Part shown: positions 1-64,000 of the stretch, one piece after another
How the letters are laid out: each line of letters opens with the position of its first letter
How positions within the stretch are numbered: the stretch's first letter is position 1
DNA from: Bacilli bacterium
GTDB taxonomy: Bacteria; Bacillota_I; Bacilli_A; RFN20; CAG-826
DNA length: 64,000 nucleotides
Direction: 5' to 3'
Assembly (NCBI GenBank): GCA_017540455.1
Contig: JAFYAZ010000039.1
Location: 5,587-69,586 of the forward strand
The notes under the pieces: model-generated
The model's database searches: none
Seen by the model: the letters and a program-made list of their open reading frames with translations, nothing else
What the model was told of the DNA's origin: nothing
Translations under genes and position numbers: made by a program

Positions 1-664
1 CGGCCACTCTCTTGATGAGGAGATAGACAAGGCCAACGAGGATGGCGATCTTGCAGGTTTCGCCTAAGGTTCCTGGGACGTTGCCAAGGAAGAGGTCGAG
101 AGGGCTATATTGTCCCCCCGCTAAATATGTTGGGCTGACGGCGACCTCGGTGACACCGGCGAACGGGGCGGTGTAATACATAGTTCCGCCGAAGCAGACT
201 TTGGCGAAGACCATGCCGACGGCGGCAGGGTTGAAAAGGTTGTTGCCGTTTCCGCCGAAGAGGAGTTTGCCGAAGGTGATGCCAGCGGCAGCGCCGATCA
301 TAAGGGCGTACCAGCTAGTGCTAGCAGGAAGAATCATCGCGAAGATGAGGGCGCTAACCAAAGCGGCCAAGAAATTGCTCATCCTGTATGAGGCGATTCC
401 GTATTTGAATCTTTCGACCAATGAGTGTTTTTGCAGATCTACCGGCATCGGATGGGTGACGAGGACGAAGATGAGCTCGGCAAGTTCCATCACGGCGACG
501 GAGATAAGAACGTTTTTAGTCGCGCCTAAAGGCCAGGCGATGAAGGAGAAGACGACGACTGGGAGAAGAGCGATGACGACGTCGAGAAGCATTCCGACGA
601 GGTTGTCTTTCCTCCTCACGTGAGGAGCGCTTTCCTTGATGATTGTGATTGTTTGGTTATCCAT
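1..664 (-). CDS. rnfD: Rnf complex subunit D (RnfD/NqrB family); C-terminal part runs off the window
   Basis: My own minus-strand translation from ATG 664-662 gives MDNQTITIIKESAPHVRRKDNLVGMLLDVVIALLPVVVFSF..., and later ...KLLFGGNGNNLFNPAAVGMVFAKV. This is a polytopic membrane protein with the GG.G.N.FNPA motif of RnfD. It starts about 10 nt after the rnfC stop, matching rnfC-rnfD order. It is absent from the ORF track because it has no stop in the window. The + ORF 201..623 is its antisense shadow. Confidence 0.75.
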   Translation of the reverse strand, partial: MDNQTITIIKESAPHVRRKDNLVGMLLDVVIALLPVVVFSFIAWPLGATKNVLISVAVMELAELIFVLVTHPMPVDLQKHSLVERFKYGIASYRMSNFLAALVSALIFAMILPASTSWYALMIGAAAGITFGKLLFGGNGNNLFNPAAVGMVFAKVCFGGTMYYTAPFAGVTEVAVSPTYLAGGQYSPLDLFLGNVPGTLGETCKIAILVGLVYLLIKRVA

Positions 665-674
665 AAGCATTCCT

Positions 675-1982
675 CTATAGTTTGGCGAGAAGTTTGGCTC
701 TTCTGACATAGTCAGTGACCTGGATCTTCGAGGTGCAGCTATAAGTGCAAAGACCGCATTCGATGCATTTGAGAGGCTCTAAGAGCTTGATCGTGTCTTT
801 GTCCATGGCCTTGACCGCGTTCATGATCTGAACCGGGCGAAGGTGGACTGGGCAAGAAAGGACGCAAGAGCCGCATCTGATGCAGTTCTCTTCCTTTGAT
901 TCATCATGGTCGAGGACGATGATCGAGGTGACGGTCTTCGTGCAGATGCAATCGTCCGATGGGATTGAGGCGCCCATCATCGGACCGCCGAGGATGAAGA
1001 CCTTCTTCCTCTCTGGGTGGACGTATCCACCGCATTTCTCGAGGATGTACTTCATTGGGGTGCCGACTCTGATCGAGAAGTTGGATGGGTATTTGATCGC
1101 ATCGCCGGTGACGGAGACGAAACGCTCAATGACCGGTTTGTTGTATTTGACGTTCTGAAGGAGGCCGACGACGGTGCTGACGTTGAAATCGACGATGCCG
1201 TATTCGCTTGGGAGATGGCCTGAGGCCACTTCGATGCCCGTCGCGCTCTTGATCATGGCGATTTCCCAGCCCTGTGGGTAGAAGTTGCCGACTGGGCAGA
1301 CCTTGATGCCGGAGTCTGGCATGGCGCGCAAGAACTCATCGTAGATGGCGATGATGTCTTTGTATTTGCTCTTGATGCAAAGCCTCGCGTCTTTGGTGCC
1401 AAAAGCCTGCTGAAGGAGCTTGATGCCTTCGATGACCTCTTCTGGCTTCTCAAGCATCATGCGCTTATCGGCGGTGATGTATGGCTCACATTCGACGCCG
1501 TTGATGAGGATGGTTTTGATCTCACGTCCTTTGGTGTCGAATTTGATGTAGGTTGGGAAGGAGGAGCCGCCTAAGCCGACTGAAGCGCATTCCTTGGCGA
1601 TTTGCATGAAGTCTTCTCTCGTGAGCTTAGCGATTTCCTCAGGGGTCCTCTCATGGACCACTGTCTCATCCTCTTCCTCTTTGAAGTCGTTTTTGATGTG
1701 GATGAAGTTCACCATCTTGCCAGAACGGTGAAGGTGTTTCTCGAAACCGAGGAAGGTGCCGCTGACGGTCGAATGGATCGGTTGGTCGAAGAATGGGCCG
1801 TGTCTCATGCCGATGACTTGGTACATCTTGACATGGTCCCCTTCTTTGATCGTTAGGTCCGCTTTCGGGCATCTTGCGTTCTCGAGGGCAATAAAAATAT
1901 CTTCTGGTTCTCCGATATCCACGGTCGGAAGGATCTCTAGAAGATTTCTTGTGTTCTCAATGTGTGTTGTCTTCGCAATCAT
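675..1982 (-). CDS. rnfC: Rnf electron-transport complex subunit C
   Basis: 435 aa. It has the GGSSFPTYIK and INGVECEPYITAD motifs and two C-terminal 4Fe-4S ferredoxin motifs (CIRCGSCVLSCP, CIECGLCTYSC), which is typical RnfC architecture. rnfD follows it. Confidence 0.85.
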   Translation of the reverse strand: MIAKTTHIENTRNLLEILPTVDIGEPEDIFIALENARCPKADLTIKEGDHVKMYQVIGMRHGPFFDQPIHSTVSGTFLGFEKHLHRSGKMVNFIHIKNDFKEEEDETVVHERTPEEIAKLTREDFMQIAKECASVGLGGSSFPTYIKFDTKGREIKTILINGVECEPYITADKRMMLEKPEEVIEGIKLLQQAFGTKDARLCIKSKYKDIIAIYDEFLRAMPDSGIKVCPVGNFYPQGWEIAMIKSATGIEVASGHLPSEYGIVDFNVSTVVGLLQNVKYNKPVIERFVSVTGDAIKYPSNFSIRVGTPMKYILEKCGGYVHPERKKVFILGGPMMGASIPSDDCICTKTVTSIIVLDHDESKEENCIRCGSCVLSCPVHLRPVQIMNAVKAMDKDTIKLLEPLKCIECGLCTYSCTSKIQVTDYVRRAKLLAKL

Positions 1983-2118
1983 TTTTGTCTCCAGCTTATG
2001 CTGGTCCGAATTTTGTACCCTAGTATTTTATCCTATCGGTAAAAAAGTAAAACCCTTTTATATCAATAAAAGAATAACGGTTTGCTTCTTTCCAAATATC
2101 TGACTTTTACTTAAGGAG

Positions 2119-2149
2119 AAAAAAGCCCCCTGCTTCTAAGGCAAAGGGC
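2119..2149 (-). terminator. intrinsic terminator downstream of the S41-like lipoprotein gene
   Basis: The minus-strand hairpin is GCCCUUUGC-cuuagaa-GCAGGGGGC, followed by a U-run (A-run 2119-2124 on +). Confidence 0.6.
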
Positions 2150-2176
2150 TATTTCATAAAGGTTTTGCAATGGTTT

Positions 2177-3880
2177 TTATTCCGCTATCGAGTTGATCGC
2201 GCTTAAGAGGGCCGCGCTATCGTAGAAGTCTTCGTAAGCAAAGTCGACGTCTGGTTCAATGCCATGCTCGATCGAGAGGAAATCCTTCTCGCCGTTTTCC
2301 TTTTCCCCGATGTGCCTCATCGTGTAGGTTGAGCTGATGGTAATGCCTGTGCCATCGGCTAAGACGAGGGAAAGGACGCTGCAGGTTCCACCGCCGGACT
2401 TCTTTCCGATGATTTTTCCTAGATTCATGTCTTTGAAGGTGCTGCTCATGAGGTTAGCGGCGCTGAAAGTGTTTATGCCGGTGAGGAGATACCAATCATA
2501 TTCGTCATATGCGTCTTCGTCCTCATAGTCGTCATCCCCATCGATATCGACGACATAGCTATCGGTGACGAATTCGTTATCTAATGTGTCATAAGTGGAT
2601 AAAGGAATCTTCTCATCGGTCAAAAAGCCAGCGACTTTTTCCATGGCCGCCAAAGAGCCACCGCCATTGAGGCTAAGATCAAGAACGATCTTATTGATTC
2701 CTCCATGGTTCTCAATCTGATTCATGCAGTAATGCATGTAGTGATATGAATCATATTTCCAAGCATCATCTTTCACGTTGTGATCTTTGTCATAGATCTG
2801 CGCGATCGTGCCTACGGAGAAAGAGTCTAAGGTGATGATGGCCATATCATCTTCGAACCTCACTTCTTCAGGACTCGTGAGCACCGCGTCCCTCAGTTCT
2901 TTCTGAATGGCTCTTCTGTCGTAGAACTCACCATAGAAATCACCGAAGTCATTTCTAGTGACTTTCGCTAAGTCAGGATCGCAATAGTAGGATGGGAGAT
3001 CGATTCTCGTATGGAGTTCGTCTAATTGCTTATAGACGATATCCTTGTATGCGGAGTAGTTATCTAGCGGTTTGGATGAATAAAGCTTATTGAGGGTGGC
3101 CTCATCAAGATAATCGATGAAATGCGTATACCCTTTCTCTTCTTTTAGGCCATAAAGAACATCAAAGGTGAAGCAAAGAGAATTGACCGCGGCTTCTCTC
3201 ATCGATTTGGTCTCTGCTTTCTTGTTGTCTACACAGTTATAGTACTGAGGAAGGTTCCTTACTTCCCCAACGGTGACGAAGATCTTTGACCCATTGTAGA
3301 AGAGATTTAGTCCACCCATTGCGCAGAAAAGGGTATTGAGGACGAAGAGAGGCAGCCAGACCATCTGATACCCATCTATGACTTCGAAGCCGTAATCATC
3401 GAGGTCAATCTCAAAAGTCGCGTCTCTATCATAAAAGTCGTTCGTTCTTTCTAAGTGTTCGTTGTAGTTGGTGCTAGAAGCTGCAGCGGAACACCAAAGG
3501 AATTCATAATAGCTAGCGGCCTTTATCGTGTTATCGGTGCTATTAAAAACAATCGGATGGGATTTTCGGTAATACAAAGTGAATATGTCATCGTAATAAT
3601 TGGTTTCATAGGAGAAATTGCCATAGTCGAAATACCCTCTGAAGGCATATAAGAACTCCCATAGTCTTACGTAAGGAACATCCTCGTATTCATTGAAATA
3701 ATGAACGTCAAGTTTGTCTCCGGCGATGTAGTAGTCATCCTCCGCCAGATTGACGATTTGCAGTTCTTTTACATAACAATCCGTTTCAGTGTCATCGACA
3801 AAGCCACAGCCAAAAGGGAAGAAGAAGCAGCTTGAAAGCAACAAAGAAGCAAGAGGGATAAGCAAGAGGCGTTTCTTCAT
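2177..3880 (-). CDS. lipoprotein, S41 (C-terminal processing/tail-specific) peptidase-like
   Basis: 567 aa. The signal is MKKRLLLIPLASLLLSSC (lipobox LSSC). The C-terminal half has LDLSLNGGGSLAAMEKVAGFL, TFSAANLMSSTF and IIGKKSGGGT, which resemble S41 peptidase core motifs (N.GG, SA.E, G..T.G.G). Confidence 0.55.
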   Translation of the reverse strand: MKKRLLLIPLASLLLSSCFFFPFGCGFVDDTETDCYVKELQIVNLAEDDYYIAGDKLDVHYFNEYEDVPYVRLWEFLYAFRGYFDYGNFSYETNYYDDIFTLYYRKSHPIVFNSTDNTIKAASYYEFLWCSAAASSTNYNEHLERTNDFYDRDATFEIDLDDYGFEVIDGYQMVWLPLFVLNTLFCAMGGLNLFYNGSKIFVTVGEVRNLPQYYNCVDNKKAETKSMREAAVNSLCFTFDVLYGLKEEKGYTHFIDYLDEATLNKLYSSKPLDNYSAYKDIVYKQLDELHTRIDLPSYYCDPDLAKVTRNDFGDFYGEFYDRRAIQKELRDAVLTSPEEVRFEDDMAIITLDSFSVGTIAQIYDKDHNVKDDAWKYDSYHYMHYCMNQIENHGGINKIVLDLSLNGGGSLAAMEKVAGFLTDEKIPLSTYDTLDNEFVTDSYVVDIDGDDDYEDEDAYDEYDWYLLTGINTFSAANLMSSTFKDMNLGKIIGKKSGGGTCSVLSLVLADGTGITISSTYTMRHIGEKENGEKDFLSIEHGIEPDVDFAYEDFYDSAALLSAINSIAE

Positions 3881-3920
3881 AGGATGATTTTACAATAAAC
3901 GCTTAACGAAAAACCATAGC

Positions 3921-3989
3921 AAAAAGCCCCCTACTACTTAAGTAAGGGGCTAATTCATGCAGGATTTGCTAGGGATTATTTGGCTTCAG
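3921..3989. repeat. 69-bp direct repeat, copy A (left boundary of inserted island)
   Basis: 3921-3989 matches 8481-8549 at a constant offset of 4560 nt, with 2 mismatches (3952 a/g, 3988 a/g). It contains the hairpin GCCCC-C-TAC...GTA-A-GGGGC with a flanking A-run, which is a minus-strand terminator. It also carries an orphan copy of the last codons plus stop (..EAK*) of gene 8536..11613. Confidence 0.9.
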
Positions 3990-3992
3990 GAT

Positions 3993-4217
3993 TTATAAGG
4001 TATCCGAATTGCCGCTTTTTTTGAGACGATCCTCATACAAAGAGAAAAGGTAGAGGGCCGATTCGCCATATAAACCCGTCTCATCGTCATCGAGCAAATC
4101 GACGACCTCGGAATCATAGAGTCTTTTTCTCGCTTCTTCGAGGCTTAAACCATATTTCTTTGCGATGAGCTCAATGGTCCCTGTTATCAATATGGTTTTT
4201 GCGATTGTGTGTCCCAT
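3993..4217 (-). CDS. small hypothetical protein (possibly DUF3791-like)
   Basis: 74 aa. Its start overlaps the stop of the upstream 105-aa gene by 1 nt. The pattern IELIAKKYGLSLEEARKRLYDSEVVDLLDDDETGLYGES resembles the small helical DUF3791-type proteins of Firmicutes. This is recalled from memory and not verified. Confidence 0.4.
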   Translation of the reverse strand: MGHTIAKTILITGTIELIAKKYGLSLEEARKRLYDSEVVDLLDDDETGLYGESALYLFSLYEDRLKKSGNSDTL

Positions 4218-4534
4218 TATTTGGTGCCTTCCGATAATCTTTTGCCAATGTATTCGTTGATTGCGTCCGCGGACATGCCGTGCATATCTTCGTAATCGTC
4301 TGATAGTTCTTTGATGACTCCATTTTCGTCGAGGTCTCTGAAAACCTCTCTGCTACTCTTTTCGGCAAAAGAGGCATATTGCTCAACGCACATAACGATG
4401 AATCTGTTAATTTCCTTATCAAGAACCATGTTGACGCGACTTTTTCCTCTAATAAGTGAACCTTCATTCAACGCTTTTTCACGTTTTTCAGCCTTCAATA
4501 AGAACGACCGATCATTGATTTTTCGTTCAGACAT
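4217..4534 (-). CDS. small hypothetical protein (possibly DUF3791-like paralog)
   Basis: 105 aa. The segment FIVMCVEQYASFAEKSSREVFRDLDENGVIKELSDDYEDMHGMS has the same helical pattern as its downstream neighbour. It is co-oriented with the helicase gene. Confidence 0.4.
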   Translation of the reverse strand: MSERKINDRSFLLKAEKREKALNEGSLIRGKSRVNMVLDKEINRFIVMCVEQYASFAEKSSREVFRDLDENGVIKELSDDYEDMHGMSADAINEYIGKRLSEGTK

Positions 4535-4624
4535 TTACATTTCCTATATTCACGTAGTAATGTTGGCATATTTTATTACGAATTTAAATACGCGATGCAT
4601 CAAATCATAGGGTCTTGAAGAGTT

Positions 4625-7600
4625 CTATCCCTTTTCTTTGTGATTACACCTTGGGAAATTATGGCATCCATAGAACGGACCATATTTACCTTTTCTTAGA
4701 ATCATGAAATCCCCACACGAAGGACATCTCTTATTTCTTAAAACGGCTTTTGCGTCATCGATCGTATAGTCACAATAAGGATAGTTCGAACAACCATAAA
4801 ACTCTTTACCATTTGACTCATTTATCCTTAAGACTAAACGTCCTTTCTTGCACCGCGGGCACGAAATATCAGTCCTCTTCTCCTCTTCCGTGTGTTTGCC
4901 ATTCAAAACGGCGCATTGATCTTTTATCTCCTCAAGGAAAATTGAAGGGTAGTACTCGTTTGCAATGATGTATGTATAGCTTCTAGTTCTCGTTAAGGCG
5001 ACGTACCATAGACGTCTTTCCTCCGCGTAATCGTATTCGCTCTTGTGACTCAAGACCAAATCAAGAAGCTCATCATCTTCCATCTTGTTTGGGAAACCAA
5101 TTCTGTCGTCGTTCGCGTTAAGAAGAATGACGTAATCCTCTTCGAGGCCTTTGGATCCATGAACTGTGCTGTAGGTTAAGTTGATATCAGGGAAGAAAGA
5201 GCACTTCAAAACCGTCTTGGTCTCGCTTGAAGCTTTGTAGTCAATGCGAATGCGGTTGTCTAACATGATGTCCTCAAGATCTCTGTTGTTTCTTCCTAAA
5301 ACAAGCACGTTCGCCTTTTCTTCTCTCCTAGAGATATCGCTTAGTACATCAAGGAAAGGTTCATACTTCTTTCTCCCTGTGTAATACATAATTTGGACGG
5401 GATTTGCTAAGTGTTTTGCGGAATTGATCTTCTTATCGTATTGTTCCGGATTCTTTTTTATGAACGGGCCAGCGATGTCTTGAAGTTCCTGTGAATTTCT
5501 ATGGGTGGTCGTTATCATCGTGATAGCCGAATCGCCAAAGTATTTTTCGAATTCCAAGAAGATACTTAGATCGCATCCTGAAAACCTGTAGATAGCTTGC
5601 CAATCGTCTCCGACTGCGAATAGCCGCGAATCGCCTTGCAAGATCAACCTCTTTAAGAACTTCATCCTACTAACGGAAATATCCTGAAATTCGTCGACGA
5701 TGATGTATTTATACTTGTAGCCTTTGCAGTTATTGAGCTCTTCAGTTGATTGAAGGATCATATCATCGAAGTCGATTTTTCCTTCTTTTGCCAAATAAGC
5801 GATGTAGTAGTCGTAAATATCTTTGACGATATCAAGGAAAAGGGACGCTCTATGCTTCTCATAAGCGTTTTTGAATGGAGAGCTCTTCAGTTTTTCAAAT
5901 CCGCTATTGTCCCTGTATGAGGCTTTGTATAAGCTCAGGAACGATCTGACTAAGTTAATAAAAGATTTGAAAGAGTATGTCTCATAGACGGAATTAAGGG
6001 CATTGAGGATTTCTTCGTCTGGAAGCGGGTGAAACTCCACTCCCCTTTCTTTCAATTGCGATTCAAGCTTTTCAAAGACGGTGCCATCTTCAAACTCGTA
6101 CGAATATGTTTCTATGCAGTCGGTCTGATATACCTTGTGGATGCCTCTTTTCCAAATCATGGAATTCACATATTGAATAGCTTCTTCCCCGGCATACTGC
6201 GAGGCCTTGCCATCCTTATCAACTCCGTAATGTTCATGATAAATTGGATAATCCTTTAATTTGAAATCTGGCATGTATTGCCTTTTGTCCAGTGTAGAAA
6301 CGTCTTTTTCATAAGGTGCTTCGTATGTGTATTTGATGCCGTTTATGAAATACCAGTTCGCAATAGCCATCTCTTCGAATGACTTAACGAGCTCCTTTTT
6401 GAGTGTCTCTTTAGAGGCAACATTATTAGACAGAGTGAGCAATTGATCTTTAAGAGTTGTGAAATCTAGGCTCTTTAGGTCTTCAAAAAGATCGCCTTCG
6501 TTCTCGTATTCTTTGTCATGCTTCATCGTGGAAAGATACAAGCCGTAGTACATAAGGATGGTTTGAAGCATGTGCGGCCTGTTTTTCATCTCTTCCCTGA
6601 AATAGGCTTCTATGATGGCTTTGTATTGATCCTCCACCATGAATGTGTGGTTACGTGCGTCTTTTAAGATATCGAGACCGATTTTATGGAATGTTCCTAC
6701 TGTTAGCCTCTGGTCTATGGCTGACACTTTTTTCTGGAGATCATCAGCAGATTTTTTTGAATACGAAAGAAGGAGGATATCATTAGGATTCACACCCTTT
6801 TTCTTCAAGAGATATTCGACCTTGCCACATATGGTAAGAGTCTTTCCGCTTCCGGCCCCCGCCACAACAAGAACTGATTTTTCATCAGTCAAAACGGCCT
6901 TTCTTTGTTCATCGTCGAGAAAGCGGCCATTAATGTCATCAAATAGTTGGTCCTTTTTGGCTCGCTCAAAGTATTCTTGGTTATGTTTTTTTACTGCTTC
7001 ATCGAGGTTTGTATGCCTTTCAAAAGCCTCGGATAAATACTCCTTGAAAGTTATTTTCTTCAGCAAATCCGCACTTTTTGATGCAGTTTCACGCTGTCTC
7101 TCACGATCTACATATTCATCTTCGGAAAAAGCAAAGAGTTCTCTATGCTGACAGAGAAGATCGTATTGGTGACAAATTTCTTCGTAACCGATTCTCACCT
7201 TCTCAATGCCACTTAAAAAGGAGGAGTATGACTTCTCGGTAATTCTATATTTCTTAAGCAAATCTGCTACTTCAAGACATTCCGAAAAGAATTCTTTGTC
7301 GGTGTGATTAGGGTTTTTGATGAATGTTTCTAAGTTCCACCACATGACCGCTTCTCTAATGCGGCCCACTTCTTTATTGTGCTCAGCTACCTTTTCAGAA
7401 AAAGCGCCATATTTCGCCTTATCTTTTTTGTACTTTTTGGGAGGAAGCAGCGTGATCTCTTCATAGATGGAAACTATTTTGGGGTCAGTCTCTTCGTTAA
7501 CGATTTCCAAAAAACGGCCCTGTTTCTTGATGTTTCTAAAATATGGCCTGAAAACAGTAAGAACTTTGAAATATAGCTTTAGCCGTCCAAAGATATTCAA
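4625..7600 (-). CDS. helicase IV/UvrD-like SF1 DNA helicase with embedded nuclease-like motif and two C-terminal topoisomerase-type C4 zinc ribbons
   Basis: 991 aa. SF1 motifs are Walker A VVAGAGSGKTLT, motif II IIVDEFQDIS, motif III VGDDWQAIYRFSG, TVHGSKGLEEDYVILL and YVALTRTRS. There is an internal YMPDFKL...YHEHYG (PD-(D/E)xK-like) segment. The C-terminus has CPRCKKGRLV..FYGCSNYPYC and CPSCGDFMIL..FYGCHNFPRC. Confidence 0.8.
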   Translation of the reverse strand: MNIFGRLKLYFKVLTVFRPYFRNIKKQGRFLEIVNEETDPKIVSIYEEITLLPPKKYKKDKAKYGAFSEKVAEHNKEVGRIREAVMWWNLETFIKNPNHTDKEFFSECLEVADLLKKYRITEKSYSSFLSGIEKVRIGYEEICHQYDLLCQHRELFAFSEDEYVDRERQRETASKSADLLKKITFKEYLSEAFERHTNLDEAVKKHNQEYFERAKKDQLFDDINGRFLDDEQRKAVLTDEKSVLVVAGAGSGKTLTICGKVEYLLKKKGVNPNDILLLSYSKKSADDLQKKVSAIDQRLTVGTFHKIGLDILKDARNHTFMVEDQYKAIIEAYFREEMKNRPHMLQTILMYYGLYLSTMKHDKEYENEGDLFEDLKSLDFTTLKDQLLTLSNNVASKETLKKELVKSFEEMAIANWYFINGIKYTYEAPYEKDVSTLDKRQYMPDFKLKDYPIYHEHYGVDKDGKASQYAGEEAIQYVNSMIWKRGIHKVYQTDCIETYSYEFEDGTVFEKLESQLKERGVEFHPLPDEEILNALNSVYETYSFKSFINLVRSFLSLYKASYRDNSGFEKLKSSPFKNAYEKHRASLFLDIVKDIYDYYIAYLAKEGKIDFDDMILQSTEELNNCKGYKYKYIIVDEFQDISVSRMKFLKRLILQGDSRLFAVGDDWQAIYRFSGCDLSIFLEFEKYFGDSAITMITTTHRNSQELQDIAGPFIKKNPEQYDKKINSAKHLANPVQIMYYTGRKKYEPFLDVLSDISRREEKANVLVLGRNNRDLEDIMLDNRIRIDYKASSETKTVLKCSFFPDINLTYSTVHGSKGLEEDYVILLNANDDRIGFPNKMEDDELLDLVLSHKSEYDYAEERRLWYVALTRTRSYTYIIANEYYPSIFLEEIKDQCAVLNGKHTEEEKRTDISCPRCKKGRLVLRINESNGKEFYGCSNYPYCDYTIDDAKAVLRNKRCPSCGDFMILRKGKYGPFYGCHNFPRCNHKEKG

Positions 7601-7616
7601 AGCTAATCACCTCAAG

Positions 7617-8354
7617 TTACTCGTTTATCATTCCTTTTTTGTAGAACTTGAGCTTTCTGCTCATGGAAGCGTTGATGTCCATGATGTCTTTCTCTTCTAA
7701 GCAGATGACGGTGACTTTGAGCTCCTTATACACCTTCATCTTGTAATTCTTCGATTTGGTGTATTCTTTGTTGCTCTCGTTGTATCCCCAGTATTCGATA
7801 TAAACATCATCTGTGTCGTCTCCATAGCCAGGGAGGCAGAAATCAGGATGAAGGTCATGATTCTCATTGGCGTCAATCGGAAGCTTTTTCTCGTAAGCGT
7901 GAGGAATGTTATGGTCAAAGAGCCAGTTGTCGATGATCATCTCGGACTTTGATTTAACGATGTGGCCGTCGGTGCAAGTGAACTTGCCCTCGTAGGAATC
8001 GTCAAGGATGGTGATGTCCTTGCATTTGTTGATCTCGACAAGCAACTTCTTATCGGCATATTTCTTGTAACAGGAAACACAGAAAAGGAATCCTGGCTTG
8101 GTTTCTTTACCGCAGGCAATGCATTTGGCAACACCCTTTTGCTCCTGAATAGGTTTTTCCTCTTTAGGCTCGACATAATCCTTGTTGAGGACTTTGCCAG
8201 TCGCTTTATCGATGAAGAGGCCTTTTTCGTTGACCACAATCTTTTCGGCCTTGAGTTCGTCGGCATGCTTGGCGCAAAGCCTGTCTTTGCGGGCATTGCC
8301 CATATAGACTCTCGTAGGTTGTCCACAGATAGGGCACTTCAACTCTTCCTTCAT
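7617..8354 (-). CDS. zinc-ribbon protein with C-terminal PD-(D/E)xK (Vsr/DUF559-like) nuclease-fold domain
   Basis: 245 aa. It has CPICG...C..H and CIACG...CVSC zinc-ribbon pairs. The C-terminal SKSEMIIDNWLFDHNIPHAYEKKL...HPDFCLP...VYIEYWGY matches the S.SE / YE / PDF / hEhhG pattern of restriction-endonuclease-fold domains. A GGGAGG RBS precedes the start, which lies 16 nt upstream of the helicase gene. Confidence 0.6.
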   Translation of the reverse strand: MKEELKCPICGQPTRVYMGNARKDRLCAKHADELKAEKIVVNEKGLFIDKATGKVLNKDYVEPKEEKPIQEQKGVAKCIACGKETKPGFLFCVSCYKKYADKKLLVEINKCKDITILDDSYEGKFTCTDGHIVKSKSEMIIDNWLFDHNIPHAYEKKLPIDANENHDLHPDFCLPGYGDDTDDVYIEYWGYNESNKEYTKSKNYKMKVYKELKVTVICLEEKDIMDINASMSRKLKFYKKGMINE

Positions 8355-8480
8355 AACGATATGCCTCCCTTGGTTGGCTTAATGGAGAACTTAAGTATCT
8401 CCATTGTTGTTTTGGTTTTCTGGAAATATATTAGCAAAAAGGAGGCGACGATTAATAGGTTTCCTTACAATCCGTTTAGA

Positions 8481-8549
8481 AAAAAGCCCCCTACTACTTA
8501 AGTAAGGGGCTGATTCATGCAGGATTTGCTAGGGATTATTTGGCTTCGG
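8481..8549. repeat. 69-bp direct repeat, copy B (right boundary of island; functional 3' end and terminator of gene 8536..11613)
   Basis: See copy A. This copy includes the stop codon at 8536-8538 and the last four codons of the 1025-aa gene. Confidence 0.9.
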
Positions 8550-11500
8550 TTGTTTTGGAGCCGTAGTTAAGAACCTTGACGAAGTCTTCCTCAGTCATTG
8601 GACGACCGAACAAGTAACCTTCAAGTCCTTTGGCGCCAAGAGAGATGGCAAGATCCCTTTGCTCAGCGTTCTCGATACCGGTGACGTAGATGTCGAAGTC
8701 GTTTCTCATCGCTGCATCTAGGAAGCGTGAGAAGTTAGCAAGCTCGTTTTCGTTCGTGGCCGCATTCCAGATGAGAGATCTCTCGGTCTTGATGATATGG
8801 ACGCCGAAGGATTTAAGGACCTCAAGAGGAACCTTATCTGGCGTGTGGTCGACACATTCGAAGACAACGCCAAGAGGCGTGAGCTCGGACATGACCTTCT
8901 TGATGGCCTCTTCCTCGTCGAGGAAGAAGGCGCTATTGATTTCAAGATGCATGTACTCACGTGGGAAGCGGTTCCTTTCGAGAATGGCTTTGACCTTCTC
9001 TGGGAATTCTGGGTCCCTAAGGGAGTCGATGGAAAGATACATCGAAAGACACTTGATGCCGACGGCTTTGAAGATGCCTGAACCATATAAGCTATAGAGC
9101 TGACCCATCATCGAGATGGCGCCGATATCGACGCGGGAGACGAGTTTTTCTTTGTTCGCGATAGGAATGAATTCACGAGGAGCGATCGGGAGTTTGTCAC
9201 GTCCATAAAGGGCGGAACGGATATCGCCTCCGATGACCTTGAGGGTGCCGCAGTCGACGATTGGCTGAGTGAGGATCGGAAGGGCGTCAGCGTCAAGCGT
9301 AGCCTGGAGGATATCGAGGATGTACTCGCTTCTCAGGGCTTTTCTTGGGTGGCGGTTTGCGACCTCGACGACATAGCCTGGGCCATAGGTCCTCTCACTT
9401 CTGATGAGCTCGTCTTTGATGGTCTGGACCATTTGCTTGGTGGTGACGATTTCAGATGGGTATGCGACGGCGCAGAAAGCGTAGTTGGCGTTGTATCTGA
9501 ATTCCCTGGCTTCAAGAGGATGGGAAAGGATCTCCGCCGCTTCTTCGACGAAGTCCATCATCTTGATCTTGGTGTAGCCCTTAAGGAGGAAGGAGATGCT
9601 ATATGTGTCGAACCTGTAAAGGAGTTCGCCATAGCCAGCATCCTGGAAGTTGGCGACGATGGAGGACATAAGCGAGTTCGCATCGGACTGCGGGAGCTCT
9701 CTTAAGGCCGCCTCGTAATCGACGAGGGAGCAAGAGACGATATAACCGCGGGCGGTCTTGGCTTTGAGCTCACGGTTGACATCGATTGAAAGAGCCTGGG
9801 CGTTCTTGATGAGGAGGGAATCATCGACAAGATGGCTTCCGGCGACAAGGCCTTGGGTCGTGCCACGCTCGATCATGATGGTCGATTCGTCGTTATTCGC
9901 TCCACGGTACTGGAGAATCGAGATCTGGGATTCGGATGGGCCGATGCTTGGGATGACACGGTGATCAGCGCCGTATCTAAGAGGGCAATGGCTGCATGGT
10001 TTGTCATGGCCTGTACGAAGTACCTTGTAGCAGATATCGCCTTCGTGAGCGCCTGGGAAGGCGTGCTTAAGGTTATCCGACATGTAAGTGATCGTATGGG
10101 TCGGACGGTCGACGGAATAGAGGTATCTGCTGGTTCTAGAGGCAAGGTTATCGAGAAGGTCATGGAGGGAATCGTCTCTCTTAGCGAGGATGTTGCCGAT
10201 GAGCATGTTGCTGAAGAAAGAGACCGCGGTCATGAAGTCTTCTTTGCTAGAAATCGAGGTTCCACTTCTCTTATTCGGAGAAAGCATGTAGATGAAACCG
10301 TAGTCGTTATTTGGGGAATCAAGGGTGGCGATGAAGAAAGACTCCATTCCTAAGGAAAGGATTGGCTCTGCGAGTTCTTTTGGAAGATCGGTGCGGGCGT
10401 TGCCGACGAACATCGTGTCTTTCTTCGCTTCGTTCACAAATGGGCCGACGAATGATAGATGGAGAACGGAACCGAAACGGGAGAAGCCTTTGTTTCCTTC
10501 GACACGAGCAGTCTCAAAGAGGAGACGGTAGTCTCTTGTCTTCTCACCATATTCATAGACGCCGGCGACTTCAAAATCGCTTTGGGTCATGAGCCACTGG
10601 ATGGCGTTCTTCAGGGCTTCGATCTCGCCTGCGTAATCCTTCGCGTGCTTGATCTCGTATTCCCATTTCTCGAAGTTGGCGAGGAAGAGAATGCGTTTGG
10701 AGGATTCGCTTAAGATGCGGTGAGGATAGTAGACGTCTTTGACGCCGTAGCTGAGATTGACTTCCCCTTCTTCTTTGAGGGCTTTCTCAGCTTCATCTAA
10801 GAAGTTATTGAGGGAGCAATACGGATAGATGACTCCGCCGATTTTGGCATGGACAAACTTCTCAACTGAAGTCGACTTATCGATCTTCAAAACGTTGAAA
10901 TTCGTGACAAATCCCTCACAAACCGTCTCTAAACCGAGGAAGGATTCGACGTTGAAGATATAAAGGGCGAGGGTCTTTTCATCGTATTTGCCAAGCATCG
11001 AATGAGGGAAGGTTTCTCTCACTTTGGCGGTCAAGGCTTCGAAGTCTTTTTCTTCGTAGGTCTTCGCGCCCTCTAAAGAGATCAAGAGGAGAGCGCTTCG
11101 ATATGAATCGTTCTTCTGGACTTCTTTCTTTAAGTTCTCGGTGAATGTCTCTTTGTCATAGACAAGACCCTGTTCGATGTCTTTATTGATAGCCTCGTCG
11201 CTAGCTTTGCCAACATAGACAAGACGGTAGTTGGAATAGTCGGCGATCGCCTGGTTCATCTGCTGCTGAATCTCAGTGAAAGCAGGGAGAACCTTGTCAT
11301 AGTCCTTGTTGATGGTCAAGAAGTTGCCATCGGCGAAGCTTCTGATCTGGGAACTGATGTCTTTGGCGAGCTTATCACCTTTCCTTGTGTAATCAAGGCC
11401 AAGATGGATGATGGTGACCGCAACCGTCAAAGCGGAGATGAGGAGGACGCCAAAACTCACCCATAAAAGGATTTTGTTCTCAAAATAGTAGGCAAATGGG

Positions 11501-11613
11501 ATGCCAACGGCCGAAATGACGAATAAGCCAAGGAAGACGGCGCCGACCACTGTCGAAGCGCGGTTCTTAAGGAAGGCCTTAAGATTGACGAGTTTGGTTT
11601 TGTTCTTTTTCAT
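8536..11613 (-). CDS. membrane protein with degenerate GGDEF-like region(s), a Cys-rich sensor segment and a degenerate (probably non-catalytic) EAL domain; candidate c-di-GMP receptor
   Basis: 1025 aa with two N-terminal TM helices. The C-terminal EAL-fold is recognisable (LTQPIVD..., REFIPIA, LEGYLFGRPM). Its key motifs are substituted: EAL becomes SAL, ELTE becomes LEINS, DDFG becomes VDHTP, and EGVE becomes TGIE. There is no GGDEF/GGEEF signature. A CYKV..PCSHCP motif sits mid-protein. Confidence 0.6.
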   Translation of the reverse strand: MKKNKTKLVNLKAFLKNRASTVVGAVFLGLFVISAVGIPFAYYFENKILLWVSFGVLLISALTVAVTIIHLGLDYTRKGDKLAKDISSQIRSFADGNFLTINKDYDKVLPAFTEIQQQMNQAIADYSNYRLVYVGKASDEAINKDIEQGLVYDKETFTENLKKEVQKNDSYRSALLLISLEGAKTYEEKDFEALTAKVRETFPHSMLGKYDEKTLALYIFNVESFLGLETVCEGFVTNFNVLKIDKSTSVEKFVHAKIGGVIYPYCSLNNFLDEAEKALKEEGEVNLSYGVKDVYYPHRILSESSKRILFLANFEKWEYEIKHAKDYAGEIEALKNAIQWLMTQSDFEVAGVYEYGEKTRDYRLLFETARVEGNKGFSRFGSVLHLSFVGPFVNEAKKDTMFVGNARTDLPKELAEPILSLGMESFFIATLDSPNNDYGFIYMLSPNKRSGTSISSKEDFMTAVSFFSNMLIGNILAKRDDSLHDLLDNLASRTSRYLYSVDRPTHTITYMSDNLKHAFPGAHEGDICYKVLRTGHDKPCSHCPLRYGADHRVIPSIGPSESQISILQYRGANNDESTIMIERGTTQGLVAGSHLVDDSLLIKNAQALSIDVNRELKAKTARGYIVSCSLVDYEAALRELPQSDANSLMSSIVANFQDAGYGELLYRFDTYSISFLLKGYTKIKMMDFVEEAAEILSHPLEAREFRYNANYAFCAVAYPSEIVTTKQMVQTIKDELIRSERTYGPGYVVEVANRHPRKALRSEYILDILQATLDADALPILTQPIVDCGTLKVIGGDIRSALYGRDKLPIAPREFIPIANKEKLVSRVDIGAISMMGQLYSLYGSGIFKAVGIKCLSMYLSIDSLRDPEFPEKVKAILERNRFPREYMHLEINSAFFLDEEEAIKKVMSELTPLGVVFECVDHTPDKVPLEVLKSFGVHIIKTERSLIWNAATNENELANFSRFLDAAMRNDFDIYVTGIENAEQRDLAISLGAKGLEGYLFGRPMTEEDFVKVLNYGSKTTEAK

Positions 11614-11624
11614 GGCCTTTCTCC

Positions 11625-12356
11625 TTATTCGTTGACATCCTCAGTGCGGGCCACGAGGATTCGGGTGATGATCTTGCCGATTGTCGGCATCATCTCTAAG
11701 CCCGTGCGGATGTAGTTGATTCTTTCGCGTTCTTTGCCCATTTGCATCGCGACGCCTTTGATGGTCAAAAGGGCGGTGTTGTTAAGATGGCAAACCATCG
11801 CGATAGCGGCGCTTGTGTTGTCGTAAGCGCGCATGTTCTCTTCTTGGACGAGGAAGTGGTTTTGGACGATGGTTGAGACCTTATTCGGCATGAAATAGAA
11901 AGAGGAACCAGAAAGAAGGAAGCCTCTTTGGACGTATCTCGTCGTCATGAGATAAGCGTTCTTCTCAGCGCGGTCATTGATAAGGTTATCGGCGACGAAG
12001 AATGGGTCTCTTCCTGGGATTTGGCCATAGACGGCCTCTTTGTTATCGGTGAAATCGATGTCAGCGTAGAAATAACGGTCGGCGATGAATAAATCCCCTT
12101 GGCGGAGTTCGTCGCTGAAGCTATAGACCGAGCCGACATTGAAGACCATGTATGGGTCGAACTTCTCGATGATGAGGGTCATGATGATGCCGGCATCAAC
12201 AAGAGATGGTCCTGTCGCGGCAACGATGCAATCCTCACGGAAAATGCTGCCCTGATAGACTTTGAAGCCTCCGGTCAGGGTCACTTCTTTCGGATTCCCC
12301 ATCTTCGCTTTGAAATAGAGGATGTCGTCGCTAGTCGTACCGATTATGGCGATCAT
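11625..12356 (-). CDS. MTA/SAH nucleosidase (Pfs/MtnN, PNP_UDP_1 fold)-like protein, divergent
   Basis: 243 aa. It aligns by eye with E. coli MtnN: IAIIGTTSDD vs IGIIGAMEEE, YGQIPGRDPFFVAD vs YGQLPGCPAGFKAD, and SAAIAMVCH vs ATAIAHVCH. The region of the catalytic ISD(V) reads VAMQMG. Its start overlaps the stop of the upstream EAL gene (ATGA). Confidence 0.55.
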   Translation of the reverse strand: MIAIIGTTSDDILYFKAKMGNPKEVTLTGGFKVYQGSIFREDCIVAATGPSLVDAGIIMTLIIEKFDPYMVFNVGSVYSFSDELRQGDLFIADRYFYADIDFTDNKEAVYGQIPGRDPFFVADNLINDRAEKNAYLMTTRYVQRGFLLSGSSFYFMPNKVSTIVQNHFLVQEENMRAYDNTSAAIAMVCHLNNTALLTIKGVAMQMGKERERINYIRTGLEMMPTIGKIITRILVARTEDVNE

Positions 12357-13927
12357 TTGGCTACCTCCCCTGCTTTCTTCTTCTCGAATGGGTTATTGCT
12401 AAGGAATCTCTGGAATTCGAATTCGCCAAGCGGGCGGCTATAGTAATAGCCTTGGACGGCGTCGATGCCAAGTTCCTTGACGATGTTCTTCTGGATCTCG
12501 GTTTCCACGCCTTCGGCGATGGTCTTCATGCCTAAGGAATGTGAGATGTCATTGATGCAACGGACAAGGTCGCGGCTCTTCTGGTCAAGCTCAACCTCAT
12601 CGATGAAGGACTTATCGATCTTAAGGGTGTCGAAAGGAATCTTCTTTAAGGAAGAGAAAGCCGAATAGCCCATACCGAAGTCATCGATTGAGGTATCAAG
12701 GTCAAGGGCTTTGATCTTTCTGATCATGGCTGAGACGAAGACGGCGTCTTGAGCGGCCATGGATTCGGTGAGCTCAATCTCAATCCATTTAGGATTGATC
12801 TCGTATTTCTCCATCGTTTCCTTATAGAAAGAGAGGATATCTGGCGCAAGAGCGGTTTTTCTGGAAAGGTTGATGGAGACCTTAGGGATACGTTTTCCTT
12901 CGGCCTTCCACTTCTTCATGTTCTTGCAGACCTGCTCGAAGACGTATTTATCGACCTCGATGATACGGCCGGATTGCTCAGCGAACGGGATGAAGAGGGA
13001 TGGAGGGAGAAGACCACGGGATGGGTGGTTCCATCTGACAAGGGCTTCAGCGCCGAAGAAGGTTTCGTCATGAAGGTCGAATTTAGGCTGATAGAAGACT
13101 TGGAGCTGCTCTTCGTTGATGGCGTTGCCTAGTTCGCTAGAAAGGGAACGTTCGCCTTCATCATCCATCATGAATTCCTCGCTATAGACGATGACGTCGC
13201 TAGAGATACGGGATGAGAGGTTATAGGTGCCGGCGATTTGGGCTTTGCTATAGACGTCTTCGAAAGGCTGGCCATGATGGGCGTGATAGACGCCGCAAAG
13301 GATAGCGACATCAGGCATTGTGCCATCTTTCTCGAGGAGATAATTGACTCTTTGGCAGATGGACTGGAGCTCTTCGATGAAAAGGGATTCCTCCCCTCCT
13401 TTTTTGATGAGGATCCAACCCTTGGTTGGGGAGAAACCATAAGCGTAGTTCTTATTGTCTTTGCCAACCGCCTCATGTATCGCGGCATATAAAGCGTCGT
13501 TGATGATACGCGGTCCTTTTTGGCCATAGATGCTACGGAGTCGGGCGATGTTTCTGACATCGAGGACGGCAAAGAGGGATTCCGCTTTCCTTCTAAGCAT
13601 CATGTAGCGATAGTTCTGCTTCAAAGCAGATTCATTGAAGATATAGATCTCCTTCGTGAAGTTGTCTTTGGCGATATCTCTATCTATCGCCGACATCGCA
13701 AGGACGTTCTGGTAGAGAAGGGAGACGACGATGAGAACGGCGTTGACGATGATGGTGACATAAAGGCTGACGATGAAACCAGGCTTGTAGTAGCCTCTGA
13801 TCATGATCGTGTAAAGGATGATTGAGGCGATGGTGTTGATGCCTAAAAGGAGATAGATGATATAGGCGTTCCTCTGGTGGGTCTTATAAGAGAAACGGGA
13901 AGCGAAAAAGTTAAGTAATCGTCTCAT
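12353..13927 (-). CDS. membrane-bound c-di-GMP phosphodiesterase (degenerate GGDEF + canonical EAL)
   Basis: 524 aa with two N-terminal TM helices. The GGDEF position reads GFSPT, so it is degenerate. The full EAL signature set is present: QPKF, EALVRW, SINLS, EIELTES, DDFGMGYS, KIDKSF, EGVET and QGYYYSRP. Its start overlaps the sipW-like stop. Confidence 0.8.
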   Translation of the reverse strand: MRRLLNFFASRFSYKTHQRNAYIIYLLLGINTIASIILYTIMIRGYYKPGFIVSLYVTIIVNAVLIVVSLLYQNVLAMSAIDRDIAKDNFTKEIYIFNESALKQNYRYMMLRRKAESLFAVLDVRNIARLRSIYGQKGPRIINDALYAAIHEAVGKDNKNYAYGFSPTKGWILIKKGGEESLFIEELQSICQRVNYLLEKDGTMPDVAILCGVYHAHHGQPFEDVYSKAQIAGTYNLSSRISSDVIVYSEEFMMDDEGERSLSSELGNAINEEQLQVFYQPKFDLHDETFFGAEALVRWNHPSRGLLPPSLFIPFAEQSGRIIEVDKYVFEQVCKNMKKWKAEGKRIPKVSINLSRKTALAPDILSFYKETMEKYEINPKWIEIELTESMAAQDAVFVSAMIRKIKALDLDTSIDDFGMGYSAFSSLKKIPFDTLKIDKSFIDEVELDQKSRDLVRCINDISHSLGMKTIAEGVETEIQKNIVKELGIDAVQGYYYSRPLGEFEFQRFLSNNPFEKKKAGEVAK

Positions 13928-14985
13928 TGCTTTTCTCCTTCCTTAGCGAATTCGGCTAAAATCTTAGCCTTCTCTTCTTGCTTTATCCTTTCAAGCTCCT
14001 CCGATTTGGCGAGTTCTTCTTTGGCTTTCTTGAATTCTTCGAGGAAGAGGGCCTTCTGCTCTTGCTTCATGGCTTCCATCTCTTTCTCGATCTCTTTTCT
14101 CATCTGGTATTTCTCTTTGAAGATGAGGACGGCTTTCTCGTCGGTTGGATCGATACCGGCGGCAAGCATCTCCGCTTTCATCTCGTCTTCCTCTTTCTTC
14201 TTCTCGACGCGGTATCCCTTGATGAAATCAACGACCGTCATGCCTCCGATGATGAGGATTGGGACGAGGATGGCGACTGGGACGAACCAGACGCTTTGGA
14301 CGGTATGGAGGACGCCTCCGAAGAAGTGGCTATGTGAGATGACGTTGCCAACGTAGTACTTCGATTGGACGGTGTCCCTATATGTTGATTCAACGGCTTT
14401 GCCGGTGACTTTGGTGTACCATTCGGCGTTGAGGTTGTCGCCGCAGGTGTAGAAAGTCATCTCGGATTTGCCACTCCAGTTAGGGATGATATGGGTGAGG
14501 GTGTGCTCTTTGTCTTCTTTTGAGCGGGTCTGGAAGGATTTGCCTTCTTCGAGCTCTACGGTTTCGCCACCAGTGAACCAGGTAATACCGCTATCGATGG
14601 TATATTCGAAGGCAGGAGAGACTTCGAAAGAGCCTTTTTCCCCTGCTTTTGCTGGGGATTCCACGATTTCGATGACACGGTGGGAGACGCAGTATCCGAT
14701 CGCGTCGCTATAGAAGGCGATGATCTCGCCGGCTTTTACATCGTTAACGTCTTTCTTCTGGATGACGACGCCTTCGCCCGCGTCAAAGGAATCAGGATTC
14801 TTCCCTTCCATTGAGTCGGTGAGGACTTCCATGAAGCTATAGCCGAAAAGAGATGGGATGCCATAGTTGTTGTTCTTGGTGATGAACATATCAATCTGAA
14901 GTCCCAAAATCAAAACGATGAGGGCACCGAGGATGATGTCCACGATCTTCGAGGCGATTTTTTTCTTCTTCTTTTGCTCTTCCAT
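13924..14985 (-). CDS. sipW: SipW-type (ER/archaeal-type, S26B) signal peptidase I with large insertions and a C-terminal TM + E/K-rich coiled-coil tail
   Basis: 353 aa. It has an N-terminal TM, the catalytic-Ser box VLTDSMEG (cf. SGSMEP), the His box SHRVIEI and the GDN box TCGDNLNAEW. A second TM (VWFVPVAILVPILIIGGMTVV) is followed by ~100 aa of KE-rich predicted coiled coil. It is about twice the length I recall for B. subtilis SipW. Confidence 0.7.
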   Translation of the reverse strand: MEEQKKKKKIASKIVDIILGALIVLILGLQIDMFITKNNNYGIPSLFGYSFMEVLTDSMEGKNPDSFDAGEGVVIQKKDVNDVKAGEIIAFYSDAIGYCVSHRVIEIVESPAKAGEKGSFEVSPAFEYTIDSGITWFTGGETVELEEGKSFQTRSKEDKEHTLTHIIPNWSGKSEMTFYTCGDNLNAEWYTKVTGKAVESTYRDTVQSKYYVGNVISHSHFFGGVLHTVQSVWFVPVAILVPILIIGGMTVVDFIKGYRVEKKKEEDEMKAEMLAAGIDPTDEKAVLIFKEKYQMRKEIEKEMEAMKQEQKALFLEEFKKAKEELAKSEELERIKQEEKAKILAEFAKEGEKQ

Positions 14986-14989
14986 CTAA

Positions 14990-17041
14990 CTATTTGGCTT
15001 TCTTGATGCGGAAAACTTTTTCTTTGCTCTCTGGCTTCTCTTCTTTGGCGTCTTTCTTCACCTTGATGAACTTCGGCGAAGCGGCTTTGTTTTGCTCAGC
15101 GTGAGGACTACCGACGAAGGTGATATGTCCGAATGGGTCGGTCTTGATTCCGCCGATATCGAGTGCGTACTTCGAATAACCCCTACGGACGCGGACCACG
15201 GTAGGCGTGATCTTCTCGATTTTTTTGCTTGGGGCGATGATGGTCACTGTCTTTCCTCTTTCTTCTTCGGAGCGTTTCTCTTTTTCGACTTCGGCAAGGC
15301 GGGCTTTGTTCTTCTCTTCTTCGGCGAGCCTTTCTTCAAGTTCGGCGATTCGTTTGGCTTGGGACTCGTTTTCCTTCTGGAGCGCCTCTAACTGTTCTTT
15401 GTCGGCGTTATATTGCTCGAGCGGAACGGTGAAGGTCTGTCCATCGGAGAGGGCTTCTTCGGAGGCTGTCTCAACTGGAGCAGACTCCCCTGCAGCTTCT
15501 TCAGCGAGTGGCTCTGGTCCTTCGACGATTGGAGCAGGTCTACCCTTGGCGAGCTCATCGGCGATCGATTCATCAAGAGGAGCGTCTTCTTGCGCCATAG
15601 CGAGGATTCTTTCGCGGGCTTCTTTGAGGAGTTCGTTTTCTCTCGCTAAACGGATCTCGGTCTCGATTCTGATTTTTTCTTCGAGCTCACGGAGTTTCTG
15701 GGCTTCTTCTTCTTGGCGTTTGGCTTCAGCCGCAGCGCGTTCTTCTTCGAGTTGCTTCTCTTCCGCTTTACGGCGTTCCATCTCGGCGATGATGGCTTCC
15801 TGATCCATGAAGTTTCTCTCTTCTTCGGCTTGTTCACGGAGCTCTTTGGCGGTGAGCATCTCGGCGGTCAGGTATTCGTTGTCGCTTTCTTTGAAGGCTT
15901 TGACCTCGTCTGGGGTCCAGGCGAAATCCTTCTCTTCTGGCTCTCTTTCTGGGGTGACAAGAAGGGATTCGTGCTCTGGGAACTGGTCGTAGCGGAACTT
16001 ATGGGAAAGGAAGGTCTCATCCTCAAGAGAAAGCATGACCTTTGGCTCAAAATGCTTGGTCATCGCTTTGGCGGATTCCTTCTCATCCTTGGTTTTGACT
16101 TTTCTGTTGTCGATGAGGTGGGTATGGAGGGTGGCCATTGAGGCAGCGGTTAACCCATAGACCTCATTGAAGTAGCTCTCATCGAATTCGCCCTTCTTCT
16201 CCTCAATATCGAAGGAGATGCCGAGTTTGGTGTATGAATCGATGAACTTCCAAAGGACCGCGACTTTGTGGTAGTCAGGGTTCTTTAAAAGGAGGTTGGT
16301 CATCTGGAGTGGTGAGTGGACACTTTTGGCGTCCTTCATCTCCTCCATGAATGGGGACTTGATATAGAAGTTGACGCGTTCGGAAAGGTTCTTGATACGG
16401 GCAAGGAGCATCTTGTTCTTCTCGTATTCGCCTTTATCGTCGGATTCGATGGAGATCTTGATGCGATTATCGACTTCGTAACGGACTCCATCGATCTCGG
16501 TCTTTGAGTGGATGAAAAGAACATCGGAGTTACGGGTCTCACCCTTATCCGAGATGAACTGGACACGTTTCTCAACGAAGAAAGTGAGTCGCTGGATGAG
16601 AGACATAAGAACGCGGTTCTCATAGATCTGCATATCGACGTCGGAGCCGATTGAGAGAATGCGTTCAGGGACGATCTGGCCTTGCTTGTTGAAGCCATGG
16701 ATATAACGGGTATGGGACGCTAGATGGCGGATGGAGGTTGAGTTGATACGCTTGGCCTGTCCTGCTAAGACGAGATCCTGCGTCTCCTTGATGAAGGTAC
16801 GAGGATGGGCGATGATGCGGTCGATCGCGTCAAAGCCGGTGTCGAGCTCGGTGACCCATTTGTCGTCGTAGGTCTTGTTTTCGTGGCGGTTCCTTTGGAA
16901 AACACTGTTCTCCCCGGTCTTCTTGATGGCCTCAACGAACGACTTGAAAGGAAGGCTTCCCTTCAAGAGGGAATCCATCTTCTTCATGTAGTCAGCATGA
17001 ACGCGCGTCAGTTTTGCGGTGTCTTTTTCCTTTTTGGCCAT
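14990..17041 (-). CDS. 683-aa coiled-coil protein, partner of the McrB-like ATPase (McrC-position; no nuclease motif seen)
   Basis: The N-terminal ~340-aa globular part contains ...DMQIYENRVLMSLIQRL..., reminiscent of the (T/P)ENR-hydrophobic motif of McrC/DUF2357 N-domains. Residues ~370-620 are an E/K/A-rich coiled coil. The C-terminus is basic. It lies immediately downstream of the McrB-like gene. Confidence 0.45.
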   Translation of the reverse strand: MAKKEKDTAKLTRVHADYMKKMDSLLKGSLPFKSFVEAIKKTGENSVFQRNRHENKTYDDKWVTELDTGFDAIDRIIAHPRTFIKETQDLVLAGQAKRINSTSIRHLASHTRYIHGFNKQGQIVPERILSIGSDVDMQIYENRVLMSLIQRLTFFVEKRVQFISDKGETRNSDVLFIHSKTEIDGVRYEVDNRIKISIESDDKGEYEKNKMLLARIKNLSERVNFYIKSPFMEEMKDAKSVHSPLQMTNLLLKNPDYHKVAVLWKFIDSYTKLGISFDIEEKKGEFDESYFNEVYGLTAASMATLHTHLIDNRKVKTKDEKESAKAMTKHFEPKVMLSLEDETFLSHKFRYDQFPEHESLLVTPEREPEEKDFAWTPDEVKAFKESDNEYLTAEMLTAKELREQAEEERNFMDQEAIIAEMERRKAEEKQLEEERAAAEAKRQEEEAQKLRELEEKIRIETEIRLARENELLKEARERILAMAQEDAPLDESIADELAKGRPAPIVEGPEPLAEEAAGESAPVETASEEALSDGQTFTVPLEQYNADKEQLEALQKENESQAKRIAELEERLAEEEKNKARLAEVEKEKRSEEERGKTVTIIAPSKKIEKITPTVVRVRRGYSKYALDIGGIKTDPFGHITFVGSPHAEQNKAASPKFIKVKKDAKEEKPESKEKVFRIKKAK

Positions 17042-17082
17042 GGTTTAAAAGAGTTTGCTCGGGGGTTTTTATAGGTTAAAGA

Positions 17083-18669
17083 TTAACCAACGTCCTTGAG
17101 GAAGCCGGCGATCTTGGCTTTGGACATCTTGAACTCGGCTTTGCCAAAGAGCTTGGTGAGCTTGGCATCGAGTTCGATTAAGTCATCGCGTAAGTGGGCG
17201 ATGTTAAGGGATTCGAATTTCTTTAAGATCTTCGTGGCGAAGATGTAGTCAACGCCTTCAAGTTCGGTTCCGCCGGTGGCGACGTAGCATGGGACGAAGG
17301 CATTGAGCTGCTTAAGAATACGGTTACCAAAGGCAAGCTTAAAGTGTTGGATGACAAAGTCATCGAGCTCAGTGAACTTCTCTAAGGTCTTTCCGGAGAT
17401 TGGGAAGTTGCTATTGGCTTCGGCATAAAGCTTCATTAAGTATTCGAATGGGAGAGGGAGACCCTCGGTGAATGGCGCTTCAAAGGCGATACCTTTGTTA
17501 TCGAAGAAGAGCGACATAGCACGGTCATAGACCTTATCGGTGATGGTGAAGGTCGAGTCATCGTTGTTCGCGGTGCCGATGAACCAGACGTTCTGAGGGA
17601 TGAGAAGCTTACCATCATGGAGGTGCTTAGGATCGTCTTTCTGCGGGGAAGAGATGAGGTCGATGTTCCAGGCCGATGGGTTAGGCATTTCCATGATGGA
17701 AAGGAATTCGGCGAAGTAGTACTCGATACGGGCGATGTTCATCTCATCGAGGACGATGAGGTTGATGTCCTCTCTGAAGGTGGATTCGTAGATGCTTCTT
17801 AAGAATTCGGTCTCGGTGAACTTCTTGGTGAAGTCGTTGTAGAAGCCTAAGAGCTCGGAACGGTCACGCCAGGAAGGCTGGACGGAGCAGATGGTGCAGT
17901 TGTTCTGGAAGAATTTCCCCAAAGCGTATGGCAAAGAGGTTTTACCTGTACCGGAAATACCTTCGAGAATGATGATCTTGCCGGTTCCCATGGAAGCGAA
18001 GAAAGCGCGCATGGCTGGGATGGTGTAATAGAGTTTGAGCTGGGAAGCGGCGTAGTTTCTGAATCTTTCGACGATTTCCTGAAGGGAGATGTCGGTTGCG
18101 TCTGCTGGAAGTTCGACATGGGTGGAAATCTCAGCGTATTTCTCGTCGACGGCGATAAGACGAGGGAATCTGACGTCTTTCTCGCCTGGGACCCCTCCTT
18201 CTTCCGTTTCTTCGGTTTCTTGAGCGTTAGAAGAGGTGGAAATCTCGCTAGAACCTCCGACAGAGATCGATTCGGATGGGGATAGGCCAAGGGAATCGAG
18301 CTGGAGGCCAAGGATTCTGTTCTTTTCTTGGGTGGCGTTATAGAGTTCGATCTGAAGGTTCTGGACTTCTTCGCGGAGTCTTTCGCGATCGATCTCGGTG
18401 CGGTAGAACTTGATGTATTTTCTAAGCAGCCAATAGATGAGGAAAACGAGTGCGCCTATCGCTGCGACGAAGAAAATGGCAAAGAGGACGAAGAAGAACC
18501 AGCCCCAGAAGCCAAAACCGCTGGCGAAATTGTCGAAAATGATTCCGTACTGGACGAAATCATCTGGGACATCGGCCCACGGGACGGCCCATCTCTGGTT
18601 CAGCCATCTGCCGAAATTGGATAATACGGCGACGACCATTTCACGAAGGTAATTGAAATAGTTTTCCAT
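17083..18669 (-). CDS. membrane-anchored McrB-family (AAA_5) AAA+ NTPase
   Basis: 528 aa. An N-terminal TM helix (FGFWGWFFFVLFAIFFVAAIGALVFLIYWLL) is followed by a short coiled coil and an acidic/Ser linker. The AAA+ core has Walker A LEGISGTGKTS and Walker B plus the McrB signature LIVLDEMNIARIEYYFAEFLSIME (cf. E. coli McrB FIIDEINRANLSKVFGEVMMLME). It also has IPQNVWFIGTANNDDS...VYDRA (cf. VPENVYIIGLMNTADRS). No DNA-binding N-domain was recognised. Confidence 0.7.
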   Translation of the reverse strand: MENYFNYLREMVVAVLSNFGRWLNQRWAVPWADVPDDFVQYGIIFDNFASGFGFWGWFFFVLFAIFFVAAIGALVFLIYWLLRKYIKFYRTEIDRERLREEVQNLQIELYNATQEKNRILGLQLDSLGLSPSESISVGGSSEISTSSNAQETEETEEGGVPGEKDVRFPRLIAVDEKYAEISTHVELPADATDISLQEIVERFRNYAASQLKLYYTIPAMRAFFASMGTGKIIILEGISGTGKTSLPYALGKFFQNNCTICSVQPSWRDRSELLGFYNDFTKKFTETEFLRSIYESTFREDINLIVLDEMNIARIEYYFAEFLSIMEMPNPSAWNIDLISSPQKDDPKHLHDGKLLIPQNVWFIGTANNDDSTFTITDKVYDRAMSLFFDNKGIAFEAPFTEGLPLPFEYLMKLYAEANSNFPISGKTLEKFTELDDFVIQHFKLAFGNRILKQLNAFVPCYVATGGTELEGVDYIFATKILKKFESLNIAHLRDDLIELDAKLTKLFGKAEFKMSKAKIAGFLKDVG

Positions 18670-18693
18670 TATTTCTCTCCTCTTTTGATGGTG

Positions 18694-19755
18694 TTAGTTG
18701 TTCGTTGGCGCCACGGTGCGGTGCTCACCCATAAAGGCGATATGCGCATTGAAGGCGGCGTTGATGAGGTCGTTGGAGCATTCTTTGTCCCAACCCTCAA
18801 GGTAGATGGTGATGACGAGTCTCTTGACCTCGTTTGGGGCGATGTAGGTCACCCACTTCTTCGTATGAAGAAGCTCGGAAAGGGAATAGGTCTCCTCTTC
18901 TTTGATCTTGAGGTTTCCTTCGCTGACCGATTTATCAAGGTTGAGATGCCTGATGCCGGCTTTCGTCTTGCCTCCGACACCTGGTTTGGCGTTGTCGTAT
19001 TCATGATGTTCGACATCATGGTCCACGGCGTCATCGTAAATCAAATTGGCGTCTTCATTATATTCCCCATACAATACTTCTTCAAAAGAAGAATTGTAAT
19101 CGATGTATCCGTCATAGAAGCTGACATCGAGGAGGCCGCCTAATTTGGTCTTGCTTCCAGTTTCGACATTCGGCTCATAAATGACATATCCATCTTCCGA
19201 GTAGAAGGACACGCGGATGGCGTCTTCAACAGAGTTGAGGGCTTCCACGCTGGTGCCGGTCTGGACAGCGGTGACCTCGTTGCGGGCGTTATTGGCTCTG
19301 ACGGAGGTGGTTGGGTCGAGATAGACATAGGTTCCAACGTCGCTAGTGAGGAAGATCTCCTGCTGGTAGAAGCCACTTGTGGCCTCGCCGGTCTCACGGT
19401 ATCCCCTGGCAGAAGGGTATTCGCTAGAGAGGGTCGGGAATCTGTCGTTAAGATAGACGCTGTTATCCTGGAACATCGAGCTCACTGGAGTGAGATAGAA
19501 TTCGCCGTCATTGGAGATGCTGTCCCCTGCTGCGAACTCGATCATGCCAAGCTCGTTTCTTTCACCGATGCGGATATCGTGGTTGGTTGCTTCAACGTGG
19601 ATGTTTCCGACGGTGAGGAAGTCAGAGACGCTGAACCAGGCGATCGTGGAGGTGACGAACGCGCTCAAAGTAAGCGAAAAAAGGGCTAAAGCAGCCCAAA
19701 GCAGGCTTTGTTGCCTGACGCCGATTTTTTTCACTCTACGTACGCGCGTAAACAA
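18694..19755 (-). CDS. exported TasA/camelysin-like protein (paralog 3) with SipW-class signal peptide
   Basis: 353 aa. The signal is ...LLWAALALFSLTLSAFVTSTIAWFSVSD (cf. TasA ..GGGTWAAFND, CalY ..GGGTFAYFSD). It shares AIRVSFYSED, YLDPTTS and the C-terminal VITIYLEGWDKEC strand with the other three paralogs. The TTG start lies unusually close to its GGGAGG, so the exact start is uncertain. Confidence 0.6.
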   Translation of the reverse strand: MFTRVRRVKKIGVRQQSLLWAALALFSLTLSAFVTSTIAWFSVSDFLTVGNIHVEATNHDIRIGERNELGMIEFAAGDSISNDGEFYLTPVSSMFQDNSVYLNDRFPTLSSEYPSARGYRETGEATSGFYQQEIFLTSDVGTYVYLDPTTSVRANNARNEVTAVQTGTSVEALNSVEDAIRVSFYSEDGYVIYEPNVETGSKTKLGGLLDVSFYDGYIDYNSSFEEVLYGEYNEDANLIYDDAVDHDVEHHEYDNAKPGVGGKTKAGIRHLNLDKSVSEGNLKIKEEETYSLSELLHTKKWVTYIAPNEVKRLVITIYLEGWDKECSNDLINAAFNAHIAFMGEHRTVAPTNN

Positions 19756-19768
19756 AATCCTCCCTTAC

Positions 19769-20797
19769 TTACTCTGAAATTTCTTCAGAAGCGTTTAACA
19801 CGCTTCCGGTCGACTCGTCTCTTGCCCAGGACTGGGTGAGGTTTTCGCTCGTGAAGTGCATCGACATCGTCAAAGCGGAACCCACAGGGTTCTCACCCAC
19901 ACAGTCGGCGTCGAAGCCTTCGAGCCAGATGACGACGGTGAAGCGTCGGATCTCACGAGGCATGAGATAGGTCTCATTCTTCATGACGATCATCGCTAAC
20001 GGATCACTTCCGTCGTCGTTAAGGAAATTCGTGCAATATCCTTTGTTCTCTTCTCTTTTCGCCGTGTATCCGTTGGTGGTCTCAGTGGTTCCGGTGATGA
20101 GCTCATTGTTCGAGGCGTTGGTCGAGAATGACTTCGCTCTGCGTGCGTATGTGCCCACCATCTCGTGCTTGAGTTCATTCTCGTCGAAGTGAGAGTCATA
20201 GACTCTGACCCTGACGATGTCCTCAATCGAACAGCTGGCATCAACGTTGGATGGTTCGGTGATGGAGGAGAAATCGATGTAGTAGTTTGCTTTTGCCATT
20301 TCGCTTGGCGAGGAGTTCCTTAAGTAGAATGTGTACTTGAAAGAATAGTCTTGGGTGTTCTCGACATCGGTCGGAGCGTTCTTGCGGCTTCCGAGGATGA
20401 CGGATTCATCGGCGACATCGGCATCGACGAAGTCCTCTTCGAGGAGATCGTCCGCGCACATCGGCGTGGTGCACTCATAACCGCCTGCCATCAGGTAAGT
20501 GGTTCTGTTTTTAAGATCGGTGCCTGAGGTGCTTGATGTGAGCGAATCACCGATCGAGAGCTCGTTTCTGACTTGCTCAAGTTTGACGGTGAATGAACCG
20601 AAGTTACGGCCTAAAAGGGCGATGATGATGAGAACGGTGAGAACGCTGATGGACACGCCTAAAATGATGGCGGCGATACGCCTTCTGCGTCTGCGCTTAA
20701 GAAAATCAGGCTCTCTTGGCTCGATCAACTTGACCGCAGAGTCGCTGCCATTATCTAAAGTAACTGTCTCAACAGGCTCTATTTGTTCCAAAACCAT
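19769..20797 (-). CDS. membrane-anchored TasA-like paralog (paralog 4); first gene of the riboswitch-controlled operon
   Basis: 342 aa. A ~40-aa cytoplasmic N-tail ending RRRRRR is followed by a TM (IAAIILGVSISVLTVLIIIALLG). The ectodomain has IVRVRVYDSH and VVIWLEGFDADC motifs shared with the paralogs. A GGAGG RBS lies 2 nt upstream of ATG 20797. Confidence 0.55.
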   Translation of the reverse strand: MVLEQIEPVETVTLDNGSDSAVKLIEPREPDFLKRRRRRRIAAIILGVSISVLTVLIIIALLGRNFGSFTVKLEQVRNELSIGDSLTSSTSGTDLKNRTTYLMAGGYECTTPMCADDLLEEDFVDADVADESVILGSRKNAPTDVENTQDYSFKYTFYLRNSSPSEMAKANYYIDFSSITEPSNVDASCSIEDIVRVRVYDSHFDENELKHEMVGTYARRAKSFSTNASNNELITGTTETTNGYTAKREENKGYCTNFLNDDGSDPLAMIVMKNETYLMPREIRRFTVVIWLEGFDADCVGENPVGSALTMSMHFTSENLTQSWARDESTGSVLNASEEISE

Positions 20798-20879
20798 AAC
20801 CTCCTTGAAAAAGGCTCTTAGCTTTGTTTGTTCAAAGCAAAACCAAAGGTTTTATGTAAGAGTATTTTAGTTCAATGAT

Positions 20880-20935
20880 GGCGAAAGAAAAACGGCGCTA
20901 CTTCTCTCTGCGCCGCCGGGACGAGGCTTTCGCCT
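20880..20935 (-). terminator. intrinsic terminator = expression platform of the c-di-GMP riboswitch
   Basis: The minus-strand RNA is CGGCGC-agagagaagua-GCGCCG followed by UUUUUCUUU (stem at + 20893-20898 / 20910-20915). It is enclosed by an outer pairing GGCGAAAG/CUUUCGCC (+ 20928-20935 / 20880-20887). It lies ~85 nt upstream of the first start codon. Confidence 0.7.
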
Positions 20936-20997
20936 ACCATCAGAATCACTTTTGTTCCAGGGCACAAGCAGAAGATTCTGGATATTCACGCTCATCG

Positions 20998-21110
20998 ACC
21001 CAGTTGCCCACTGAATCTAGAGTACTGAACTCCAGGCAACTGGCTACCACGCATATATTGCGAGGCCCTGTAGCTTTGCGTCGCCATGTTTCCATGGGTT
21101 TGCTATACAC
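20998..21110 (-). promoter_or_regulatory. c-di-GMP-I (GEMM-I) riboswitch aptamer
   Basis: The minus-strand RNA is GCGUGUAUAGCAAACC-CAUG-GAAA-CAUG-GCGACGCAAAGCUACAGGGCCUCGCAAUAUAUGCGUGGUAGCCAGUUGCC. It contains GCAAACC, a GAAA-capped stem, the near-invariant GACGCAAAGC, the second helix GCUAC...GUAGC and a trailing CAGUUGCC. This matches my memory of Vc2 and Bacillus GEMM-I sequences. Confidence 0.8.
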
Positions 21111-21114
21111 GCAT

Positions 21115-21143
21115 ATAATAGGTAAGGATTTTTACGTTGTCAA
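21115..21143 (-). promoter_or_regulatory. SigA-type promoter driving the riboswitch and operon
   Basis: The minus strand reads TTGACA (+21143-21138), a 17-nt spacer, then TATTAT (+21120-21115). The predicted TSS is a few nt before the aptamer. Confidence 0.7.
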
Positions 21144-21620
21144 GAGGGACGCACTCACTTTTTTTACAATCCTGAAAGCGTTTTCAAATTCTTTAGACAA
21201 TTTATAGTCATGCGCATCCTTATATTTATATACATACGCGCAAGAAGAGGGTCTTCTGGATCTGAGACCGGTGGTTTTGTAAAGATGAACCCCTACTTCT
21301 AGCTGGTTTTGGATTCAGATTTGACTGTTTTGAGAATTTCGTTCTTGAATTGTAAAGTTTTCTATGTTGTGAAAAGTCCACTGCCAATCGAGTATTTTAA
21401 ACTTTCTTAAAAATTGTTGAGTGTATTGCACTTGCAAAGATTCCAATCGTTATCTAAACTTATGGTGTCCTCAAAAAGGGCTCAAAAACAACTTGCCCGT
21501 TGTTCCTTCGAGAGGATGGTCGGACGATCACTCCGACGGTAAAGAAAGAAATCCATCAGAACCCAGACAATTGAAGCTGGGCTTTTCTGCTTATAAGCTT
21601 CAAGGAAGGAAATTACGATT

Positions 21621-22721
21621 ATGACCAATAGATCAAAAATGATTCTCGGCTTAGCCTCACTCCTCGGCGTCACCGCTGGTGCCACTGCTGTTTCCGGCTT
21701 TGCCTGGTTCGTTACCACCAAGACTGCTGATGTCAGCGTCACCAACATTAAAGTCTTCAATGACAACCCATCCCTCTCTGTCAGACTCGAGAACTTAGAA
21801 GGTGTCAAGCTCACTAATGATGCTGCAAACAACTTCGCCCTCAAGGCTGCCAAAGATACAACCAGCGTCGACGAAGAGTGGACTGCTGCTGCTGACCAAA
21901 CAGACTTCGTTCTCCCAACTAAACCACTTGCCGCTCCAACCGTTACTATTGACGGTGTGGTCGACACCACGCTTCATTCCTATGATGCTGCTAATAAGAC
22001 GATTCACTTCGATGCTGCTCCTGGTGCCGGCAAGAAAATCCGTGCTACCTACTATGACAAAGCTGCCTTAACCGACGTCAGCTCCTTGAATGGTAAGGAT
22101 TTCTATGATCCTACCTGGGAAACCGCCAACGAAGGTAAGAAAGCTACCTTAATTGATGACGCGGTTGCGGGCGAGCAGTACATCGCCTTCGATATGGTCT
22201 TCAGCGCTCCAACCACCGGAAGCCTCAAGGTCTATCTCAGCCAACCTTCAATCGAGGGCATCGACGAAACGAACAATACTGCTGACGCTGCTGCCGCTTC
22301 TGTTGCCCGTGTTGGTTTCTACAACGAAGATACCCACGCGAGTGTCCTTACTCTTTCTAGAAACATCGGCGACCATTACAACAAAGGCATCAGCAAAACC
22401 AAAGTTGAAAGTTACGATACCGGTAGCGGCACCGTCAATGCAAACACCGTCGACGGCCACTACACCATCGATCCAAACGTTCTTGACACCTGCACCACTC
22501 TTGCCACCCCATGTGCCACCGACTACAGCGTCATGAGCTCAGCTCCAACTTCAGGAACCGACCTTTCTAACAACTTCATCGCTCTTATCGACGGCTCAGA
22601 CGTTAGACTTCACGTCACCATTTGGCTTGAAGGAACCTCTAACACCACTGATGGAGACTACAGCGCTCCTATCGGCGGAGAAATCAACGTCACCCTCCCA
22701 ATTGTCGCCTTTGGCGCCTAA
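21621..22721 (+). CDS. exported TasA/camelysin-like fibre-subunit candidate (paralog 1), SipW-class signal peptide
   Basis: 366 aa with an AAGGAAGGA RBS. The signal is MTNRSKMILGLASLLGVTAGATAVSGFAWFVTTK. It is Thr/Ala/Asp-rich with only two Cys in the mature part. The C-terminal strand HVTIWLEGTSNT resembles the TasA C-terminal ..LQFSFEATQ. It shares LTDVSS.NG..FY.P.W, LKVYL..PSI and ARVGFYNED with paralog 2. Confidence 0.65.
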   Translation: MTNRSKMILGLASLLGVTAGATAVSGFAWFVTTKTADVSVTNIKVFNDNPSLSVRLENLEGVKLTNDAANNFALKAAKDTTSVDEEWTAAADQTDFVLPTKPLAAPTVTIDGVVDTTLHSYDAANKTIHFDAAPGAGKKIRATYYDKAALTDVSSLNGKDFYDPTWETANEGKKATLIDDAVAGEQYIAFDMVFSAPTTGSLKVYLSQPSIEGIDETNNTADAAAASVARVGFYNEDTHASVLTLSRNIGDHYNKGISKTKVESYDTGSGTVNANTVDGHYTIDPNVLDTCTTLATPCATDYSVMSSAPTSGTDLSNNFIALIDGSDVRLHVTIWLEGTSNTTDGDYSAPIGGEINVTLPIVAFGA

Positions 22722-22772
22722 TCGAGATCGATCACTCGACTTCTCAATTTCTTAATTAAGGAGAAAACAAAA

Positions 22773-23879
22773 ATGACAAAAAAATCAAAGATGATTCTTG
22801 GCCTCGCTTCCATGCTTGGCGTCTCAGCCGGTGCTGCCGCTGTTAGCGGCTTCGCCTGGTTCACCACCACCAAAAAAGCCACCGTTGATGTCACTAACAT
22901 CGGCGTCTACAGCAAGAGCAGCAACCTCAACGTTCAATACACCGCCGCTGTTAAAGGATGTATCGACGATCCTAACGATGCCTCAAGTGTTGGCGATATT
23001 AATATCATGGCTAGCGCAGAAAAGACCCAAAACTTCACTGGCGACGGAACCACCACTTCGTTCACCCTTGACTTAGAACCTTATGCAGCTCCAACCGCTA
23101 CCGTCGATGGGAATACCACTGCCGTCACTTGGACATCCGGAAAAACCATCTCATTCGCATCCGCACCTGGCAACGGCCTCCCTATCGTCGTTACCTACAA
23201 GACTCATTCAGTCTTAACAGACGTTTCTTCTGTCGATGGACAAAAGTTCTACAAACCAGTTTGGACTGCCGGAAACGAAGGCTTATATGCCACTTCAATC
23301 TTGTCTTCTGCTCTCCCGACACCAACCCTTACCGAAGGTTGGCTCTCCTTCACAATGACTCTTACCGCAAATGGTAGCAGCCCACTTAAAGTATTCCTCA
23401 ATACCCCAAGCATCACGGCCGCTACTGGTGCTACCACAGAACAACAGGACGCAAATGATGCCGCTGCGGAGATCGCCCGTGTCGCGCTTATCGAAGATGA
23501 AACCCACTATTTGGTTTTACAAAATACTAGCGTCGCTACGAACAATCTTGGCATCAACCAAACTTATGTCAACGACAACAGCTTAAAGACTAATGGCTTG
23601 TACGATTTGTCAAAACTTGCTGAAGAAGTTGATGAAGACCATTTCGCAATTCCTAACGCTTCCGACAAGAGCAATCTATCTGATGCTCCAGCGGAGAACG
23701 CTACGCAGAACTACGTTACTACTGTCCCAGCCGGCGCATCTAAAGTTATCACCGTCGCCATTTGGCTCGAAGGAACAAGCCACATCACCGCTTATACCGC
23801 TCCTTCTGGCGGTGGCAGCTATTCTGCCGATCCAGCAAACGGTATCTTCAGTGTGGCTCTCCCACTCATCGCCTTCTAA
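22773..23879 (+). CDS. exported TasA/camelysin-like fibre-subunit candidate (paralog 2), SipW-class signal peptide
   Basis: 368 aa with an AAGGAG RBS. The signal is MTKKSKMILGLASMLGVSAGAAAVSGFAWFTTTK. The C-terminal strand is ITVAIWLEGTSHIT and the C-terminus is ..LPLIAF (paralog 1 ends ..LPIVAFGA). It sits in tandem, 51 nt after paralog 1. Confidence 0.65.
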   Translation: MTKKSKMILGLASMLGVSAGAAAVSGFAWFTTTKKATVDVTNIGVYSKSSNLNVQYTAAVKGCIDDPNDASSVGDINIMASAEKTQNFTGDGTTTSFTLDLEPYAAPTATVDGNTTAVTWTSGKTISFASAPGNGLPIVVTYKTHSVLTDVSSVDGQKFYKPVWTAGNEGLYATSILSSALPTPTLTEGWLSFTMTLTANGSSPLKVFLNTPSITAATGATTEQQDANDAAAEIARVALIEDETHYLVLQNTSVATNNLGINQTYVNDNSLKTNGLYDLSKLAEEVDEDHFAIPNASDKSNLSDAPAENATQNYVTTVPAGASKVITVAIWLEGTSHITAYTAPSGGGSYSADPANGIFSVALPLIAF

Positions 23880-23899
23880 TCAACATCACTAACGATTTA

Positions 23900-23926
23900 G
23901 CCTTCCCTCACGGGAGGGCTTTTTCT
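23900..23926 (+). terminator. intrinsic terminator after the tandem TasA-like genes
   Basis: The hairpin is GCCTTCCC-tcac-GGGAGGGC (8 bp including one G-U) followed by TTTTTCTT. Confidence 0.7.
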
Positions 23927-24161
23927 TATGCCTTGTTGTGTGACTTCTCTCGGGACTTGTGTGTTCCTACACCCCCACACGAAGAAAAACGCCTCTAGAA
24001 ACAGGCCATATGAAACGATTGTCTTTTCCTTAAGGAAAATATTCGTTTTCTTTTATGACGAGGCTCTATGAGGCGTTTATGAAGGTGATTTGTGTTTGGG
24101 CGTATTTAGGCAAAAGAAAACCGGCCACTTGGACCGGTTAGTTTCTTTGTTGGATGAAGAA

Positions 24162-24545
24162 CTATTTCTCTTCCTCGGATTTCTTGGATTGGTTCCTGAT
24201 CTCCGCGAGAGCTTCTTCTCTAGCCTGTCTCTTGGCTTCTTCGAGAAGGTCGTTCTTCTCTTGATCGCTGAGCATCGATTCTCTCTTGGTCGCGTACATG
24301 ATGAGGTAAACACCATCAACGACGAAGATAAGGAAGAGAGGGAGAACAATCGTGCAAGCGAAGAGGATTGAGTTGTTCTGAAGGGTGCCGATGAATGGAC
24401 CGTTGAGATCAAGGTTCTTCTGCTGGTTCGCATTAGGATCGATCGTGACCATGACCCAGATCGAGACGATGAGACAGAAGATAATCACACACACCTCGAT
24501 TGCGGCGATGATGATAAGAGCTTTTTTGCTGAGAGGTTTATTCAT
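24162..24545 (-). CDS. small membrane protein, hypothetical
   Basis: The ORF 24162..24569 is trimmed to ATG 24545 (MNKPLSKK...), which has AAGGAA 6 nt upstream. It has two TM helices and a charged C-tail. The terminator AACCGG...CCGGTT plus a U-run lies at about 24117-24141. Confidence 0.55.
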   Translation of the reverse strand: MNKPLSKKALIIIAAIEVCVIIFCLIVSIWVMVTIDPNANQQKNLDLNGPFIGTLQNNSILFACTIVLPLFLIFVVDGVYLIMYATKRESMLSDQEKNDLLEEAKRQAREEALAEIRNQSKKSEEEK

Positions 24546-24708
24546 AAAACATTCCTTAAATCGACCCAAAAGGTCGGTGAATGGGCTTTTTTATAAGTTA
24601 ATACTAGACCATATGTATTAAAATCGCAAATATTTACGCATCTGAGCATATCATTAGGCTTATTTGGACACTCTACATATAATGGTGGTGTTCCTTAGGG
24701 ATGACGAT

Positions 24709-24846
24709 ATGAAAGACGATAACAAAAAGAGAAAGTGCTGCTGCCACACCTACTATATCGAAGGCGAGCCTTTCCTATGCTGCGAAGACGAAGAGATCAA
24801 GCCAAAGAAGAAGGCTTCTAGGAAGAAAAGCTGCCCGGCCAAATAA
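24709..24846 (+). CDS. 45-aa Cys-rich, highly charged micro-protein (hypothetical)
   Basis: The sequence is MKDDNKKRKCCCHTYYIEGEPFLCCEDEEIKPKKKASRKKSCPAK. TATAAT lies at 24680-24685 and AGGGA 7 nt before the ATG. A strong hairpin terminator follows directly. The track ORF starts earlier, at TTG 24664. Confidence 0.45.
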   Translation: MKDDNKKRKCCCHTYYIEGEPFLCCEDEEIKPKKKASRKKSCPAK

Positions 24847-24848
24847 AA

Positions 24849-24872
24849 GACCGGGTTTTCTTTTTCCCGGTC
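24849..24872. terminator. bidirectional terminator hairpin between convergent genes
   Basis: The hairpin is GACCGGG-ttttcttttt-CCCGGTC, with A/T runs on both sides. Confidence 0.65.
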
Positions 24873-24873
24873 G

Positions 24874-25248
24874 TTATTTGTTGAGGACGTTCTTCTTGAT
24901 GGCCTCGAAGGTTTCTTCGGAGAGGTCGTGCTCGACTTTGCAAGCGTCTCGGAGGGCCACTTTCTCATCAACACCAAGCTTGATGAAGATCTGACTGAGG
25001 ATCTTATGCCTCTCATACATCTTCTCAGCAATCTCTAGTCCTTTAGGGGTGAGATAGAGCTGTTGCTTTGGTCCTAGTTCGACGAATCCCCCTTGCTCAA
25101 GCTTCTTCATGGCGATCGAGACACTAGGCTTGCTATAGGAAAAAGACTTGGCGATATCGACTGCCCTTACTTCTTTGTCTCCCCTCTCTTCTTGGAGGAT
25201 GAGGATTCGCTCAAGATAATCTTCAGCGGATTCATGGGTGACAGGCAT
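24874..25248 (-). CDS. mntR: DtxR/MntR-family metal-dependent transcriptional regulator
   Basis: 124 aa. The N-terminus SAEDYLERILILQEERGDKEVRAVDIAKSFSYSKPSVSIAMKKLEQGGFV is a winged-helix region followed by a dimerisation helix. This is the typical MntR size and pattern. Confidence 0.7.
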   Translation of the reverse strand: MPVTHESAEDYLERILILQEERGDKEVRAVDIAKSFSYSKPSVSIAMKKLEQGGFVELGPKQQLYLTPKGLEIAEKMYERHKILSQIFIKLGVDEKVALRDACKVEHDLSEETFEAIKKNVLNK

Positions 25249-25406
25249 GCTTTTATTCCTCTTTTTCTAGGTATTAGTTTGGGTTTTGGGGATACCTTTG
25301 TCAAGGTAAGACGGATTTGGAAAGATGGGGTTTTGTGGGTGAAATATGAAAAAATACCCTGCAAAACAAGGTATTTCATTCAAAAAGAACAAAGATGCGA
25401 CGTATC

Positions 25407-26402
25407 TCAGAGATACACACAATCGCAACCCTCTGGCACAACAAGATGGGAGTTTCCCTCTTCGTCGAGATAGTACTCATCGCACACAAAGTCCATCACC
25501 CTTTTAATAGGGAGCAAGTAGAAAACCGTTTTTTCCGGCACATAGTATTTGAAGTCATAATCGTACTTGTCATCAAGGTCGAATAGATTCGTGCCAGTTC
25601 TTGTTCTTTCATAGACGAAACGATATTGATTGGTGAAGTATAGGGCGAATGTGCCACGATAATGGAACTGGTAGTATTTTCTATGGTCGCTCTCGTTCTT
25701 TAACGTGACGCTCTTTTGCTCTTCAGCGTAGGAAACTTCCGTTCCTGCTACCCATTTCAGATCGCTGTAGAGACCATTTGACACCACAGTGGAAGATTCG
25801 GGTCCAGCTACGCCCCATGTTTTAAAATCCGCAAGGCTGTTGCCGGTACCGAGGCTGATGCCAAGCCTTTCGAATTCTGATTCTGCGATTTTATTGACGC
25901 GGTCAATCACGTCAGCGGTGTTCTCGGTTGAAACGGGCCTACTAGGCACCGTTAAAGTGACTGTGGTGTCGCTATTTGGAGGCAAGCTAAGGATGCTGCT
26001 ATCTTCCACAGGAAGGCTGACATACTTCGCGAATTTGTATGTAAAGGTCTTTTTGTCGGTGAGCCATTCGGTGAGTGGTTCCTGCCAATACACCCAGTTG
26101 GAAAGGTAGGTTACGCGTTCCTTGTCATAATGAGCCGTTTCAACGCTTATGACGTCGCCGAAAATCTCATTGGTCGAACGCGCAAATTCAATGAGCGAGT
26201 TGCCTTTTCCGACGATATCGAAATCATTGCAGACGTCATCGGCATAGATGACGTTAGGTCCGTCCACAAACGGAGCGGATGGATCATAATAATCCGAATC
26301 CTCTATTAGAGACCGAGACTCAGGAGCTGTGCACGAAGCAAGGGAAATGAGCGCAATAACGTTGATTATCTTTTTGGCTAAACGATTCTTTTTGGCTTTC
26401 AT
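25407..26402 (-). CDS. lipoprotein, hypothetical
   Basis: The track ORF is trimmed to ATG 26402 (MKAKKNRLAKKIINVIALISLASC), with AAAGGGG upstream. Lipobox is LASC. I recognised no family. Confidence 0.6.
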   Translation of the reverse strand: MKAKKNRLAKKIINVIALISLASCTAPESRSLIEDSDYYDPSAPFVDGPNVIYADDVCNDFDIVGKGNSLIEFARSTNEIFGDVISVETAHYDKERVTYLSNWVYWQEPLTEWLTDKKTFTYKFAKYVSLPVEDSSILSLPPNSDTTVTLTVPSRPVSTENTADVIDRVNKIAESEFERLGISLGTGNSLADFKTWGVAGPESSTVVSNGLYSDLKWVAGTEVSYAEEQKSVTLKNESDHRKYYQFHYRGTFALYFTNQYRFVYERTRTGTNLFDLDDKYDYDFKYYVPEKTVFYLLPIKRVMDFVCDEYYLDEEGNSHLVVPEGCDCVYL

Positions 26403-26535
26403 ACGATTACCCCTTTCGCAAACGGTGAGATTATAGAATTTTTCGCGCGAAATAATCAAGCCGTTTAATAGGCTTTTTTTCGAGTTTGATTGTTTGCGGT
26501 ATCAAATAAAAAATACCCTGCAAAACCAAGGTATT

Positions 26536-26760
26536 TTATTCTTTATCTTCTTCTGCCTTTTCCTCAACGGGGGGCTCAGGTTTGACGTAGTTCTTTGGGC
26601 GTTCCATGAGGAAGATGAAGGTCAGGGTCGTGGCCTCGTATTTCCACATCTTGAGGGTCCAGCCTTCTTTGAAATACTCATTGGCCTCCTTTAGGGCTCC
26701 AGCGTATTCCCTATTTCTGATGAAATAGTAATCGTATTCGTTTTTCTTCTTCTTGTTCAT
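26536..26760 (-). CDS. small hypothetical protein
   Basis: 74 aa counted from ATG 26760 (MNKKKKNEYDYYF...). The start overlaps the exoA stop as ATGA, suggesting translational coupling. Confidence 0.5.
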   Translation of the reverse strand: MNKKKKNEYDYYFIRNREYAGALKEANEYFKEGWTLKMWKYEATTLTFIFLMERPKNYVKPEPPVEEKAEEDKE

Positions 26761-27521
26761 AAATCGATTTCCATTAAGACCGGGCAATGGTCGCTTCCTT
26801 TGATGTCAGAAAGGATCTTTGATTCCCTGACTTTGTTTTTGAGGGACTCACTCACGATGAAGTAGTCGATTCTCCAACCGATGTTCTTCTCTCTTGAGTT
26901 GAAACGGTATGACCACCAGGAATATTCGACATCCGTCGGATGAAGATACCTGAAGGTATCGACATATCCTTTGGAGAGGAGATTGCTGAACATGCTTCTC
27001 TCCTCATCGGTGAAGCCAGGGTTATGGTGATTGGAATCAGGGTTTTTTAAGTCGATCTCATTATGGGCGACATTGAGGTCCCCTGTATAGACGACAGGTT
27101 TCTTTTTCTCGAGTTCGGCAAAGTATTCGACGAGATCATGTTCATACTCGGTTCTGAATGGGAGGCGTTTCAGCTCTTCTCCGGAGTTAGGGACGTACGC
27201 GCCTACAAAGTAGAAGTCTTCGAATTCAAGGGTGATGACCCTTCCTTCTTCGTCGTATTTGTTATTGAGGAGGCCATAATGAACGCTTAAAGGTTCCTTC
27301 TTGGAGTAGATGGCTACCCCACTGTAACCCTTACGGACTTGGGAGGTTCTTTGATACGCGAAATATCCTTCAGGAAGGAAAGGGAATTCCTCTTTTGGGT
27401 TATCGGTGTATTTGGTTTCCTCGATGACGAAGATATCCGCGTCGAGTTTGTTGAAATCAGAGACAAAATCCTTTTTGAGGATGGCTCTAAGTCCATTGAC
27501 GTTGAATGAAACGAATCTCAT
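26757..27521 (-). CDS. exoA: exodeoxyribonuclease III (AP endonuclease, Xth/ExoA family)
   Basis: 254 aa. The pattern MRFVSFNVNGLRA...IEETK...GYSGVAIYSK...GDLNVAHNEIDL...WSYR...GWRIDY...SDHCPV is the canonical EEP-fold ExoIII signature. Confidence 0.9.
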   Translation of the reverse strand: MRFVSFNVNGLRAILKKDFVSDFNKLDADIFVIEETKYTDNPKEEFPFLPEGYFAYQRTSQVRKGYSGVAIYSKKEPLSVHYGLLNNKYDEEGRVITLEFEDFYFVGAYVPNSGEELKRLPFRTEYEHDLVEYFAELEKKKPVVYTGDLNVAHNEIDLKNPDSNHHNPGFTDEERSMFSNLLSKGYVDTFRYLHPTDVEYSWWSYRFNSREKNIGWRIDYFIVSESLKNKVRESKILSDIKGSDHCPVLMEIDL

Positions 27522-27573
27522 ATAAGGAGATTATAGCATCTCAGGCATATCTAAGAACATACGATGCGAGTTC

Positions 27574-28863
27574 TTAATCCATAAGGCATGCGATCGGTAT
27601 GACATAGACACCATCTTCTCGCTTCATGCCGTATTTTGTGCCAGTGATAACAATCTTCAAATCGGGGAGCCTCAATGGAGTTTGTTCTTCATTCTTATTG
27701 TGTTCCTTGATGAGTCTTTCTATTTCGAGCAAGTGCGCGGCGGCATCGTCAACCTCATTGTTTCCGAGTTTAAACTCCAAAAGAGCAAATCTACCATCTT
27801 TGAGATGCAACACACCATCAGCTTCCAAGCCATATCTGTCATGATAGTAAGACATTGAACCGTTCATTTTGCTTGAGTAAATCTTCAAATCCCTTATGCA
27901 CAAAGACTCAAACAAAAAGCCGAGCGTCTTAAAATCCGTATTGAAGAACGACGGATTGACACCTAAAGCCGCGACCGCTATTGATGGATCGACTAAATTT
28001 CGCTTATTGCTGGCCCTAATAGCCTCTCTAGACCTTATTGCAGGACACCATGCTGGGACATCTTCGACTATGTATAGTTTTTCTAAGGCTTGAACGTAAT
28101 CCAAGAAAGTCGGTTTGCTCATTGCTGTTGTTGATATAACGTCGCCATAAATCGTTTTCGTTTCTGCCATGGTACAGATGTTTCTGGCGTATGATCGAAG
28201 GATTTTTTCTGCCCACAAAGGATTGCGAGAAGTACCATCTATTCTCGAAATGTCCCTATGACATGTTTGGTAAAAAATATCTTCTGCTATGGCTAATTTG
28301 GCTTTCTTGGTTTTGTTCTTCAAGCTTCTTGGCCAGCCGCCTCGACAAATCGCAAAGACCAAGTCATCGAAAGAAAGCTTGGATTCAACAAATTCGAAAT
28401 CTTTTCCGTCAAAGAGATCCATAAGCGAGATGTCTCCTGTAGACTCTCCGCTTTCGTACAAACTCATAGGATACATTTTTAACGTTGATATTCTGGCCGT
28501 GCCGGTATGAGGTGTTTCGACATCGTTAGAGGAAGAACCGGTCAAAATATAAAGACCATTCTCATCGTTTCTATCATCAACGCTTTTTCTTATGGCCCCC
28601 CATATTTTGGGTGCATCTTGCCATTCGTCAAAGAGGCGAGGGTTATCGCCGATCAACAACTTTGAAGGCATGATATTCGCCGTTGCTAAATACCCATCTC
28701 GCAAATCTTCGTCTTGGAATTCGATGACGCTTCCAGCTTTTTCCTTGGCGGTGGTCGTCTTTCCGCAACCTTTTGGCCCCACGATCAAAGTCGCACCAAA
28801 AGCATCCAATTTGAATTGGAGTAAATCGTCAGCAATCCTCTTTTTGTAGTCTTTAATTTTCAT
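27574..28863 (-). CDS. ATP-binding protein (AAA_14 + DUF4143-type architecture)
   Basis: 429 aa. Walker A is IVGPKGCGKTT. The overall pattern is that of the widespread 'ATPase, AAA+ / DUF4143' family. The region is AT-rich. Confidence 0.6.
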   Translation of the reverse strand: MKIKDYKKRIADDLLQFKLDAFGATLIVGPKGCGKTTTAKEKAGSVIEFQDEDLRDGYLATANIMPSKLLIGDNPRLFDEWQDAPKIWGAIRKSVDDRNDENGLYILTGSSSNDVETPHTGTARISTLKMYPMSLYESGESTGDISLMDLFDGKDFEFVESKLSFDDLVFAICRGGWPRSLKNKTKKAKLAIAEDIFYQTCHRDISRIDGTSRNPLWAEKILRSYARNICTMAETKTIYGDVISTTAMSKPTFLDYVQALEKLYIVEDVPAWCPAIRSREAIRASNKRNLVDPSIAVAALGVNPSFFNTDFKTLGFLFESLCIRDLKIYSSKMNGSMSYYHDRYGLEADGVLHLKDGRFALLEFKLGNNEVDDAAAHLLEIERLIKEHNKNEEQTPLRLPDLKIVITGTKYGMKREDGVYVIPIACLMD

Positions 28864-29062
28864 TGGAAGGCCTCAAATTAATATTAGGTAAAAACGCCAC
28901 AAAAATCAACCATATTTTACATTTGTGCGGTGTTACGTTTTATGTTTGTGTTGTATTCCGCTTTACGTTTGTGCTGTTATACACTTTACAGATTCACAAG
29001 AATTCCAAAATGATACTATCCCCTTGTTCCCTAAGGGAACCTAATAAGTCTATAATTATGTG

Positions 29063-32000
29063 ATGAGTTTCGTCCCGCTTCATATCTATACAGGGTTTTC
29101 TTATCTTAAGAGCGCTTTGCCTGCCCAAAGGGTGCCTCTTTTGGCGAAGAAATATGGATTCGCCAAGGCCGGCATCACCGATGATGGATCGCTTTCCGGA
29201 TTCGCGCCTTTTGAACGCGCGTGCAAGGATGCGGGCGTCACACCTGTCTACGGCATGGACGCGACCATTGAGGAAGGAACTTTCACCCTCTTCGTTGAGA
29301 ATGAGGCGGGTTACAGAAATCTCCTTCATCTGACGAAGCTCGCTAGCGAAAAGAAACTGACTTTCTCTCACCTCAAAGAGAGGTCAACTGGTCTCGCTCT
29401 CGTCTATACGATGGACCCACTCCTCTTTGAGAACCGTTACCAGGCTTCTAGTGATGAACTCGCTTTAAAGATTGCTGAATACACAAAACCATTTGGCCAT
29501 GCCTATCTTGGTCTTCCATATCTCCCCCACGACCCAAAGATCGTTAATGACCTCCGTTCTTTCGCGGCCGCTCATTCATTTGAGGTCGTCGCTTTCCCTA
29601 AGATTCTCTATGAAAAGCCTGAGGATGCGATCGCTTTAGAGATCCTTCACGCGATTGCTGAGAAGACCAACCTCGAGGAGAAAGAGAAGAAAGGCGACGA
29701 ATGCTTCAGGAAGGAGGAAGACCTTTCGAAGTATTACACCCTCGAGGAGATGAAACGCACTGAAACGATTGCTTCGTTACAAAGTGAATTCAAGCTCATC
29801 ACCAAAAGAGGCGGTCTCCTTAAGTTCCATAATGACCTAGGCTTATCTAGCCCTGAATATCTCACCAAACTCGCCTTCGACGGATTAAAAGAGAAGGGAT
29901 TTGCTGAGAATAATGACTACATTAAGCGTCTCAATTACGAATTGGACGTCATCATCAAGATGGGGTATGCAGACTACTTCCTCATCGTTGCCGATTACGT
30001 CAATTGGGCGATCACCCATGGCGTCTCCGTTGGCCCTGGCCGTGGATCAGGCGCCGGTTCACTTGTCTCTTATTGTTTGGGCATCGTTACCGTTGACCCA
30101 ATCAAATACGGGCTCCTCTTTGAGCGTTTCCTCAATCCTGAGCGTATCTCCCTCCCTGATATCGACTGCGACTTCGCCGATGATAGGCGTGACCTTGTCG
30201 TCAGATACATCCAAAACAAATATGGCGAAGACCATGTCGGTTATGTTTTGACCACCCAGAATATCAAAGCCCAACAGGCCTTAAGGGATATCGGAAGGGT
30301 TTATCAGTATAGGCAAAACGAGATTGAGCTCATGTGCTCCAGCATCGTCGACCCTCGTCTCTCTTTGAGAGAGAACTACAAACGTAGCCCTAAGCTCAAA
30401 GAGCTAGTCGATTCTGACAAATACTTCCTCACCTACATCTCTCTTGCTGCGAAGATCGAAGGCATCCCAAGGCAAGCGGGCCTCCATGCCGCAGGCATCG
30501 TCGTCAATGACAAACCGTTAGAAGAATGCCTCCCGGTCATGATGGAAGAGAATATCGGTTCTGTCGCTTGCTTAGAGAAAGATTACCTCGAAGATCAAGG
30601 CTTCCTTAAGATGGACATCCTTGGACTTACTAACCTCACGATCATCGACCAAGTCATCGCGATGGTCAAAAAGAACGAAGGGATTGACCTCAATTACAGA
30701 GAACTCCCTTATGACGACGCGGAATCCATCAAGATCATCGCCGAGAACAAAACGATGGGTCTTTTCCAGCTTGAATCCGCGGGCATGAAGAAAGCGATCA
30801 GGGTTGTTCAGCCTTCATCATTCAACGATGTCGCTGCCCTTCTCGCCTTATTTAGACCAGGCCCAATGGATTCGATCGCGACATACGCGAGAAGAAAGCA
30901 TGGCCAAGAGAAGGTTCAGTACCTCGCTCCTGAACTTGAAGAAATCCTCAAAGAGACATACGGCATCATCGTCTACCAAGAGCAGATCATGAGAATCGTC
31001 CGTGAAATGGCGGGATTCTCTTATGGCCAGGCTGATATGTTTAGACGCGCCATCTCGAAGAAAGACATGGCCAAACTCGAAGCTCAGAAAGGCCTATTCA
31101 TCAAAGGCTGCTTATCTAATGGAAAGAGCCAGGCTTTGAGCGAGAAGGTCTTTGACCTTATCTTCAGGTTTGCCAACTACGGATTCAACAAAGCCCACGC
31201 CTTCTCATATGCGGTCATCACCTGTCAGATGGCTTATCTCAAGAAGCATTATCCTCGTGAGTTCTATTGCGCGATTCTTGCAAGCCAAGACCCTGCCACC
31301 ACCAAATTCAAAGACACATTAAGCGAGGTGAAAGCCTTAGGGCTTCATCTTGCCGTTCCTGATATCAATAGAAGCGAAGAATCCTTCGTCATCGAAGGAA
31401 AGGCTATCAGATTCCCTCTATCCTCCATCAAAGGACTTGGAGGACAGATCGTTGGGGCCATCCTTGATGAAAGAAGGGCGAACGGCCCATATGAGGACAT
31501 CTTCGACTTCGCGGCGAGAAACAAGAAGAACGGACTTAATCTCCCAACCCTTGTGAAGCTCATCGATGCAGGCGCTTTAGATACCTTGTACCCAAGCAGA
31601 GCCTCTCTTAGAGCGGCTTCTTCCCCTGCCATGAATTACAGCGAACTCATGTATGGCGACGATGGCCAGCAAATCCTTCTTAACATTGGGGTTTCTAAAC
31701 CTGCGATGGAAAAGAGGGAAGACGATCAGATGACCAACTTGGCCGCTGAATATGAAGCCCTTGGCATCATGGTGAGCGGTTCCCGTTTATCCTTCATCGA
31801 AGACAAACTAAAGGCCGCAAAAGTGGCTCCTTTATCAGAAATCCCCAACAAAACCGGCTCATTCTTGACCGCAGGCATCATCAAATCAGCGAGATCAATC
31901 ACCACGAAGACCGGGAAGAAGATGGCCTTCATGGAACTCTATGACGACCTTAGCGAGGCTTCCTTCATCCTCTTTGATGAGGTCTTCAATCAGAACTTCC

Positions 32001-32116
32001 CATTGCTTAAAACAGACAACATCATCCTTGTGAGAGCCCACAAGGAAACCAGAAGATATAACAATAACGGCGAAGAGTCATATGTCGTCGAAGAGGTTAG
32101 CAGCGTAGGAGACTAG
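29063..32116 (+). CDS. dnaE: DNA polymerase III alpha subunit (DnaE type)
   Basis: It has the PHP N-terminus FVPLHIYTGFSYL, GPGRGSGAGSLVSYCLGIT.VDP, PDIDCDF and FNKAHAFSYA. The track ORF starts at GTG 29060. ATG 29063 was chosen and no clear SD is present. Confidence 0.9.
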   Translation: MSFVPLHIYTGFSYLKSALPAQRVPLLAKKYGFAKAGITDDGSLSGFAPFERACKDAGVTPVYGMDATIEEGTFTLFVENEAGYRNLLHLTKLASEKKLTFSHLKERSTGLALVYTMDPLLFENRYQASSDELALKIAEYTKPFGHAYLGLPYLPHDPKIVNDLRSFAAAHSFEVVAFPKILYEKPEDAIALEILHAIAEKTNLEEKEKKGDECFRKEEDLSKYYTLEEMKRTETIASLQSEFKLITKRGGLLKFHNDLGLSSPEYLTKLAFDGLKEKGFAENNDYIKRLNYELDVIIKMGYADYFLIVADYVNWAITHGVSVGPGRGSGAGSLVSYCLGIVTVDPIKYGLLFERFLNPERISLPDIDCDFADDRRDLVVRYIQNKYGEDHVGYVLTTQNIKAQQALRDIGRVYQYRQNEIELMCSSIVDPRLSLRENYKRSPKLKELVDSDKYFLTYISLAAKIEGIPRQAGLHAAGIVVNDKPLEECLPVMMEENIGSVACLEKDYLEDQGFLKMDILGLTNLTIIDQVIAMVKKNEGIDLNYRELPYDDAESIKIIAENKTMGLFQLESAGMKKAIRVVQPSSFNDVAALLALFRPGPMDSIATYARRKHGQEKVQYLAPELEEILKETYGIIVYQEQIMRIVREMAGFSYGQADMFRRAISKKDMAKLEAQKGLFIKGCLSNGKSQALSEKVFDLIFRFANYGFNKAHAFSYAVITCQMAYLKKHYPREFYCAILASQDPATTKFKDTLSEVKALGLHLAVPDINRSEESFVIEGKAIRFPLSSIKGLGGQIVGAILDERRANGPYEDIFDFAARNKKNGLNLPTLVKLIDAGALDTLYPSRASLRAASSPAMNYSELMYGDDGQQILLNIGVSKPAMEKREDDQMTNLAAEYEALGIMVSGSRLSFIEDKLKAAKVAPLSEIPNKTGSFLTAGIIKSARSITTKTGKKMAFMELYDDLSEASFILFDEVFNQNFPLLKTDNIILVRAHKETRRYNNNGEESYVVEEVSSVGD

Positions 32117-32118
32117 TT

Positions 32119-34716
32119 ATGAAAGAAATCAAGATCATCGATGGAAATTCCCTCTTGTTCAGGGCCTACTACGCGACCGCTTACCCAGGCGCGCCTCTGA
32201 TGTCGACCAAGACTGGCATTCCAACCAATGCCGTATTCGCTTTTTCGAACATGCTCGCCAAATTCCTCTTCTCCCTCAAAGAGGGTGACAGCATCTTCAT
32301 CGGCTTCGACAAAGATGGAGACACTTTCAGAAAGCAGGAGTTTGAAGCATACAAAGCCAACAGAAAACCTTGCCCTCCTGACTTAATCAAACAGTTCCCT
32401 ATCTCTAGAGAGCTATGCAAAGTCCTCAATATCGTCTGCTACGAAGAGCATGGCATTGAGGCCGACGATATCTGCGGCACCGTCGCCAAGATGGCATCCA
32501 AAGCCGGAATGAAAGTCACCGTCTATACGAGTGACAAAGACTATCTCCAGCTTATCGACAAGAACATTTCCATCTCCTTACTCCGTAAAGGATTGAGTGA
32601 TATGGATTTGGTAACTGAAGCGAATATGGTTGAGAAATTTGGCTTCTCCCCTCTTCAGATCATCGATTACAAAGGCCTTAGAGGCGACGCATCAGACAAC
32701 CTCCCTGGCATTCCAGGCGTTGGCGAGATCACTGCCGTCAAACTCATCCAGGAATACGGATCATTCGAGAAGATCATCGAGGCCGCCCCTACTATGAAAG
32801 GCAAGATCGGCCAGAAGATCATCGAAGGCGCAGAGCAAGGCAGGATGTGCTATGAGTTAGCCACCATCAAGACCGATGCCAAACTTCCATTCCAGTTATC
32901 CGACTTCGTCTATCAGGGATATGACGCCCAAGAAGTCATGGATTTCGCCCGCAAATACGAATTAAAACAATTCCCATCAAGACTCCCGGCCAGTCAAAAG
33001 AAAGGCGAACAGACGAAGAGAGAGATTTCCTCTGAGATCGTCTCTTCCTTCAAAGGGATTGAGCTTGGTGAGAATATCGGCGTCGCTTTAGATATCGACT
33101 TTGATGAATATCATGGAGCGGAACTTAATGGCCTTTCCATCTCCACCAAAGAGAAAGCGTACTACATCTCCGAAGAGAATCTCATCAAAGATGAAGCCTT
33201 GAAGAAGATCCTTGAAGACGAATCCATCAAGAAGAACGTCTATGATGCGAAAGCCTCCATCTATGCGCTTAAGAGAGTTGGCATTGAGCTCAAAGGCATC
33301 AAGAACGATATATTGTTGGCCGCCTACCTCTTAGACAGCTCCACTTCATCCAATCCGATGATCGTATATGGCTCCTTTGGCGTCGCTCTTGATGATACGA
33401 AAGATGAGGTGTCTTTGCTCTCGTCAGCTAGACCTAACCTCACCATCCAGATGGCCTACTATTCCCTCTATCTCGAAGAGAAGATGATCAGCGGCCTTAC
33501 CGAGGTTGGGGCGATTGACCTATATCGCAATATCGAATTGCCTCTTTCCATCGTTCTAAGTGACATGGAATATGAAGGCTTCCCTCTCAAACTCGATGAC
33601 TTATATGCCTATGGCAAAGAATTCGAAAGGAAGAGAGACGCCGCGAAAGATGAGCTCACCAAATTAGCGGGCGAACCATTCAACCCTAATTCCTCAAAGC
33701 AGGTCGCTTTCATCCTTTATGAGAAGCTTGGGCTTCCCGACAGAAAGAAAGGGAGCACCGATGTCGATGCCCTTAATGATTTGCTTGGCATCCATCCAAT
33801 CATTGAGAAGCTTCTTGAATACAGGAAGTATGCGAAGCTCATGTCGACATACATCAATGGACTTGCCCCACACGTCAAAAACGACGGCAAAATCCACACG
33901 TATTTCAATCAAGCCCAGACAACGACAGGTCGTTTATCCTCCTCTTCCCCTAACCTCCAGAATATCAGCGCCCGCGACGAAGAAGGCAAGATGATCAGAA
34001 AGGCCTTCTACTATGATGACCCTGATATCTCTTTGCTCTCTTTGGACTATGGGCAAATTGAGTTAAGAATCCTCGCTGCCCTTTCTGGATGCGAGACATA
34101 TATCAACGTCTTCCAAGAAGGGCACGATGTCCACACCGAGACCGCGAAGAGGATCTTCCATACCGAAGAGGTCACCCCTCTTATGAGAAGACGTGCGAAA
34201 GCGGTCAACTTTGCTATCATCTACGGCACGACCGTCTTTGGACTTGCACAGCAGATCGGTTGTTCAAACAAAGAAGCCCAGGACATCATCCGTTCCTTCT
34301 ATCTCGCCTATCCTGAGATCAGGGAATACCTCAATTCCATCATCGAGGAATGCGAGACCAAAGGATACGTTAAGACGATGTTCGGAAGAAAGAGATATCT
34401 CCGCGATATCAATAACCCTTCCTATATGGTGAGGGAGGCCGCTAAGCGAGCGGCTTTGAACGCTCCAGTCCAAGGGACTGCCGCTGACCTCATCAAGAAC
34501 GCGATGGTCAAGATCTATGACTTCCTTAACAAGGGAGGTTACAAGACCAAGATGGTTCTTCAGATCCATGACGAACTCATCTTTGCCGTACCGAAAGAAG
34601 AGATGAACAAGATCGAACCAGAGATCGAAAGAATCATGACCGAATCCGTCGATCTCAAAGTCAAACTAACCGTTGAGAAAGGAATCGGCCATACTTGGTA
34701 TGACGCGAAGGACTAA
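32119..34716 (+). CDS. polA: DNA polymerase I
   Basis: 865 aa. The 5'-nuclease N-terminus has IDGNSLLFRAYYA and GIPGVGEITA. Pol motifs are LSLDYGQIELRILA, RRRAKAVNFAIIYG and LQIHDELIF. Confidence 0.9.
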   Translation: MKEIKIIDGNSLLFRAYYATAYPGAPLMSTKTGIPTNAVFAFSNMLAKFLFSLKEGDSIFIGFDKDGDTFRKQEFEAYKANRKPCPPDLIKQFPISRELCKVLNIVCYEEHGIEADDICGTVAKMASKAGMKVTVYTSDKDYLQLIDKNISISLLRKGLSDMDLVTEANMVEKFGFSPLQIIDYKGLRGDASDNLPGIPGVGEITAVKLIQEYGSFEKIIEAAPTMKGKIGQKIIEGAEQGRMCYELATIKTDAKLPFQLSDFVYQGYDAQEVMDFARKYELKQFPSRLPASQKKGEQTKREISSEIVSSFKGIELGENIGVALDIDFDEYHGAELNGLSISTKEKAYYISEENLIKDEALKKILEDESIKKNVYDAKASIYALKRVGIELKGIKNDILLAAYLLDSSTSSNPMIVYGSFGVALDDTKDEVSLLSSARPNLTIQMAYYSLYLEEKMISGLTEVGAIDLYRNIELPLSIVLSDMEYEGFPLKLDDLYAYGKEFERKRDAAKDELTKLAGEPFNPNSSKQVAFILYEKLGLPDRKKGSTDVDALNDLLGIHPIIEKLLEYRKYAKLMSTYINGLAPHVKNDGKIHTYFNQAQTTTGRLSSSSPNLQNISARDEEGKMIRKAFYYDDPDISLLSLDYGQIELRILAALSGCETYINVFQEGHDVHTETAKRIFHTEEVTPLMRRRAKAVNFAIIYGTTVFGLAQQIGCSNKEAQDIIRSFYLAYPEIREYLNSIIEECETKGYVKTMFGRKRYLRDINNPSYMVREAAKRAALNAPVQGTAADLIKNAMVKIYDFLNKGGYKTKMVLQIHDELIFAVPKEEMNKIEPEIERIMTESVDLKVKLTVEKGIGHTWYDAKD

Positions 34717-34718
34717 AG

Positions 34719-36104
34719 ATGCCTGAGTTACCTGAGGTTGAAACAGTCGTTAGGATTCTTAATGGCTTCGTCCCAAAGAAGGCCATCAAGGATATCCGCA
34801 TCTTCCACGAGAAGTCGGTTTTGACGCCTGCTTCTACTTTTAAGGCCGCTTTGATCGGCGAGACCTTCCTTCCTTGCACAAGGATTGGGAAGTTCATCAT
34901 CTTCCACTTAACGAATGAAAAAGTCGTCATCTCCCATCTTAGGATGGAAGGGAAATACTTTGAGGGTGAGGCAGGTCAAAAGCCTGAGAAACATGACACC
35001 CTCATCTATGACTTCACGGACGGAACTTCACTTCGTTTCAATGACGTCAGGAAGTTTGGCATCGTTGAGCTTAAGAGTGAGTCCGACTACAAGACCACCC
35101 TACCTATCTCGAAGTTAGGAAAAGAGCCTTGGGACCTTGAAGCGAAAGATCTTCATGAGTCCTTTAAGAAGATATCCGGTCCGGTGAAGAACGCTTTACT
35201 CGATCAGACGATTATCCTTGGACTAGGCAATATCTACGCGGATGAGGTGCTTTTTGCCAGCAAAATCAACCCAAAATCCCCTGCAAAAACCCTCTCAATT
35301 GCAGAATGTGGCCGAATCGTCGAGGAATCTAGAAGGATTCTTTCAGAGGCTATTAAGCAAGGCGGAAGCACGATAAGAAGCTATCACCCGAAAGAGGGTA
35401 TGAGCGGAAACATGCAAAACGAACTCCACGCCTATGGCCACGAAGGAATGAAATGTGACCGTTGCGGCATGATCATGAGAAAGATAACTCTAGGAGGCAG
35501 AGGAACGACCTATTGCCCGAAGTGTCAGCCTCTTAAAGGCAAGCCTTTCATTGTTGGAGTGACTGGTCCTATCGGTTCAGGGAAATCTTCTGTATCTGCT
35601 TACCTTAAAGACAAAGGTTTCAAAGTCTTATCCGCGGATGATATCGTCCACTCCTTATATAAGGAAGACGAAGTGAAAGACCATCTCCGTAAGAAGTTCG
35701 GAGAAAACCTATTCAAGGAAGGAGAAATCAATAAGGGTGAGCTCCTTTCCTTATTAGCAAACCCAAAAACAAGGAAGTCTTTTGAAGAATATGTCCACTC
35801 GAAAGTCTACGAAAGGATGTATTCGGAAATCGATTCAGGCAAATACAAGAAAGTGGTCGTCGATGTCCCTCTCCTCATCGGAGGGCCTTTGGAGAAAGAC
35901 TCTGACCTCATCGTCTTGATCACCGCTTCAAAAGAAGTCAGGGAGCAAAGGCTCATCAAGAGAAACGTCGACCCAAAGAAATACTTAGACCTCAATGATT
36001 CTTTCCCTCTCAGGAAAGCGAAAAAAGCCGCCTCAATCACTCTTGACGGAAGCGGCTCTTTGAAAGACTTATACAAACAACTAGATCACTTCGACCTCTT
36101 TTGA
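34719..36104 (+). CDS. mutM: fusion protein: formamidopyrimidine-DNA glycosylase (MutM/Fpg) + dephospho-CoA kinase (CoaE)
   Basis: This is a single uninterrupted 461-aa ORF. The Fpg part has MPELPEVETV..., and the zinc finger CDRCG...TTYCPKCQ ends near residue 270. CoaE follows immediately, with FIVGVTGPIGSGKSSVSAYL (P-loop) and VVVDVPLL. Confidence 0.8.
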   Translation: MPELPEVETVVRILNGFVPKKAIKDIRIFHEKSVLTPASTFKAALIGETFLPCTRIGKFIIFHLTNEKVVISHLRMEGKYFEGEAGQKPEKHDTLIYDFTDGTSLRFNDVRKFGIVELKSESDYKTTLPISKLGKEPWDLEAKDLHESFKKISGPVKNALLDQTIILGLGNIYADEVLFASKINPKSPAKTLSIAECGRIVEESRRILSEAIKQGGSTIRSYHPKEGMSGNMQNELHAYGHEGMKCDRCGMIMRKITLGGRGTTYCPKCQPLKGKPFIVGVTGPIGSGKSSVSAYLKDKGFKVLSADDIVHSLYKEDEVKDHLRKKFGENLFKEGEINKGELLSLLANPKTRKSFEEYVHSKVYERMYSEIDSGKYKKVVVDVPLLIGGPLEKDSDLIVLITASKEVREQRLIKRNVDPKKYLDLNDSFPLRKAKKAASITLDGSGSLKDLYKQLDHFDLF

Positions 36105-36991
36105 GCGAAGGTCTCTAACCCCGCTTCAAGAATAACGACTTTGTCGATATTCTTTTCGATGAGCTTGCTGACTCTTGAGCCTTCGATGTAGCTCTTATGA
36201 AGGCTATAGAGCTGCTTGATCTCATCTAGGGTGTATTGGCTGGTGAAATAGGTTCTTAAGCCTGCCCTGCTTCTTTCGGCCAAAAGAGGGAGGACGATTT
36301 GGTCACGGATGTATTCGGATTTGAATTCGTTGCCAAAGTCATCGATGACCATGGTTCCGCATCCTTCTAAAGAGGCCATGATCTTATCGAATTCCTGGCG
36401 GTTCTTGATGGCAAGGGCTTTGAGTTCGTCGAAACGTTTCGCTCCATTGATGAAGCAGACGCTTTCACCATCGGCGGCTAAACCATTAAGGACGGCAGCC
36501 AAATAATATGATTTGCCGCATCCTGAATCGCCTTTGACGAAAACCCATGGTTTTGTGCATGTTTTTGTGAAGGTCTTTGCTAAAGCGGTCCTGAGTTTCT
36601 TATATCTTTCGCCTTTGATGGATTTGCCATTTAGGTCTTTCCAGCTCTCTGGGAAGTCCTTATAGATGTAATTCTTCTCAAGGGCTTCTTTTCTCTTTGT
36701 CTCTTCACTTGGCCCAAGGGTGTAGGAAAGCTTGCCAGAGTCATCGATGCAAAGTTTCATCGTGAGACCTGGGTATGGGGCTTCGAGTTCTTTCTTTGGG
36801 TCTTCTTCCGCGTCTCTTTGGTCGAGATATGTCGCAAGAAGAGGGAGATATTTGTCGATCTCGGAATCATCGATATCGAGAGCGTGGAGCTCGTTCATAA
36901 GACGGCGGTCGTTAAGGATCTCGTCGTGGAGGCTATTTTCTTTGTTAGAAGCGCCTTTTATTTCTTTCGTGTCTTTCACAAACGTTTCCAT
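36086..36991 (-). CDS. dnaI: primosomal helicase loader DnaI
   Basis: 301 aa. Walker A is KGDSGCGKSYYLAA and Walker B is MVIDDFG. It lies downstream of the dnaB-type gene, as in Bacillus. Its 3' end overlaps the convergent mutM-coaE by 19 nt. Confidence 0.8.
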   Translation of the reverse strand: METFVKDTKEIKGASNKENSLHDEILNDRRLMNELHALDIDDSEIDKYLPLLATYLDQRDAEEDPKKELEAPYPGLTMKLCIDDSGKLSYTLGPSEETKRKEALEKNYIYKDFPESWKDLNGKSIKGERYKKLRTALAKTFTKTCTKPWVFVKGDSGCGKSYYLAAVLNGLAADGESVCFINGAKRFDELKALAIKNRQEFDKIMASLEGCGTMVIDDFGNEFKSEYIRDQIVLPLLAERSRAGLRTYFTSQYTLDEIKQLYSLHKSYIEGSRVSKLIEKNIDKVVILEAGLETFAQKRSK

Positions 36992-36995
36992 ATCT

Positions 36996-38282
36996 TTACT
37001 TCCTGCCTCTATTCTTCATAAGCGCTTCAAATTCTTCTTCGTCGATCTCTTCTTCCTCGACTTCATCCACCACTTCGGATGGCTTTTCTTCTTTGACTGG
37101 TTTCTCGACCGGTTTTGGTTCTGACTTCTTGCCGTTACGCTTGGCATGGCTACCTAAGAAGTTAAGGGCATCGAGAGCGTTCGTGATGCCTGCTCTGACG
37201 AGGGAAGCGCCTAACTTCGTTACGTAAGCGCCAGAGAGCGCGTTCTCTTGCACGCCTAATACGTAGAAGATGAGGGCGTTAGCGACATTCTCAGGGACAC
37301 CCATCTCAACGACGAGGGTGTTGATGAGTTTGACATCGCTTGGGGCTGGCTTATTGCCACGCTGGAGCTTGGTGAGGAACTGGAGGGTGGACATGTTGTC
37401 CATCATGCGGATGACCTTTGCCGTTGGAGCGTCGCCATGGATCTCACTATTAGTGGACTTGATGTGCTCCTTATGGAGATAGTCGTATTTGGCGTTTTGG
37501 ATGGCGAGCTCACTAAGATGATCGAAGTCGATTCTCTTGCCGATGACGTTTCTTGGGCGATATGAATCGGAGACGAATGAGGCCATCGCGCTTTCTTCGT
37601 AAGAATAGAGAGCGGAGATTCTGGCGATTCGCATCGATTCCTCTTTAGTGATGTAGGCTGGCTTGATTGTTGGGTTGAGTTCAATGAGAGCAGACATGAA
37701 GGCGTTGTTGTCAAAGCCAAGCTGCAAGCTTCCGAATTTCCTCTCGCCGGTCTTTGGGCCGCTTTGGATGATGGAGGCATTGCCAACATTGAGATGGAAG
37801 ACGTCGACGAACCGCTCACTGACGTTCTCAAAGCCTTCTTCGATGGTGCTTGTTTCATACTTCTTGGCGATCGCTTTGCAACCGTCTTCGCTAAGGAAGC
37901 TTCTTAAGGTGCCATATAAGAGCTCATTGCTGAAGAACTGGGCTGGGGTTCTTGGAGCCATGATTGAATAGAGATATAAGTGCTTTTTGCCAAGGATTTT
38001 GTGGTAAGTAGCCACTAAACCGACGGCTTCTAGATATGAGAGGGCGTTCTCGAGTTCGCCGCTTGATAGGCGGTACTTGCTTAGGAACTCAGAGAGAGGT
38101 TTTTGCTCCCCTCCTTTTTCGGCGATGAAAGCAAAATAGACACTCACGTTCTTGATGCCGATTATCGGGGCATAAAGATCGAGAGCGTACTCATAATCGT
38201 TGCTTGAGATAAGGCTTGTTTTCCGTATCTCAAAGATATCACTTGGGGATAATGTCGCTTTCATGGTGCCTAATCTTAGCAT
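36996..38282 (-). CDS. dnaB: replication initiation and membrane attachment protein (Bacillus DnaB / DnaD-domain helicase co-loader)
   Basis: 428 aa. The call rests on its position directly upstream of dnaI, DnaD-like repeat regions and an acidic/lysine-rich C-tail. The alternative start ATG 38264 is possible. Confidence 0.65.
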   Translation of the reverse strand: MLRLGTMKATLSPSDIFEIRKTSLISSNDYEYALDLYAPIIGIKNVSVYFAFIAEKGGEQKPLSEFLSKYRLSSGELENALSYLEAVGLVATYHKILGKKHLYLYSIMAPRTPAQFFSNELLYGTLRSFLSEDGCKAIAKKYETSTIEEGFENVSERFVDVFHLNVGNASIIQSGPKTGERKFGSLQLGFDNNAFMSALIELNPTIKPAYITKEESMRIARISALYSYEESAMASFVSDSYRPRNVIGKRIDFDHLSELAIQNAKYDYLHKEHIKSTNSEIHGDAPTAKVIRMMDNMSTLQFLTKLQRGNKPAPSDVKLINTLVVEMGVPENVANALIFYVLGVQENALSGAYVTKLGASLVRAGITNALDALNFLGSHAKRNGKKSEPKPVEKPVKEEKPSEVVDEVEEEEIDEEEFEALMKNRGRK

Positions 38283-38336
38283 TTTCTTTGTTGTCGAAAA
38301 AGGGCTTTTACTCGATTATTCCTTACTTTTTGGGAC

Positions 38337-38422
38337 TTTTCCACATAGAGGGAATTCCGCCAAATCCACACACTGACGGAAGAATGCCATCTTTGTCACA
38401 AAAGGAAATTGAGTTATCCACA
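38337..38422 (+). promoter_or_regulatory. cluster of three co-oriented DnaA-box-like 9-mers
   Basis: TTATCCACA (38414-38422) is a perfect consensus. TTTTCCACA (38337-38345) has 1 mismatch and AAATCCACA (38362-38370) has 2. The cluster lies in the divergent dnaB / pfkA intergenic region. Confidence 0.5.
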
Positions 38423-38541
38423 TTTTTATCCTCATTCTTTCGGTAGATTGTCCCCTACCTTTTATATAGATAAAAAATCTTCAAATTTGGCCCCTAAAAA
38501 ATCCTAACTATCCAGAAATATATGTAATATAATCGTTGTGA

Positions 38542-39522
<981 letters not shown>

Positions 39523-39681
39523 AAGACAAAGGGGATGCCAGTCATCTCCTTTTTTGGTTGTTTGACTTTGTCTACTGATTATTTGTATATTGGATTCCGT
39601 ATGGACAAAATCTTAGCGAAGGCTGGAATAACTACTCAATAGAAACTGGCAACGCTACAATGATAGCCTAATCGATCATCT

Positions 39682-41778
39682 ATGCTCGAAACAAAAAACC
39701 TTGGCAAAACATACCTAAACAAAGGAAAAACCACCGCTGCCCTGAAGAATATTTCGCTTTCGTTTCCTTCAACATCACTTATTGTTTTGTCTGGGCAGAG
39801 CGGCTCCGGAAAGACAACGCTTTTAAACATTCTTGGAGGGATGGATTCTCCTACAGAAGGGACCTTTTCTTTTGAAGGACTTGAAATCGAAAGAAAAACC
39901 GTCGACTCTTTCAGAAAAAACAGCATTGGCTTTGTCTTTCAGGATTACAACCTAATCGAAGATGCTTCGATAAGAGGCAACCTTAATATGGCTTTCGAAA
40001 TCAACGGAAGAAAGCCAGATGAAAAACTGATCGCCCATTATTTGAAACTCGTTCGTTTGCCTGACGAAAACGAAAGTCTTGAAGAGTTGTTAATAAAAAA
40101 GCCTAATGAACTATCTGGAGGACAAAGGCAAAGGGTCGCTATAGCTCGTGCTTTAATCAAAGAGCCTTCAGTTTTGTTGTTGGATGAGCCAACCGGTTCC
40201 TTAGACAAGGATAATTCGATCAGTCTCATCAAAGTGCTCAAAGATATTTCTAAAAACCGGCTTGTTCTGCTGTCGACTCACGACATGGACGTTGCAAGAC
40301 CATACGCTGATCGCATTATCTCTCTCAAAAACGGGGAGGTCATCGACGACAAAACTATTATCAGTCCAAACGAAACAGAACCCAATCAAGATGATAAGCG
40401 AAAGGGCTCCACTTGGTATTCCTTGCTTTGTTCTTTGAAAACCGCGTTCAGAGGAATGTTAAAGAACCCCATTCGTCTTATCAGTTCAATTATCCTTTCT
40501 TCATTGGCTTGCGGAGGACTTGGGGTCGCCTTGTCCCTGAACACCGCAGACGAAGGAAAGATTAGCATCCGAACCCAATACGAACAAAGCGATAAAAAGT
40601 TTTTCTTCGTGGGTTCCCTGTCAGAGAAGCTGGAAAACGGGGAGGCGAAAAAACGCGAATGCAGTTTTTCTAAGGAACAGAGAGAGAAACTGACGGCGTT
40701 TAACGGCGGGAACGAACCAATTTATCTATCTAAAAGCGGCGTACAGTATGACAGATCGTCAGTGATAGGCCGTTCATCTTTTAACTCAGAAAGTCCATAC
40801 GCCAGGTTCTTATTTACATCTTATGACTATGTAATGGAGATAGATGAGGAAGCAAATCAAAAAAATGGAGTCCTTACGAAAAGCGAACTGTTGAGCGAAG
40901 AGACGATGTGTAGACTCCCAGAGAATTATGGGGAAATAGCATTGACCGACATGCAAGCAGATTATTTGTATAGATACGGTTATTACAACACCGAGAACAA
41001 GGAAGAGGTTCTTTTTAGCTCATTCGATGAAATAATCGGTCAAAAAATAGATGGTCTCTCCATTACCGGCATCTTTAAAACGGAAGAAAACATTATGGAT
41101 TGGTTTGCCCTTGATGACCTAACGCCAGGCAAAAACAAAGATGCTGACTCAAAAGAAATGAGATTAGCGGCTGGTTATTCTCCTGGCAAATATTTGATAG
41201 CTAAACCTGGCTTTTCACGAGACAGAGGCAAACAGCCAACTCTTGCGATGCTTCGCTTATCGGGTAATCTTAAGAACGAATTAGCTCTACGGTCATCGCT
41301 CTCATATGACAGCGCAGACGCACATTATTCTTGTTATCTCGCCGGTAGATATAGCGGTTTCTCTTCCCGCATACAAATCATCAGCGATTTTGCTAAGGTT
41401 GTGATTTTTGGAGTCATCACATGTTTTGTCGTAATCGAAATGATTCTATCTTTGAACTTTTTTCACACAAATATAAAGGAAATGGAGAGGGAACTTGGAA
41501 TAATGAAAGCATTAGGCGCAAAAAAATCCACCACTATCACAACCATATTCACCCAAGGATTCATAATTGCCGCCATTGAATTCATACTATCTTTGGTTGT
41601 CTGCGCTATTGGAAATCTGATATTCAACCTGAAACTATCCATCTCGATACTCGAATTGTCTGCGATTCCTTTCCTAGGCATGCTCGCCCTCATCGTTTTG
41701 ACTATGCTCATCGTCTCTTCGTTCTCATCTTTGAAGGCTTTGACAAAGAAGCCAATCGATATCATTGAGAATAAATAA
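39682..41778 (+). CDS. ABC transporter, fused ATPase + FtsX/MacB-type permease
   Basis: 698 aa. Walker A is GQSGSGKTT, the signature is LSGGQRQR and Walker B is LLLDEP. The C-terminal FtsX-like helices include ELGIMKALGAKK. Confidence 0.75.
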   Translation: MLETKNLGKTYLNKGKTTAALKNISLSFPSTSLIVLSGQSGSGKTTLLNILGGMDSPTEGTFSFEGLEIERKTVDSFRKNSIGFVFQDYNLIEDASIRGNLNMAFEINGRKPDEKLIAHYLKLVRLPDENESLEELLIKKPNELSGGQRQRVAIARALIKEPSVLLLDEPTGSLDKDNSISLIKVLKDISKNRLVLLSTHDMDVARPYADRIISLKNGEVIDDKTIISPNETEPNQDDKRKGSTWYSLLCSLKTAFRGMLKNPIRLISSIILSSLACGGLGVALSLNTADEGKISIRTQYEQSDKKFFFVGSLSEKLENGEAKKRECSFSKEQREKLTAFNGGNEPIYLSKSGVQYDRSSVIGRSSFNSESPYARFLFTSYDYVMEIDEEANQKNGVLTKSELLSEETMCRLPENYGEIALTDMQADYLYRYGYYNTENKEEVLFSSFDEIIGQKIDGLSITGIFKTEENIMDWFALDDLTPGKNKDADSKEMRLAAGYSPGKYLIAKPGFSRDRGKQPTLAMLRLSGNLKNELALRSSLSYDSADAHYSCYLAGRYSGFSSRIQIISDFAKVVIFGVITCFVVIEMILSLNFFHTNIKEMERELGIMKALGAKKSTTITTIFTQGFIIAAIEFILSLVVCAIGNLIFNLKLSISILELSAIPFLGMLALIVLTMLIVSSFSSLKALTKKPIDIIENK

Positions 41779-41793
41779 AGAAAATCCTTTTTC

Positions 41794-42006
41794 TTGACAA
41801 TACGAACCTCGGTTCTAGAATGTGTTTAGCGATGACGGAGACACGCTCAAATGCCTATAGGCATATGGAGTACCACTCCTGAGCCCCTGACGATGAGCCA
41901 GGCGTTGCCTATTCGCGTTAAGAGTAGGAAAGTGCACTCGTGAGAGTGAAGCAAGGTGGTACCGCGCGGAAGCGTCCTTAAGAGAAGAGGGCGTTTTTAT
42001 TTTTTT
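41794..42006 (+). promoter_or_regulatory. promoter + Thr-specific T-box leader with terminator upstream of thrS
   Basis: The promoter is TTGACA (41794-41799), a 16-nt spacer and TAGAAT (41816-41821). The T-box sequence AAGGTGGTACCGCG lies at 41953-41966. The terminator is CGTCCT...AGGGCG plus a T-run (41973-42006). The candidate specifier ACC (Thr) lies at 41872-41874 within GGAGUACCACUCC. Confidence 0.8.
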
Positions 42007-42024
42007 CGCCCAGAAAGGTCACTT

Positions 42025-43926
42025 ATGAAGATTATCTACGAAGGAAAAGAAATCGAGATCAAAGACGAGGCCAATGGCTTTGATTTGGCCAAGGAATTCG
42101 ATAGCGAGAACAAAAACGAAGATGTCGGCTATCTCGTCGAAGAGAAGATCTACGACATGAGAATGACTTTGCCAGCCGGCAAGGAAATCAAATTCATCAA
42201 GAAAGGTTCCAAAGAGGCCTTCGAGATGCTTAACCACAGCACCTCCCATCTTATGGCCCAGGCTTTGACCCATTTATATCCAGGATGCAAATTCGGATAT
42301 GGCCCTGCTATCGATGAAGGCTATTACTATGACGTCGATTTCGGCGATGCCAAGATAACCGAAGAGGATTTCGCCAAGATCGAGGCCGAGATGAAGAAAT
42401 GCGCCAAAGAGAACAACCCATATATCCGCAAGGATATCACCGCCGATGAAGCGCGTGTTGCCTTTAAGAACAACGAATACAAGCAAGAGCTCATTGATGA
42501 ACACCAAGATGAGATGCTCACCACCTATCAGAACGGTGACTTCCTTGATTTCTGCAAAGGCCCACACATCCCATCCACCGGCATGATCAAGCACTTCAAG
42601 CTTCTTAGCGTCGCCGGCGCTTACTGGAGAGGTGACAGCAACAACAAGCAGCTCACCCGTATCTACGGCACCTCCTGGTGGAGTGAGGAAGACCTCAAAG
42701 AGCACCTCGACATATTAGAGAAGAGAAAGGCCAACGACCACCGCAAACTCGGTCGTGAGCTTGGCTTATTCATGATCACCGATTACGGTCCAGGCTTCCC
42801 ATTCTTCCTTCCAAACGGCATGACCCTCAAGAACGCCCTTATGGATTACTGGAAGAAACTCCATATCAAATACGGCTACAAGTTCATCGAGACCCCAACC
42901 ATGCTCTCCAGAGAACTCTGGGAGACCTCTGGTCACTGGGCTCACTACAAAGAGAACATGTACACCACCAAGATCGACGAGAAGGATTTCGCCATCAAGC
43001 CGATGAACTGCCCTGGCGCCATGCTCGTCTACAATAACGAAATCCACTCCTACAAAGATTTGCCTCTCCGCTTAGCGGAGACCGGCCACGTCCACCGTCA
43101 CGAAGCTAGTGGCGCTCTCAATGGCTTATTCAGAGTCCGCGCCTTCACCCAGGACGATAGCCACATCTTCGTCAGACAAGACCAGATCGAGAGCGAAGTC
43201 AAAAACATCATGAAGCTCTTCGATGAGGTTTATAGCGTCTTCGGACTTTCCTATAAGATCGTCCTTTCCACGATGCCAGATGACCATATCGGCACCGAGG
43301 AATTCTGGAAGAAGTCAGAAGAGGCTCTTGCCGCCGCATGTGAGTCTAGCGGACACGAATACAGCATCAATCCAAAAGACGGTGCCTTCTATGGTCCAAA
43401 GCTCGACTTCAAACTCAAGGACTGCATGGGCAGAACCTGGCAGTGTGGCACCATCCAGCTTGACGTCAACCTCCCACAGAGATTCAACTGCTACTACATC
43501 GACCAGAACGGTGAGAAGGTCATGCCTGTCATGCTCCACCGCGTCGTCTTCGGTTCCATCGAGAGATTCATCGGCATCATCACCGAGAACTTCGGCGGTG
43601 CCTTCCCAACCTTCCTTGCCCCAGTCCAGGTCAACCTCCTCCCAGTCAATGGCGAGGTCCATGGCGAATACGCGAAGAAACTCTATGACATCATGTCCTC
43701 TGAGGGCATCAGATGCGAGATCAGCGGTGACAACGAGAAGCTTGGCTACCGCATGAGGCAATCGATCGTCAGAAAGATCCCATTCACCCTTGTCCTTGGC
43801 GACAAAGAGATGGCCAACAACGAAGTCACCTACCGCGTCTATGGCCAAGAGAAGCAGATCACCGTCTCCTTCGAAGAATTCAAGAAGATGGTCCACCACT
43901 CAATCGAGACCTACGCTAGATATTAA
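42025..43926 (+). CDS. thrS: threonyl-tRNA synthetase
   Basis: It has the TGS N-terminus, HSTSHLMAQA, the class II core FAIKPMNCPG and HRHEASGALNGLFRVR. The start is trimmed to ATG 42025 (MKIIYEGKE) because the upstream part of the track ORF is the T-box leader. Confidence 0.9.
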   Translation: MKIIYEGKEIEIKDEANGFDLAKEFDSENKNEDVGYLVEEKIYDMRMTLPAGKEIKFIKKGSKEAFEMLNHSTSHLMAQALTHLYPGCKFGYGPAIDEGYYYDVDFGDAKITEEDFAKIEAEMKKCAKENNPYIRKDITADEARVAFKNNEYKQELIDEHQDEMLTTYQNGDFLDFCKGPHIPSTGMIKHFKLLSVAGAYWRGDSNNKQLTRIYGTSWWSEEDLKEHLDILEKRKANDHRKLGRELGLFMITDYGPGFPFFLPNGMTLKNALMDYWKKLHIKYGYKFIETPTMLSRELWETSGHWAHYKENMYTTKIDEKDFAIKPMNCPGAMLVYNNEIHSYKDLPLRLAETGHVHRHEASGALNGLFRVRAFTQDDSHIFVRQDQIESEVKNIMKLFDEVYSVFGLSYKIVLSTMPDDHIGTEEFWKKSEEALAAACESSGHEYSINPKDGAFYGPKLDFKLKDCMGRTWQCGTIQLDVNLPQRFNCYYIDQNGEKVMPVMLHRVVFGSIERFIGIITENFGGAFPTFLAPVQVNLLPVNGEVHGEYAKKLYDIMSSEGIRCEISGDNEKLGYRMRQSIVRKIPFTLVLGDKEMANNEVTYRVYGQEKQITVSFEEFKKMVHHSIETYARY

Positions 43927-44141
43927 TAGGACATATCAATCAAGGAACCTCACGGGGTTCCTTTTTTGTTATTCGCGCGTTCATTTGATAAATACGAGGG
44001 TAGCGCTTACATCAAAACAAGAAACATCTTTACAAAATGCAAAGGCATTTTTCTTAGGAAAAAGGCCATGTATCCATTTTTGGGTGGACATACACGCGTG
44101 AATGATTTTTAATAATCTAGTATTTCAGTTACGAGGTAATT

Positions 44142-45341
44142 ATGAAAAAACAATTTATTTTTCTCACTTTGCTCTCTGCTTTAGTCCTTGGATCCTGCAA
44201 CACTCCTGCGACTTCAAGCAACAGCAACGCCACCGAGACCAGCGAAGAAAGCACTGCTTCCATTGCCCTTTCTTCCATCACCGCTCCTGATTCCTTAGAT
44301 CCAGAAGCCCAGCCAGAAAACGACATCCACTCTGAGCTCCAGTACAAGTATCTTTGCGACGAGTGGGGCTCCATCAAGACTTATGTCCCAACGACCGCCG
44401 CCAGCGGTTCCAATCCAGGCAACCTTTCCTCCCCAAGAGGTTTGATCCTCGATTTCGAGGATGTCGATGATGCCGACACCTACTACATCGAAATCTCCAA
44501 GAACGCCAACTTCGAAGGCTCCAAGATCGTCACTTCCACCGAGAAGAGCTACGCCTACAAGAGCGCTGAAATCGGCGTCAACTACTACTACAGAGTCGCT
44601 TCTAGCACCGAAGGCCTTGCCACCGCTGCTACCAAGACCAAAGCTTCCGCCCTCATCGCCCCAAGAAACATTGAGGTTGGCGGTGTCGTCAACTTCCGTG
44701 ATATCGGTGGTTGGAAAACTTCCTTAGTCGAAAACGGCTACATCAAACAGGGTCTTTACTACCGCTGCGGCGAATTCAACAAGACCAGCGCCGCTAACGC
44801 CAAAAACATCACTGCCGAAGGCAAAGAGCTCATCAAAGAACTCGGCATCAAAGTCGACATCGATATGAGAGACTCTTATCGTGTCACCGCCCTCAATGGC
44901 AAATCCCCAGCTTCCAGCGACGATTGGGAGATCGAAGTCGTCAATGGCTCCATCCCATCTGGCACAGAGAGCACCCGTTTCTCCGGATTCGCCGATGTCT
45001 ACAAGAAGATCTTCGATCAGATTGCCTTAGCCGATGAGAAGCCAATCGCCCTCCACTGCGCCAACGGTGCTGACAGAACCGGTATCGTCTGCTTCTTCCT
45101 TCTTGCCCTTCTTGGTGCTAGCGAAGAAGATTGCGGCCGTGACTACTCCTTCACCAGATTCGCTGGTGAGAGAGACGTCGACCACACCGTCGAATTCGAT
45201 GGTTGGATGAACGCCACCAAAGCCTTAGAAGGTGATACCTTAGCCGAAAAGATGAAGAACCATCTTATGAGCAAAGGCATCGAAGAAGAGACTCTCGAGC
45301 ACATCCGTGAGATCTTCATCCCTGGCTACCAGGCTGCCTAA
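44142..45341 (+). CDS. lipoprotein with C-terminal protein-tyrosine/dual-specificity phosphatase-like domain
   Basis: 399 aa. The signal is MKKQFIFLTLLSALVLGSC. The CX5R active-site loop is IALHCANGADRTGIV. Confidence 0.65.
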   Translation: MKKQFIFLTLLSALVLGSCNTPATSSNSNATETSEESTASIALSSITAPDSLDPEAQPENDIHSELQYKYLCDEWGSIKTYVPTTAASGSNPGNLSSPRGLILDFEDVDDADTYYIEISKNANFEGSKIVTSTEKSYAYKSAEIGVNYYYRVASSTEGLATAATKTKASALIAPRNIEVGGVVNFRDIGGWKTSLVENGYIKQGLYYRCGEFNKTSAANAKNITAEGKELIKELGIKVDIDMRDSYRVTALNGKSPASSDDWEIEVVNGSIPSGTESTRFSGFADVYKKIFDQIALADEKPIALHCANGADRTGIVCFFLLALLGASEEDCGRDYSFTRFAGERDVDHTVEFDGWMNATKALEGDTLAEKMKNHLMSKGIEEETLEHIREIFIPGYQAA

Positions 45342-45438
45342 TTTCTCAAACAACTAAAGGGCTGCAAATCGCAGCTCTTTTTTATTGGGTCAAAAGAAAA
45401 GGAACGGGATTTGCCGCTCCTTTTTGATTTTTCTTTGT

Positions 45439-45939
45439 TTAGATTTTTGGGTTCATGGTCATGGAATTCTTTTCCATGTTGGCCTTCTCGAAGGCAAGGA
45501 TCTTTCTCTTGAGTTCCGCTCCTCCGACATAGGAGCCTAAGTTGCCGGTCTTCTGGATGACTCTATGGCATGGGACGAAGACTGGGAGAGGGTTCTTACT
45601 AAGGACTAATGCGACTTGCTTCTCAGCATTTGGCTCCCCTATCGCATCCGCGACTTCCTGATAGGTGCGGGTCTCAGCGTAAGGGATGGTCATGACATAT
45701 TCGTAGACCTTCTTGTCGAATTCGGTTCCGCCGAACCAAAGAGGATTATCGAACGAGAGTCTTTGACCGAAGAAGAACTGGTTGAGCGCAATGATTCCAT
45801 CATAGAGAGCGACAGTCTCTTCATTGATCGCGCCGATAGGATCAACAGCGCCGAACAAGAGGCTCACGATGTACTTGCCGTTTGTGACAATCGTGACGTC
45901 GCCGATTGGGGTGTCATACACTGCGTAGTGATTTGCCAT
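45439..45939 (-). CDS. ogt: methylated-DNA--protein-cysteine methyltransferase
   Basis: 166 aa. It has the PCHRVI active site and the upstream YQEVA helix-turn-helix region. Confidence 0.85.
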   Translation of the reverse strand: MANHYAVYDTPIGDVTIVTNGKYIVSLLFGAVDPIGAINEETVALYDGIIALNQFFFGQRLSFDNPLWFGGTEFDKKVYEYVMTIPYAETRTYQEVADAIGEPNAEKQVALVLSKNPLPVFVPCHRVIQKTGNLGSYVGGAELKRKILAFEKANMEKNSMTMNPKI

Positions 45940-46136
45940 TTCTTCCTCTCCTTGTTATGGGAACTAATTATACGAATTATTTTTCGCTTTTCTAGAGAAA
46001 CGCTTTAACAAGAAAAACTATTACATTTTCACCACATCTGAAATTATGGTGTGGGTTTTTGATAATTGGTTCTGTTTATATTTTTTCATACCTTTTGTCC
46101 AAAAACAATTACCCTCAATCGATTTTAATTTCCCTA

Positions 46137-46295
46137 TTGATTTTCCCGCGTATGCGAGGATAATATCCCTTGTCGATAAAGTAGAAAGCAGTTCGCCATG
46201 AACTCGCCAGACTCCCAAAGGGAATTGGCAAAGGCTACGGAGAGATCGAAAGATCACTAACGAAGCGCGTGGCGAAATTGCCACGCTATTTTATC
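46137..46295 (+). promoter_or_regulatory. promoter + leader with attenuator hairpin upstream of infC-rpmI-rplT (putative L20-leader type)
   Basis: The promoter is TTGATT (46137-46142), a 16-nt spacer and GATAAT (46159-46164). A ~140-nt leader ends in GCGTGGC-gaaatt-GCCACGC followed by TATTTTAT (46267-46295), just before the AGGAGG RBS. Confidence 0.5.
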
Positions 46296-46314
46296 GCCTT
46301 AGGAGGAAAAAACT

Positions 46315-46896
46315 ATCCCACACTTCAATCCAAACGATCGTCGCCGCCCTGAAAAGCGATTCGACCCCATCAATGAGCACATCCGTTACCCAGAGGTCCT
46401 TGTCATCGGACCAAACGGTGAACAGTTAGGCGTGATGTCCTCACAAAACGCGAACAAACTCGCGATGAGCTATGACCTTGACTTATTCTGCGTCGCTCCG
46501 AATGCGAAGCCACCGGTTTGCAAGATCCTCAACTATGGGAAATACCGTTTCGAGCAGCAAAAGCAGCAGAAAGCCTCAAAGAAGAATCAGCATGTCACTG
46601 AGATCAAAGAGGTTCAGCTCACCCCGGTCATTGGACAGCACGACCTTGAGACCAAGGCGCGCAAAGCCCGCGAATTCATCGAGAACGGCAACAAAGTCAA
46701 TTGCTGTGTCTACTTCCGCGGCCGCCAGCTTTCCCACAAGGAAGTTGGTGAGGATGTCATGAATAGGTTCCTTGCCCTCCTCGAAGACGTCTCTTCCATC
46801 GACAAAGCGCCATTCTGGGAAGAGAAACGCTACACAGTTATCTTGGCGCCATCCAAAAAGAAACAGGAGAAGAAAAATGCCGAAAATGAAAACTAA
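46315..46896 (+). CDS. infC: translation initiation factor IF-3, predicted non-canonical ATC start
   Basis: The track ORF starts at GTG 46432, but the same frame is open back to TAG 46300. That upstream stretch encodes the conserved IF-3 N-domain ..RFDPINEHIRYPEVLVIGPNGEQLGV. No ATG, GTG or TTG is available there. AGGAGG (46301-46306) lies 8 nt before ATC 46315. Confidence 0.7.
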   Translation: MPHFNPNDRRRPEKRFDPINEHIRYPEVLVIGPNGEQLGVMSSQNANKLAMSYDLDLFCVAPNAKPPVCKILNYGKYRFEQQKQQKASKKNQHVTEIKEVQLTPVIGQHDLETKARKAREFIENGNKVNCCVYFRGRQLSHKEVGEDVMNRFLALLEDVSSIDKAPFWEEKRYTVILAPSKKKQEKKNAENEN

Positions 46897-47074
46897 GAAG
46901 GGTCTGGCCAAACGTGTCAGATTCAGCGCTTCCGGTAAAGTGAAAGTGCACCACTCCAACATGGGACACCTTGCCCCACGCAAGAGCCGCAAGCAAAGAA
47001 AGCACCTTGCTATGCCAAATTACCTCAGCAAGCAAGACGAGAGAAGAGTCACCGATATGATGGTGATCAAGTAA
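46877..47074 (+). CDS. rpmI: 50S ribosomal protein L35
   Basis: MPKMKTKKGLAKRVRFSASGKVK... (65 aa), starting within the end of infC. Confidence 0.9.
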   Translation: MPKMKTKKGLAKRVRFSASGKVKVHHSNMGHLAPRKSRKQRKHLAMPNYLSKQDERRVTDMMVIK

Positions 47075-47089
47075 TAAGGAGATATCACC

Positions 47090-47467
47090 ATGGCAAGAGT
47101 TAAAAACAGCGTTGCGACCCATGCTCGTCGCAAGAAGATTTTAAAAGCTGCTTCCGGCTACAGAGGCTCCAAGCACCTTTTATTCAAGACCGCTAAGGAA
47201 CAGGTCCTTCGTGGTTACAACTACGCTTTCGTTAGCCGCAAAGATCGTAAGAGCGACTTCCGTAAGCTCTGGATCAAGCGTATCAACGCCGGCTGCCGTC
47301 AGTATGACCTCAGCTACAGCAAGTTCATGAACGGCCTTACCAAGGCTGGCATCATCAGCAAGACTGGTGAGGGCCTCAACCGTAAGATGCTCAGCGAACT
47401 CGCCATCAGCGATCCAAAAGCCTTCGGCGACCTCGTCAAGACCGCCAAGAAGGCCTTAGAGAAATAA
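47090..47467 (+). CDS. rplT: 50S ribosomal protein L20
   Basis: [29 protein letters not shown]... (125 aa). The terminator ACCGC...GCGGT plus a T-run follows. Confidence 0.92.
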
Positions 47468-47518
47468 GCTAACTTCTTCTAAAATAAATAACCGCCCAGG
47501 GAACTGAGCGGTTTTTTA

Positions 47519-48700
47519 TTATTTGTTAGCGAAGTCCACTTCTTCACCATCTTTGATCATGATGGAGTTGACGTTCTCGACGCATTCATCGAGAAGTGTT
47601 TTCCAATCAAAGAGGCTTTCGTAATATTCGCATTCGGAGATCTTCGGTTTGGTCTTCGGTTTCTTTGGCTTGAAGATGGTGCAGCAATCCTCGTATGGGC
47701 GGATGGAGATGTCATAGGTCTCTATCTCTTGCGAGAGTTTGATGATATCAAGCTTGTCGGTGACGGCGAGAGGACGGATGACAGGGAAGTTTGTGACATT
47801 ATTGATCGTGACCATGCTGTCGAGGGTTTGCGACGCAACCTGGCCGATTGATTCGCCTGAGGCGATGCCGACGCAGTTATGACGGCGGGCCACTCTTTCG
47901 GCGATGCGGTACATCATCCTTCTCATGATGGTGATGCAGTATGGCTCAGCGACGTATTGATAGATGGCGAGCTGAAGCTTGGTGAACGGGACGATGTTGA
48001 GTTTGACGCTTTCTTGGTAGACGTTGAGCTTCTTGACGATGTCTTTGAGTTTGTCGAGGACGGCGTCGCTAGTGTATGGCGGAGCGGCGAAATGGATGCA
48101 TTCGATCTTGATGCCTCTTCTAAGCATCATGTAGGCTGCGACTGGTGAATCGATGCCACCGCTAAGCATCATGAGGACTTTGCCATTCATGCCAAGCGGA
48201 TATCCTCCCGCGCCCATGTATGTGTGGCTAGAAAGATATACGGCATCTTTTCTGACGTCGACATTGAGGGTGATATCAGGATTATGGACATCGACTTTGA
48301 GGTCGGTGTTTTTTAAGATCTGGCCACCAAGGACACGGCTGAGCTCCAAGCTCTGGAGAGGATATGTTTTGTCTCCTCTCTTGGTGTTGACCTTGAAGGT
48401 CTTTCCTTCTTCGAGTTTGATGAGGGAAAGAGCGTCTTCCTTAAGCTTCTCAAGGTCCCTATCACTCTTGTAAACAAGAGAGATACGCTGGATGCCGCTG
48501 ACCTTCTGAAGACGGTTGATTAAAGGCATTGGATCGCCTTCGAATCTCACATAGGTATGGTCGTGATCGAAAGTCGTGACCGCGTTCATGCCTTTCAAGG
48601 CGTGGCGGATATTCTTATTCAGTTCTTTGACGAACATCTTGCGGTTCTCACCTTTGGTGGAGAGCTCGCCATAATGGATCATTAAGGAATCGTAGTTCAT
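47519..48700 (-). CDS. thiI: tRNA 4-thiouridine synthase ThiI
   Basis: 393 aa with THUMP-type N-terminal half and the PP-loop SGGIDSPVAA. Confidence 0.88.
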   Translation of the reverse strand: MNYDSLMIHYGELSTKGENRKMFVKELNKNIRHALKGMNAVTTFDHDHTYVRFEGDPMPLINRLQKVSGIQRISLVYKSDRDLEKLKEDALSLIKLEEGKTFKVNTKRGDKTYPLQSLELSRVLGGQILKNTDLKVDVHNPDITLNVDVRKDAVYLSSHTYMGAGGYPLGMNGKVLMMLSGGIDSPVAAYMMLRRGIKIECIHFAAPPYTSDAVLDKLKDIVKKLNVYQESVKLNIVPFTKLQLAIYQYVAEPYCITIMRRMMYRIAERVARRHNCVGIASGESIGQVASQTLDSMVTINNVTNFPVIRPLAVTDKLDIIKLSQEIETYDISIRPYEDCCTIFKPKKPKTKPKISECEYYESLFDWKTLLDECVENVNSIMIKDGEEVDFANK

Positions 48701-49827
48701 CTGTTGATGACTCCTTCTAGCACTTCTTTGAACGCTTTGACGAAGGCTTCGGCCTCTTCAAGCGTGTTTCTTTTTGAGAACGAGAGCCTAAGGGAATTGC
48801 GGGCGTCTCCTTCGCTTCTATGCATCGCGGTCAAGACACCGGAGATTGGCTCACCTTTAGAGCTACAAGCACTGACGCTAGAGACATAAATCTCTCTTTC
48901 GCTAAGAGCCTCTAGGACGACCGAGGCTTTCTTGTTTATGAGCGAGAAATTGAGGACGTATGGGGAAGCGTCTAAAGGCGAATTGAAGCGGATTTCGCTG
49001 GGGATATTCAAATTTTGACGGAGATATTTGGATATTTCCTCGACGTGCTTGAGATTGCTTTCGTAGTTCTTGAAAGCCTCTTTCACGACATAGGCTTGGG
49101 TGAGGGCGGCAGGCACATTTATGGTGCCGCTTCTGAAACCGAATTCCTGTCCACCGCCATCGTTAATCGGGGCGAACTTGATCTTGCTTAGATAGACGAG
49201 CGCGCCATCGCTCCTAAGCCCGCCGATCTTGTGGGAGCTATAGGTGAAGAGGTCGAGTTTCGAATATGGGACTTTGACCTTGCCGATCGCTTGGGTGAGG
49301 TCGCTATGGAATAAGGCTTTCGGGAACTTATGGGTGAGGTCAGCAAGAGCGGACAAATCATTGATTGAACCGGTCTCATTGTTCACGCCCATGATCGAGA
49401 CAAGGATGGTGTCCTTATCAAGAGCCTTCTCTAAGCTGGCTGGCTCGACTTTGCCTTCTTCGTTAACAGGAAGGTAAGTGACTTCAAAGCCTTCTCTTTC
49501 AAGTTCCTTGAAGGCTTCGGTGACGGAAGGATGCTCAACCGATGAGGTGATGAGCTTCGTTCCCCTGTTCTTATAGAAATGGGCGATGCCTTTGATGGCG
49601 AGGTTATTGCCTTCGGTCGCGCCGCTATTGAAGATGAGGGAATGGGTTTTGGCCAAACCAAAAGTCTCAAGGATGTCTTTCCTCGCTTTCTCTAACTGTC
49701 TATCTGCCTGACGGCCTAAGCCATGAGTGGAAGAAGGGTTGCCTGGAAAATCGGCGATCGCCTTGAGATAGAAAGATATAGCCTCTTCGAGCGGGGCTGT
49801 TGTGGCGGCGTTATCGAAATAGATCAT
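48697..49827 (-). CDS. iscS: cysteine desulfurase (NifS/IscS class V aminotransferase; NifZ-like partner of ThiI)
   Basis: 376 aa. It has the PLP-Lys motif SSHKIGG and the active-site loop SACSS. It overlaps the thiI start, as in Bacillus nifZ-thiI. Confidence 0.8.
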   Translation of the reverse strand: MIYFDNAATTAPLEEAISFYLKAIADFPGNPSSTHGLGRQADRQLEKARKDILETFGLAKTHSLIFNSGATEGNNLAIKGIAHFYKNRGTKLITSSVEHPSVTEAFKELEREGFEVTYLPVNEEGKVEPASLEKALDKDTILVSIMGVNNETGSINDLSALADLTHKFPKALFHSDLTQAIGKVKVPYSKLDLFTYSSHKIGGLRSDGALVYLSKIKFAPINDGGGQEFGFRSGTINVPAALTQAYVVKEAFKNYESNLKHVEEISKYLRQNLNIPSEIRFNSPLDASPYVLNFSLINKKASVVLEALSEREIYVSSVSACSSKGEPISGVLTAMHRSEGDARNSLRLSFSKRNTLEEAEAFVKAFKEVLEGVINR

Positions 49828-51557
49828 TTTGTGCGGCGGAAGAAGCTCTGATTATTGGAGCCAGAGACGGTTTTGGCGATGTTCTCAGCTTCGCTGAAAT
49901 AGCCATCTAAGAAGAGGGTCTCAGCTTGGGAGAGGGTAGCGTCATTGCTCGGTTCGTTGGAACGGAATCTGTTAGCGTGGACCACCGCTTGCTCAGCGCT
50001 TTCTAAGGCGAACGAATCGCTCCTAAGGGCGTTAAGGACATAATCGCCTTTGGAAGAGAGGTCGCTATAAGCGGCGTTCACTTTCTTAACATCGATTGGG
50101 GTTGTCTTAAGAGTGGTGTAAAGCTCACCGATGAGGTTAGAGACTTCCTCAAAGAGTGGGGTGTACTTGGCGGTCATCGATGGGAGATTCATCTCTCTCA
50201 CCTTAGCTTCGGCATCTCTCACGGACTCGTTATAGGTCTGGAGGGATTTGGCCGCTTTCTCGCAATCGACCTTGAGGGAACGGAGATAGGCCTGGAACTC
50301 ATTGATTTTGTCAGCCGCTTCTTTGGATTGCTCCTTGAGGGCGTTCATGCGGGAAAGAAGGATGGTGAATGGTTGCTTGGTTCCACTATGGATGAAGGTG
50401 TCGAGGTTACGCTTTGAGGTGGCAGCGGCATTGATGCAGCGGTCGATCTCAGCAAGCTTAGCCTGATCCTCTTCATCAAGGAGATAAATGCCTTTGATTT
50501 TTGGGAGGGCGTGGACCAAGTTGAGATAGTTGTTCTGGGTCTCGGTCTCTTTGCTTGAGGCTTTGAAATTGTCGGCCTCGAAAGTGGTTCTAGCGGCAAT
50601 TTCATCGTCGAATTGCTGCTGATATTTGTCGATTCTGTTTCTGATGTCGTCGAATTTCTCCTGGACGCCTTGGACATTAAGGGTCTTGACCTGGGCGATG
50701 ATGGCGTCGAGCTCATCATTCATATCCGGGATGGTTTTCTTGAGCATGATGTGGTTGAGAGGATAGCCGTCTTTGACCATCTGCTCGTAGCGTTCGGAAA
50801 GGGAATTGATCTTGTCTGGGAGGATGCTCGTGATCTGGACGCAGATATCAGGGAGGGCCTTGATGACGCTGCGGACCTTATTGACGACTGGGATGATCTT
50901 GTTCTTGTAGATGGCTTCCGCTTCTTCGTATCTGGCGTTCTCGATGTTGGCGTCAGCCTCATCAAGGAGGTCGTTGACCTTCTTGAAAAGGAGATCGAAG
51001 GAAGAGGTAAGAATCGAGAGGTCAGAGGATTTGAGATAGAATTCCTGCTTAACCTGGCGGAAGGATTCTTTGCAGCGGAGCGAGAGCGAAGAGACATTCT
51101 CCTCAACGGCGAATTTGTCTTTGAGGCCTTTGTAGAGGGATTCGACTTTCTCCTCGTACTCCCCTATCGTCTTTTTGGCGGATGGGAGATAGTTCTTAAG
51201 TTCTTTGAATCTTCTATCGGTCAAAAGATCTTTGACGGAGTTTGATGTGGCTTGGGCAAGAGCGTCCATTGAGTCACGGACGTTTTTGAAGGCGCTCGAC
51301 CAGGATGCGTATTCATCGACATAGACGAGGTTCATGCTGGAGATGGTCTCAAGCCTTCTCACGTAAGCGATGACGTCGCCAAAGAGAAGAGCGTGCTCTC
51401 TCTCGAAGCGGCTGCAAAGGTCTCTGGCTTGGGCCTTAAGGGCTAATTTCGAGAAGACGGAGAAGTAAAGCAAAACGCCAAGCCCTGCCAAAACAAGGAC
51501 GCTGACGATGATAATAGTGACGATCGCATCGGTCGGAAGTGCATCAAAAACAATCAT
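49824..51557 (-). CDS. ezrA: septation ring formation regulator EzrA
   Basis: It has a single N-terminal TM followed by ~550 aa of coiled-coil repeats. Its position upstream of nifZ-thiI matches B. subtilis. The ORF is open to 51599. ATG 51557 is preferred (GAAGG 7 nt upstream) but the start is uncertain. Confidence 0.7.
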   Translation of the reverse strand: MIVFDALPTDAIVTIIIVSVLVLAGLGVLLYFSVFSKLALKAQARDLCSRFEREHALLFGDVIAYVRRLETISSMNLVYVDEYASWSSAFKNVRDSMDALAQATSNSVKDLLTDRRFKELKNYLPSAKKTIGEYEEKVESLYKGLKDKFAVEENVSSLSLRCKESFRQVKQEFYLKSSDLSILTSSFDLLFKKVNDLLDEADANIENARYEEAEAIYKNKIIPVVNKVRSVIKALPDICVQITSILPDKINSLSERYEQMVKDGYPLNHIMLKKTIPDMNDELDAIIAQVKTLNVQGVQEKFDDIRNRIDKYQQQFDDEIAARTTFEADNFKASSKETETQNNYLNLVHALPKIKGIYLLDEEDQAKLAEIDRCINAAATSKRNLDTFIHSGTKQPFTILLSRMNALKEQSKEAADKINEFQAYLRSLKVDCEKAAKSLQTYNESVRDAEAKVREMNLPSMTAKYTPLFEEVSNLIGELYTTLKTTPIDVKKVNAAYSDLSSKGDYVLNALRSDSFALESAEQAVVHANRFRSNEPSNDATLSQAETLFLDGYFSEAENIAKTVSGSNNQSFFRRTK

Positions 51558-51638
51558 AGGTATACCTTCGTTCATAAGTGTAGCACGCTTCTCGCGCATA
51601 TACGATACACGTATTTGGGGAATTTTTAGGCCTAAATG

Positions 51639-51822
51639 TTGACAAGTGCCTTTTCAATTACTATAGTAATCCTCGCGTGAGCTAGCAGGTTGTTATGCTT
51701 CCGCCTGACGTCATTCGTTAATTGTAAAGTAAGGACGTGCTACCGTCACTGAAAGTGAATGACACCCGGGAAGCGGAAATAACCCTCCAATCTTGTTCCC
51801 GCAAAGAAAGGAGACATGAAAT
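51639..51822 (+). promoter_or_regulatory. promoter and long structured 5' leader of rpsD (possible S4 autoregulatory leader)
   Basis: The promoter is TTGACA (51639-51644), a 17-nt spacer and TATAGT (51662-51667). A ~150-nt leader precedes AAGGAG and ATG 51823. Confidence 0.45.
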
Positions 51823-52428
51823 ATGTCCAAATACGTCGGTTCCAAATGGAAACAGTCCCGTCATCTCAATTTTTCTCTTTTAGAGACCGGTGACGAACTC
51901 AAAAAGAGAGCCTATGGCCCAGGTCAGCATGGCCAAGACAGAAAGAGAAAGCCATCCGAGTACGGCGCTCAGTTAGCTGAGAAGCAGAAACTCAGAGAGC
52001 TCTACAACATCAACGAGAGACAGTTCCGCCGCCTCTTCCTCATCGCTAAGAAAGAAAAGACCGTTACCGGTTTAGCCTTCTTCCGTATCCTTGAGAGCAG
52101 ACTCGACAACTTAGTCTACCGTATGGGCTTCTCCCGCACCCGTGCCGGTGCCCGTCAGCTTGTCAACCACGGCCACATCAAGGTCAATGGCAAGAAAGTC
52201 GACATTGCTTCCTACCTCTGCAACGTCGGTGATGTCATCACCCTCAAAGAGGATTCACCACTCAAGGTTGTCAAAGAGTCCTTCGAGGGCAAGCCAACCG
52301 TCCCAGCCTACGTCACTGTTGACGCTGAGAAATTCGCTGGTACCTTCGCCCGTCTTCCAGAACGCAACGAGCTTCCAAAAGACATCAACGAAGCGATGAT
52401 CATCGAATACTACAACAGACTTCTATAA
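51823..52428 (+). CDS. rpsD: 30S ribosomal protein S4
   Basis: MSKYVGSKWKQSRHLNFSLLETG... (201 aa), with the S4 RNA-binding domain LESRLDNLVYRMGF. Confidence 0.92.
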   Translation: MSKYVGSKWKQSRHLNFSLLETGDELKKRAYGPGQHGQDRKRKPSEYGAQLAEKQKLRELYNINERQFRRLFLIAKKEKTVTGLAFFRILESRLDNLVYRMGFSRTRAGARQLVNHGHIKVNGKKVDIASYLCNVGDVITLKEDSPLKVVKESFEGKPTVPAYVTVDAEKFAGTFARLPERNELPKDINEAMIIEYYNRLL

Positions 52429-52538
52429 TCTGTTACGAAAAGTAGCAAAAGCGATCCTTCGATGGGTCGCTTTTTTCTTGCGCTTTCCAACAAAAAAGCC
52501 CCTTTTTGCAGGGGCTTTTGATGTTTTTGCTAGGGTTT

Positions 52539-53888
52539 TTAGATGCTGGCAGGAGCCTCGCTTGACTCAGAGGAGATAGGTTCTTCGACTGGCTCTTCTT
52601 CCTCAACCTCAGGGAATTCCTGAAGGACATAATCGTCAAAGGAAGCTGGCATGGTGACGGTGAGATTGTCATCGAAGGTGAAGACGGTGGTCGCACTCAT
52701 CTCGATGCTATCAAGGCCGACTTTGGACTGGCCGGCTTCGATGTCTTCCTCTTGGAGAAGGCTAGCCTTCATCTCTTCTTCATCGCAGGTCATTTTGATG
52801 CTTGTGCTCATGCCTTGGAGAGAAGTTCTTGTATAGGTGAAATGCATCTCAAGATCGAAGGTGTCGATGTAGCCGTTCACATTATCGAGTTCGGAATCGA
52901 CGTCGACTGGCATGCTGCTGACGAGACCTCCGGCCATATCCCCTGCTGTTTCCTCTAAGGTATCGGTGAACATGGTTGGGTCATCGGCTTTGATGCACAT
53001 GTCATAGACGGTCTGGCCCATCTCAGACTTTGAGGTTGTGGTGATGTTGGCACCCGCTTCCCAAAGGGACTGAATCATTGGGTCAAGCATATTGGTCCAT
53101 AAGGATTCAGCGGCGGAGCTGGAGGTAAGGAGACCGAGTATGAGGGACATGCTTGAATCGAGCTCATACTTTCCTTTGTGCTGGAAGGTGAATTCGTTTT
53201 CCCCTTCGGTTTGGGTGGTTTCCATCAAAGCCGTGAAGGCGAGATCGAAGATGCTCGATAAGCCAGTGCACTCCTGACCATTCTCATCGAGGAAGTCCCA
53301 ATAGAGGGTATCATCGGTGAAATACATATTGGCATCTTGGTTATAGGCGTTGCTCGCGCCTGGGATGAGGGTTGATAAAGCGCCTAAGACAACGGTGAGG
53401 TTATTGAGATTGATGCGCATATCTGGGTTGCCGCCTAAACCATAAGCAGCAAGAGGAGATGTGTCTTTCTTCATCTCAAAGGTCATGCTGTCAGCCTGGG
53501 CCAAGAAGTTGTTGGTCGAGGCTTTCATGAGGGAATAGTTAGGATCAGTACCAAGGACGGTGTAGGTCGAAAGACCCATCTGGACCTTTGGTTGGCTGGT
53601 GACCATGCGCATTCCATTCTTAGCGAAGGATGTGGTGAAAGCGTTGCCTAAGACGGTCGTGTTGTAGGTTCCTCTGCCACTGCTAGTCTCAGCTGGGCTA
53701 GATGGATCGGCGAGAGTCGATTGTTCTACGGAAGCGTCGGAAGCGATCGCTGAGGTCTCAGGTTCACTTGTTCCAAGGTCTACGCTGGATTCGCTAGCGA
53801 GAGAAGGCTGATTGCCTCCGTCGCACGAAGCCAAAACAAGCAACAAGCTTGCTGAGATGAGATATGGGAGTTTTGTACCTTTTTTCAT
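52539..53888 (-). CDS. lipoprotein, hypothetical
   Basis: 449 aa. The signal is MKKGTKLPYLISASLLLVLASC, followed by a Ser/Glu-rich linker and an acidic C-terminus. No family was recognised. Confidence 0.6.
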   Translation of the reverse strand: MKKGTKLPYLISASLLLVLASCDGGNQPSLASESSVDLGTSEPETSAIASDASVEQSTLADPSSPAETSSGRGTYNTTVLGNAFTTSFAKNGMRMVTSQPKVQMGLSTYTVLGTDPNYSLMKASTNNFLAQADSMTFEMKKDTSPLAAYGLGGNPDMRINLNNLTVVLGALSTLIPGASNAYNQDANMYFTDDTLYWDFLDENGQECTGLSSIFDLAFTALMETTQTEGENEFTFQHKGKYELDSSMSLILGLLTSSSAAESLWTNMLDPMIQSLWEAGANITTTSKSEMGQTVYDMCIKADDPTMFTDTLEETAGDMAGGLVSSMPVDVDSELDNVNGYIDTFDLEMHFTYTRTSLQGMSTSIKMTCDEEEMKASLLQEEDIEAGQSKVGLDSIEMSATTVFTFDDNLTVTMPASFDDYVLQEFPEVEEEEPVEEPISSESSEAPASI

Positions 53889-53912
53889 GGTGATTCCTCC
53901 TTTGCTAATTCA

Positions 53913-55163
53913 TTAGAATTCGCCTAAATAGTAATTCTTCTTTCCGCGCCTTACAATCAAGTATTTTCCTGCCATGGCATCGGCAATTGTGTAGTTCTTC
54001 ATCGCGTCGGTGACTTTCTCGCCGTTGATGGAGACGCTGTTTTGGCTGATGAAGGTACGGGCCTCGGTCTTGGACTTGGCGGCACCAAGGAGAACGAGAA
54101 GGTCGACGAGATTGATCTCAGCTGGGAGCTTGGTCTTAAGGGAACCAAGGATCTCTTCGATTTGGTTGGCGGTAAGGTTCTGGACGGCTCCGGTGAAGAG
54201 GACGCTGGACATGTTGACCGCTTCATCGGCGGCGTCTTTGCCGTGGATATCCTTGACGACTTCGTAGGCGAGTTTTTTCTGGGCGACTCTCATGCCAAGA
54301 TTGGTAAGATGCTCACGGATGACGTCTTCGATTTCGTCATGGGAGAGGAAGGTAAATACCTTAAGGTATTTGACGGCGTCCTCATCGGTGGTGTTGATGA
54401 AGTATTGATAGAGCTGATATGGGGAAGTGAGGTTACGGTCAAGGAAGAGAGCGCCTTGCTCGGATTTGCCAAACTTCTTGCCGTCGGCACGGGTGATTAA
54501 GTGAGCGGTCATGACTTCCGCTTCAGCCTCATCGCCATCGAGCTTTCTGATGAGCTCTAAGCCAGAGGTGAGGTTCCCCCACTGGTCGTTGCCACCGATC
54601 TGGATGGTCGCGCCTTCGGTCTTGCGGAGGTGATAGAAGTCGACAGACTGGAGAATCTGGTAGGAGAACTCGGTGAAGGAGATGCCCGCTTCAAGACGTG
54701 AAGAGACGATTTCCTTTGAGAGCATGTAATTGACCGAGAAGAACTTTCCGTATTCACGAAGGAAGTCGAGCATGCTCATCTTGCCAAGCCAATCGTAGTT
54801 ATTCACGATCATGCCTTTCTCTGGGTCAGAGAGGTCGATGAATCTTTCGAGCTGGTTCTTGATCGATTCGGTGTTGGCTTTGAGAACTTCCATGGACTGG
54901 AGGTTCCTTTCTTTGGATTTGCCACTTGGGTCACCGATCATGCCAGTCGCACCGCCGACAAGGGCGATGATCTTGTGTCCGGCATTCTGGAGTCTCTTGA
55001 GAATCGAGATCATGACATAGTTGCCAACGTGCATGGAAGCGGCGCTTGGGTCGAAGCCACAATAGATGGTCTGTTTGGTTGAAAAGAGTTTGCGGACATT
55101 TTCTTCGTTAGAGTATTGTTCAATGAGTCCGCGGTAATTGAGATCGTCAACAATGTTTTGCAT
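53913..55163 (-). CDS. tyrS: tyrosyl-tRNA synthetase
   Basis: 416 aa. It has a HIGH-type motif (SMHVGN), the KMSKS-type KFGKS and a C-terminal S4-like domain. Confidence 0.9.
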   Translation of the reverse strand: MQNIVDDLNYRGLIEQYSNEENVRKLFSTKQTIYCGFDPSAASMHVGNYVMISILKRLQNAGHKIIALVGGATGMIGDPSGKSKERNLQSMEVLKANTESIKNQLERFIDLSDPEKGMIVNNYDWLGKMSMLDFLREYGKFFSVNYMLSKEIVSSRLEAGISFTEFSYQILQSVDFYHLRKTEGATIQIGGNDQWGNLTSGLELIRKLDGDEAEAEVMTAHLITRADGKKFGKSEQGALFLDRNLTSPYQLYQYFINTTDEDAVKYLKVFTFLSHDEIEDVIREHLTNLGMRVAQKKLAYEVVKDIHGKDAADEAVNMSSVLFTGAVQNLTANQIEEILGSLKTKLPAEINLVDLLVLLGAAKSKTEARTFISQNSVSINGEKVTDAMKNYTIADAMAGKYLIVRRGKKNYYLGEF

Positions 55164-55380
55164 TAGTTATTTCCTCGCCCTTTTATTCTACTCGAATAAA
55201 AAACTATTTGTAGAAATATCGCTCTCTCGAAAAAAGAATTTTTTGGCATTTTCGCAAAAATAATGGGGTTTTGCTGGAAATATTTGCGTTTTTTAGGCCC
55301 TCTTTTTTCTTGATGTCCAATTCCTTTACGCGTGAGCGTCTGAATTGACAAACGACTTTTGAGGTTTTACTTTTTAGTTA

Positions 55381-57345
55381 ATGTTCACGCAGTTAAATAT
55401 CGATGCCGGACTTGCTTTCGGCGCCTTCGCTATCGCTGCCTTTTGTTTCATTTCTTCTTTGAGAAAGAACCTAAGCCGCGTTCAGCATGTAACATATTTG
55501 ATTATCTGTATCAGCTGCCTTGTCTGTCCTCTGACCAGCATCGTGGAAGAGGTATTTTTAACATTTGGCAAAGATGGCGATGGGCTTTTATGGCTCTTCA
55601 TGGGGTCAGAAGTCCTCTTCTTTTTCTTCCACTCCTTCTTAGCTCCTTCCTTTGGCTTATATGTCTTGTCCCTTAACGGCACCCTCGTAGGACGCAAGAA
55701 GAGGCTTTGGTTCATCTACTGGATCCCGGTCATGCTCGTCGAGATCGCCAATATCGCCAACATCTTCTTCCCACGCGATGCGAGACCGTTATATACGGTC
55801 ACCGTCGCAGAAGCGGGCAACTACGTCTACCAAAGAGGCGATTTCATGTTCATCTTCTACATCATCGCCGGTCTTTATGTTCTCCTTAGCCTTTTCGCCT
55901 TCATCAGAAACATCAGGGCCCTCAACGCCAGAAAGATCGTTTCGCTTTTAAGCTTCTACACCGCTACTCTCGCAGGCGTCGTCATCCAGTTCTTCTGGAA
56001 GGAAATCAAATTAGAGGCCTTCTTCGAATCCTTCTCAATCCTTGGACTTCTCATCCTCTTAGAAAGCGACACCGGCATCATCAATAACAACACCGGCTTA
56101 TATAACGAGATCGCTTTCTATAACGACAATGCGACCGCGATGGCCGCTAAACGCAAATACAGCATCATCACTTTGCAGTCCCCTGACTATTTCCAGTATC
56201 TTGAGATGCTTGGTCAAACCAACTACAACGGAATTGAGATATTGGTCGCTAGATACTTAACAAGCATTGTTAAATCTCAATATGTCTACCAACTTTCAAA
56301 CGGTGCCTTCGGCATCATGCTATACGAGGAGAAGGAATCGGACGTCGACATGATCATAGAGATGATTCAGCACAGATTCGAAGAGCCATTCGGTTATGGC
56401 GCGATCGAAGCCTCACCAAGATGGAACATCACCGTTGCGAAAGTCCCTAATGACATTGAGGATCCAAGCCAGCTCCACTACCTCTTCGCCGGAAAGAACG
56501 GAGGCTTTGAGCAGAAGGTCATCATCCGCGATAGCCTTTCCCTTAGGTTCATCAAGCGCAGAAGCAAGATCGAAGGCGCGATTGCCCGCGGCCTTAGAGA
56601 CAACAACTTCAAAGTCTATTACCAGCCAATCTGGGATGCCTCCCGCAATAAAATACTCTCTGCCGAAGCCCTTCTTAGGCTCATCGATCCTGAGCTTGGT
56701 TTCATCGGCCCAGATGAGTTCATCCCTGTCGCCGAAGAAAACGGAACCATCATTGAGCTCGGACACTGGGTTTTCGAAGAAGCCTGCAAAATGGCGAAGA
56801 AAAACGAAATCAGGAACCTCGGAATCGAGTGGCTTGAGATCAATCTCTCCGTCAATCAGCTTCCAGAGAAAGACTTGCCAGGAAGATTCCTTGAGATAGC
56901 CCATAGATTCGACCTTCCACCGTCATTCCTTAATATCGAAGTCACAGAGAGTGCAGATGCCGCGAATGATAACGAACTTGCCGACCGTATCCAAAACCTT
57001 GTTAAGGTTGGCTTCCCTCTTTCCCTTGATGACTACGGAACCGGGTATTCGAACTTCACCCGCCTCATCAAGAGCAGGTTCAGGACCATCAAGATCGACC
57101 GCTCACTCCTTCTTTCCGCTGAGCAAGGCCCGATCGGAAAATCAGTCCTCTCAAGCATCTACAAGACGATGAATGGACTTAGCTTCCGTACCATCCAGGA
57201 AGGCGTTGAGACCGAGGAGCAAAAGAACCTCATCCTCTCCTTCGGAGCCCAGATGATTCAGGGCTACTTCTTCTCTAAGCCAATTCCTGAAGAAGAGTTC
57301 ATCGAATACGTCATGAAGTTCAACAAAATCAAACACATCTCCTAA
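55381..57345 (+). CDS. polytopic membrane sensor with degenerate GGDEF-like linker and canonical EAL c-di-GMP phosphodiesterase domain
   Basis: 654 aa with ~6-7 N-terminal TM helices. EAL signatures are YQPIWD, AEALLRL, EINLS, NIEVTES, LDDYGTGYS, KIDRSL, EGVETEEQ and QGYFFSKP. There is no GGDEF motif. Confidence 0.75.
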   Translation: MFTQLNIDAGLAFGAFAIAAFCFISSLRKNLSRVQHVTYLIICISCLVCPLTSIVEEVFLTFGKDGDGLLWLFMGSEVLFFFFHSFLAPSFGLYVLSLNGTLVGRKKRLWFIYWIPVMLVEIANIANIFFPRDARPLYTVTVAEAGNYVYQRGDFMFIFYIIAGLYVLLSLFAFIRNIRALNARKIVSLLSFYTATLAGVVIQFFWKEIKLEAFFESFSILGLLILLESDTGIINNNTGLYNEIAFYNDNATAMAAKRKYSIITLQSPDYFQYLEMLGQTNYNGIEILVARYLTSIVKSQYVYQLSNGAFGIMLYEEKESDVDMIIEMIQHRFEEPFGYGAIEASPRWNITVAKVPNDIEDPSQLHYLFAGKNGGFEQKVIIRDSLSLRFIKRRSKIEGAIARGLRDNNFKVYYQPIWDASRNKILSAEALLRLIDPELGFIGPDEFIPVAEENGTIIELGHWVFEEACKMAKKNEIRNLGIEWLEINLSVNQLPEKDLPGRFLEIAHRFDLPPSFLNIEVTESADAANDNELADRIQNLVKVGFPLSLDDYGTGYSNFTRLIKSRFRTIKIDRSLLLSAEQGPIGKSVLSSIYKTMNGLSFRTIQEGVETEEQKNLILSFGAQMIQGYFFSKPIPEEEFIEYVMKFNKIKHIS

Positions 57346-57396
57346 CAAAAAAGAAAAACTCGCCCGACTTGGAGCGAGTTTTTTGTTTGCTGCTTT

Positions 57397-58398
57397 TTAT
57401 CTTTTGATGGTGCTGGAACGCTCAGTGACAAGAGGTTCGAAGCGGTAGCTCTTATCGACGAGGTCATTGTTGATGAGGTCGATGAGCATGTACATGGAAC
57501 GCTGCCCCACTTCTTGCATGTTGATATGGAGGGCGGTGATCGATGGACGGAGGATGTTGGCGTACTTGGTGCCGACAAGGGAAAGGATTTCGACATCCTC
57601 TGGGACCTTTAAGCCAACGTCGGTAGCGGCATTTTCGATAGCGGCCGCGATGGAGTCACGATAAGCGATGAAGTAGCCTTTCTTGTTGTTCTGGAAGTAT
57701 TCATAGAAATCGTGGTATGTGCGGGTGTAGGAATCGTCGCAGTTGATGACGTTATATTTCTGGCCGATTCTCTCATGGGTCTCTCTGAAGGCTTTCTCAT
57801 TGCGGGAGAGGAGACGGCCACCATCATGGACGTGGACGAAGGTCATCTGCTTGTCTCCACCCTTCTTGTAGTAGGACTCAATGAATTTGGAGAGGACATC
57901 TTCGTATGAGAAGAGAATGGAACCGACCTTGTCACCGATGATCTTCTTATTGATGACGATGGTTGGAACGCTGTAGGAATTGATCTTCATGACGTCTTCG
58001 GCATCAAGCTCATCATCGAAGATGATTGCGCCGTCAACATGGGAGGTGATGACTTTCTCAATCATTGAGAGAGCCTCTTCGCGGGAATGGGATGTGGTGA
58101 AAAGAGAAAGGACGAAGCCCTTTGTCTTAGCGACATCGGAAATGCCGGCGAGAAGGTTGGAGATATAGACGTAGTTGGCGTTAGGGATGATGACACCGAT
58201 ATTGGTCGATTTATTGGTGGCAAGGGCCTGGGCGAGTCCGCTTGGCTTATATCCGAGGCGTTTGATGGTCTCTTCGACGTTGAGGCGGGTGGCCTCAGTG
58301 ACATTGCCTTGTTTATTGATGACGCGCGAAACGGTAGCTAAAGAAACTCCGGCGGCTTGAGCGACTTGGTAGATGGTAACACGATCCTTGGTATTCAT
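57397..58398 (-). CDS. LacI/CcpA-family transcriptional regulator
   Basis: 333 aa. The HTH is VTIYQVAQAAGVSLATVSRVIN, followed by a periplasmic-binding-protein-like core. Confidence 0.85.
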   Translation of the reverse strand: MNTKDRVTIYQVAQAAGVSLATVSRVINKQGNVTEATRLNVEETIKRLGYKPSGLAQALATNKSTNIGVIIPNANYVYISNLLAGISDVAKTKGFVLSLFTTSHSREEALSMIEKVITSHVDGAIIFDDELDAEDVMKINSYSVPTIVINKKIIGDKVGSILFSYEDVLSKFIESYYKKGGDKQMTFVHVHDGGRLLSRNEKAFRETHERIGQKYNVINCDDSYTRTYHDFYEYFQNNKKGYFIAYRDSIAAAIENAATDVGLKVPEDVEILSLVGTKYANILRPSITALHINMQEVGQRSMYMLIDLINNDLVDKSYRFEPLVTERSSTIKR

Positions 58399-58449
58399 AT
58401 TGTTTCCTCCACGACAAGACCATTCTAAAAAGAAAAAATGATTAACACA

Positions 58450-58465
58450 ATGAAAATATTTTCAT
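58450..58465. promoter_or_regulatory. perfect 16-bp palindrome, candidate LacI-family operator
   Basis: ATGAAAATATTTTCAT lies ~52-67 nt upstream of the LacI-family gene start. Further TTTTCA/TGAAA half-sites occur at 58480-58500. Confidence 0.45.
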
Positions 58466-58667
58466 AAGCACGTCAAATCATTTTCAAAAGGGTGAAATTT
58501 TCGACTATTGCTATGCAAACAAAATTCGGTAATTGATTCTCGAATTGTATATGATTGGTATTTTTTCATATTTTCACTTGCGTTACGTAGATTATTTTCA
58601 AGTGTATTTCATCTATTTACATAAGAAAAAGCGGGGTTATTCCCCGCCTAATCTATGTTTTTCAGAA

Positions 58668-59273
58668 TTAACGGATGAAGAAATCCTCTCCGTCTTTGAA
58701 TGATGGGTCATCATCAAGAAGGAAAGCGTCTTTCATAGAGCCTTCAAGCCTAAGCTCAACTGGGCTAAGGACTTTGACGTCGTTATTGATGTTCTTGATG
58801 ACCGCGGCGTGGTACACGCTTCCGTCAAAGAGGATGGTTCCATCAAGCGCCACCACTACCATTGAGCCTTCTTCGATGCCTTTGAGGTTAGAGACGGTCT
58901 CATAGGTCTTTTCGCCGCACTGGAGCTTGAGGATTAAGGCTTTCTCATCAAGAGGGTGTTCTTCGGTTGAAAGAACCTTCGCGACTCTGTATCCGGAATC
59001 CTTGATCTCTGGAAGAGGGGCAAGACCTTCTCTTTCTAAGAGGGAATTGATGACCTCAAGGAGTTTGGCGTCTGGAACGAAGATGACTCCGTTGGCCTTG
59101 ATCTTCATCACATCATCGATGTGGAAGATGTTGTAGCCGACGAGTTTGTCATTCTCGCCATATAAGGCAACGACATTGTTATGGGTCTCACTCTTAAGGA
59201 CTCTGGCCTCAGGATCGATGACGATGATGAGGACATCCTTTAGGGCTGGGTGGTTGTAGAAAAGTCTATACAT
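58668..59273 (-). CDS. ytpR: tRNA-binding domain protein (YtpR-like)
   Basis: 201 aa. The C-terminal half (VAKVLSTEEHPLDEKALILKLQCGEKTYETVSN) resembles the CsaA/PheT-type tRNA_bind OB fold. Its synteny next to trmB matches Bacillus. The terminator GCGGGG..CCCCGC lies at 58626-58648. Confidence 0.55.
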   Translation of the reverse strand: MYRLFYNHPALKDVLIIVIDPEARVLKSETHNNVVALYGENDKLVGYNIFHIDDVMKIKANGVIFVPDAKLLEVINSLLEREGLAPLPEIKDSGYRVAKVLSTEEHPLDEKALILKLQCGEKTYETVSNLKGIEEGSMVVVALDGTILFDGSVYHAAVIKNINNDVKVLSPVELRLEGSMKDAFLLDDDPSFKDGEDFFIR

Positions 59274-59285
59274 ATACGCTTCTCC

Positions 59286-59903
59286 TTACTTCTTATATAT
59301 TAAGCGATAGATCGGTTTTCCTTCGCTTCTGAAGTTCCTCTCATATTCGCTCATGGCGTCATTTTCCTCGTCAAAACGATAATCTTTTTCGTCTACGAGG
59401 TTAACGAAGGCGGTTCCTTCCACTTCTTCTTTGGTGAACTCATAGAGGCCAACGTTATCAGTCTTCTGACGGAGTTCCCCTCCTTTTTCTAGAAGGGTGA
59501 GATAAGTCTCTAGACGAGGTTTGGCGGTAAGCCTTCTCTTTGAGTGCCTCTTCTTTGGCCAAGGGTCAGAGAAGTTGAGATAGATGACCTTGAAGGCTTC
59601 CTTTGGAAGGAACTCATAGACCTTGTCGAAATCCTGATAGACGATCTTGACGTTCTTAAGCTCTTTCTCAACGATCTTCTTCGCGAGAGTGCCCAAGGAA
59701 GAAACGTCTCTTTCGACGGCAAGGTAATGGTTAACAGGGTTTCTCTCTGCAAGAGAGACGATGAAATCGCCTTTGCCTGAGCCAATTTCCAAATAGAGAG
59801 GGGCGCCTTCAAAGAAAGACCTATCCTCGAAAGGAAGGGACAAGGTTATTTCTTCATGCTCTTCGATGAATGGAAGAGCCCATTTTTTGAAACGAGATCT
59901 CAC
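59286..59903 (-). CDS. trmB: tRNA (guanine46-N7)-methyltransferase
   Basis: (V)RSRFKKWALPF...LEIGSGKGDFIV...FSDPWPKKRH are TrmB motifs. The start is moved to GTG 59903, overlapping the pepV stop as GTGA. The upstream part of track ORF 59286..60017 lies inside pepV. Confidence 0.8.
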   Translation of the reverse strand: MRSRFKKWALPFIEEHEEITLSLPFEDRSFFEGAPLYLEIGSGKGDFIVSLAERNPVNHYLAVERDVSSLGTLAKKIVEKELKNVKIVYQDFDKVYEFLPKEAFKVIYLNFSDPWPKKRHSKRRLTAKPRLETYLTLLEKGGELRQKTDNVGLYEFTKEEVEGTAFVNLVDEKDYRFDEENDAMSEYERNFRSEGKPIYRLIYKK

Positions 59904-61252
59904 TTCGCGGTTCCCAATGCATGGATCGCCCTGGCGTAAATGGCGATGTCTTTGATGAAGTCTTCGATGTAGATGTATTCGTCTGGCGAATGCATGTTGC
60001 CTGGGTGGTTTGGCCACTCAGCGCCGAAAGCGACCGTATTAGGCGCTTCTTTGGCATAAGTGCCTCCGCCGATCGCAAGAGGTTTTGCGAAGAGCTTGTG
60101 GGCGCCTTTCTTGTAGGCTTTCATAAGGGTGCTGACAAGAGGTGACTTCTTATCAAAGATAAGGAGTTTGCTCTCACCTTTCTTGGTGAGCTCAAGTCCG
60201 GTAGCCTCTTGGAATTTGGCAATGAGTTCTTCTGGCTTGGCTTCTTCGCCATAACGGAAGTCGATGGTGAAGGAAAGTTTCTTGCCATCATAGTTGACGA
60301 TGCCATAGCTATAGGTGGCTTCGCCAAGCTCTTTGGAGCAGTTATATCCACCGAAGGATTTGCCATGGCAGTCCTTCATGGCTTTGGCGGCCTTAGAAAG
60401 GACTTCAAGCTTATAGAAATCACCAAGGGTCTCGAAGCAAGTGACCATGGCGTTCTCACCGAGTTCTGGGGTAGAAGCGTGGGCGGTCTTGCCAGAGAAT
60501 CTGACCATTAAGAGAGCGGAATTGTCGGTGATTTCGCACTTGACGGCCTTGTCTTTGAGGTATTTGACGAACTTGGCATCTGGTTTTAAGGTGACAAGAA
60601 CGTAGTCGCAGACGGCGTTGACGACGACACCGCCATTCATGGCGATGACCGGTCCTAATTCGCCTTCAAAGGAAGCGTCGTAACGGGTGATGCCCTTCTC
60701 GGCGTAGATAAGAGGCCAATTGGCATCTGGTGTGAAGCCGAATTTTGGAGCCTCTCCTTTGTATTCGTTGAAATAGTAGTTTAAGCAGGATGAGCCACGT
60801 TCCTCATCGCCACCGCTGACGATCTTGACGCGGAAGCCTTTGAGGAGGCCTTCGTCCTGGAGAAGCTTGACGGCCCATAGCGATGCAAGAAGCGGTCCCT
60901 TGTCGTCGCAAGCGCCTCTACCATAGATGACGCCGTCTTTGATCTCAGCGCCAAAAGGCTTGTGAGTCCATTTGCCACTCACTGGGACAACGTCGCTATG
61001 GCCATAGATGCCAACGAGCGGTCCTTCATTACCAACGGTGATCTCGGTGCAATAGCCATTGATGACCTTGCTCTTCCAACCGAAGTTGGAGCCGAGTTTG
61101 GCGAAATACTCTAAGGCTTTTTTAACGCCTAAGCCATAAGGCGCTCCCTCACCGATAGTCATCTCATCGTAGACGCTATTGATGCGGATGAAGTCTTGAA
61201 GGGCTTTGACGGCCCCTTGTTCATAGGATTTTGCTAATTTGTCGAAGTTCAC
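59900..61252 (-). CDS. pepV: M20-family dipeptidase (PepV-like)
   Basis: 450 aa with HSDVVP and GRGACDDKGP (M20 metal ligands). The length and architecture fit PepV. Confidence 0.8.
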   Translation of the reverse strand: MNFDKLAKSYEQGAVKALQDFIRINSVYDEMTIGEGAPYGLGVKKALEYFAKLGSNFGWKSKVINGYCTEITVGNEGPLVGIYGHSDVVPVSGKWTHKPFGAEIKDGVIYGRGACDDKGPLLASLWAVKLLQDEGLLKGFRVKIVSGGDEERGSSCLNYYFNEYKGEAPKFGFTPDANWPLIYAEKGITRYDASFEGELGPVIAMNGGVVVNAVCDYVLVTLKPDAKFVKYLKDKAVKCEITDNSALLMVRFSGKTAHASTPELGENAMVTCFETLGDFYKLEVLSKAAKAMKDCHGKSFGGYNCSKELGEATYSYGIVNYDGKKLSFTIDFRYGEEAKPEELIAKFQEATGLELTKKGESKLLIFDKKSPLVSTLMKAYKKGAHKLFAKPLAIGGGTYAKEAPNTVAFGAEWPNHPGNMHSPDEYIYIEDFIKDIAIYARAIHALGTAK

Positions 61253-61875
61253 TCTTTCTCTTCCTCTCTATCGTCGCTTCTGAATCTCTTTGCGACGAAC
61301 ATCGTTCCTTTACCAAGGGCTGGAGTAACGATACCAGCCAAGGTTGCCTCTCCTAACATGCCAAGCAAGATAATGATCGCAACGAACACAGTGATTCCTC
61401 CCGCGAATGGGCTTTCAGTCGATAAGAGCCCATAGGTTTCATTAGGGAAGAAGATAAATAGCGATCCAAACACAAACACCGTATGCATAACGGTAAAGGC
61501 GAAGGAGAGCAAACCCACAATAAGTGGGTTCCCGTATAGTTTAGAATTTTTGTGCAGCATGTCAAAGAACAAACCGCTCAAAAAGCCAAATAAGGCTCTT
61601 GGGAGGACGCTGATCCATGGCCAGACGAATAAAGCGTCAAAGGTTCCAGCTGGCATCGTGGTCGCTTTGATGAGTGAGCAAACGCCCATGGCGATGCCAA
61701 ATAAGAGGCCTTTTCTCCAACCAAAGAGGTAAGCCCCGAGGAGGACTGGAAGATGGAGAAGGGTGAAGCTGATGAATGGGAGGGTGATCATTCCAACATA
61801 TGGAACGAAGGTCATGGCCGCGATGATCGCGACGAAAATCGCATCGACTGCGATATCTTTAACTGTTATTTTCAT
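61249..61875 (-). CDS. ECF transporter substrate-specific (S) component; possibly pantothenate (PanT-like) given coaX linkage
   Basis: 208 aa with 5-6 TM helices. The N-terminus KDIAVDAIFVAIIAAMTFV... is typical of ECF S components. It lies 5 nt downstream of coaX and overlaps the pepV start. Confidence 0.55.
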   Translation of the reverse strand: MKITVKDIAVDAIFVAIIAAMTFVPYVGMITLPFISFTLLHLPVLLGAYLFGWRKGLLFGIAMGVCSLIKATTMPAGTFDALFVWPWISVLPRALFGFLSGLFFDMLHKNSKLYGNPLIVGLLSFAFTVMHTVFVFGSLFIFFPNETYGLLSTESPFAGGITVFVAIIILLGMLGEATLAGIVTPALGKGTMFVAKRFRSDDREEEKE

Positions 61876-61880
61876 TTCGA

Positions 61881-62645
61881 TTATTTCCTGTTCTTAAGAT
61901 TGATTGCGTATAGTCCTTCCATAAGAAGGTCTTTGTCATAGATGAATTCTGGGAGTTCATCTTTCACGTACTCGGCGTTGCCGCCCGTGAGGATCTTCGT
62001 GAGCTTATGGCCCACTGCTTTTTCGTATGCCTCAGCGAAGCCTCGCACCTGATATACGGTGCCATTGATAATGCCACTCACCATACAATCCACAGTGTTT
62101 TTGCCGTAGATTTTTGCTTTTTTGGTGAGCGAAATCTCTGGCAAAGCCGCGGTGCCGTTAACGAGGGCGTCTAGCGAAAGCCTCATGCCTGGGGCAATAG
62201 CTAAACCCGAATAAGCGCCATCTTCATCGATGTAGAGATATTTGCTCGCAGTGCCTAAGTCGGCAATGAATAGCGAGTTGCCGTATCTCTCTTTTCCTCC
62301 CACCGCATCCGCGATGAGATCGGCGCCGACCTCAGATGGGTTGTCGACGCGCATTTGGAGCCCGTTCTTAAGTCCAGGGCCAATGACCTTAGCCTTCACG
62401 TTAAATAGTTTTTGGCTAAGGCTAGTAAGAATCGTCCCTATGGAAGGGACAACCGATGAAATGATTACTTCATCGATTTCGCTTAATTCGATGTTGAGGG
62501 AAGAGAACATCAAAAGAAGGCGGGAACGGGTCTCGTCCTCGCTGCGTTTGGTGTCACTATCCATCACATAGGAACTAAGCAGTTTGTCATCGGCGAAAAG
62601 GCCGAAGTCTGTCAGGGTATTCCCGACGTCAATTGCAAGTAACAT
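61881..62645 (-). CDS. coaX: type III pantothenate kinase
   Basis: MLLAIDVGNTLTDFGLF... is the ASKHA-fold phosphate-1 motif of CoaX. The start is moved to ATG 62645 (GGAGA 8 nt upstream), whereas the track ORF starts at TTG 62690. Confidence 0.8.
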   Translation of the reverse strand: MLLAIDVGNTLTDFGLFADDKLLSSYVMDSDTKRSEDETRSRLLLMFSSLNIELSEIDEVIISSVVPSIGTILTSLSQKLFNVKAKVIGPGLKNGLQMRVDNPSEVGADLIADAVGGKERYGNSLFIADLGTASKYLYIDEDGAYSGLAIAPGMRLSLDALVNGTAALPEISLTKKAKIYGKNTVDCMVSGIINGTVYQVRGFAEAYEKAVGHKLTKILTGGNAEYVKDELPEFIYDKDLLMEGLYAINLKNRK

Positions 62646-62703
62646 TTGGTCTGTCTCCGCTCCGCTCCAAACCTTTTTGGTAGCGGGCAAGGTTATTCTA
62701 CAA

Positions 62704-62738
62704 CAAAAAACGCACCCGTGTATGTGAATTGGGTGCGT
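62704..62738 (-). terminator. intrinsic terminator after leuS
   Basis: The minus strand reads ACGCACCC-aauucacauaca-GGGUGCGU followed by UUUUUUG. Confidence 0.7.
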
Positions 62739-62753
62739 TAGTTGGACAAAAGT

Positions 62754-64000
62754 TTAGGCGACGACGATGTTGAGGATTCTTCCTGGGACGTAGATGATCT
62801 TCTTGATCTCATGTCCAGCGAGGAAGGATTGGACCTTCGCCGACTCATTGGCTTTGGCCATGACCTCATCCTGAGTGGCCTCTTTGGAGACCTCGATGAC
62901 GTCACGCATCTTGCCATTGACGGAAACGGCGAGTTTGACGGTCGTGAGGGTGATGGCTTTCTCGTCGTAAGTTGGCCACTTCTCGTAGGCGATGGAGTCT
63001 TTGTGACCAAGGAGCGACCACATCTCCTCGCCGGCGAATGGACAGACGCAAGAGAAGAGCTTCACGAAGCCTTCCAAGTAGGATTTGTAGAGGCTTTTCG
63101 CTTTATAGCAGTCATTTACGAAGACCATCATCTGGGAGATCGCGGTATTGAAATCGAGGTTCTCGAAGTCGGTGCTGACCTTCTTGACGAGGAAGTTGTA
63201 TGAGTAATCAAGCTCGTGGGAATTCTCCTCGCTGATCATCTTGGTGTATGGCTCTTCGCTCACAAGACGGAAGGCTCTTTCGATGAAGCGGGTCGCGCCA
63301 TTAAGGGATTCGGTGGACCATGGTTTCATTTCGTTAAGAGGACCGGCGAACATCTCGAAGAGACGGAGGGAATCCGCACCATTGCTGTTAACGATATCGT
63401 CTGGGTTAACAACGTTGCCACGGGATTTGGACATCTTCTCGCCATTGGCGCCAAGGATCATGCCCTGGTGATAGAGCTTCTGGAATGGCTCTTTGCATTT
63501 GACGATGCCAATGTCATAGAGGAACTTATGCCAGAAACGGGCATAGAGAAGATGGAGAACGGCGTGTTCTTGTCCACCGACATAAATGTCGACTGGGAGC
63601 CAGTGCTCAATAAGCTCTGGGTCGGCCATCGCCTTATCGTTCTGCGGATCGATATAGCGGATGTAGTACCAGGATGAGCCCGCCCACTGTGGCATGGTAT
63701 TGGTCTCACGGAGGTATTCTTTGCCATCGATGGTTGGTTTTAACCAAGCATCTGGGGCTTTCGAAAGAGGTGGCTTGCCATCTCTTGTTGGCTGATAGTC
63801 ATCAAGCTCAGGAAGGACGAGAGGAAGCTGATCCTCTGGGATTGGATATTCTTTGCCATCCTTATCCTGCATCATTGGGATTGGTTCGCCCCAGTAACGT
63901 TGTCTCGAGAAGATCCAGTCACGGAGTTTGTAATTGACGACTTCTTTGCCAGCGCCAAGCTCAACGAGCTTCTTGGTGATGGCGGCTTTCGCTTCGGCGA
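62754..64000 (-). CDS. leuS: leucyl-tRNA synthetase, C-terminal part (N-terminus beyond window)
   Basis: The frame stays open past the track start (63875) to the window edge. Upstream it reads ..YKLRDWIFSRQRYWGEPIPMMQDKDG, then KMSKSRGN (the KMSKS motif) and the C-terminal anticodon-binding domain. Confidence 0.9.
   Translation of the reverse strand, partial: AEAKAAITKKLVELGAGKEVVNYKLRDWIFSRQRYWGEPIPMMQDKDGKEYPIPEDQLPLVLPELDDYQPTRDGKPPLSKAPDAWLKPTIDGKEYLRETNTMPQWAGSSWYYIRYIDPQNDKAMADPELIEHWLPVDIYVGGQEHAVLHLLYARFWHKFLYDIGIVKCKEPFQKLYHQGMILGANGEKMSKSRGNVVNPDDIVNSNGADSLRLFEMFAGPLNEMKPWSTESLNGATRFIERAFRLVSEEPYTKMISEENSHELDYSYNFLVKKVSTDFENLDFNTAISQMMVFVNDCYKAKSLYKSYLEGFVKLFSCVCPFAGEEMWSLLGHKDSIAYEKWPTYDEKAITLTTVKLAVSVNGKMRDVIEVSKEATQDEVMAKANESAKVQSFLAGHEIKKIIYVPGRILNIVVA

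What the first reader, a model, noticed from the sequence alone, without database searches (positions are those of the whole stretch)
18694..23879. Four-member paralog family: conserved signal and first strand plus conserved last strand, divergent middle; purifying selection rather than recent duplication
Paralogs 1 and 2 share an almost identical first ~45 aa: KMILGLAS(L/M)LGV(T/S)AGA(T/A)AVSGFAWF(V/T)TTK.A.V.VTNI.

The underlying DNA (21621-21750 vs 22773-22900) differs at many synonymous positions. The conservation is therefore at the protein level and not due to gene conversion.

Shared internal blocks are AAPT(V/A)T(I/V)DG, LTDVSS(L/V).G..FY.P.W...NEG, LKV(Y/F)L..PSI, A.DAAA..ARV and IWLEGTS.

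Paralogs 3 and 4 keep only the RV.(F/V)Y and (W/Y)LEG(W/F)D..C blocks. Paralog 4 has a long cytoplasmic Arg-rich tail and looks membrane-anchored.

This fits a major-subunit (x2) / minor or anchor-subunit (x2) organisation. The conserved post-cleavage N-terminal strand is a candidate donor strand, by analogy to TasA fibre assembly (inference).
Basis: partly seen in the sequence, partly recalled or inferred. Interest (0 to 1): 0.65.

Follow-up and report, generated by a model that had tools for sequence, protein, structure and literature searches.

The report
Fibre subunits of a McrBC-linked pilus locus
The four genes most likely encode the building blocks (two fast-evolving major subunits, one conserved minor subunit and one membrane anchor) of an uncharacterised cell-surface fibre of uncultured rumen bacteria, encoded next to its own TasA-type signal peptidase, a GTPase pair derived from a restriction enzyme, and c-di-GMP control elements.

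Summary
P1 (21621-22721 +) and P2 (22773-23879 +) are clear paralogs: 38% identity, and 35 of the first 46 residues are identical although synonymous sites are saturated. P3 (18694-19755 -) and P4 (19769-20797 -) share only the RVxxY and (W/Y)LEGxDxxC blocks. Profile comparisons through intermediates from 31 related loci join all four into one superfamily.

The context explains them. A c-di-GMP-I riboswitch sits directly upstream of P4. P4 and P3 are followed by:
- a membrane-anchored McrB-like AAA+ protein;
- a DUF2357 (McrC N-terminal domain) coiled-coil protein;
- a SipW/archaeal-type signal peptidase;
- an intact EAL phosphodiesterase, a PNP_UDP_1-family (nucleoside phosphorylase superfamily) protein and a degenerate EAL protein.

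This order recurs in dozens of gut and rumen Bacillota MAGs. It matches "CoCoPALM", a system named in one paragraph of Bell et al. 2024 but never described.

P1-P3 carry a TasA-like G(S/T)xAW(F/Y) signal end. Cluster paralogs elsewhere reach TIGR04088 (above its cutoff) and weakly Peptidase_M73. P1 and P2 are hypervariable between near-identical genomes (about 50% against 92-100% for neighbours), with conserved termini.

Best reading: SipW-processed fibre subunits, with P1/P2 major, P3 minor and P4 the anchor. Donor-strand assembly and the GTPase's role are inferred, not tested.

The parts
21621..22721 (+). P1, 366 aa: putative major fibre subunit. Weak N-terminal signal ending ...VSGFA|WF. 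Near-invariant N-terminus, a phage-tail-fibre-like inserted domain of about 70 aa (roughly residues 83-150), a hypervariable middle and a conserved C-terminal IWLEGTS strand.
22773..23879 (+). P2, 368 aa: old paralog of P1 and second putative major subunit. Terminator-like hairpin at 23899-23920.
18694..19755 (-). P3, 353 aa: conserved minor subunit. Signal ends ...TSTIA|WFSVSD and the C-terminus carries YLEGWDKEC. Always the last subunit gene before the AAA+ gene. Several orthologs are called from a start 8 or more codons downstream of the TTG listed here.
19769..20797 (-). P4, 342 aa: membrane-anchored base subunit. Arg-rich cytoplasmic N-terminus, TM helix at 31-64, then an extracellular beta-sandwich ending in IWLEGFDADC. 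Founder of a family with 1134 representative clusters and no Pfam model.
21032..21114 (-). c-di-GMP-I riboswitch aptamer (RF01051, 56.5 bits) in the leader of the P4 operon.
   Evidence: The same position was found in 12 of 14 related loci.
21115..21143 (-). Sigma-70-like promoter TTGACA-17-TATTAT (11 of 12 matches), immediately upstream of the aptamer.
20884..20917 (-). Terminator-like hairpin (CGGCGC...GCGCCG) with a U-run between the aptamer and the P4 start. Presumed expression platform; whether it acts as an ON or OFF switch was not resolved.
21465..21612 (+). Leader of about 150 nt upstream of P1, nearly invariant among relatives. Contains hairpins, a terminator-like stem and an anti-SD pairing. 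No Rfam match.
17083..18669 (-). AAA528: one TM segment, a heptad-rich stretch read by eye as coiled coil (no predictor run), and a McrB-like AAA+ domain (Walker A GISGTGKT, Walker B LDEMN, TANNDDS).
14990..17041 (-). cc683: DUF2357 (McrC N-terminal domain) followed by a long E/K-rich stretch read by eye as coiled coil. No nuclease domain detected.
13924..14985 (-). SipW/archaeal-type signal peptidase I: TM, catalytic domain with SM, HR and GDN motifs, second TM, and a cytoplasmic K/E-rich tail.
12353..13927 (-). EAL524: two TM segments and an EAL domain with intact motifs (EALVR, DDFGMGYS, EGVET).
11625..12356 (-). PNP_UDP_1-family protein (nucleoside phosphorylase superfamily), conserved in the cluster.
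8536..11613 (-). EAL1025: two TM segments, a large N-terminal region and a degenerate EAL domain. Candidate c-di-GMP receptor (inference).
24162..24569 (-). tm135: small two-TM protein with a K/E-rich tail, conserved next to the riboswitch in most loci. The homologous gene in L024 and L029 encodes a SipW-like peptidase.

Best explanation
P1-P4 are the structural subunits of a cell-surface fibre (pilus) encoded by a conserved 'CoCoPALM'-type locus of uncultured rumen and gut Bacillota.

Proposed roles:
- P1, P2 and P3 are exported with a TasA-like signal peptide. The operon's own SipW-type peptidase (13924-14985) cleaves it after ...G(S/T)xA, so the mature proteins begin with the invariant W-F/Y.
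- That new N-terminal segment is proposed to act as a donor strand. It would insert into the beta-sandwich of the neighbouring subunit, as in TasA.
- P1 and P2 are the abundant, surface-exposed, antigenically variable shaft subunits.
- P3 is a conserved minor subunit (adaptor, initiator or tip).
- P4 keeps its TM helix and forms the membrane-anchored base.
- The membrane-tethered McrB-like AAA+ protein and its DUF2357 partner are cytoplasmic. They are proposed to couple nucleotide hydrolysis to assembly, or to its control. Contact would be through K/E-rich cytoplasmic tails that read by eye as coiled coils and that they share with the peptidase and tm135.
- c-di-GMP controls the locus through the riboswitch before P4, an active EAL enzyme and a degenerate EAL protein.

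Shown: the gene family, the conserved synteny, the riboswitch, the peptidase, McrB-like and DUF2357 assignments, the hypervariability, and the TM and signal properties.

Inferred: cleavage, polymerisation by strand donation, subunit roles, and the function of the GTPase pair.
For: Conserved context:
- The order tm135 / riboswitch / P4-like / 0-3 further paralogs between P4 and P3 / P3-like / AAA528 / cc683 / peptidase / EAL / PNP / EAL recurs in the 31 loci from the GTDB genome scan.
- RF01051 lies directly upstream of the P4-like gene in the window and in 12 of 14 loci tested.

The peptidase (g353, 13924-14985):
- It hits NF046067 SipW at E 3.6e-14 and TIGR02228 at E 2.4e-10.
- Ser58, Met59 and His102 are invariant in 18 homologs.

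The signal peptides:
- Every non-P4 paralog has G(S/T)xAW(F/Y) at the end of a weak hydrophobic region.
- A cluster paralog in L033 hits TIGR04088 (SipW-cognate signal) at 21.8 bits, above the cutoff of 19. One in L032 hits at E 0.028.
- The L029 paralog at 8319-9914 hits both the P3-family HMM (E 3e-9) and PF12389 Peptidase_M73 (E 0.0017).

Structure predictions:
- P1 is all-beta, with pLDDT 83. Residues 1-38, including the invariant W29 and F30, are unpacked.
- P4 has a confident TM helix followed by a beta-sandwich.
- The weak Foldseek matches for P4 (none at E<=0.001) include the donor-strand fibre proteins CanA (rank 6) and TasA (rank 20).

Variation pattern typical of filament shaft proteins:
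- In A2, residues 11-30 of P1 share the commonest residue in 0.90-0.99 of sequences, and residues 331-340 in 0.84. The middle scores 0.3-0.6.
- P1 and P2 are 50% and 47% identical to their L001 orthologs, where other shared genes are 89-98% (EAL524 76%).
- In L003, P4 is 99% and AAA528 100% identical, but P1 only 52%.
- DNA identity to L003 is 94% up to 21869 and then collapses.

The GTPase pair:
- AAA528 matches McrB (PDB 6hz4 E 0.0018; PADLOC PDC-M26A E 8.5e-38).
- cc683 hits DUF2357 at 26.1 bits, above the gathering score of 23.3. So do 17 of 19 orthologs, best E 4.6e-13.

Literature:
- Bell et al. 2024 (PMC11090510) name exactly this combination CoCoPALM and call the peptidases likely pilus assembly factors.
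- TasA biology comes from PMC9674648.
Against: - There is no direct evidence that any of the four proteins polymerises, and no multimer model was run.
- The window's own P1-P4 do not reach TIGR04088 or PF12389.
- PDB sequence-profile searches with the P1/P2 and P4 families do not retrieve TasA even at E<=10.
- Foldseek similarity to TasA and CanA is weak and is mixed with MAM, CBM and MSCRAMM folds.
- The SipW hits lie below NCBIfam's curated cutoffs (52.7 against 190 bits; 40.5 against 51.85 bits). The third catalytic residue (the Asp of GDN) is replaced in many distant orthologs.
- No known TasA-type system needs an NTPase, so the role of the McrBC-like pair is unexplained by the analogy.
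Confidence: 0.6

Rival explanations
1. The four proteins are non-polymerising surface proteins (adhesins, a coat or S-layer-like array). They are exported and trimmed by the SipW-like peptidase, or anchored by P4. Their variable middles reflect phage, protozoal or host pressure. The conserved termini would serve export and docking to P4, not strand donation.
For: - Beta-sandwich folds with weak matches to MSCRAMM adhesins, MAM domains and CBMs.
- Hypervariable exposed middle.
- A phage-tail-fibre-like inserted domain that could bind glycans.
- No direct polymerisation evidence.
Against: - Several differentiated paralogs are kept in a fixed order (anchor first, P3 last) across distant taxa, which is typical of ordered filament assembly.
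- The strongest conservation lies in the segment just after the predicted cleavage site, which is unpacked in the monomer model.
- There are links to TasA/camelysin and to SipW-cognate signals.
Confidence: 0.2
2. A type-IV-pilus-like mechanism. The conserved hydrophobic N-termini of P1-P3 are retained and pack as the fibre core. The membrane-tethered McrB-like GTPase acts as the extension motor that lifts subunits out of the membrane. The SipW-like protein only trims a short leader or serves as a platform.
For: - The hydrophobic segment is extremely conserved (A12-F30 largely invariant in 41 sequences).
- The system includes a membrane-anchored NTPase.
- P1's N-terminus gives a weak hit to a class III signal model (TIGR04205, E 0.092).
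Against: - There is no G|F/M-TLxE prepilin motif, and no PilD-, PilB- or PilC-like genes among the ORFs of 150 aa or more at 1-28863 and 36086-49827 that were scanned.
- The hydrophobic regions of P1-P3 are weak (Kyte-Doolittle 1.7-1.85). AlphaFold2 does not predict a helix there for P1 (pLDDT below 45), unlike for P4.
- The motif aligns with the TasA cleavage site.
Confidence: 0.07
3. The locus is primarily a McrBC-derived defence or abortive-infection system. P1-P4 would be surface sensors or decoys for phage. The c-di-GMP elements would be coincidental regulators.
For: - AAA528 matches a PADLOC candidate-defence model (PDC-M26A, E 8.5e-38).
- The closest characterised relatives of the GTPase pair are restriction systems (PMC11090510).
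- P1 and P2 are hypervariable and carry a phage tail-fibre-like domain.
- A PD-(D/E)xK-like gene and a UvrD-like helicase lie downstream.
Against: - cc683 has no detectable nuclease domain.
- The locus is a stable core-genome feature, syntenic with dnaE and polA across genomes, not a mobile island.
- It is tightly linked to a c-di-GMP riboswitch, EAL genes and a signal peptidase.
- The PD-(D/E)xK and helicase genes are not part of the conserved cluster.
Confidence: 0.08

Closest known systems
TasA / TapA / SipW biofilm fibre system of Bacillus subtilis (and TasA / CalY / CapP of B. cereus)
   Same: - A dedicated ER/archaeal-type signal peptidase is encoded with its substrates.
- Substrates carry a signal peptide ending in a conserved G-T-x-A-x-F-like motif.
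- The subunits are beta-sandwiches.
- There is a major subunit plus a sequence-related accessory subunit.
- Assembly is sortase-independent.
- TasA polymerises through the N-terminal strand that starts right at the cleavage site (PMC9674648; PMC13082335).
   Different: - The window proteins are not detectable members of Peptidase_M73 or TIGR04088.
- There are four or more differentiated paralogs, including a TM-anchored one.
- The subunits are larger and carry inserted domains.
- The locus adds a McrB-like AAA+ protein, a DUF2357 protein, tm135, two EAL proteins and a c-di-GMP riboswitch, none of which belong to the tapA-sipW-tasA operon.
[quoted passage not shown] 2024, eLife, PMC11090510
   Same: - A McrB-like GTPase fused to a TM-plus-coiled-coil module.
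- A McrC homolog (DUF2357) with a coiled coil.
- An associated signal-peptidase-family protein.
- All three are present here.
   Different: The paper gives one paragraph and defers the description to a later publication. No follow-up was found in the library. In the text I could search, it does not describe the subunit family, the anchor/minor/major organisation, the hypervariability, the riboswitch or the EAL linkage.
Archaeal donor-strand fibres: bundling pili (AbpA), cannulae (CanA), threads
   Same: Chaperone-free beta-sandwich subunits joined by N-terminal strand donation. CanA (9hdi) and TasA (8aur) are among the weak Foldseek matches of the P4 model.
   Different: The structural similarity is weak (E 0.006-0.015, TM 0.18-0.34). 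There is no sequence relationship, and those systems have no NTPase.
Flagellins and type IV major pilins, as a pattern of variation
   Same: Conserved N- and C-termini that build the filament, with a hypervariable exposed middle exchanged by recombination between strains.
   Different: The fold and the assembly machinery are unrelated.
c-di-GMP riboswitch-controlled surface structures of Clostridia (for example C. difficile flgB and pilA1 leaders; from my own knowledge)
   Same: A GEMM-type riboswitch in the leader of an operon for a surface appendage.
   Different: The appendage and its machinery differ. The direction of the switch is unknown here.

Membership tests
TasA/camelysin family (Pfam PF12389 Peptidase_M73) | Sequence match to the family model | tested here: not met
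   - P1-P4 give no hit at E<=1.
- 49 P4-family members give none at E<=0.1.
- PDB profile searches do not retrieve TasA at E<=10.
- Only a distant cluster paralog (L029 8319-9914) hits, at E 0.0017 and 18.7 bits, below the cutoff of 22.5.
TasA/camelysin family | Jellyroll beta-sandwich fold like TasA | tested here: inconclusive
   - The P4 model matches 8aur_A at E 0.015, probability 0.69, TMq 0.24 and TMt 0.34. No match reaches E<=0.001.
- The P1 model has no global match in the PDB.
SipW-dependent fibre system | ER/archaeal-type signal peptidase I (SipW-like) encoded with the substrates | tested here: met
   - g353 hits NF046067 at E 3.6e-14 and TIGR02228 at E 2.4e-10, both below the curated cutoffs.
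- The SM, HR and GDN motifs and two TM segments are present.
- Ser and His are invariant in 18 homologs.
- The gene is conserved in the cluster.
SipW-dependent fibre system | SipW-cognate signal peptide (TIGR04088) | tested here: inconclusive
   - The N-termini of P1-P3 do not hit at E<=10.
- The L033 paralog hits at 21.8 bits, above the cutoff of 19. The L032 paralog hits at E 0.028.
- All paralogs share G(S/T)xAW(F/Y).
SipW-dependent fibre system | Polymerisation by N-terminal donor-strand exchange | not testable with these tools
CoCoPALM (Bell et al. 2024) | McrB-like GTPase fused to a TM-plus-coiled-coil module | tested here: met
   - McrB in the PDB at E 0.0018. NCBIfam McrB at E 0.0015. 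PADLOC PDC-M26A at E 8.5e-38.
- A TM segment at 60-78 is followed by a heptad-rich stretch, read by eye.
- TANNDDS is compatible with the NxD clade, but the reading is ambiguous.
CoCoPALM (Bell et al. 2024) | McrC homolog (DUF2357) with a coiled coil | tested here: met
   - PF09823 at 26.1 bits, above the gathering score of 23.3, for the window protein.
- 17 of 19 orthologs hit, best E 4.6e-13.
- The E/K-rich middle was read as coiled coil by eye from the sequence.
CoCoPALM (Bell et al. 2024) | Associated signal-peptidase-family protein | tested here: met
Type IV pili / class III signal peptides | Prepilin motif, prepilin peptidase, PilB/PilC-type machinery | tested here: not met
   - No such domains in the cluster or in the other ORFs scanned.
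- Only TIGR04205 at E 0.092 for P1's N-terminus.
Sortase-dependent pili | C-terminal LPXTG sorting signal and a sortase gene | tested here: not met
   - The C-termini of P1-P4 end in ...LPIVAFGA...LPLIAF...RTVAPTNN and ...ASEEISE, without LPXTG or a TM tail.
- No sortase among the ORFs scanned.
c-di-GMP-I riboswitch (RF01051) | Covariance-model score above the gathering threshold, in a 5' leader | tested here: met
   56.5 bits against a threshold of 35, full length, 235 nt upstream of P4 and just downstream of a promoter-like site.

The most novel reading that the evidence does not exclude
This would be a distinct, previously undescribed route of surface-filament biogenesis in monoderm bacteria. 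TasA-like, SipW-processed subunits would be polymerised on a dedicated membrane anchor (P4). Assembly would be driven or gated by a membrane-tethered GTPase pair exapted from McrBC restriction enzymes. c-di-GMP would act at three levels: the riboswitch, an EAL phosphodiesterase and a degenerate-EAL receptor. A separate, uncatalogued leader RNA would control the hypervariable major-subunit genes.
Probability: 0.35. Interest if true: 0.85.

Novelty: new variant of a known kind. Interest (0 to 1): 0.7.

Why it matters
- It gives the first concrete candidate substrates and an architecture (anchor, minor and major subunits) for CoCoPALM, a system so far known only by name.
- It would show that a restriction-enzyme motor (McrB/McrC) has been recruited to build or control a cell-surface fibre.
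- It extends the TasA/SipW donor-strand principle to a large family with no Pfam model. The P4 family alone has more than 1000 clusters at 50% identity. The members whose sources were looked up or whose loci were fetched come mostly from uncultured gut and rumen Bacillota MAGs.
- It ties the system to c-di-GMP signalling, which is little studied in these lineages.
- The extreme strain-level variability of P1 and P2 suggests they are a main target of phage, protozoal or host recognition in the rumen.
- The conserved P1 leader may be a new regulatory RNA.

Tried and rejected
- Pfam and NCBIfam on P1-P4 gave nothing.
- PDB sequence-profile searches with the P1/P2 and P4 families gave only noise.
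- Foldseek of the P1 model against the PDB found no global match. Only the inserted domain of about 70 aa matches phage proteins. Foldseek of the P4 model gave weak, mixed beta-sandwich matches.
- PADLOC on the four subunits gave nothing.
- A PDB profile search with the cc683 N-domain did not find McrC. The link came from Pfam DUF2357 instead.
- phmmer of g353 against the PDB gave nothing. The SipW link came from NCBIfam.
- The supplements of Bell et al. held as text do not mention CoCoPALM.
- The context of a Clostridia-type P4 homolog (L034) was too short to be informative beyond an adjacent EAL gene.
- Riboswitch direction is unresolved. With the aptamer sequestered, the terminator hairpin forms in simple MFE folding. 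In the free fold its 3' arm pairs with aptamer sequence, which would suggest an OFF switch. The energy differences are about 3 kcal/mol and the pairing is long-range, so I draw no conclusion.
- The P1 leader has no Rfam match. It is absent from L012 and from more distant loci.
- I considered sortase pili and type IV pili and rejected both (see the membership tests).

Full report
**What is at the coordinates**

The interval 18694-23879 contains four ORFs:

| Name | Coordinates | Length |
|---|---|---|
| P3 | 18694-19755 (-) | 353 aa |
| P4 | 19769-20797 (-) | 342 aa |
| P1 | 21621-22721 (+) | 366 aa |
| P2 | 22773-23879 (+) | 368 aa |

None of the four hits any Pfam or NCBIfam model.

P1 and P2 are unambiguous paralogs, with 38% identity and E 6e-59. 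In the first 46 codons, 35 residues are identical, and 16 of those use different codons. Nucleotide identity there is 70% and pS is 0.62. The N-terminal conservation is therefore at the protein level, not the result of recent conversion.

P3 and P4 align only over the last 46 or so residues (E 2e-7). P1 against P3 or P4 is not significant pairwise.

**Is it one family?**

Homolog searches gave three families:
- 87 clusters for P1/P2. These split into P1-type (50% identity or more) and P2-type (35-40%), so the duplication is old.
- 28 clusters for P3.
- 22 clusters for P4.

A profile search of 1.84 billion representatives with the P4 family found 1134 clusters at E<=0.001. Members are typically 250-300 aa. 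None of 49 sampled members has a Pfam domain. Ten were looked up by exact sequence, and all those carrying a name are 'hypothetical protein' from Bacilli or Oscillospiraceae MAGs.

hhalign results:

| Comparison | Probability | Extent |
|---|---|---|
| P3 family - P4 family | 93-95% | C-terminal 46 columns |
| P1/P2 family - P4 family | 69-79% | - |
| P1/P2 family - P3 family | 22% | - |
| P3 family - M2 | 99.8% | - |
| P3 family - M1 | 98.6% | 271 columns |
| P1/P2 family - M1 | 94.4% | - |
| P1/P2 family - U | 85% | N-terminus |
| P3 family - U | 92.8% | N-terminus |

M1, M2 and U are groups of additional paralogs collected from related loci. M1 and M2 lie between the P4-like and P3-like genes. 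U lies upstream of tm135.

The AlphaFold2 models of P1 (pLDDT 83) and P4 (pLDDT 82.5) are both beta-sandwiches. In both, the conserved strands come in the same order: first strand, YxFxL, RVxxY, xxIWLEG, last strand.

I accept one superfamily. The caveat is that the P1/P2 to P3/P4 link rests on short segments and on intermediates.

**The context explains the family**

A full-length c-di-GMP-I riboswitch (RF01051, 56.5 bits) lies at 21032-21114 (-). It is just downstream of a TTGACA-17-TATTAT promoter-like site. It is 235 nt upstream of P4, with a terminator-like hairpin in between.

Downstream of P4 and P3, on the same strand, lie:
- **AAA528 (17083-18669).** It has one TM segment, a heptad-rich stretch read by eye as coiled coil, and a McrB-like AAA+ domain. 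Support: PDB McrB E 0.0018, NCBIfam McrB E 0.0015, PADLOC PDC-M26A E 8.5e-38.
- **cc683 (14990-17041).** Its N-terminal domain is DUF2357, the McrC N-terminal domain. The window protein scores 26.1 bits against a gathering score of 23.3. 17 of 19 orthologs hit, best E 4.6e-13. A long E/K-rich stretch follows.
- **g353 (13924-14985).** This is a SipW/archaeal-type signal peptidase I. NF046067 scores E 3.6e-14 and TIGR02228 E 2.4e-10, both below the curated cutoffs. It has SM, HR and GDN motifs, two TM segments and a cytoplasmic K/E-rich tail. Ser58, Met59 and His102 are invariant in 18 homologs.
- **EAL524.** Two TM segments and intact EAL motifs.
- **A PNP_UDP_1-family protein**.
- **EAL1025.** Two TM segments and a degenerate EAL domain.

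The small two-TM protein tm135 (24162-24569) lies on the other side of P1 and P2.

**Conservation of the locus**

A scan of one genome per GTDB species with the P3 family returned 31 loci:
- Most come from rumen and gut MAGs labelled Bacilli, Erysipelotrichaceae, Ca. Enterosoma, Ca. Coproplasma or Clostridia.
- Two bins are labelled Prevotellaceae and Paludibacteraceae.
- The nearest are water-buffalo and cattle rumen MAGs, with P3 at 97-99% identity.

HMM and phmmer annotation of their ORFs shows a recurring order. It runs tm135, riboswitch, P4-like, 0-3 further paralogs between P4 and P3, P3-like, AAA528, cc683, peptidase, EAL, PNP, EAL.

The riboswitch is immediately upstream of the P4-like gene in 12 of the 14 loci tested. 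P1/P2-type genes occur only in the closer relatives, transcribed divergently. In distant loci a different paralog sits upstream of tm135, outside the riboswitch operon.

**Link to the literature**

Bell et al. 2024 (PMC11090510) describe in one paragraph a clade of NxD-type McrB GTPases:
- They are fused to an FtsB-like TM-plus-coiled-coil module.
- They pair with coiled-coil McrC homologs.

The authors name these systems CoCoPALM and defer the description to a future paper. No follow-up is in the searchable library.

The window's locus matches all three defining features. The searchable text of that paper does not describe the subunits, the riboswitch or the EAL genes.

**Link to TasA**

In B. 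subtilis, tapA-sipW-tasA encodes the SipW peptidase and its substrates. TasA has a jellyroll fold. It polymerises through the N-terminal strand (residues 28-38) that begins at the cleavage site, with F29 buried in the next subunit. TapA has a similar N-terminus (PMC9674648).

The parallels here:
- Every non-P4 paralog ends a weak hydrophobic region (Kyte-Doolittle 1.7-1.85) with G(S/T)xAW(F/Y). Examples are P1 VSGFAWF, P3 TSTIAWFSVSD, and elsewhere GGTFAWY and GSTFAWFTSNED.
- By the -3/-1 rule, and by alignment with TasA's ...GGTWA|AFND (signal sequence from my memory), cleavage would leave W-F/Y as the new N-terminus.
- That segment (W29, F30, T32, T33, K34, A36) is invariant or nearly so in 41 P1/P2 sequences. 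It is unpacked in the monomer model, with pLDDT below 45.
- The window proteins themselves do not reach TIGR04088.
- The L033 cluster paralog does, at 21.8 bits against a cutoff of 19. The L032 paralog is sub-threshold.
- The L029 paralog at 8319-9914 hits both the P3-family HMM (E 3e-9) and Peptidase_M73, the camelysin/TasA family (E 0.0017, below its cutoff).
- Foldseek of the P4 model gives only weak matches, none at E<=0.001. CanA (rank 6) and the TasA fibre (rank 20) are among them.

So the system works like a SipW/TasA system by context and by signal motif. Membership of the subunits in the TasA family is not established.

**Roles of the four proteins**

P4 has a strong TM segment (Kyte-Doolittle 3.04), confidently predicted as a helix (31-64). 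It is preceded by an Arg-rich cytoplasmic tail and followed directly by the first strand, GSFTVKLE. It has no AWF motif. It is always the first gene after the riboswitch. I read it as the membrane anchor or base.

P3 is always the last subunit gene and is well conserved. It is a minor subunit.

P1 and P2 evolve very differently from everything around them:

| Comparison | P1 | P2 | Other genes |
|---|---|---|---|
| Window vs L001 | 50% | 47% | P3 91%, P4 93%, AAA528 98%, DnaE 98%, PolA 98% |
| Window vs L003 | 52% | - | P4 99%, P3 97%, AAA528 100% |

- DNA identity to L003 is 94% from 18601 to 21869 and then collapses. The break is at about P1 codon 83, where the inserted domain begins.
- Against L001, homology is lost only in the middles of P1 (21783-22609) and P2 (22937-23747).

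Conserved termini with an exchangeable, exposed middle are the pattern of filament shaft proteins such as flagellins and major pilins. I therefore read P1 and P2 as the major subunits.

**The machinery (inference)**

- The AAA+ domain, cc683, the tail of the peptidase, the tail of tm135 and the N-terminus of P4 are all predicted to be cytoplasmic.
- Several of them are rich in K/E heptad-like sequence.
- A plausible model is a trans-membrane complex in which the McrBC-derived GTPase gates or powers subunit processing and polymerisation at the P4 base.
- Nothing here tests that model.

c-di-GMP input is threefold: the riboswitch, an active EAL enzyme and a degenerate EAL protein that could be a receptor. 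Simple folding does not settle the sign of the riboswitch.

**Rivals**

1. Non-polymerising surface proteins or a coat.
2. A type-IV-pilus-like mechanism with retained N-terminal helices.
3. A McrBC-derived defence system with surface sensors.

Each is discussed with its evidence in the Rival explanations section. The fixed order of paralogs, the SipW link, the lack of a nuclease and the core-genome synteny make all three less likely than the fibre model.

**Verdict**

- The locus is a CoCoPALM-type system, named but undescribed in the literature. These four genes are its candidate fibre subunits.
- Polymerisation, cleavage and the GTPase's role remain to be shown.

Noticed in passing
window 21465-21612 (+): - A leader of about 150 nt upstream of P1 is nearly invariant in L001, L003, L005, L007, L008 and L009. 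Coding DNA in those loci is only 75-94% identical and the rest of the spacer is poorly conserved.
- It also occurs upstream of both P1-like genes in L010 and upstream of the one in L011 (covariance model scores 124-128 bits).
- Predicted features: hairpins (one with three compensatory pairs), a terminator-like stem followed by a U-run, and a 5' UCCU that pairs with the Shine-Dalgarno AGGA.
- It has no Rfam match.
- It is a candidate new cis-regulatory RNA for the major-subunit genes.
   Followed up: partly
window about 21867-22070 (P1 residues about 83-150), and the matching part of P2: An inserted beta domain of about 70 aa (FTGDG..T.F.L...P.V.VDG...) matches the N-terminal domains of phage tail fibres and tailspikes. 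Matches: BFVD, 68-90 columns, RMSD 2-4 A, 22-26% identity; PDB 9d84_B, TMt 0.74. The hypervariable cassette starts at this domain.
   Followed up: partly
window 8536-11613 (-): EAL1025 has two TM segments, about 750 residues of unassigned sequence and a degenerate EAL domain lacking the EALxR and DDFGTG motifs. It may be a c-di-GMP receptor rather than an enzyme. It is conserved at the end of the cluster.
   Followed up: partly
window 24162-24569 (-); L024 123-1166; L029 5968-6783: tm135 is a small two-TM protein conserved next to the riboswitch. In L024 and L029 the gene in that position, which matches tm135 in phmmer (E 5e-6 and 3e-12), encodes a SipW-like peptidase with a TDSMAP/SDSMAP motif. 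tm135 may therefore be a peptidase paralog that lost its catalytic domain.
   Followed up: no
A7 (alignment of SipW-like proteins from L017-L030): In many distant orthologs the Asp of the GDN motif is replaced (GIN or GTN), while Ser and His stay invariant. These may work as Ser/His dyad enzymes or use another acidic residue.
   Followed up: no
window 4625-8354 (-): A UvrD-like helicase with topoisomerase-type zinc ribbons (4625-7600) lies next to a 245-aa protein matching PADLOC PDC-S69 / HEAT_CxxC_PD-DEXK (E 8.5e-27). This may be a defence module next to the cluster. It is not part of the conserved synteny.
   Followed up: no
window 25407-26459 (-): A 350-aa ORF with a possible lipoprotein-like N-terminus and no family match. 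It was found in the window and in L008 but not in L001, so it is a strain-variable insertion between the mntR/dtxR-like gene and the exonuclease III gene.
   Followed up: no
L012 6083-7904: The two P1-type genes of L012 are short (302-306 aa), which suggests they lack the inserted phage-like domain (not checked). Their N-termini are almost identical to each other, which suggests a recent local duplication or conversion there, unlike in the window.
   Followed up: no

Follow-up and report, generated by a model that had tools for sequence, protein, structure and literature searches.

The operon and its genes

The window, which is the whole 64-kb stretch of DNA analyzed, carries on its minus strand a promoter, a riboswitch aptamer, a long expression platform with an intrinsic terminator, and eight co-directional genes. 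The operon spans 12.26 kb, with intergenic gaps of 13, 24, 41, 4, -4, -4, and 11 nt; the eight genes, the length of about 12.3 kb and the gaps given by the sequence-only reading all follow from the ORF coordinates. The same reading saw no internal terminator until 8.5 kb, in agreement with a terminator scan that placed a strong operon-end intrinsic terminator, an 11-bp stem followed by a T-run, at 8485..8511 (-), while weak terminator-like hairpins within the operon (e.g., 19697..19683) occurred at chance frequency, with 18 found and 18.3 expected.

Gene 1 (19769..20797, -; 342 aa) encodes a protein without a Pfam match; its sequence points to a beta-rich body behind a single transmembrane helix at the N terminus, and its structure model was left unused owing to low confidence (pLDDT 54). 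The product of gene 2 (18694..19755, -; 353 aa) is predicted from sequence and a structure model (pLDDT 78.8) to have a signal or anchor helix followed by a beta-sandwich body, and it has a C-terminal motif, (I/Y)(W/Y)LEG(F/W)DxxC, in common with gene 1. Directly after the helix of gene 2 stands an invariant AW (…TSTIAWFSVSD), an arrangement that resembles SipW-type signal peptides. The gene 2 family is large and unannotated (1,582 cluster representatives at E<=1e-3), and a Foldseek search with its model returned no significant match, the best having E 0.14 and the archaeal donor-strand filament subunits 7ueg and 7pnb scoring E 0.4 with TM at most 0.37.

Gene 3 (17083..18669, -) encodes an McrB-like AAA+ (AAA_5) NTPase preceded by an N-terminal transmembrane helix and coiled coil, both read from the sequence (residues ~55-125). 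It matches McrB in the PDB (6hz4) at E 0.0018, with the DExNxA and NxxD-type motifs aligned, and the PADLOC model PDC-M26A at 8.5e-38; its ortholog at a distant related locus, L135, passes the AAA_5 cutoff. Gene 4 (14990..17041, -) is McrC-like, with an N-terminal DUF2357 domain and a long coiled coil rich in glutamate and lysine that was read from the sequence at residues ~390-600. The window protein has no direct Pfam match, and the assignment was made via the L135 ortholog, which is 47% identical to it (E 3e-146) and matches DUF2357 at 37.6 bits against a cutoff of 23.3. Gene 5 (13924..14985, -) resembles SipW-like (archaeal-type) signal peptidase I and has a long charged C-terminal extension; its NCBIfam matches to SipW (3.6e-14) and TIGR02228 (2.4e-10) are both below the curated cutoffs, and it retains the Ser (TDSMEG) and His (SHRV) motifs.

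Gene 6 (12353..13927, -) encodes a membrane protein with an EAL domain (Pfam, 1.8e-65) that contains all catalytic motifs and is a predicted c-di-GMP phosphodiesterase. Gene 7 (11625..12356, -) was identified through profile matches and alignment to 4qez as an MTA/SAH-nucleosidase-like protein (PNP_UDP_1) of degenerate type, in which Met and Thr stand in place of the catalytic Asp and the ribose-binding Glu, as these residues are established for MTAN. Because of these replacements and the lack of a PADLOC match, a role for this protein as an active adenine/ATP nucleosidase effector was rejected. Gene 8 (8536..11613, -) encodes a 1025-aa membrane protein ending in a degenerate GGDEF-EAL module (Pfam EAL, 7.3e-26); a weak LapD match, the loss of the catalytic motifs and a faint GGDEF match in its orthologs make it a candidate c-di-GMP receptor of the LapD/FimX type. 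By its predicted domain content, the cargo matches the uncharacterized CoCoPALM class. The operon was rejected as a defense system, since the AAA+ core alone matches a PADLOC candidate model. Riboswitch and operon occur together in 20 of the 20 related loci whose upstream DNA was scanned.

Promoter and leader terminator

A sigma-70-type promoter lies at 21115..21143 (-), with TTGACA at 21143-21138, a 17-nt spacer and TATTAT at 21120-21115. This site, already noted in the sequence-only reading, matches the consensus at 11 of 12 positions and is the best in the 16 kb scanned; a promoter-like pair stands at the same place in orthologous leaders. Transcription would thus start at approximately 21110-21107, 3-6 nt 5' of the ligand-contacting A described below. 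If this prediction is right, the 5' tail of the aptamer is only a few nucleotides long.

The leader ends in an intrinsic terminator at 20884..20920 (-), located 117 nt downstream of the aptamer and followed by the eight genes. Its stem, CGGCGC (20915-20910) with GCGCCG (20898-20893), is flanked on the 5' side by CCCGG, encloses a purine-rich loop of 11 nt, AGAGAGAAGUA (20909-20899), and is followed by the U-tract UUUUUCUUU (20892-20884), so that every part of the terminator that had been proposed by eye is present at 20915-20884. The hairpin (-12.5 kcal/mol) is kept in 12/12 leaders, which comprise all close and mid-distance leaders, and in the distant leaders L137 and L139 its place is taken by another stem, which in each case runs into a U-tract. 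A consensus terminator scanner, which accepts loops of up to 8 nt, missed the window terminator for that reason only. About 85 nt of less conserved leader separate the terminator from the ribosome-binding site. An AUG-initiated frame of 43 codons across the platform was rejected as a leader peptide, because lineages differ by 1-nt indels and the frame is therefore not coding.

The GEMM-I aptamer and its specificity position

The locus contains a genuine GEMM-I (c-di-GMP-class) riboswitch of a less common subtype, with A at a ligand-contacting position. The Rfam covariance model RF01051 matches 21032..21114 (-) with 56.5 bits against a gathering score of 35 (E 2.3e-8) over its full length (positions 1-87 of 87), and this is the sole gathering-level Rfam match in the window. 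A permissive scan of the leader gave, besides this aptamer, chance-level matches only, and a second RNA motif was rejected on this basis. Orthologous aptamers score 47.6-71.3 bits against RF01051 if complete and 36.4 bits in the 5'-truncated L131 copy, while the L140 copy is reported against RF03167 (62.7 bits). The assignment to the GEMM-I family made from sequence alone is thereby upheld, as are the RNA quoted for it and its hallmarks (GCAAACC, the GAAA-capped helix, ACGCAAAGC and the GUUGCC tail), which are present exactly.

The P2 hairpin, CCCAUGGAAACAUGG at 21098-21084, covaries and has a GAAA loop that is invariant; ACGCAAAGC follows at 21081-21073, and the strands of P3 include CAGGGC (21070-21065) and GGUAGCCAGUUGCC (to 21035). 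In the Rfam alignment, P3 lacks the consensus receptor segments CUAAg and uAu, and a short P3 is also found in many metagenomic aptamers sharing the same core. No clear P1 helix is apparent: the 5' tail and the stretch beyond GCC match over only 3-4 bp, at variable positions. A hammerhead-like reading of CUGAUGG…GAAA was rejected, as the core does not fit.

In Vc2 numbering, the ligand contacts A47 (in ACGC-A-AAG) and C92 (in the GCC tail) have their equivalents in the window. The set is incomplete at G20, the equivalent of which (A14 in Gs1761) is an A at 21104 (-) in the Rfam alignments. Because the base before GCAAA is A and not G, c-di-GMP should not be taken for granted as the ligand: membership in GEMM-I as judged by the fold stands, and canonical c-di-GMP selectivity would not be assured. 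The c-di-GMP-I label of the sequence-only reading, in which this substitution went unnoticed, is thus correct for the family and uncertain for the ligand. The A is found in 21/21 readable copies of the operon-family leader, across deep divergence. A metagenome scan with the aptamer core, which returned at least 120 stretches and none new for the leader family, served as the G/A background for position 20: among 131 readable aptamers with an identical 19-nt core (122 of them from elsewhere), 115 have G (88%), 15 have A and 1 has C, and 9 of the 15 A-type aptamers are operon-family leaders.

Ligand identity

The role of the G20/A14 position in ligand specificity is documented (PMC6140456), and A20 is the defining change of cGAMP riboswitches (PMC6140456; PMC5888326). 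From this GEMM-Ib signature, binding of 3',3'-cGAMP or dual binding of c-di-GMP and cGAMP is predicted. RNAs with A20 also bind c-di-GMP, by means of a protonated adenine: the G20A variant of Vc2 binds it at 53 nM, and the clostridial aptamer Cbe 1-2 binds c-di-GMP at 30 nM and cGAMP at 463 nM (PMC6140456). The ligand is probably a cyclic dinucleotide with at least one guanine. Foremost among the candidates is c-di-GMP, which A20 would recognize either at lowered affinity or as one of two ligands alongside cGAMP. The genetic context also points to c-di-GMP. Motif analysis finds one active-type and one degenerate EAL protein in the operon, EAL and PNP_UDP_1 genes are core members of distant related operons, and two GGDEF genes with the canonical GHxxGD motif, which includes the Asp of c-di-GMP synthases, adjoin the L135 operon.

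A tentative alternative retains the RNA architecture and the ON logic set out below and replaces the physiological ligand by 3',3'-cGAMP, which would make this a true GEMM-Ib riboswitch, or by another adenine-containing cyclic dinucleotide, synthesized by a CD-NTase or Hypr-GGDEF enzyme encoded elsewhere in the genome, with induction possibly tied to phage infection. The strict conservation of A, compared with 88% G in same-core aptamers, would fit such a ligand, as would the approximately 1600-fold selectivity of the A20 riboswitch Gm0970 (PMC8835794), the McrB/McrC-like cargo with its match to a PADLOC defense-candidate model, and the island-like contexts of some loci, which contain toxin-antitoxin, Bro-N and SLFN_AlbA_2 genes. 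Against this, no cGAMP synthase (Hypr-GGDEF, DncV/CD-NTase) was seen in the 64-kb window or at any related locus, the GGDEF proteins next to L135 have the c-di-GMP-synthase Asp, and EAL-type proteins are the typical partners of c-di-GMP. Furthermore, A20 is followed in the pocket by the canonical G-C pair also found in the bispecific Vc2 G20A, whereas Gs1761 has C15-G40; the sole characterized Firmicute A20 aptamer prefers c-di-GMP (PMC6140456); and a peptidase with secreted proteins is unlike restriction-type defense. As a separate observation, A20 is strictly kept over deep divergence even though G would bind c-di-GMP more tightly, and the real ligand could accordingly contain adenine.

The expression platform

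The platform of approximately 150 nt is a conserved multi-helix relay consisting of an anti-aptamer, a P4 domain, an anti-terminator and the terminator. The sequence-only reading had pointed to a perfect 9-nt complement of the aptamer edge, and this complement is real: GGCAACUGG, at 21000..21008 (-), is complementary to the aptamer 3' strand CCAGUUGCC. The latter is located at 21043-21035 rather than 21045-21053, and the gap is 26 nt instead of about 36 nt, an offset of 10 in the coordinate. The window duplex (-19.3 kcal/mol) is equaled by 7 of 1000 dinucleotide shuffles; duplexes of -18 to -20 kcal/mol are found in 11 of the 12 leaders and one of -13.5 in L009, and 7-24 shuffles per 1000 equaled the duplex in the three leaders tested other than L009. 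In L009 and L130 the loop changes from GGGCA to GGGCU and its complement, still on this aptamer strand, becomes GGUAGCC, so that the anti-aptamer function is kept; GGGCAAC/U persists even in the distant leaders L131, L135, L137 and L139.

This anti-aptamer forms the loop and 3' strand of the P4 inner hairpin. The P4 domain (20979..21035, -), supported by constrained folds and covariation, is a long irregular hairpin closed by CUGGA (21035-21031) with UCCAG (20983-20979), which forms in constrained folds when the aptamer is folded; its inner hairpin is GAUUCAGU-GGGCA-ACUGGGUC (21017-20997). Compensatory changes affect 5 of the 8 pairs of the inner hairpin and 2 further P4 pairs, and the leaders L001 and L002 share a joint 1-nt deletion on both strands.

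The 5' strand of the anti-terminator, CUUCUGCUUGUGCCCUGG at 20957..20974 (-), which is supported by constrained folds and a conserved duplex, pairs with 20920-20901, i.e., the 5' flank, 5' strand and loop of the terminator. This duplex (-24.7 kcal/mol in the window, where 9/1000 shuffles equal it) is predicted in 12/12 leaders at -17 to -27 kcal/mol, with 0-25/1000 shuffles reaching the same value. Pairing with CUUCU explains the long, conserved, purine-rich terminator loop. Three pairs of the anti-terminator show compensatory change, with 90-95% of cells paired, and the helix is otherwise mostly invariant. Part of the same strand, GCCCUG (20963-20958), is also complementary to the aptamer CAGGGC of P3, and in L137 UAGGGC covaries with GCCCUA. 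Both the anti-aptamer and the anti-terminator complementarities are conserved in 12/12 leaders and beat shuffles in every test except that of the L009 anti-aptamer.

Two further elements precede the terminator. S7, a 17-nt block AAGUGAUUCUGAUGGUA at 20935..20951 (-), is invariant in 12/12 leaders, and its core UYCUrAUGGUA persists in L131, L135, L137 and L139; it is not coding, as lineages differ by 1-nt indels, and the fold ensembles gave it no supported pairing partner, leaving it without a role in a two-state model. S8 (20924..20935, -) is a small hairpin, AGGC-GAAA-GCCU, with compensatory changes in 2 of 4 pairs and variants such as AAUGC/GCAUU and AAGGU/ACCUU across leaders. A helix between segment S4 and S7 (CAGAAUC/GAUUCUG) was rejected as an anti-anti-terminator on account of its low probability in all ensembles and of uncompensated changes in S4. 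S7/S4 was likewise rejected as a displaced receptor for the GAAA tetraloop, the window CCAGAA being unlike a receptor and receptor-less P3 helices being common in this aptamer subclass. Distant leaders do resemble a tetraloop receptor (CCUAA / UAAUGG), and the idea of a displaced receptor is kept as a lead only.

With the aptamer formed, the platform fold has 45 pairs, of which 12 show compensatory change in an alignment that was fitted to the tested structure, compared with 3.9+-1.5 in shuffles, none of 500 of which reached 12; slid registers gave 1-3 compensatory pairs, and inclusion of L139 raised the count to 20 of 45.

Switch polarity and proposed mechanism

A leader terminator and an alternative pairing that excludes it are coupled in silico to the state of the aptamer. 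When P3 was forced in constrained folds, the anti-terminator formed at a probability of 0.78-1.0 in 11 of 12 leaders; when the anti-aptamer was forced, the terminator formed at 0.86-1.0 in 10 of 12, with incomplete restoration in the window and L003 (0.41 and 0.12). The two global folds differ by only 0.3-7 kcal/mol, and any difference between the apo and holo ensembles has the holo state favoring the anti-terminator. Because the unconstrained nearest-neighbor ensemble favors the anti-terminator without ligand in 5 of 9 orthologs, the window included, and terminator restoration is incomplete, the polarity rests on relative rather than absolute trends. With this proviso, folding across leaders allows ON polarity to be inferred, a question that the sequence-only reading had considered undecidable by eye; the folding with and without aptamer constraints that it proposed reveals a coupling that favors ON, together with a window apo ensemble that is already anti-terminated. 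Its classical attenuation layout survives with respect to attenuation itself. The simple two-hairpin form of that layout does not, as the 9-nt complement is an anti-aptamer that makes no contact with the terminator, and a separate anti-terminator and a covarying P4 domain relay the signal.

In the proposed mechanism, transcription would begin just ahead of the aptamer, within a few nucleotides of it. Ligand binding would preserve P3 of the aptamer (CAGGGCC with GGUAGCC.AGUU), the downstream GGGCAACUGG would fold locally as the P4 hairpin, and the P4 domain would close (CUGGA with UCCAG), leaving CUUCUGCUUGUGCCCUGG free to capture the terminator's 5' flank, 5' strand and purine-rich loop as soon as they emerge from the polymerase; the strand at stake in the pairing with the terminator 5' strand and loop would be CUUCUGCUUGUGCC. 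No terminator hairpin would then form, and RNA polymerase would enter the eight genes. Without ligand, GGCAACUGG would invade the aptamer 3' strand and the freed CAGGGC would pair with GCCCUG, disabling the anti-terminator and allowing the CGGCGC/GCGCCG hairpin and U-tract to stop transcription near 20884. High ligand levels would in this way induce a membrane-anchored McrB/McrC-like motor, and a SipW-type peptidase with its two probable secreted substrates, possibly a surface fiber or pilus-like assembly, along with a phosphodiesterase that would feed back on the ligand signal.

Most likely, the riboswitch turns on a 12-kb McrBC-derived, signal-peptidase-linked ("CoCoPALM"-like) operon in an uncultured rumen Firmicute. 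Taken as a whole, including relay, ligand and cargo, a transcriptional ON riboswitch of the GEMM-I class and A20 subtype is the best explanation of the locus, with a probability of roughly 0.55.

The opposite polarity is unlikely. As an OFF switch, the ligand would promote termination: in the apo state an aptamer segment, such as GGCG of CAUGGCGAC, would anti-terminate by pairing with the terminator 3' strand CGCC, and the ligand-bound aptamer would withdraw it. The unconstrained minimum free energy fold of the window does pair the aptamer AUGGCG and GGAAA with CGCCGU and UUUCU on the 3' side of the terminator, and many Firmicute GEMM-I switches, including C. difficile Cd1, are OFF switches (PMC9262584). 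However, this pairing spans about 190 nt, competes with a local hairpin and coexists with the anti-terminator in the same fold, so that it is not needed; moreover, the holo state led to the terminator in no ortholog. Nor would an OFF switch account for the GCCCUG block, the conservation of the anti-aptamer or the covariation in the P4 domain, and an induced phosphodiesterase with adhesion-type cargo suits an ON response to high c-di-GMP.

It is very unlikely that the aptamer is real while the terminator is constitutive or leaky and regulation lies elsewhere, with S7/S8 as a site for a protein or second effector or with the leader controlling mRNA stability or processing: although no stretch is better conserved than S7, several orthologs show little difference between their predicted apo and holo ensembles and about 85 nt of less conserved leader follow the terminator, the two complementarities are conserved and statistically unusual, their coupling is consistent, and neither a second motif in the permissive Rfam scan nor an evident protein partner came to light.

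Significance

The riboswitch class is already known, its aptamer being a textbook one; what is new is the platform, the strictness of A20 and the link to this regulon. Through an operon-specific lineage of A20 GEMM-I riboswitches, CoCoPALM-like systems are placed in a cyclic-dinucleotide regulon, and the combination of a riboswitch, a built-in EAL phosphodiesterase and a degenerate EAL receptor-like protein argues that they would be signal-controlled surface-assembly machines and not restriction systems; it would also provide an inducer with which to study them. A fixed A in Firmicutes that apparently use c-di-GMP bears on the role of natural A20 aptamers outside Geobacter, for which the options are cGAMP sensing, sensing of both ligands, or a lowered sensitivity to c-di-GMP. 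The 150-nt relay, in which the anti-aptamer shifts register and the terminator loop would itself contribute to anti-termination, is a useful natural case of a signal being passed over a long distance within a riboswitch.

A bolder and doubtful proposal, prompted by the strict A20, is that in these Firmicutes the riboswitch responds to 3',3'-cGAMP or to another cyclic dinucleotide with an adenine and thereby turns on a membrane machine derived from McrBC, and that, separately, S7/S8 form a further sensing or docking element. If true, the former would constitute the first cGAMP riboswitch regulon outside Geobacter-type exoelectrogenesis genes and a transcriptional link from a CBASS-type nucleotide signal to a restriction-derived surface-assembly system, while the latter would make the leader of about 240 nt one integrated device instead of an aptamer with a simple platform.

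Comparison with known systems

Among GEMM-I riboswitches (RF01051), exemplified by V. cholerae Vc2 and C. difficile Cd1, the window RNA has a full-length covariance-model match, a GAAA-capped P2, the ACGCAAAGC segment with its intercalating A, a P3 helix with an AG bulge, a GCC tail containing the C that pairs with one ligand guanine, and transcriptional control through an intrinsic terminator. It differs in having A for G20, in a P3 without the consensus CUAAG/UAUG tetraloop-receptor segment, and in a terminator 117 nt past the aptamer that is reached through a relay in which four helices exclude one another; in Cd1, an OFF switch, the decision has fallen by approximately nt 148 (PMC9262584), whereas the window switch is predicted to be ON. 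With the Geobacter GEMM-Ib riboswitches (Gs1761, Gm0970, pilM) it shares the A at the G20 equivalent, a predicted ON polarity, as in pilM, and cargo of a cell-surface or pilus type. In contrast to these RNAs, the host is a Firmicute and not a deltaproteobacterium, the pair beside the A is G-C as in Vc2 and not C15-G40, and the context points to c-di-GMP enzymes rather than a Hypr-GGDEF; furthermore, the pilM terminator overlaps the aptamer directly, with a decision at nt 102, instead of being linked to it by a long relay. The bispecific A20 aptamers, Vc2 G20A and Cbe 1-2 of Clostridium beijerinckii, have a canonical GEMM-I pocket altered by the G-to-A change only, and the latter also resides in a Firmicute. 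They are the best precedent, and by analogy the window RNA probably binds c-di-GMP, through a protonated A, as well as cGAMP. Fixation of the A over a whole operon-specific riboswitch lineage, as in the window family, is undescribed for Cbe 1-2.

On the cargo side, the TapA-SipW-TasA operon for biofilm fibers in Bacillus and archaeal TasA-like bundling pili likewise place a dedicated archaeal-type peptidase next to beta-rich secreted proteins, and gene 2 has a TasA-like AxF-type motif directly after its signal helix. Searches of Pfam and NCBIfam found no TasA/camelysin (Peptidase_M73) match and the structural matches to filament subunits were insignificant; Bacillus TasA operons, for their part, have neither an McrBC-like motor nor a riboswitch.

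A counterpart of the cargo is CoCoPALM, an McrBC-derived class linked to pilus assembly, which was named in a census of McrBC systems with a short description, its analysis being deferred (2024, eLife, PMC11090510). The operon shares with it an McrB-like NTPase whose N-terminal extension combines a transmembrane helix with a coiled coil, an adjacent coiled-coil McrC homolog with DUF2357, as seen through the L135 ortholog, and an adjacent signal-peptidase-family gene (gene 5); FtsB/DivIC homology was not detected by Pfam at the N terminus of gene 3. The CoCoPALM description makes no mention of c-di-GMP, EAL domains or riboswitches (PMC11090510). Here, by contrast, every instance of this core comes with two secreted or membrane proteins, an EAL phosphodiesterase and a degenerate nucleosidase, and usually with a degenerate GGDEF-EAL protein as well, all of them located behind an A20 GEMM-I riboswitch.

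Identity of the leader element

An Rfam scan of the whole window returned a single gathering-level match, to RF01051 (c-di-GMP-I), at 21114..21032 on the minus strand. It covers model positions 1-87 of 87 and scores 56.5 bits against a gathering threshold of 35 bits, while a permissive scan of the leader added chance-level matches only. The sequence-only reading, which had called a GEMM-I riboswitch here and had named this covariance-model search as the check on it, was correct; the element belongs to a known class, and its aptamer, taken alone, is unremarkable. The leader showed no convincing P1 helix. The promoter (TTGACA-17-TATTAT, 21143-21115, minus strand) likewise held up, matching at 11 of 12 positions and ranking first among sigma-70-like sites over the 16 kb that the scan covered, as did the leader terminator, read in the sequence as CGGCGC, an 11-nt loop, GCGCCG and UUUUUCUUU (20915-20884, minus strand). 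A 9-nt complement to the aptamer edge had also been proposed. The complement exists and GGCAACUGG lies at 21008-21000 as reported, but its partner CCAGUUGCC occupies 21043-21035 rather than 21045-21053, so that the gap between them is 26 nt. Eight minus-strand ORFs follow, with gaps of 13, 24, 41, 4, -4, -4 and 11 nt, and a terminator scan places a strong operon-end terminator at 8511-8485 (minus strand), both in agreement with the earlier description. A terminator-like hairpin (6 bp, then T6) also occurs at 19683-19697 (minus strand), inside gene 2 towards its 5' end; the region has as many hairpins of this type as would be expected from shuffled sequence.

Specificity position and ligand

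In the Rfam alignment, model position 11, the unpaired consensus G before GCAAA, is an A in the window (21104). The equivalent residue of the Vibrio cholerae Vc2 aptamer, G20, reads one guanine of c-di-GMP through its Hoogsteen face, and the cGAMP riboswitches (GEMM-Ib) carry adenine there, as A14 in Gs1761 (PMC6140456; PMC5888326). Canonical bases are kept at the two remaining ligand contacts, namely the intercalating A (ACGC-A-AAG) and the GCC-tail C, and the pair following A20 is G-C as in Vc2, in contrast to C15-G40 in Gs1761. A20 is present in 21 of 21 readable copies from the operon family. Among 131 readable aptamers with an identical 19-nt core (GACGCAAAGCUACAGGGCC), 122 of them from other loci, position 20 is G in 115, A in 15 and C in 1, and nine of the 15 adenines belong to this operon family.

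Published binding data indicate that A20 by itself is no guarantee of cGAMP selectivity: the affinities for c-di-GMP and cGAMP are 53 nM and 120 nM in Vc2 G20A, and 30 nM and 463 nM in the clostridial aptamer Cbe 1-2 (PMC6140456), and Gm0970 from Geobacter is ~1600-fold cGAMP-selective (PMC8835794). Therefore, the family is secure and the ligand is not readable from sequence. We place the probability that the physiological ligand is c-di-GMP, possibly with a bispecific aptamer in which A20 lowers sensitivity, at about 0.55. Evidence for c-di-GMP includes two products of the operon itself, a predicted EAL phosphodiesterase and a receptor-like protein with a degenerate EAL domain; a third EAL protein in the window with intact catalytic motifs; a pair of GGDEF genes, both retaining the canonical Asp, that adjoin one related operon (L135); and Cbe 1-2 as a Firmicute precedent. 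That cGAMP is the physiological signal appears distinctly less probable; in favor of cGAMP or another adenine-containing ligand, the A is strictly conserved, though G would bind c-di-GMP tighter. Another or an undecided ligand takes the remainder of the probability. The third EAL protein (55381-57345, plus strand, 654 aa) has an unannotated 400-aa N-terminal region, and no GGDEF gene was found anywhere in the 64 kb.

Distribution of the riboswitch-operon pairing

Only 22 relatives of gene 1 were detectable in a word-indexed search. The genomic loci that encode it belong to MAGs of uncultured Bacilli or Erysipelotrichaceae from rumen and gut, and L001 is 99% identical. The window is ordinary chromosome, encoding DnaE, PolA, EzrA, RpsD, ThrRS and TyrRS. 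When loci were collected through gene 1, gene 2 and very distant members of the gene 2 family, a GEMM-I-type aptamer preceded the operon in all 20 scanned with upstream DNA (L001-L005, L007-L009, L130-L134, L135, L137-L139, L140, L141, L143). L135 carries a second, A20-type GEMM-I copy further down the operon (L135:18340-18418), in the interval separating the PNP_UDP_1 gene from the gene after it (start 18437); because its GGCAACU anti-aptamer overlaps the AUG, translational ON control is suggested rather than termination. The L140 aptamer (L140:35-116) scores best against the variant family RF03167 (c-di-GMP-I-GGC; 62.7 bits), an assignment probably due to the P1 in that model rather than to a GGC-type pocket, since the A in ACGC-A-AA is canonical and position 20 is A.

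Expression platform and its alternative folds

The ~240 nt spanning aptamer and terminator are conserved far more strongly than the downstream protein; L008 and L009 have 56% and 43% amino-acid identity to the window, and long stretches of their leaders are nevertheless invariant. A leader peptide is excluded by 1-nt indels between lineages. Folding the leader with the aptamer region blocked, as a mimic of the ligand-bound (holo) state, yielded the P4 domain, a long irregular hairpin (21035-20979, minus strand) closed by CUGGA/UCCAG and containing GAUUCAGU-GGGCA-ACUGGGUC; an anti-terminator, in which CUUCUGCUUGUGCCCUGG (20974-20957, minus strand) pairs with the 5' flank, 5' strand and loop of the terminator (CCGG.GGCGCAG..AGAAG, 20920-20901); and a small hairpin, S8. 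Leaders were aligned by a covariance model of this fold, and in this alignment, fitted to the structure under test, 94.5% of cells were paired across 12 leaders and both-sided changes occurred in 12 of 45 pairs, versus a chance level of 3.9 ± 1.5 in column shuffles (0/500 reach 12) and 1-3 in slid registers. Addition of L139 raised the count to 20/45. Covariation was strongest for the P4 hairpin (5/8 pairs) and S8 (2/4) and modest for the anti-terminator, where three pairs covaried and the others were invariant. Independently of the alignment, the anti-terminator duplex reached -17 to -27 kcal/mol in 12/12 leaders, an energy equalled by only 0-25 of 1000 dinucleotide shuffles in four lineages. 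The terminator loop is unusually long, conserved and rich in purines, features for which this pairing accounts. The 17-nt block S7 (AAGUGAUUCUGAUGGUA, 20951-20935, minus strand) is invariant in the 12 leaders, and its core UYCUrAUGGUA, followed by a hairpin with a usually GNRA loop, is kept in the most distant ones. Leader folds and the alignment supported no pairing partner for S7, which may serve as a binding site for protein, as a pause signal or in a tertiary contact.

The fold preferred by RNAalifold for the leaders, corresponding to the ligand-free (apo) state, has both strands of aptamer helix P3 captured by downstream segments and the terminator formed: GCCAGUUGCCU pairs with GGGCAACUGG(U), and CAGGGC with GCCCUG. 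Both partners of each pairing are invariant in the close set, and therefore no covariation is expected there. However, in L009 and L130 the P4 loop GGGCA has become GGGCU, and complementarity moves from CCAGUUGCC to GGUAGCC, another register of the same aptamer strand; in L137 an aptamer UAGGGC faces a downstream GCCCUA; and the GGGCAAC/U block is kept in the most divergent leaders (L131, L135, L137, L139), the platforms of which are otherwise different. These comparisons argue for apo pairings maintained by selection.

Polarity of the switch

GCCCUG is common to the apo CAGGGC pairing and the holo anti-terminator, and GGCAACUGG to the apo anti-aptamer and the holo P4. Because each serves both states, ligand binding would be expected to lock the aptamer, allowing the P4 domain, then the anti-terminator and read-through. 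Free and aptamer-locked ensembles differed in L001, L005, L008 and L009, with locked leaders favoring the anti-terminator and free ones the terminator, never the opposite. Forcing the P3 helix gave anti-terminator probabilities of 0.78-1.0 in 11/12 leaders, and forcing the anti-aptamer gave terminator probabilities of 0.86-1.0 in 10/12. The modelled difference between the two global folds, only 0.3-7 kcal/mol, would lie within reach of ligand-binding energy. Against an ON switch, the unconstrained model already favors the anti-terminator for the window and four close relatives, and the in vivo decision is also kinetic; for these reasons, ON polarity is predicted with moderate confidence.

Cargo operon and genomic surroundings

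Pfam recognized only two EAL domains and one PNP_UDP_1 domain in the cargo. Genes 1 and 2 encode beta-rich proteins, membrane-anchored or secreted, that have a C-terminal motif in common; gene 2, with an invariant AW after its signal helix, represents a large, unannotated family (1,582 cluster representatives at E<=1e-3). Its model (pLDDT 78.8) had no significant structural neighbor, the faint matches including two archaeal donor-strand filament subunits. Gene 3 encodes an McrB-like AAA+ NTPase whose N-terminal region carries a transmembrane helix and a coiled coil; gene 4, a protein with a long coiled coil and 47% identity to an ortholog matching DUF2357 (N-domain of McrC); and gene 5, a SipW-like archaeal-type signal peptidase. 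The EAL active site of gene 6 is intact, and the C-terminal part of gene 8 is a degenerate GGDEF-EAL module. Gene 7 (11625-12356, minus strand), a conserved operon member, aligns to MTA/SAH nucleosidases with Met and Thr replacing the catalytic Asp and ribose-binding Glu, and may be a pseudo-enzyme or ligand-binding module. Distant operons retain the order g1-g2-McrB-McrC-peptidase-EAL-PNP(-EAL), and thus the c-di-GMP-type genes are core components.

Directly downstream of the operon lie an unannotated 245-aa ORF (7617-8354) and the adjoining gene for a 991-aa UvrD-like helicase with C-terminal topoisomerase-type zinc ribbons (4625-7600, minus strand). Three ORFs of 350-368 aa lack a Pfam match, two of them (21621-22721 and 22773-23879, plus strand) divergent from the riboswitch promoter and the third at 25407-26459 (minus strand); 23880-25406 holds no ORF of at least 150 aa. 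A gene for an AAA_14 + DUF4143 ATPase is found repeatedly close to the operon (window 27574-28863, minus strand; L137:316-1572; L139:7349-8608), and RelB/ParE, Bro-N and SLFN_AlbA_2 genes give some loci an island-like flavor. A single 461-aa ORF (34719-36104, plus strand) joins Fpg (formamidopyrimidine-DNA glycosylase, H2TH, zinc finger) to a dephospho-CoA kinase (CoaE) domain, which would be an unusual fusion unless a stop codon has been lost. The window has two aminoacyl-tRNA synthetase genes, thrS (41956-43926) and tyrS (53913-55163), of a kind for which T-boxes are frequent in Firmicutes; neither T-box leaders nor tRNA genes were detected in any part of it.

Comparison with known systems

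The combination of membrane coiled-coil McrB, coiled-coil McrC and signal peptidase is that of CoCoPALM, an McrBC-derived class that was named in a study which deferred its investigation and left c-di-GMP, EAL domains and riboswitches unmentioned (Bell et al., 2024; PMC11090510). No later study of CoCoPALM was found in the literature searched. The operon-specific A20 lineage in front of a CoCoPALM-like system is new, and both the regulon link to this uncharacterized system and the A20 question are directly testable. Among GEMM-I riboswitches, Cd1 responds to c-di-GMP as an OFF switch and decides by ~nt 148, and pilM responds to cGAMP as an ON switch, deciding by nt 102 with direct overlap of aptamer and terminator (PMC9262584). 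Here, the terminator U-tract ends ~225 nt from the inferred start; the long relay platform, which covaries and is predicted to follow ON logic, is new.
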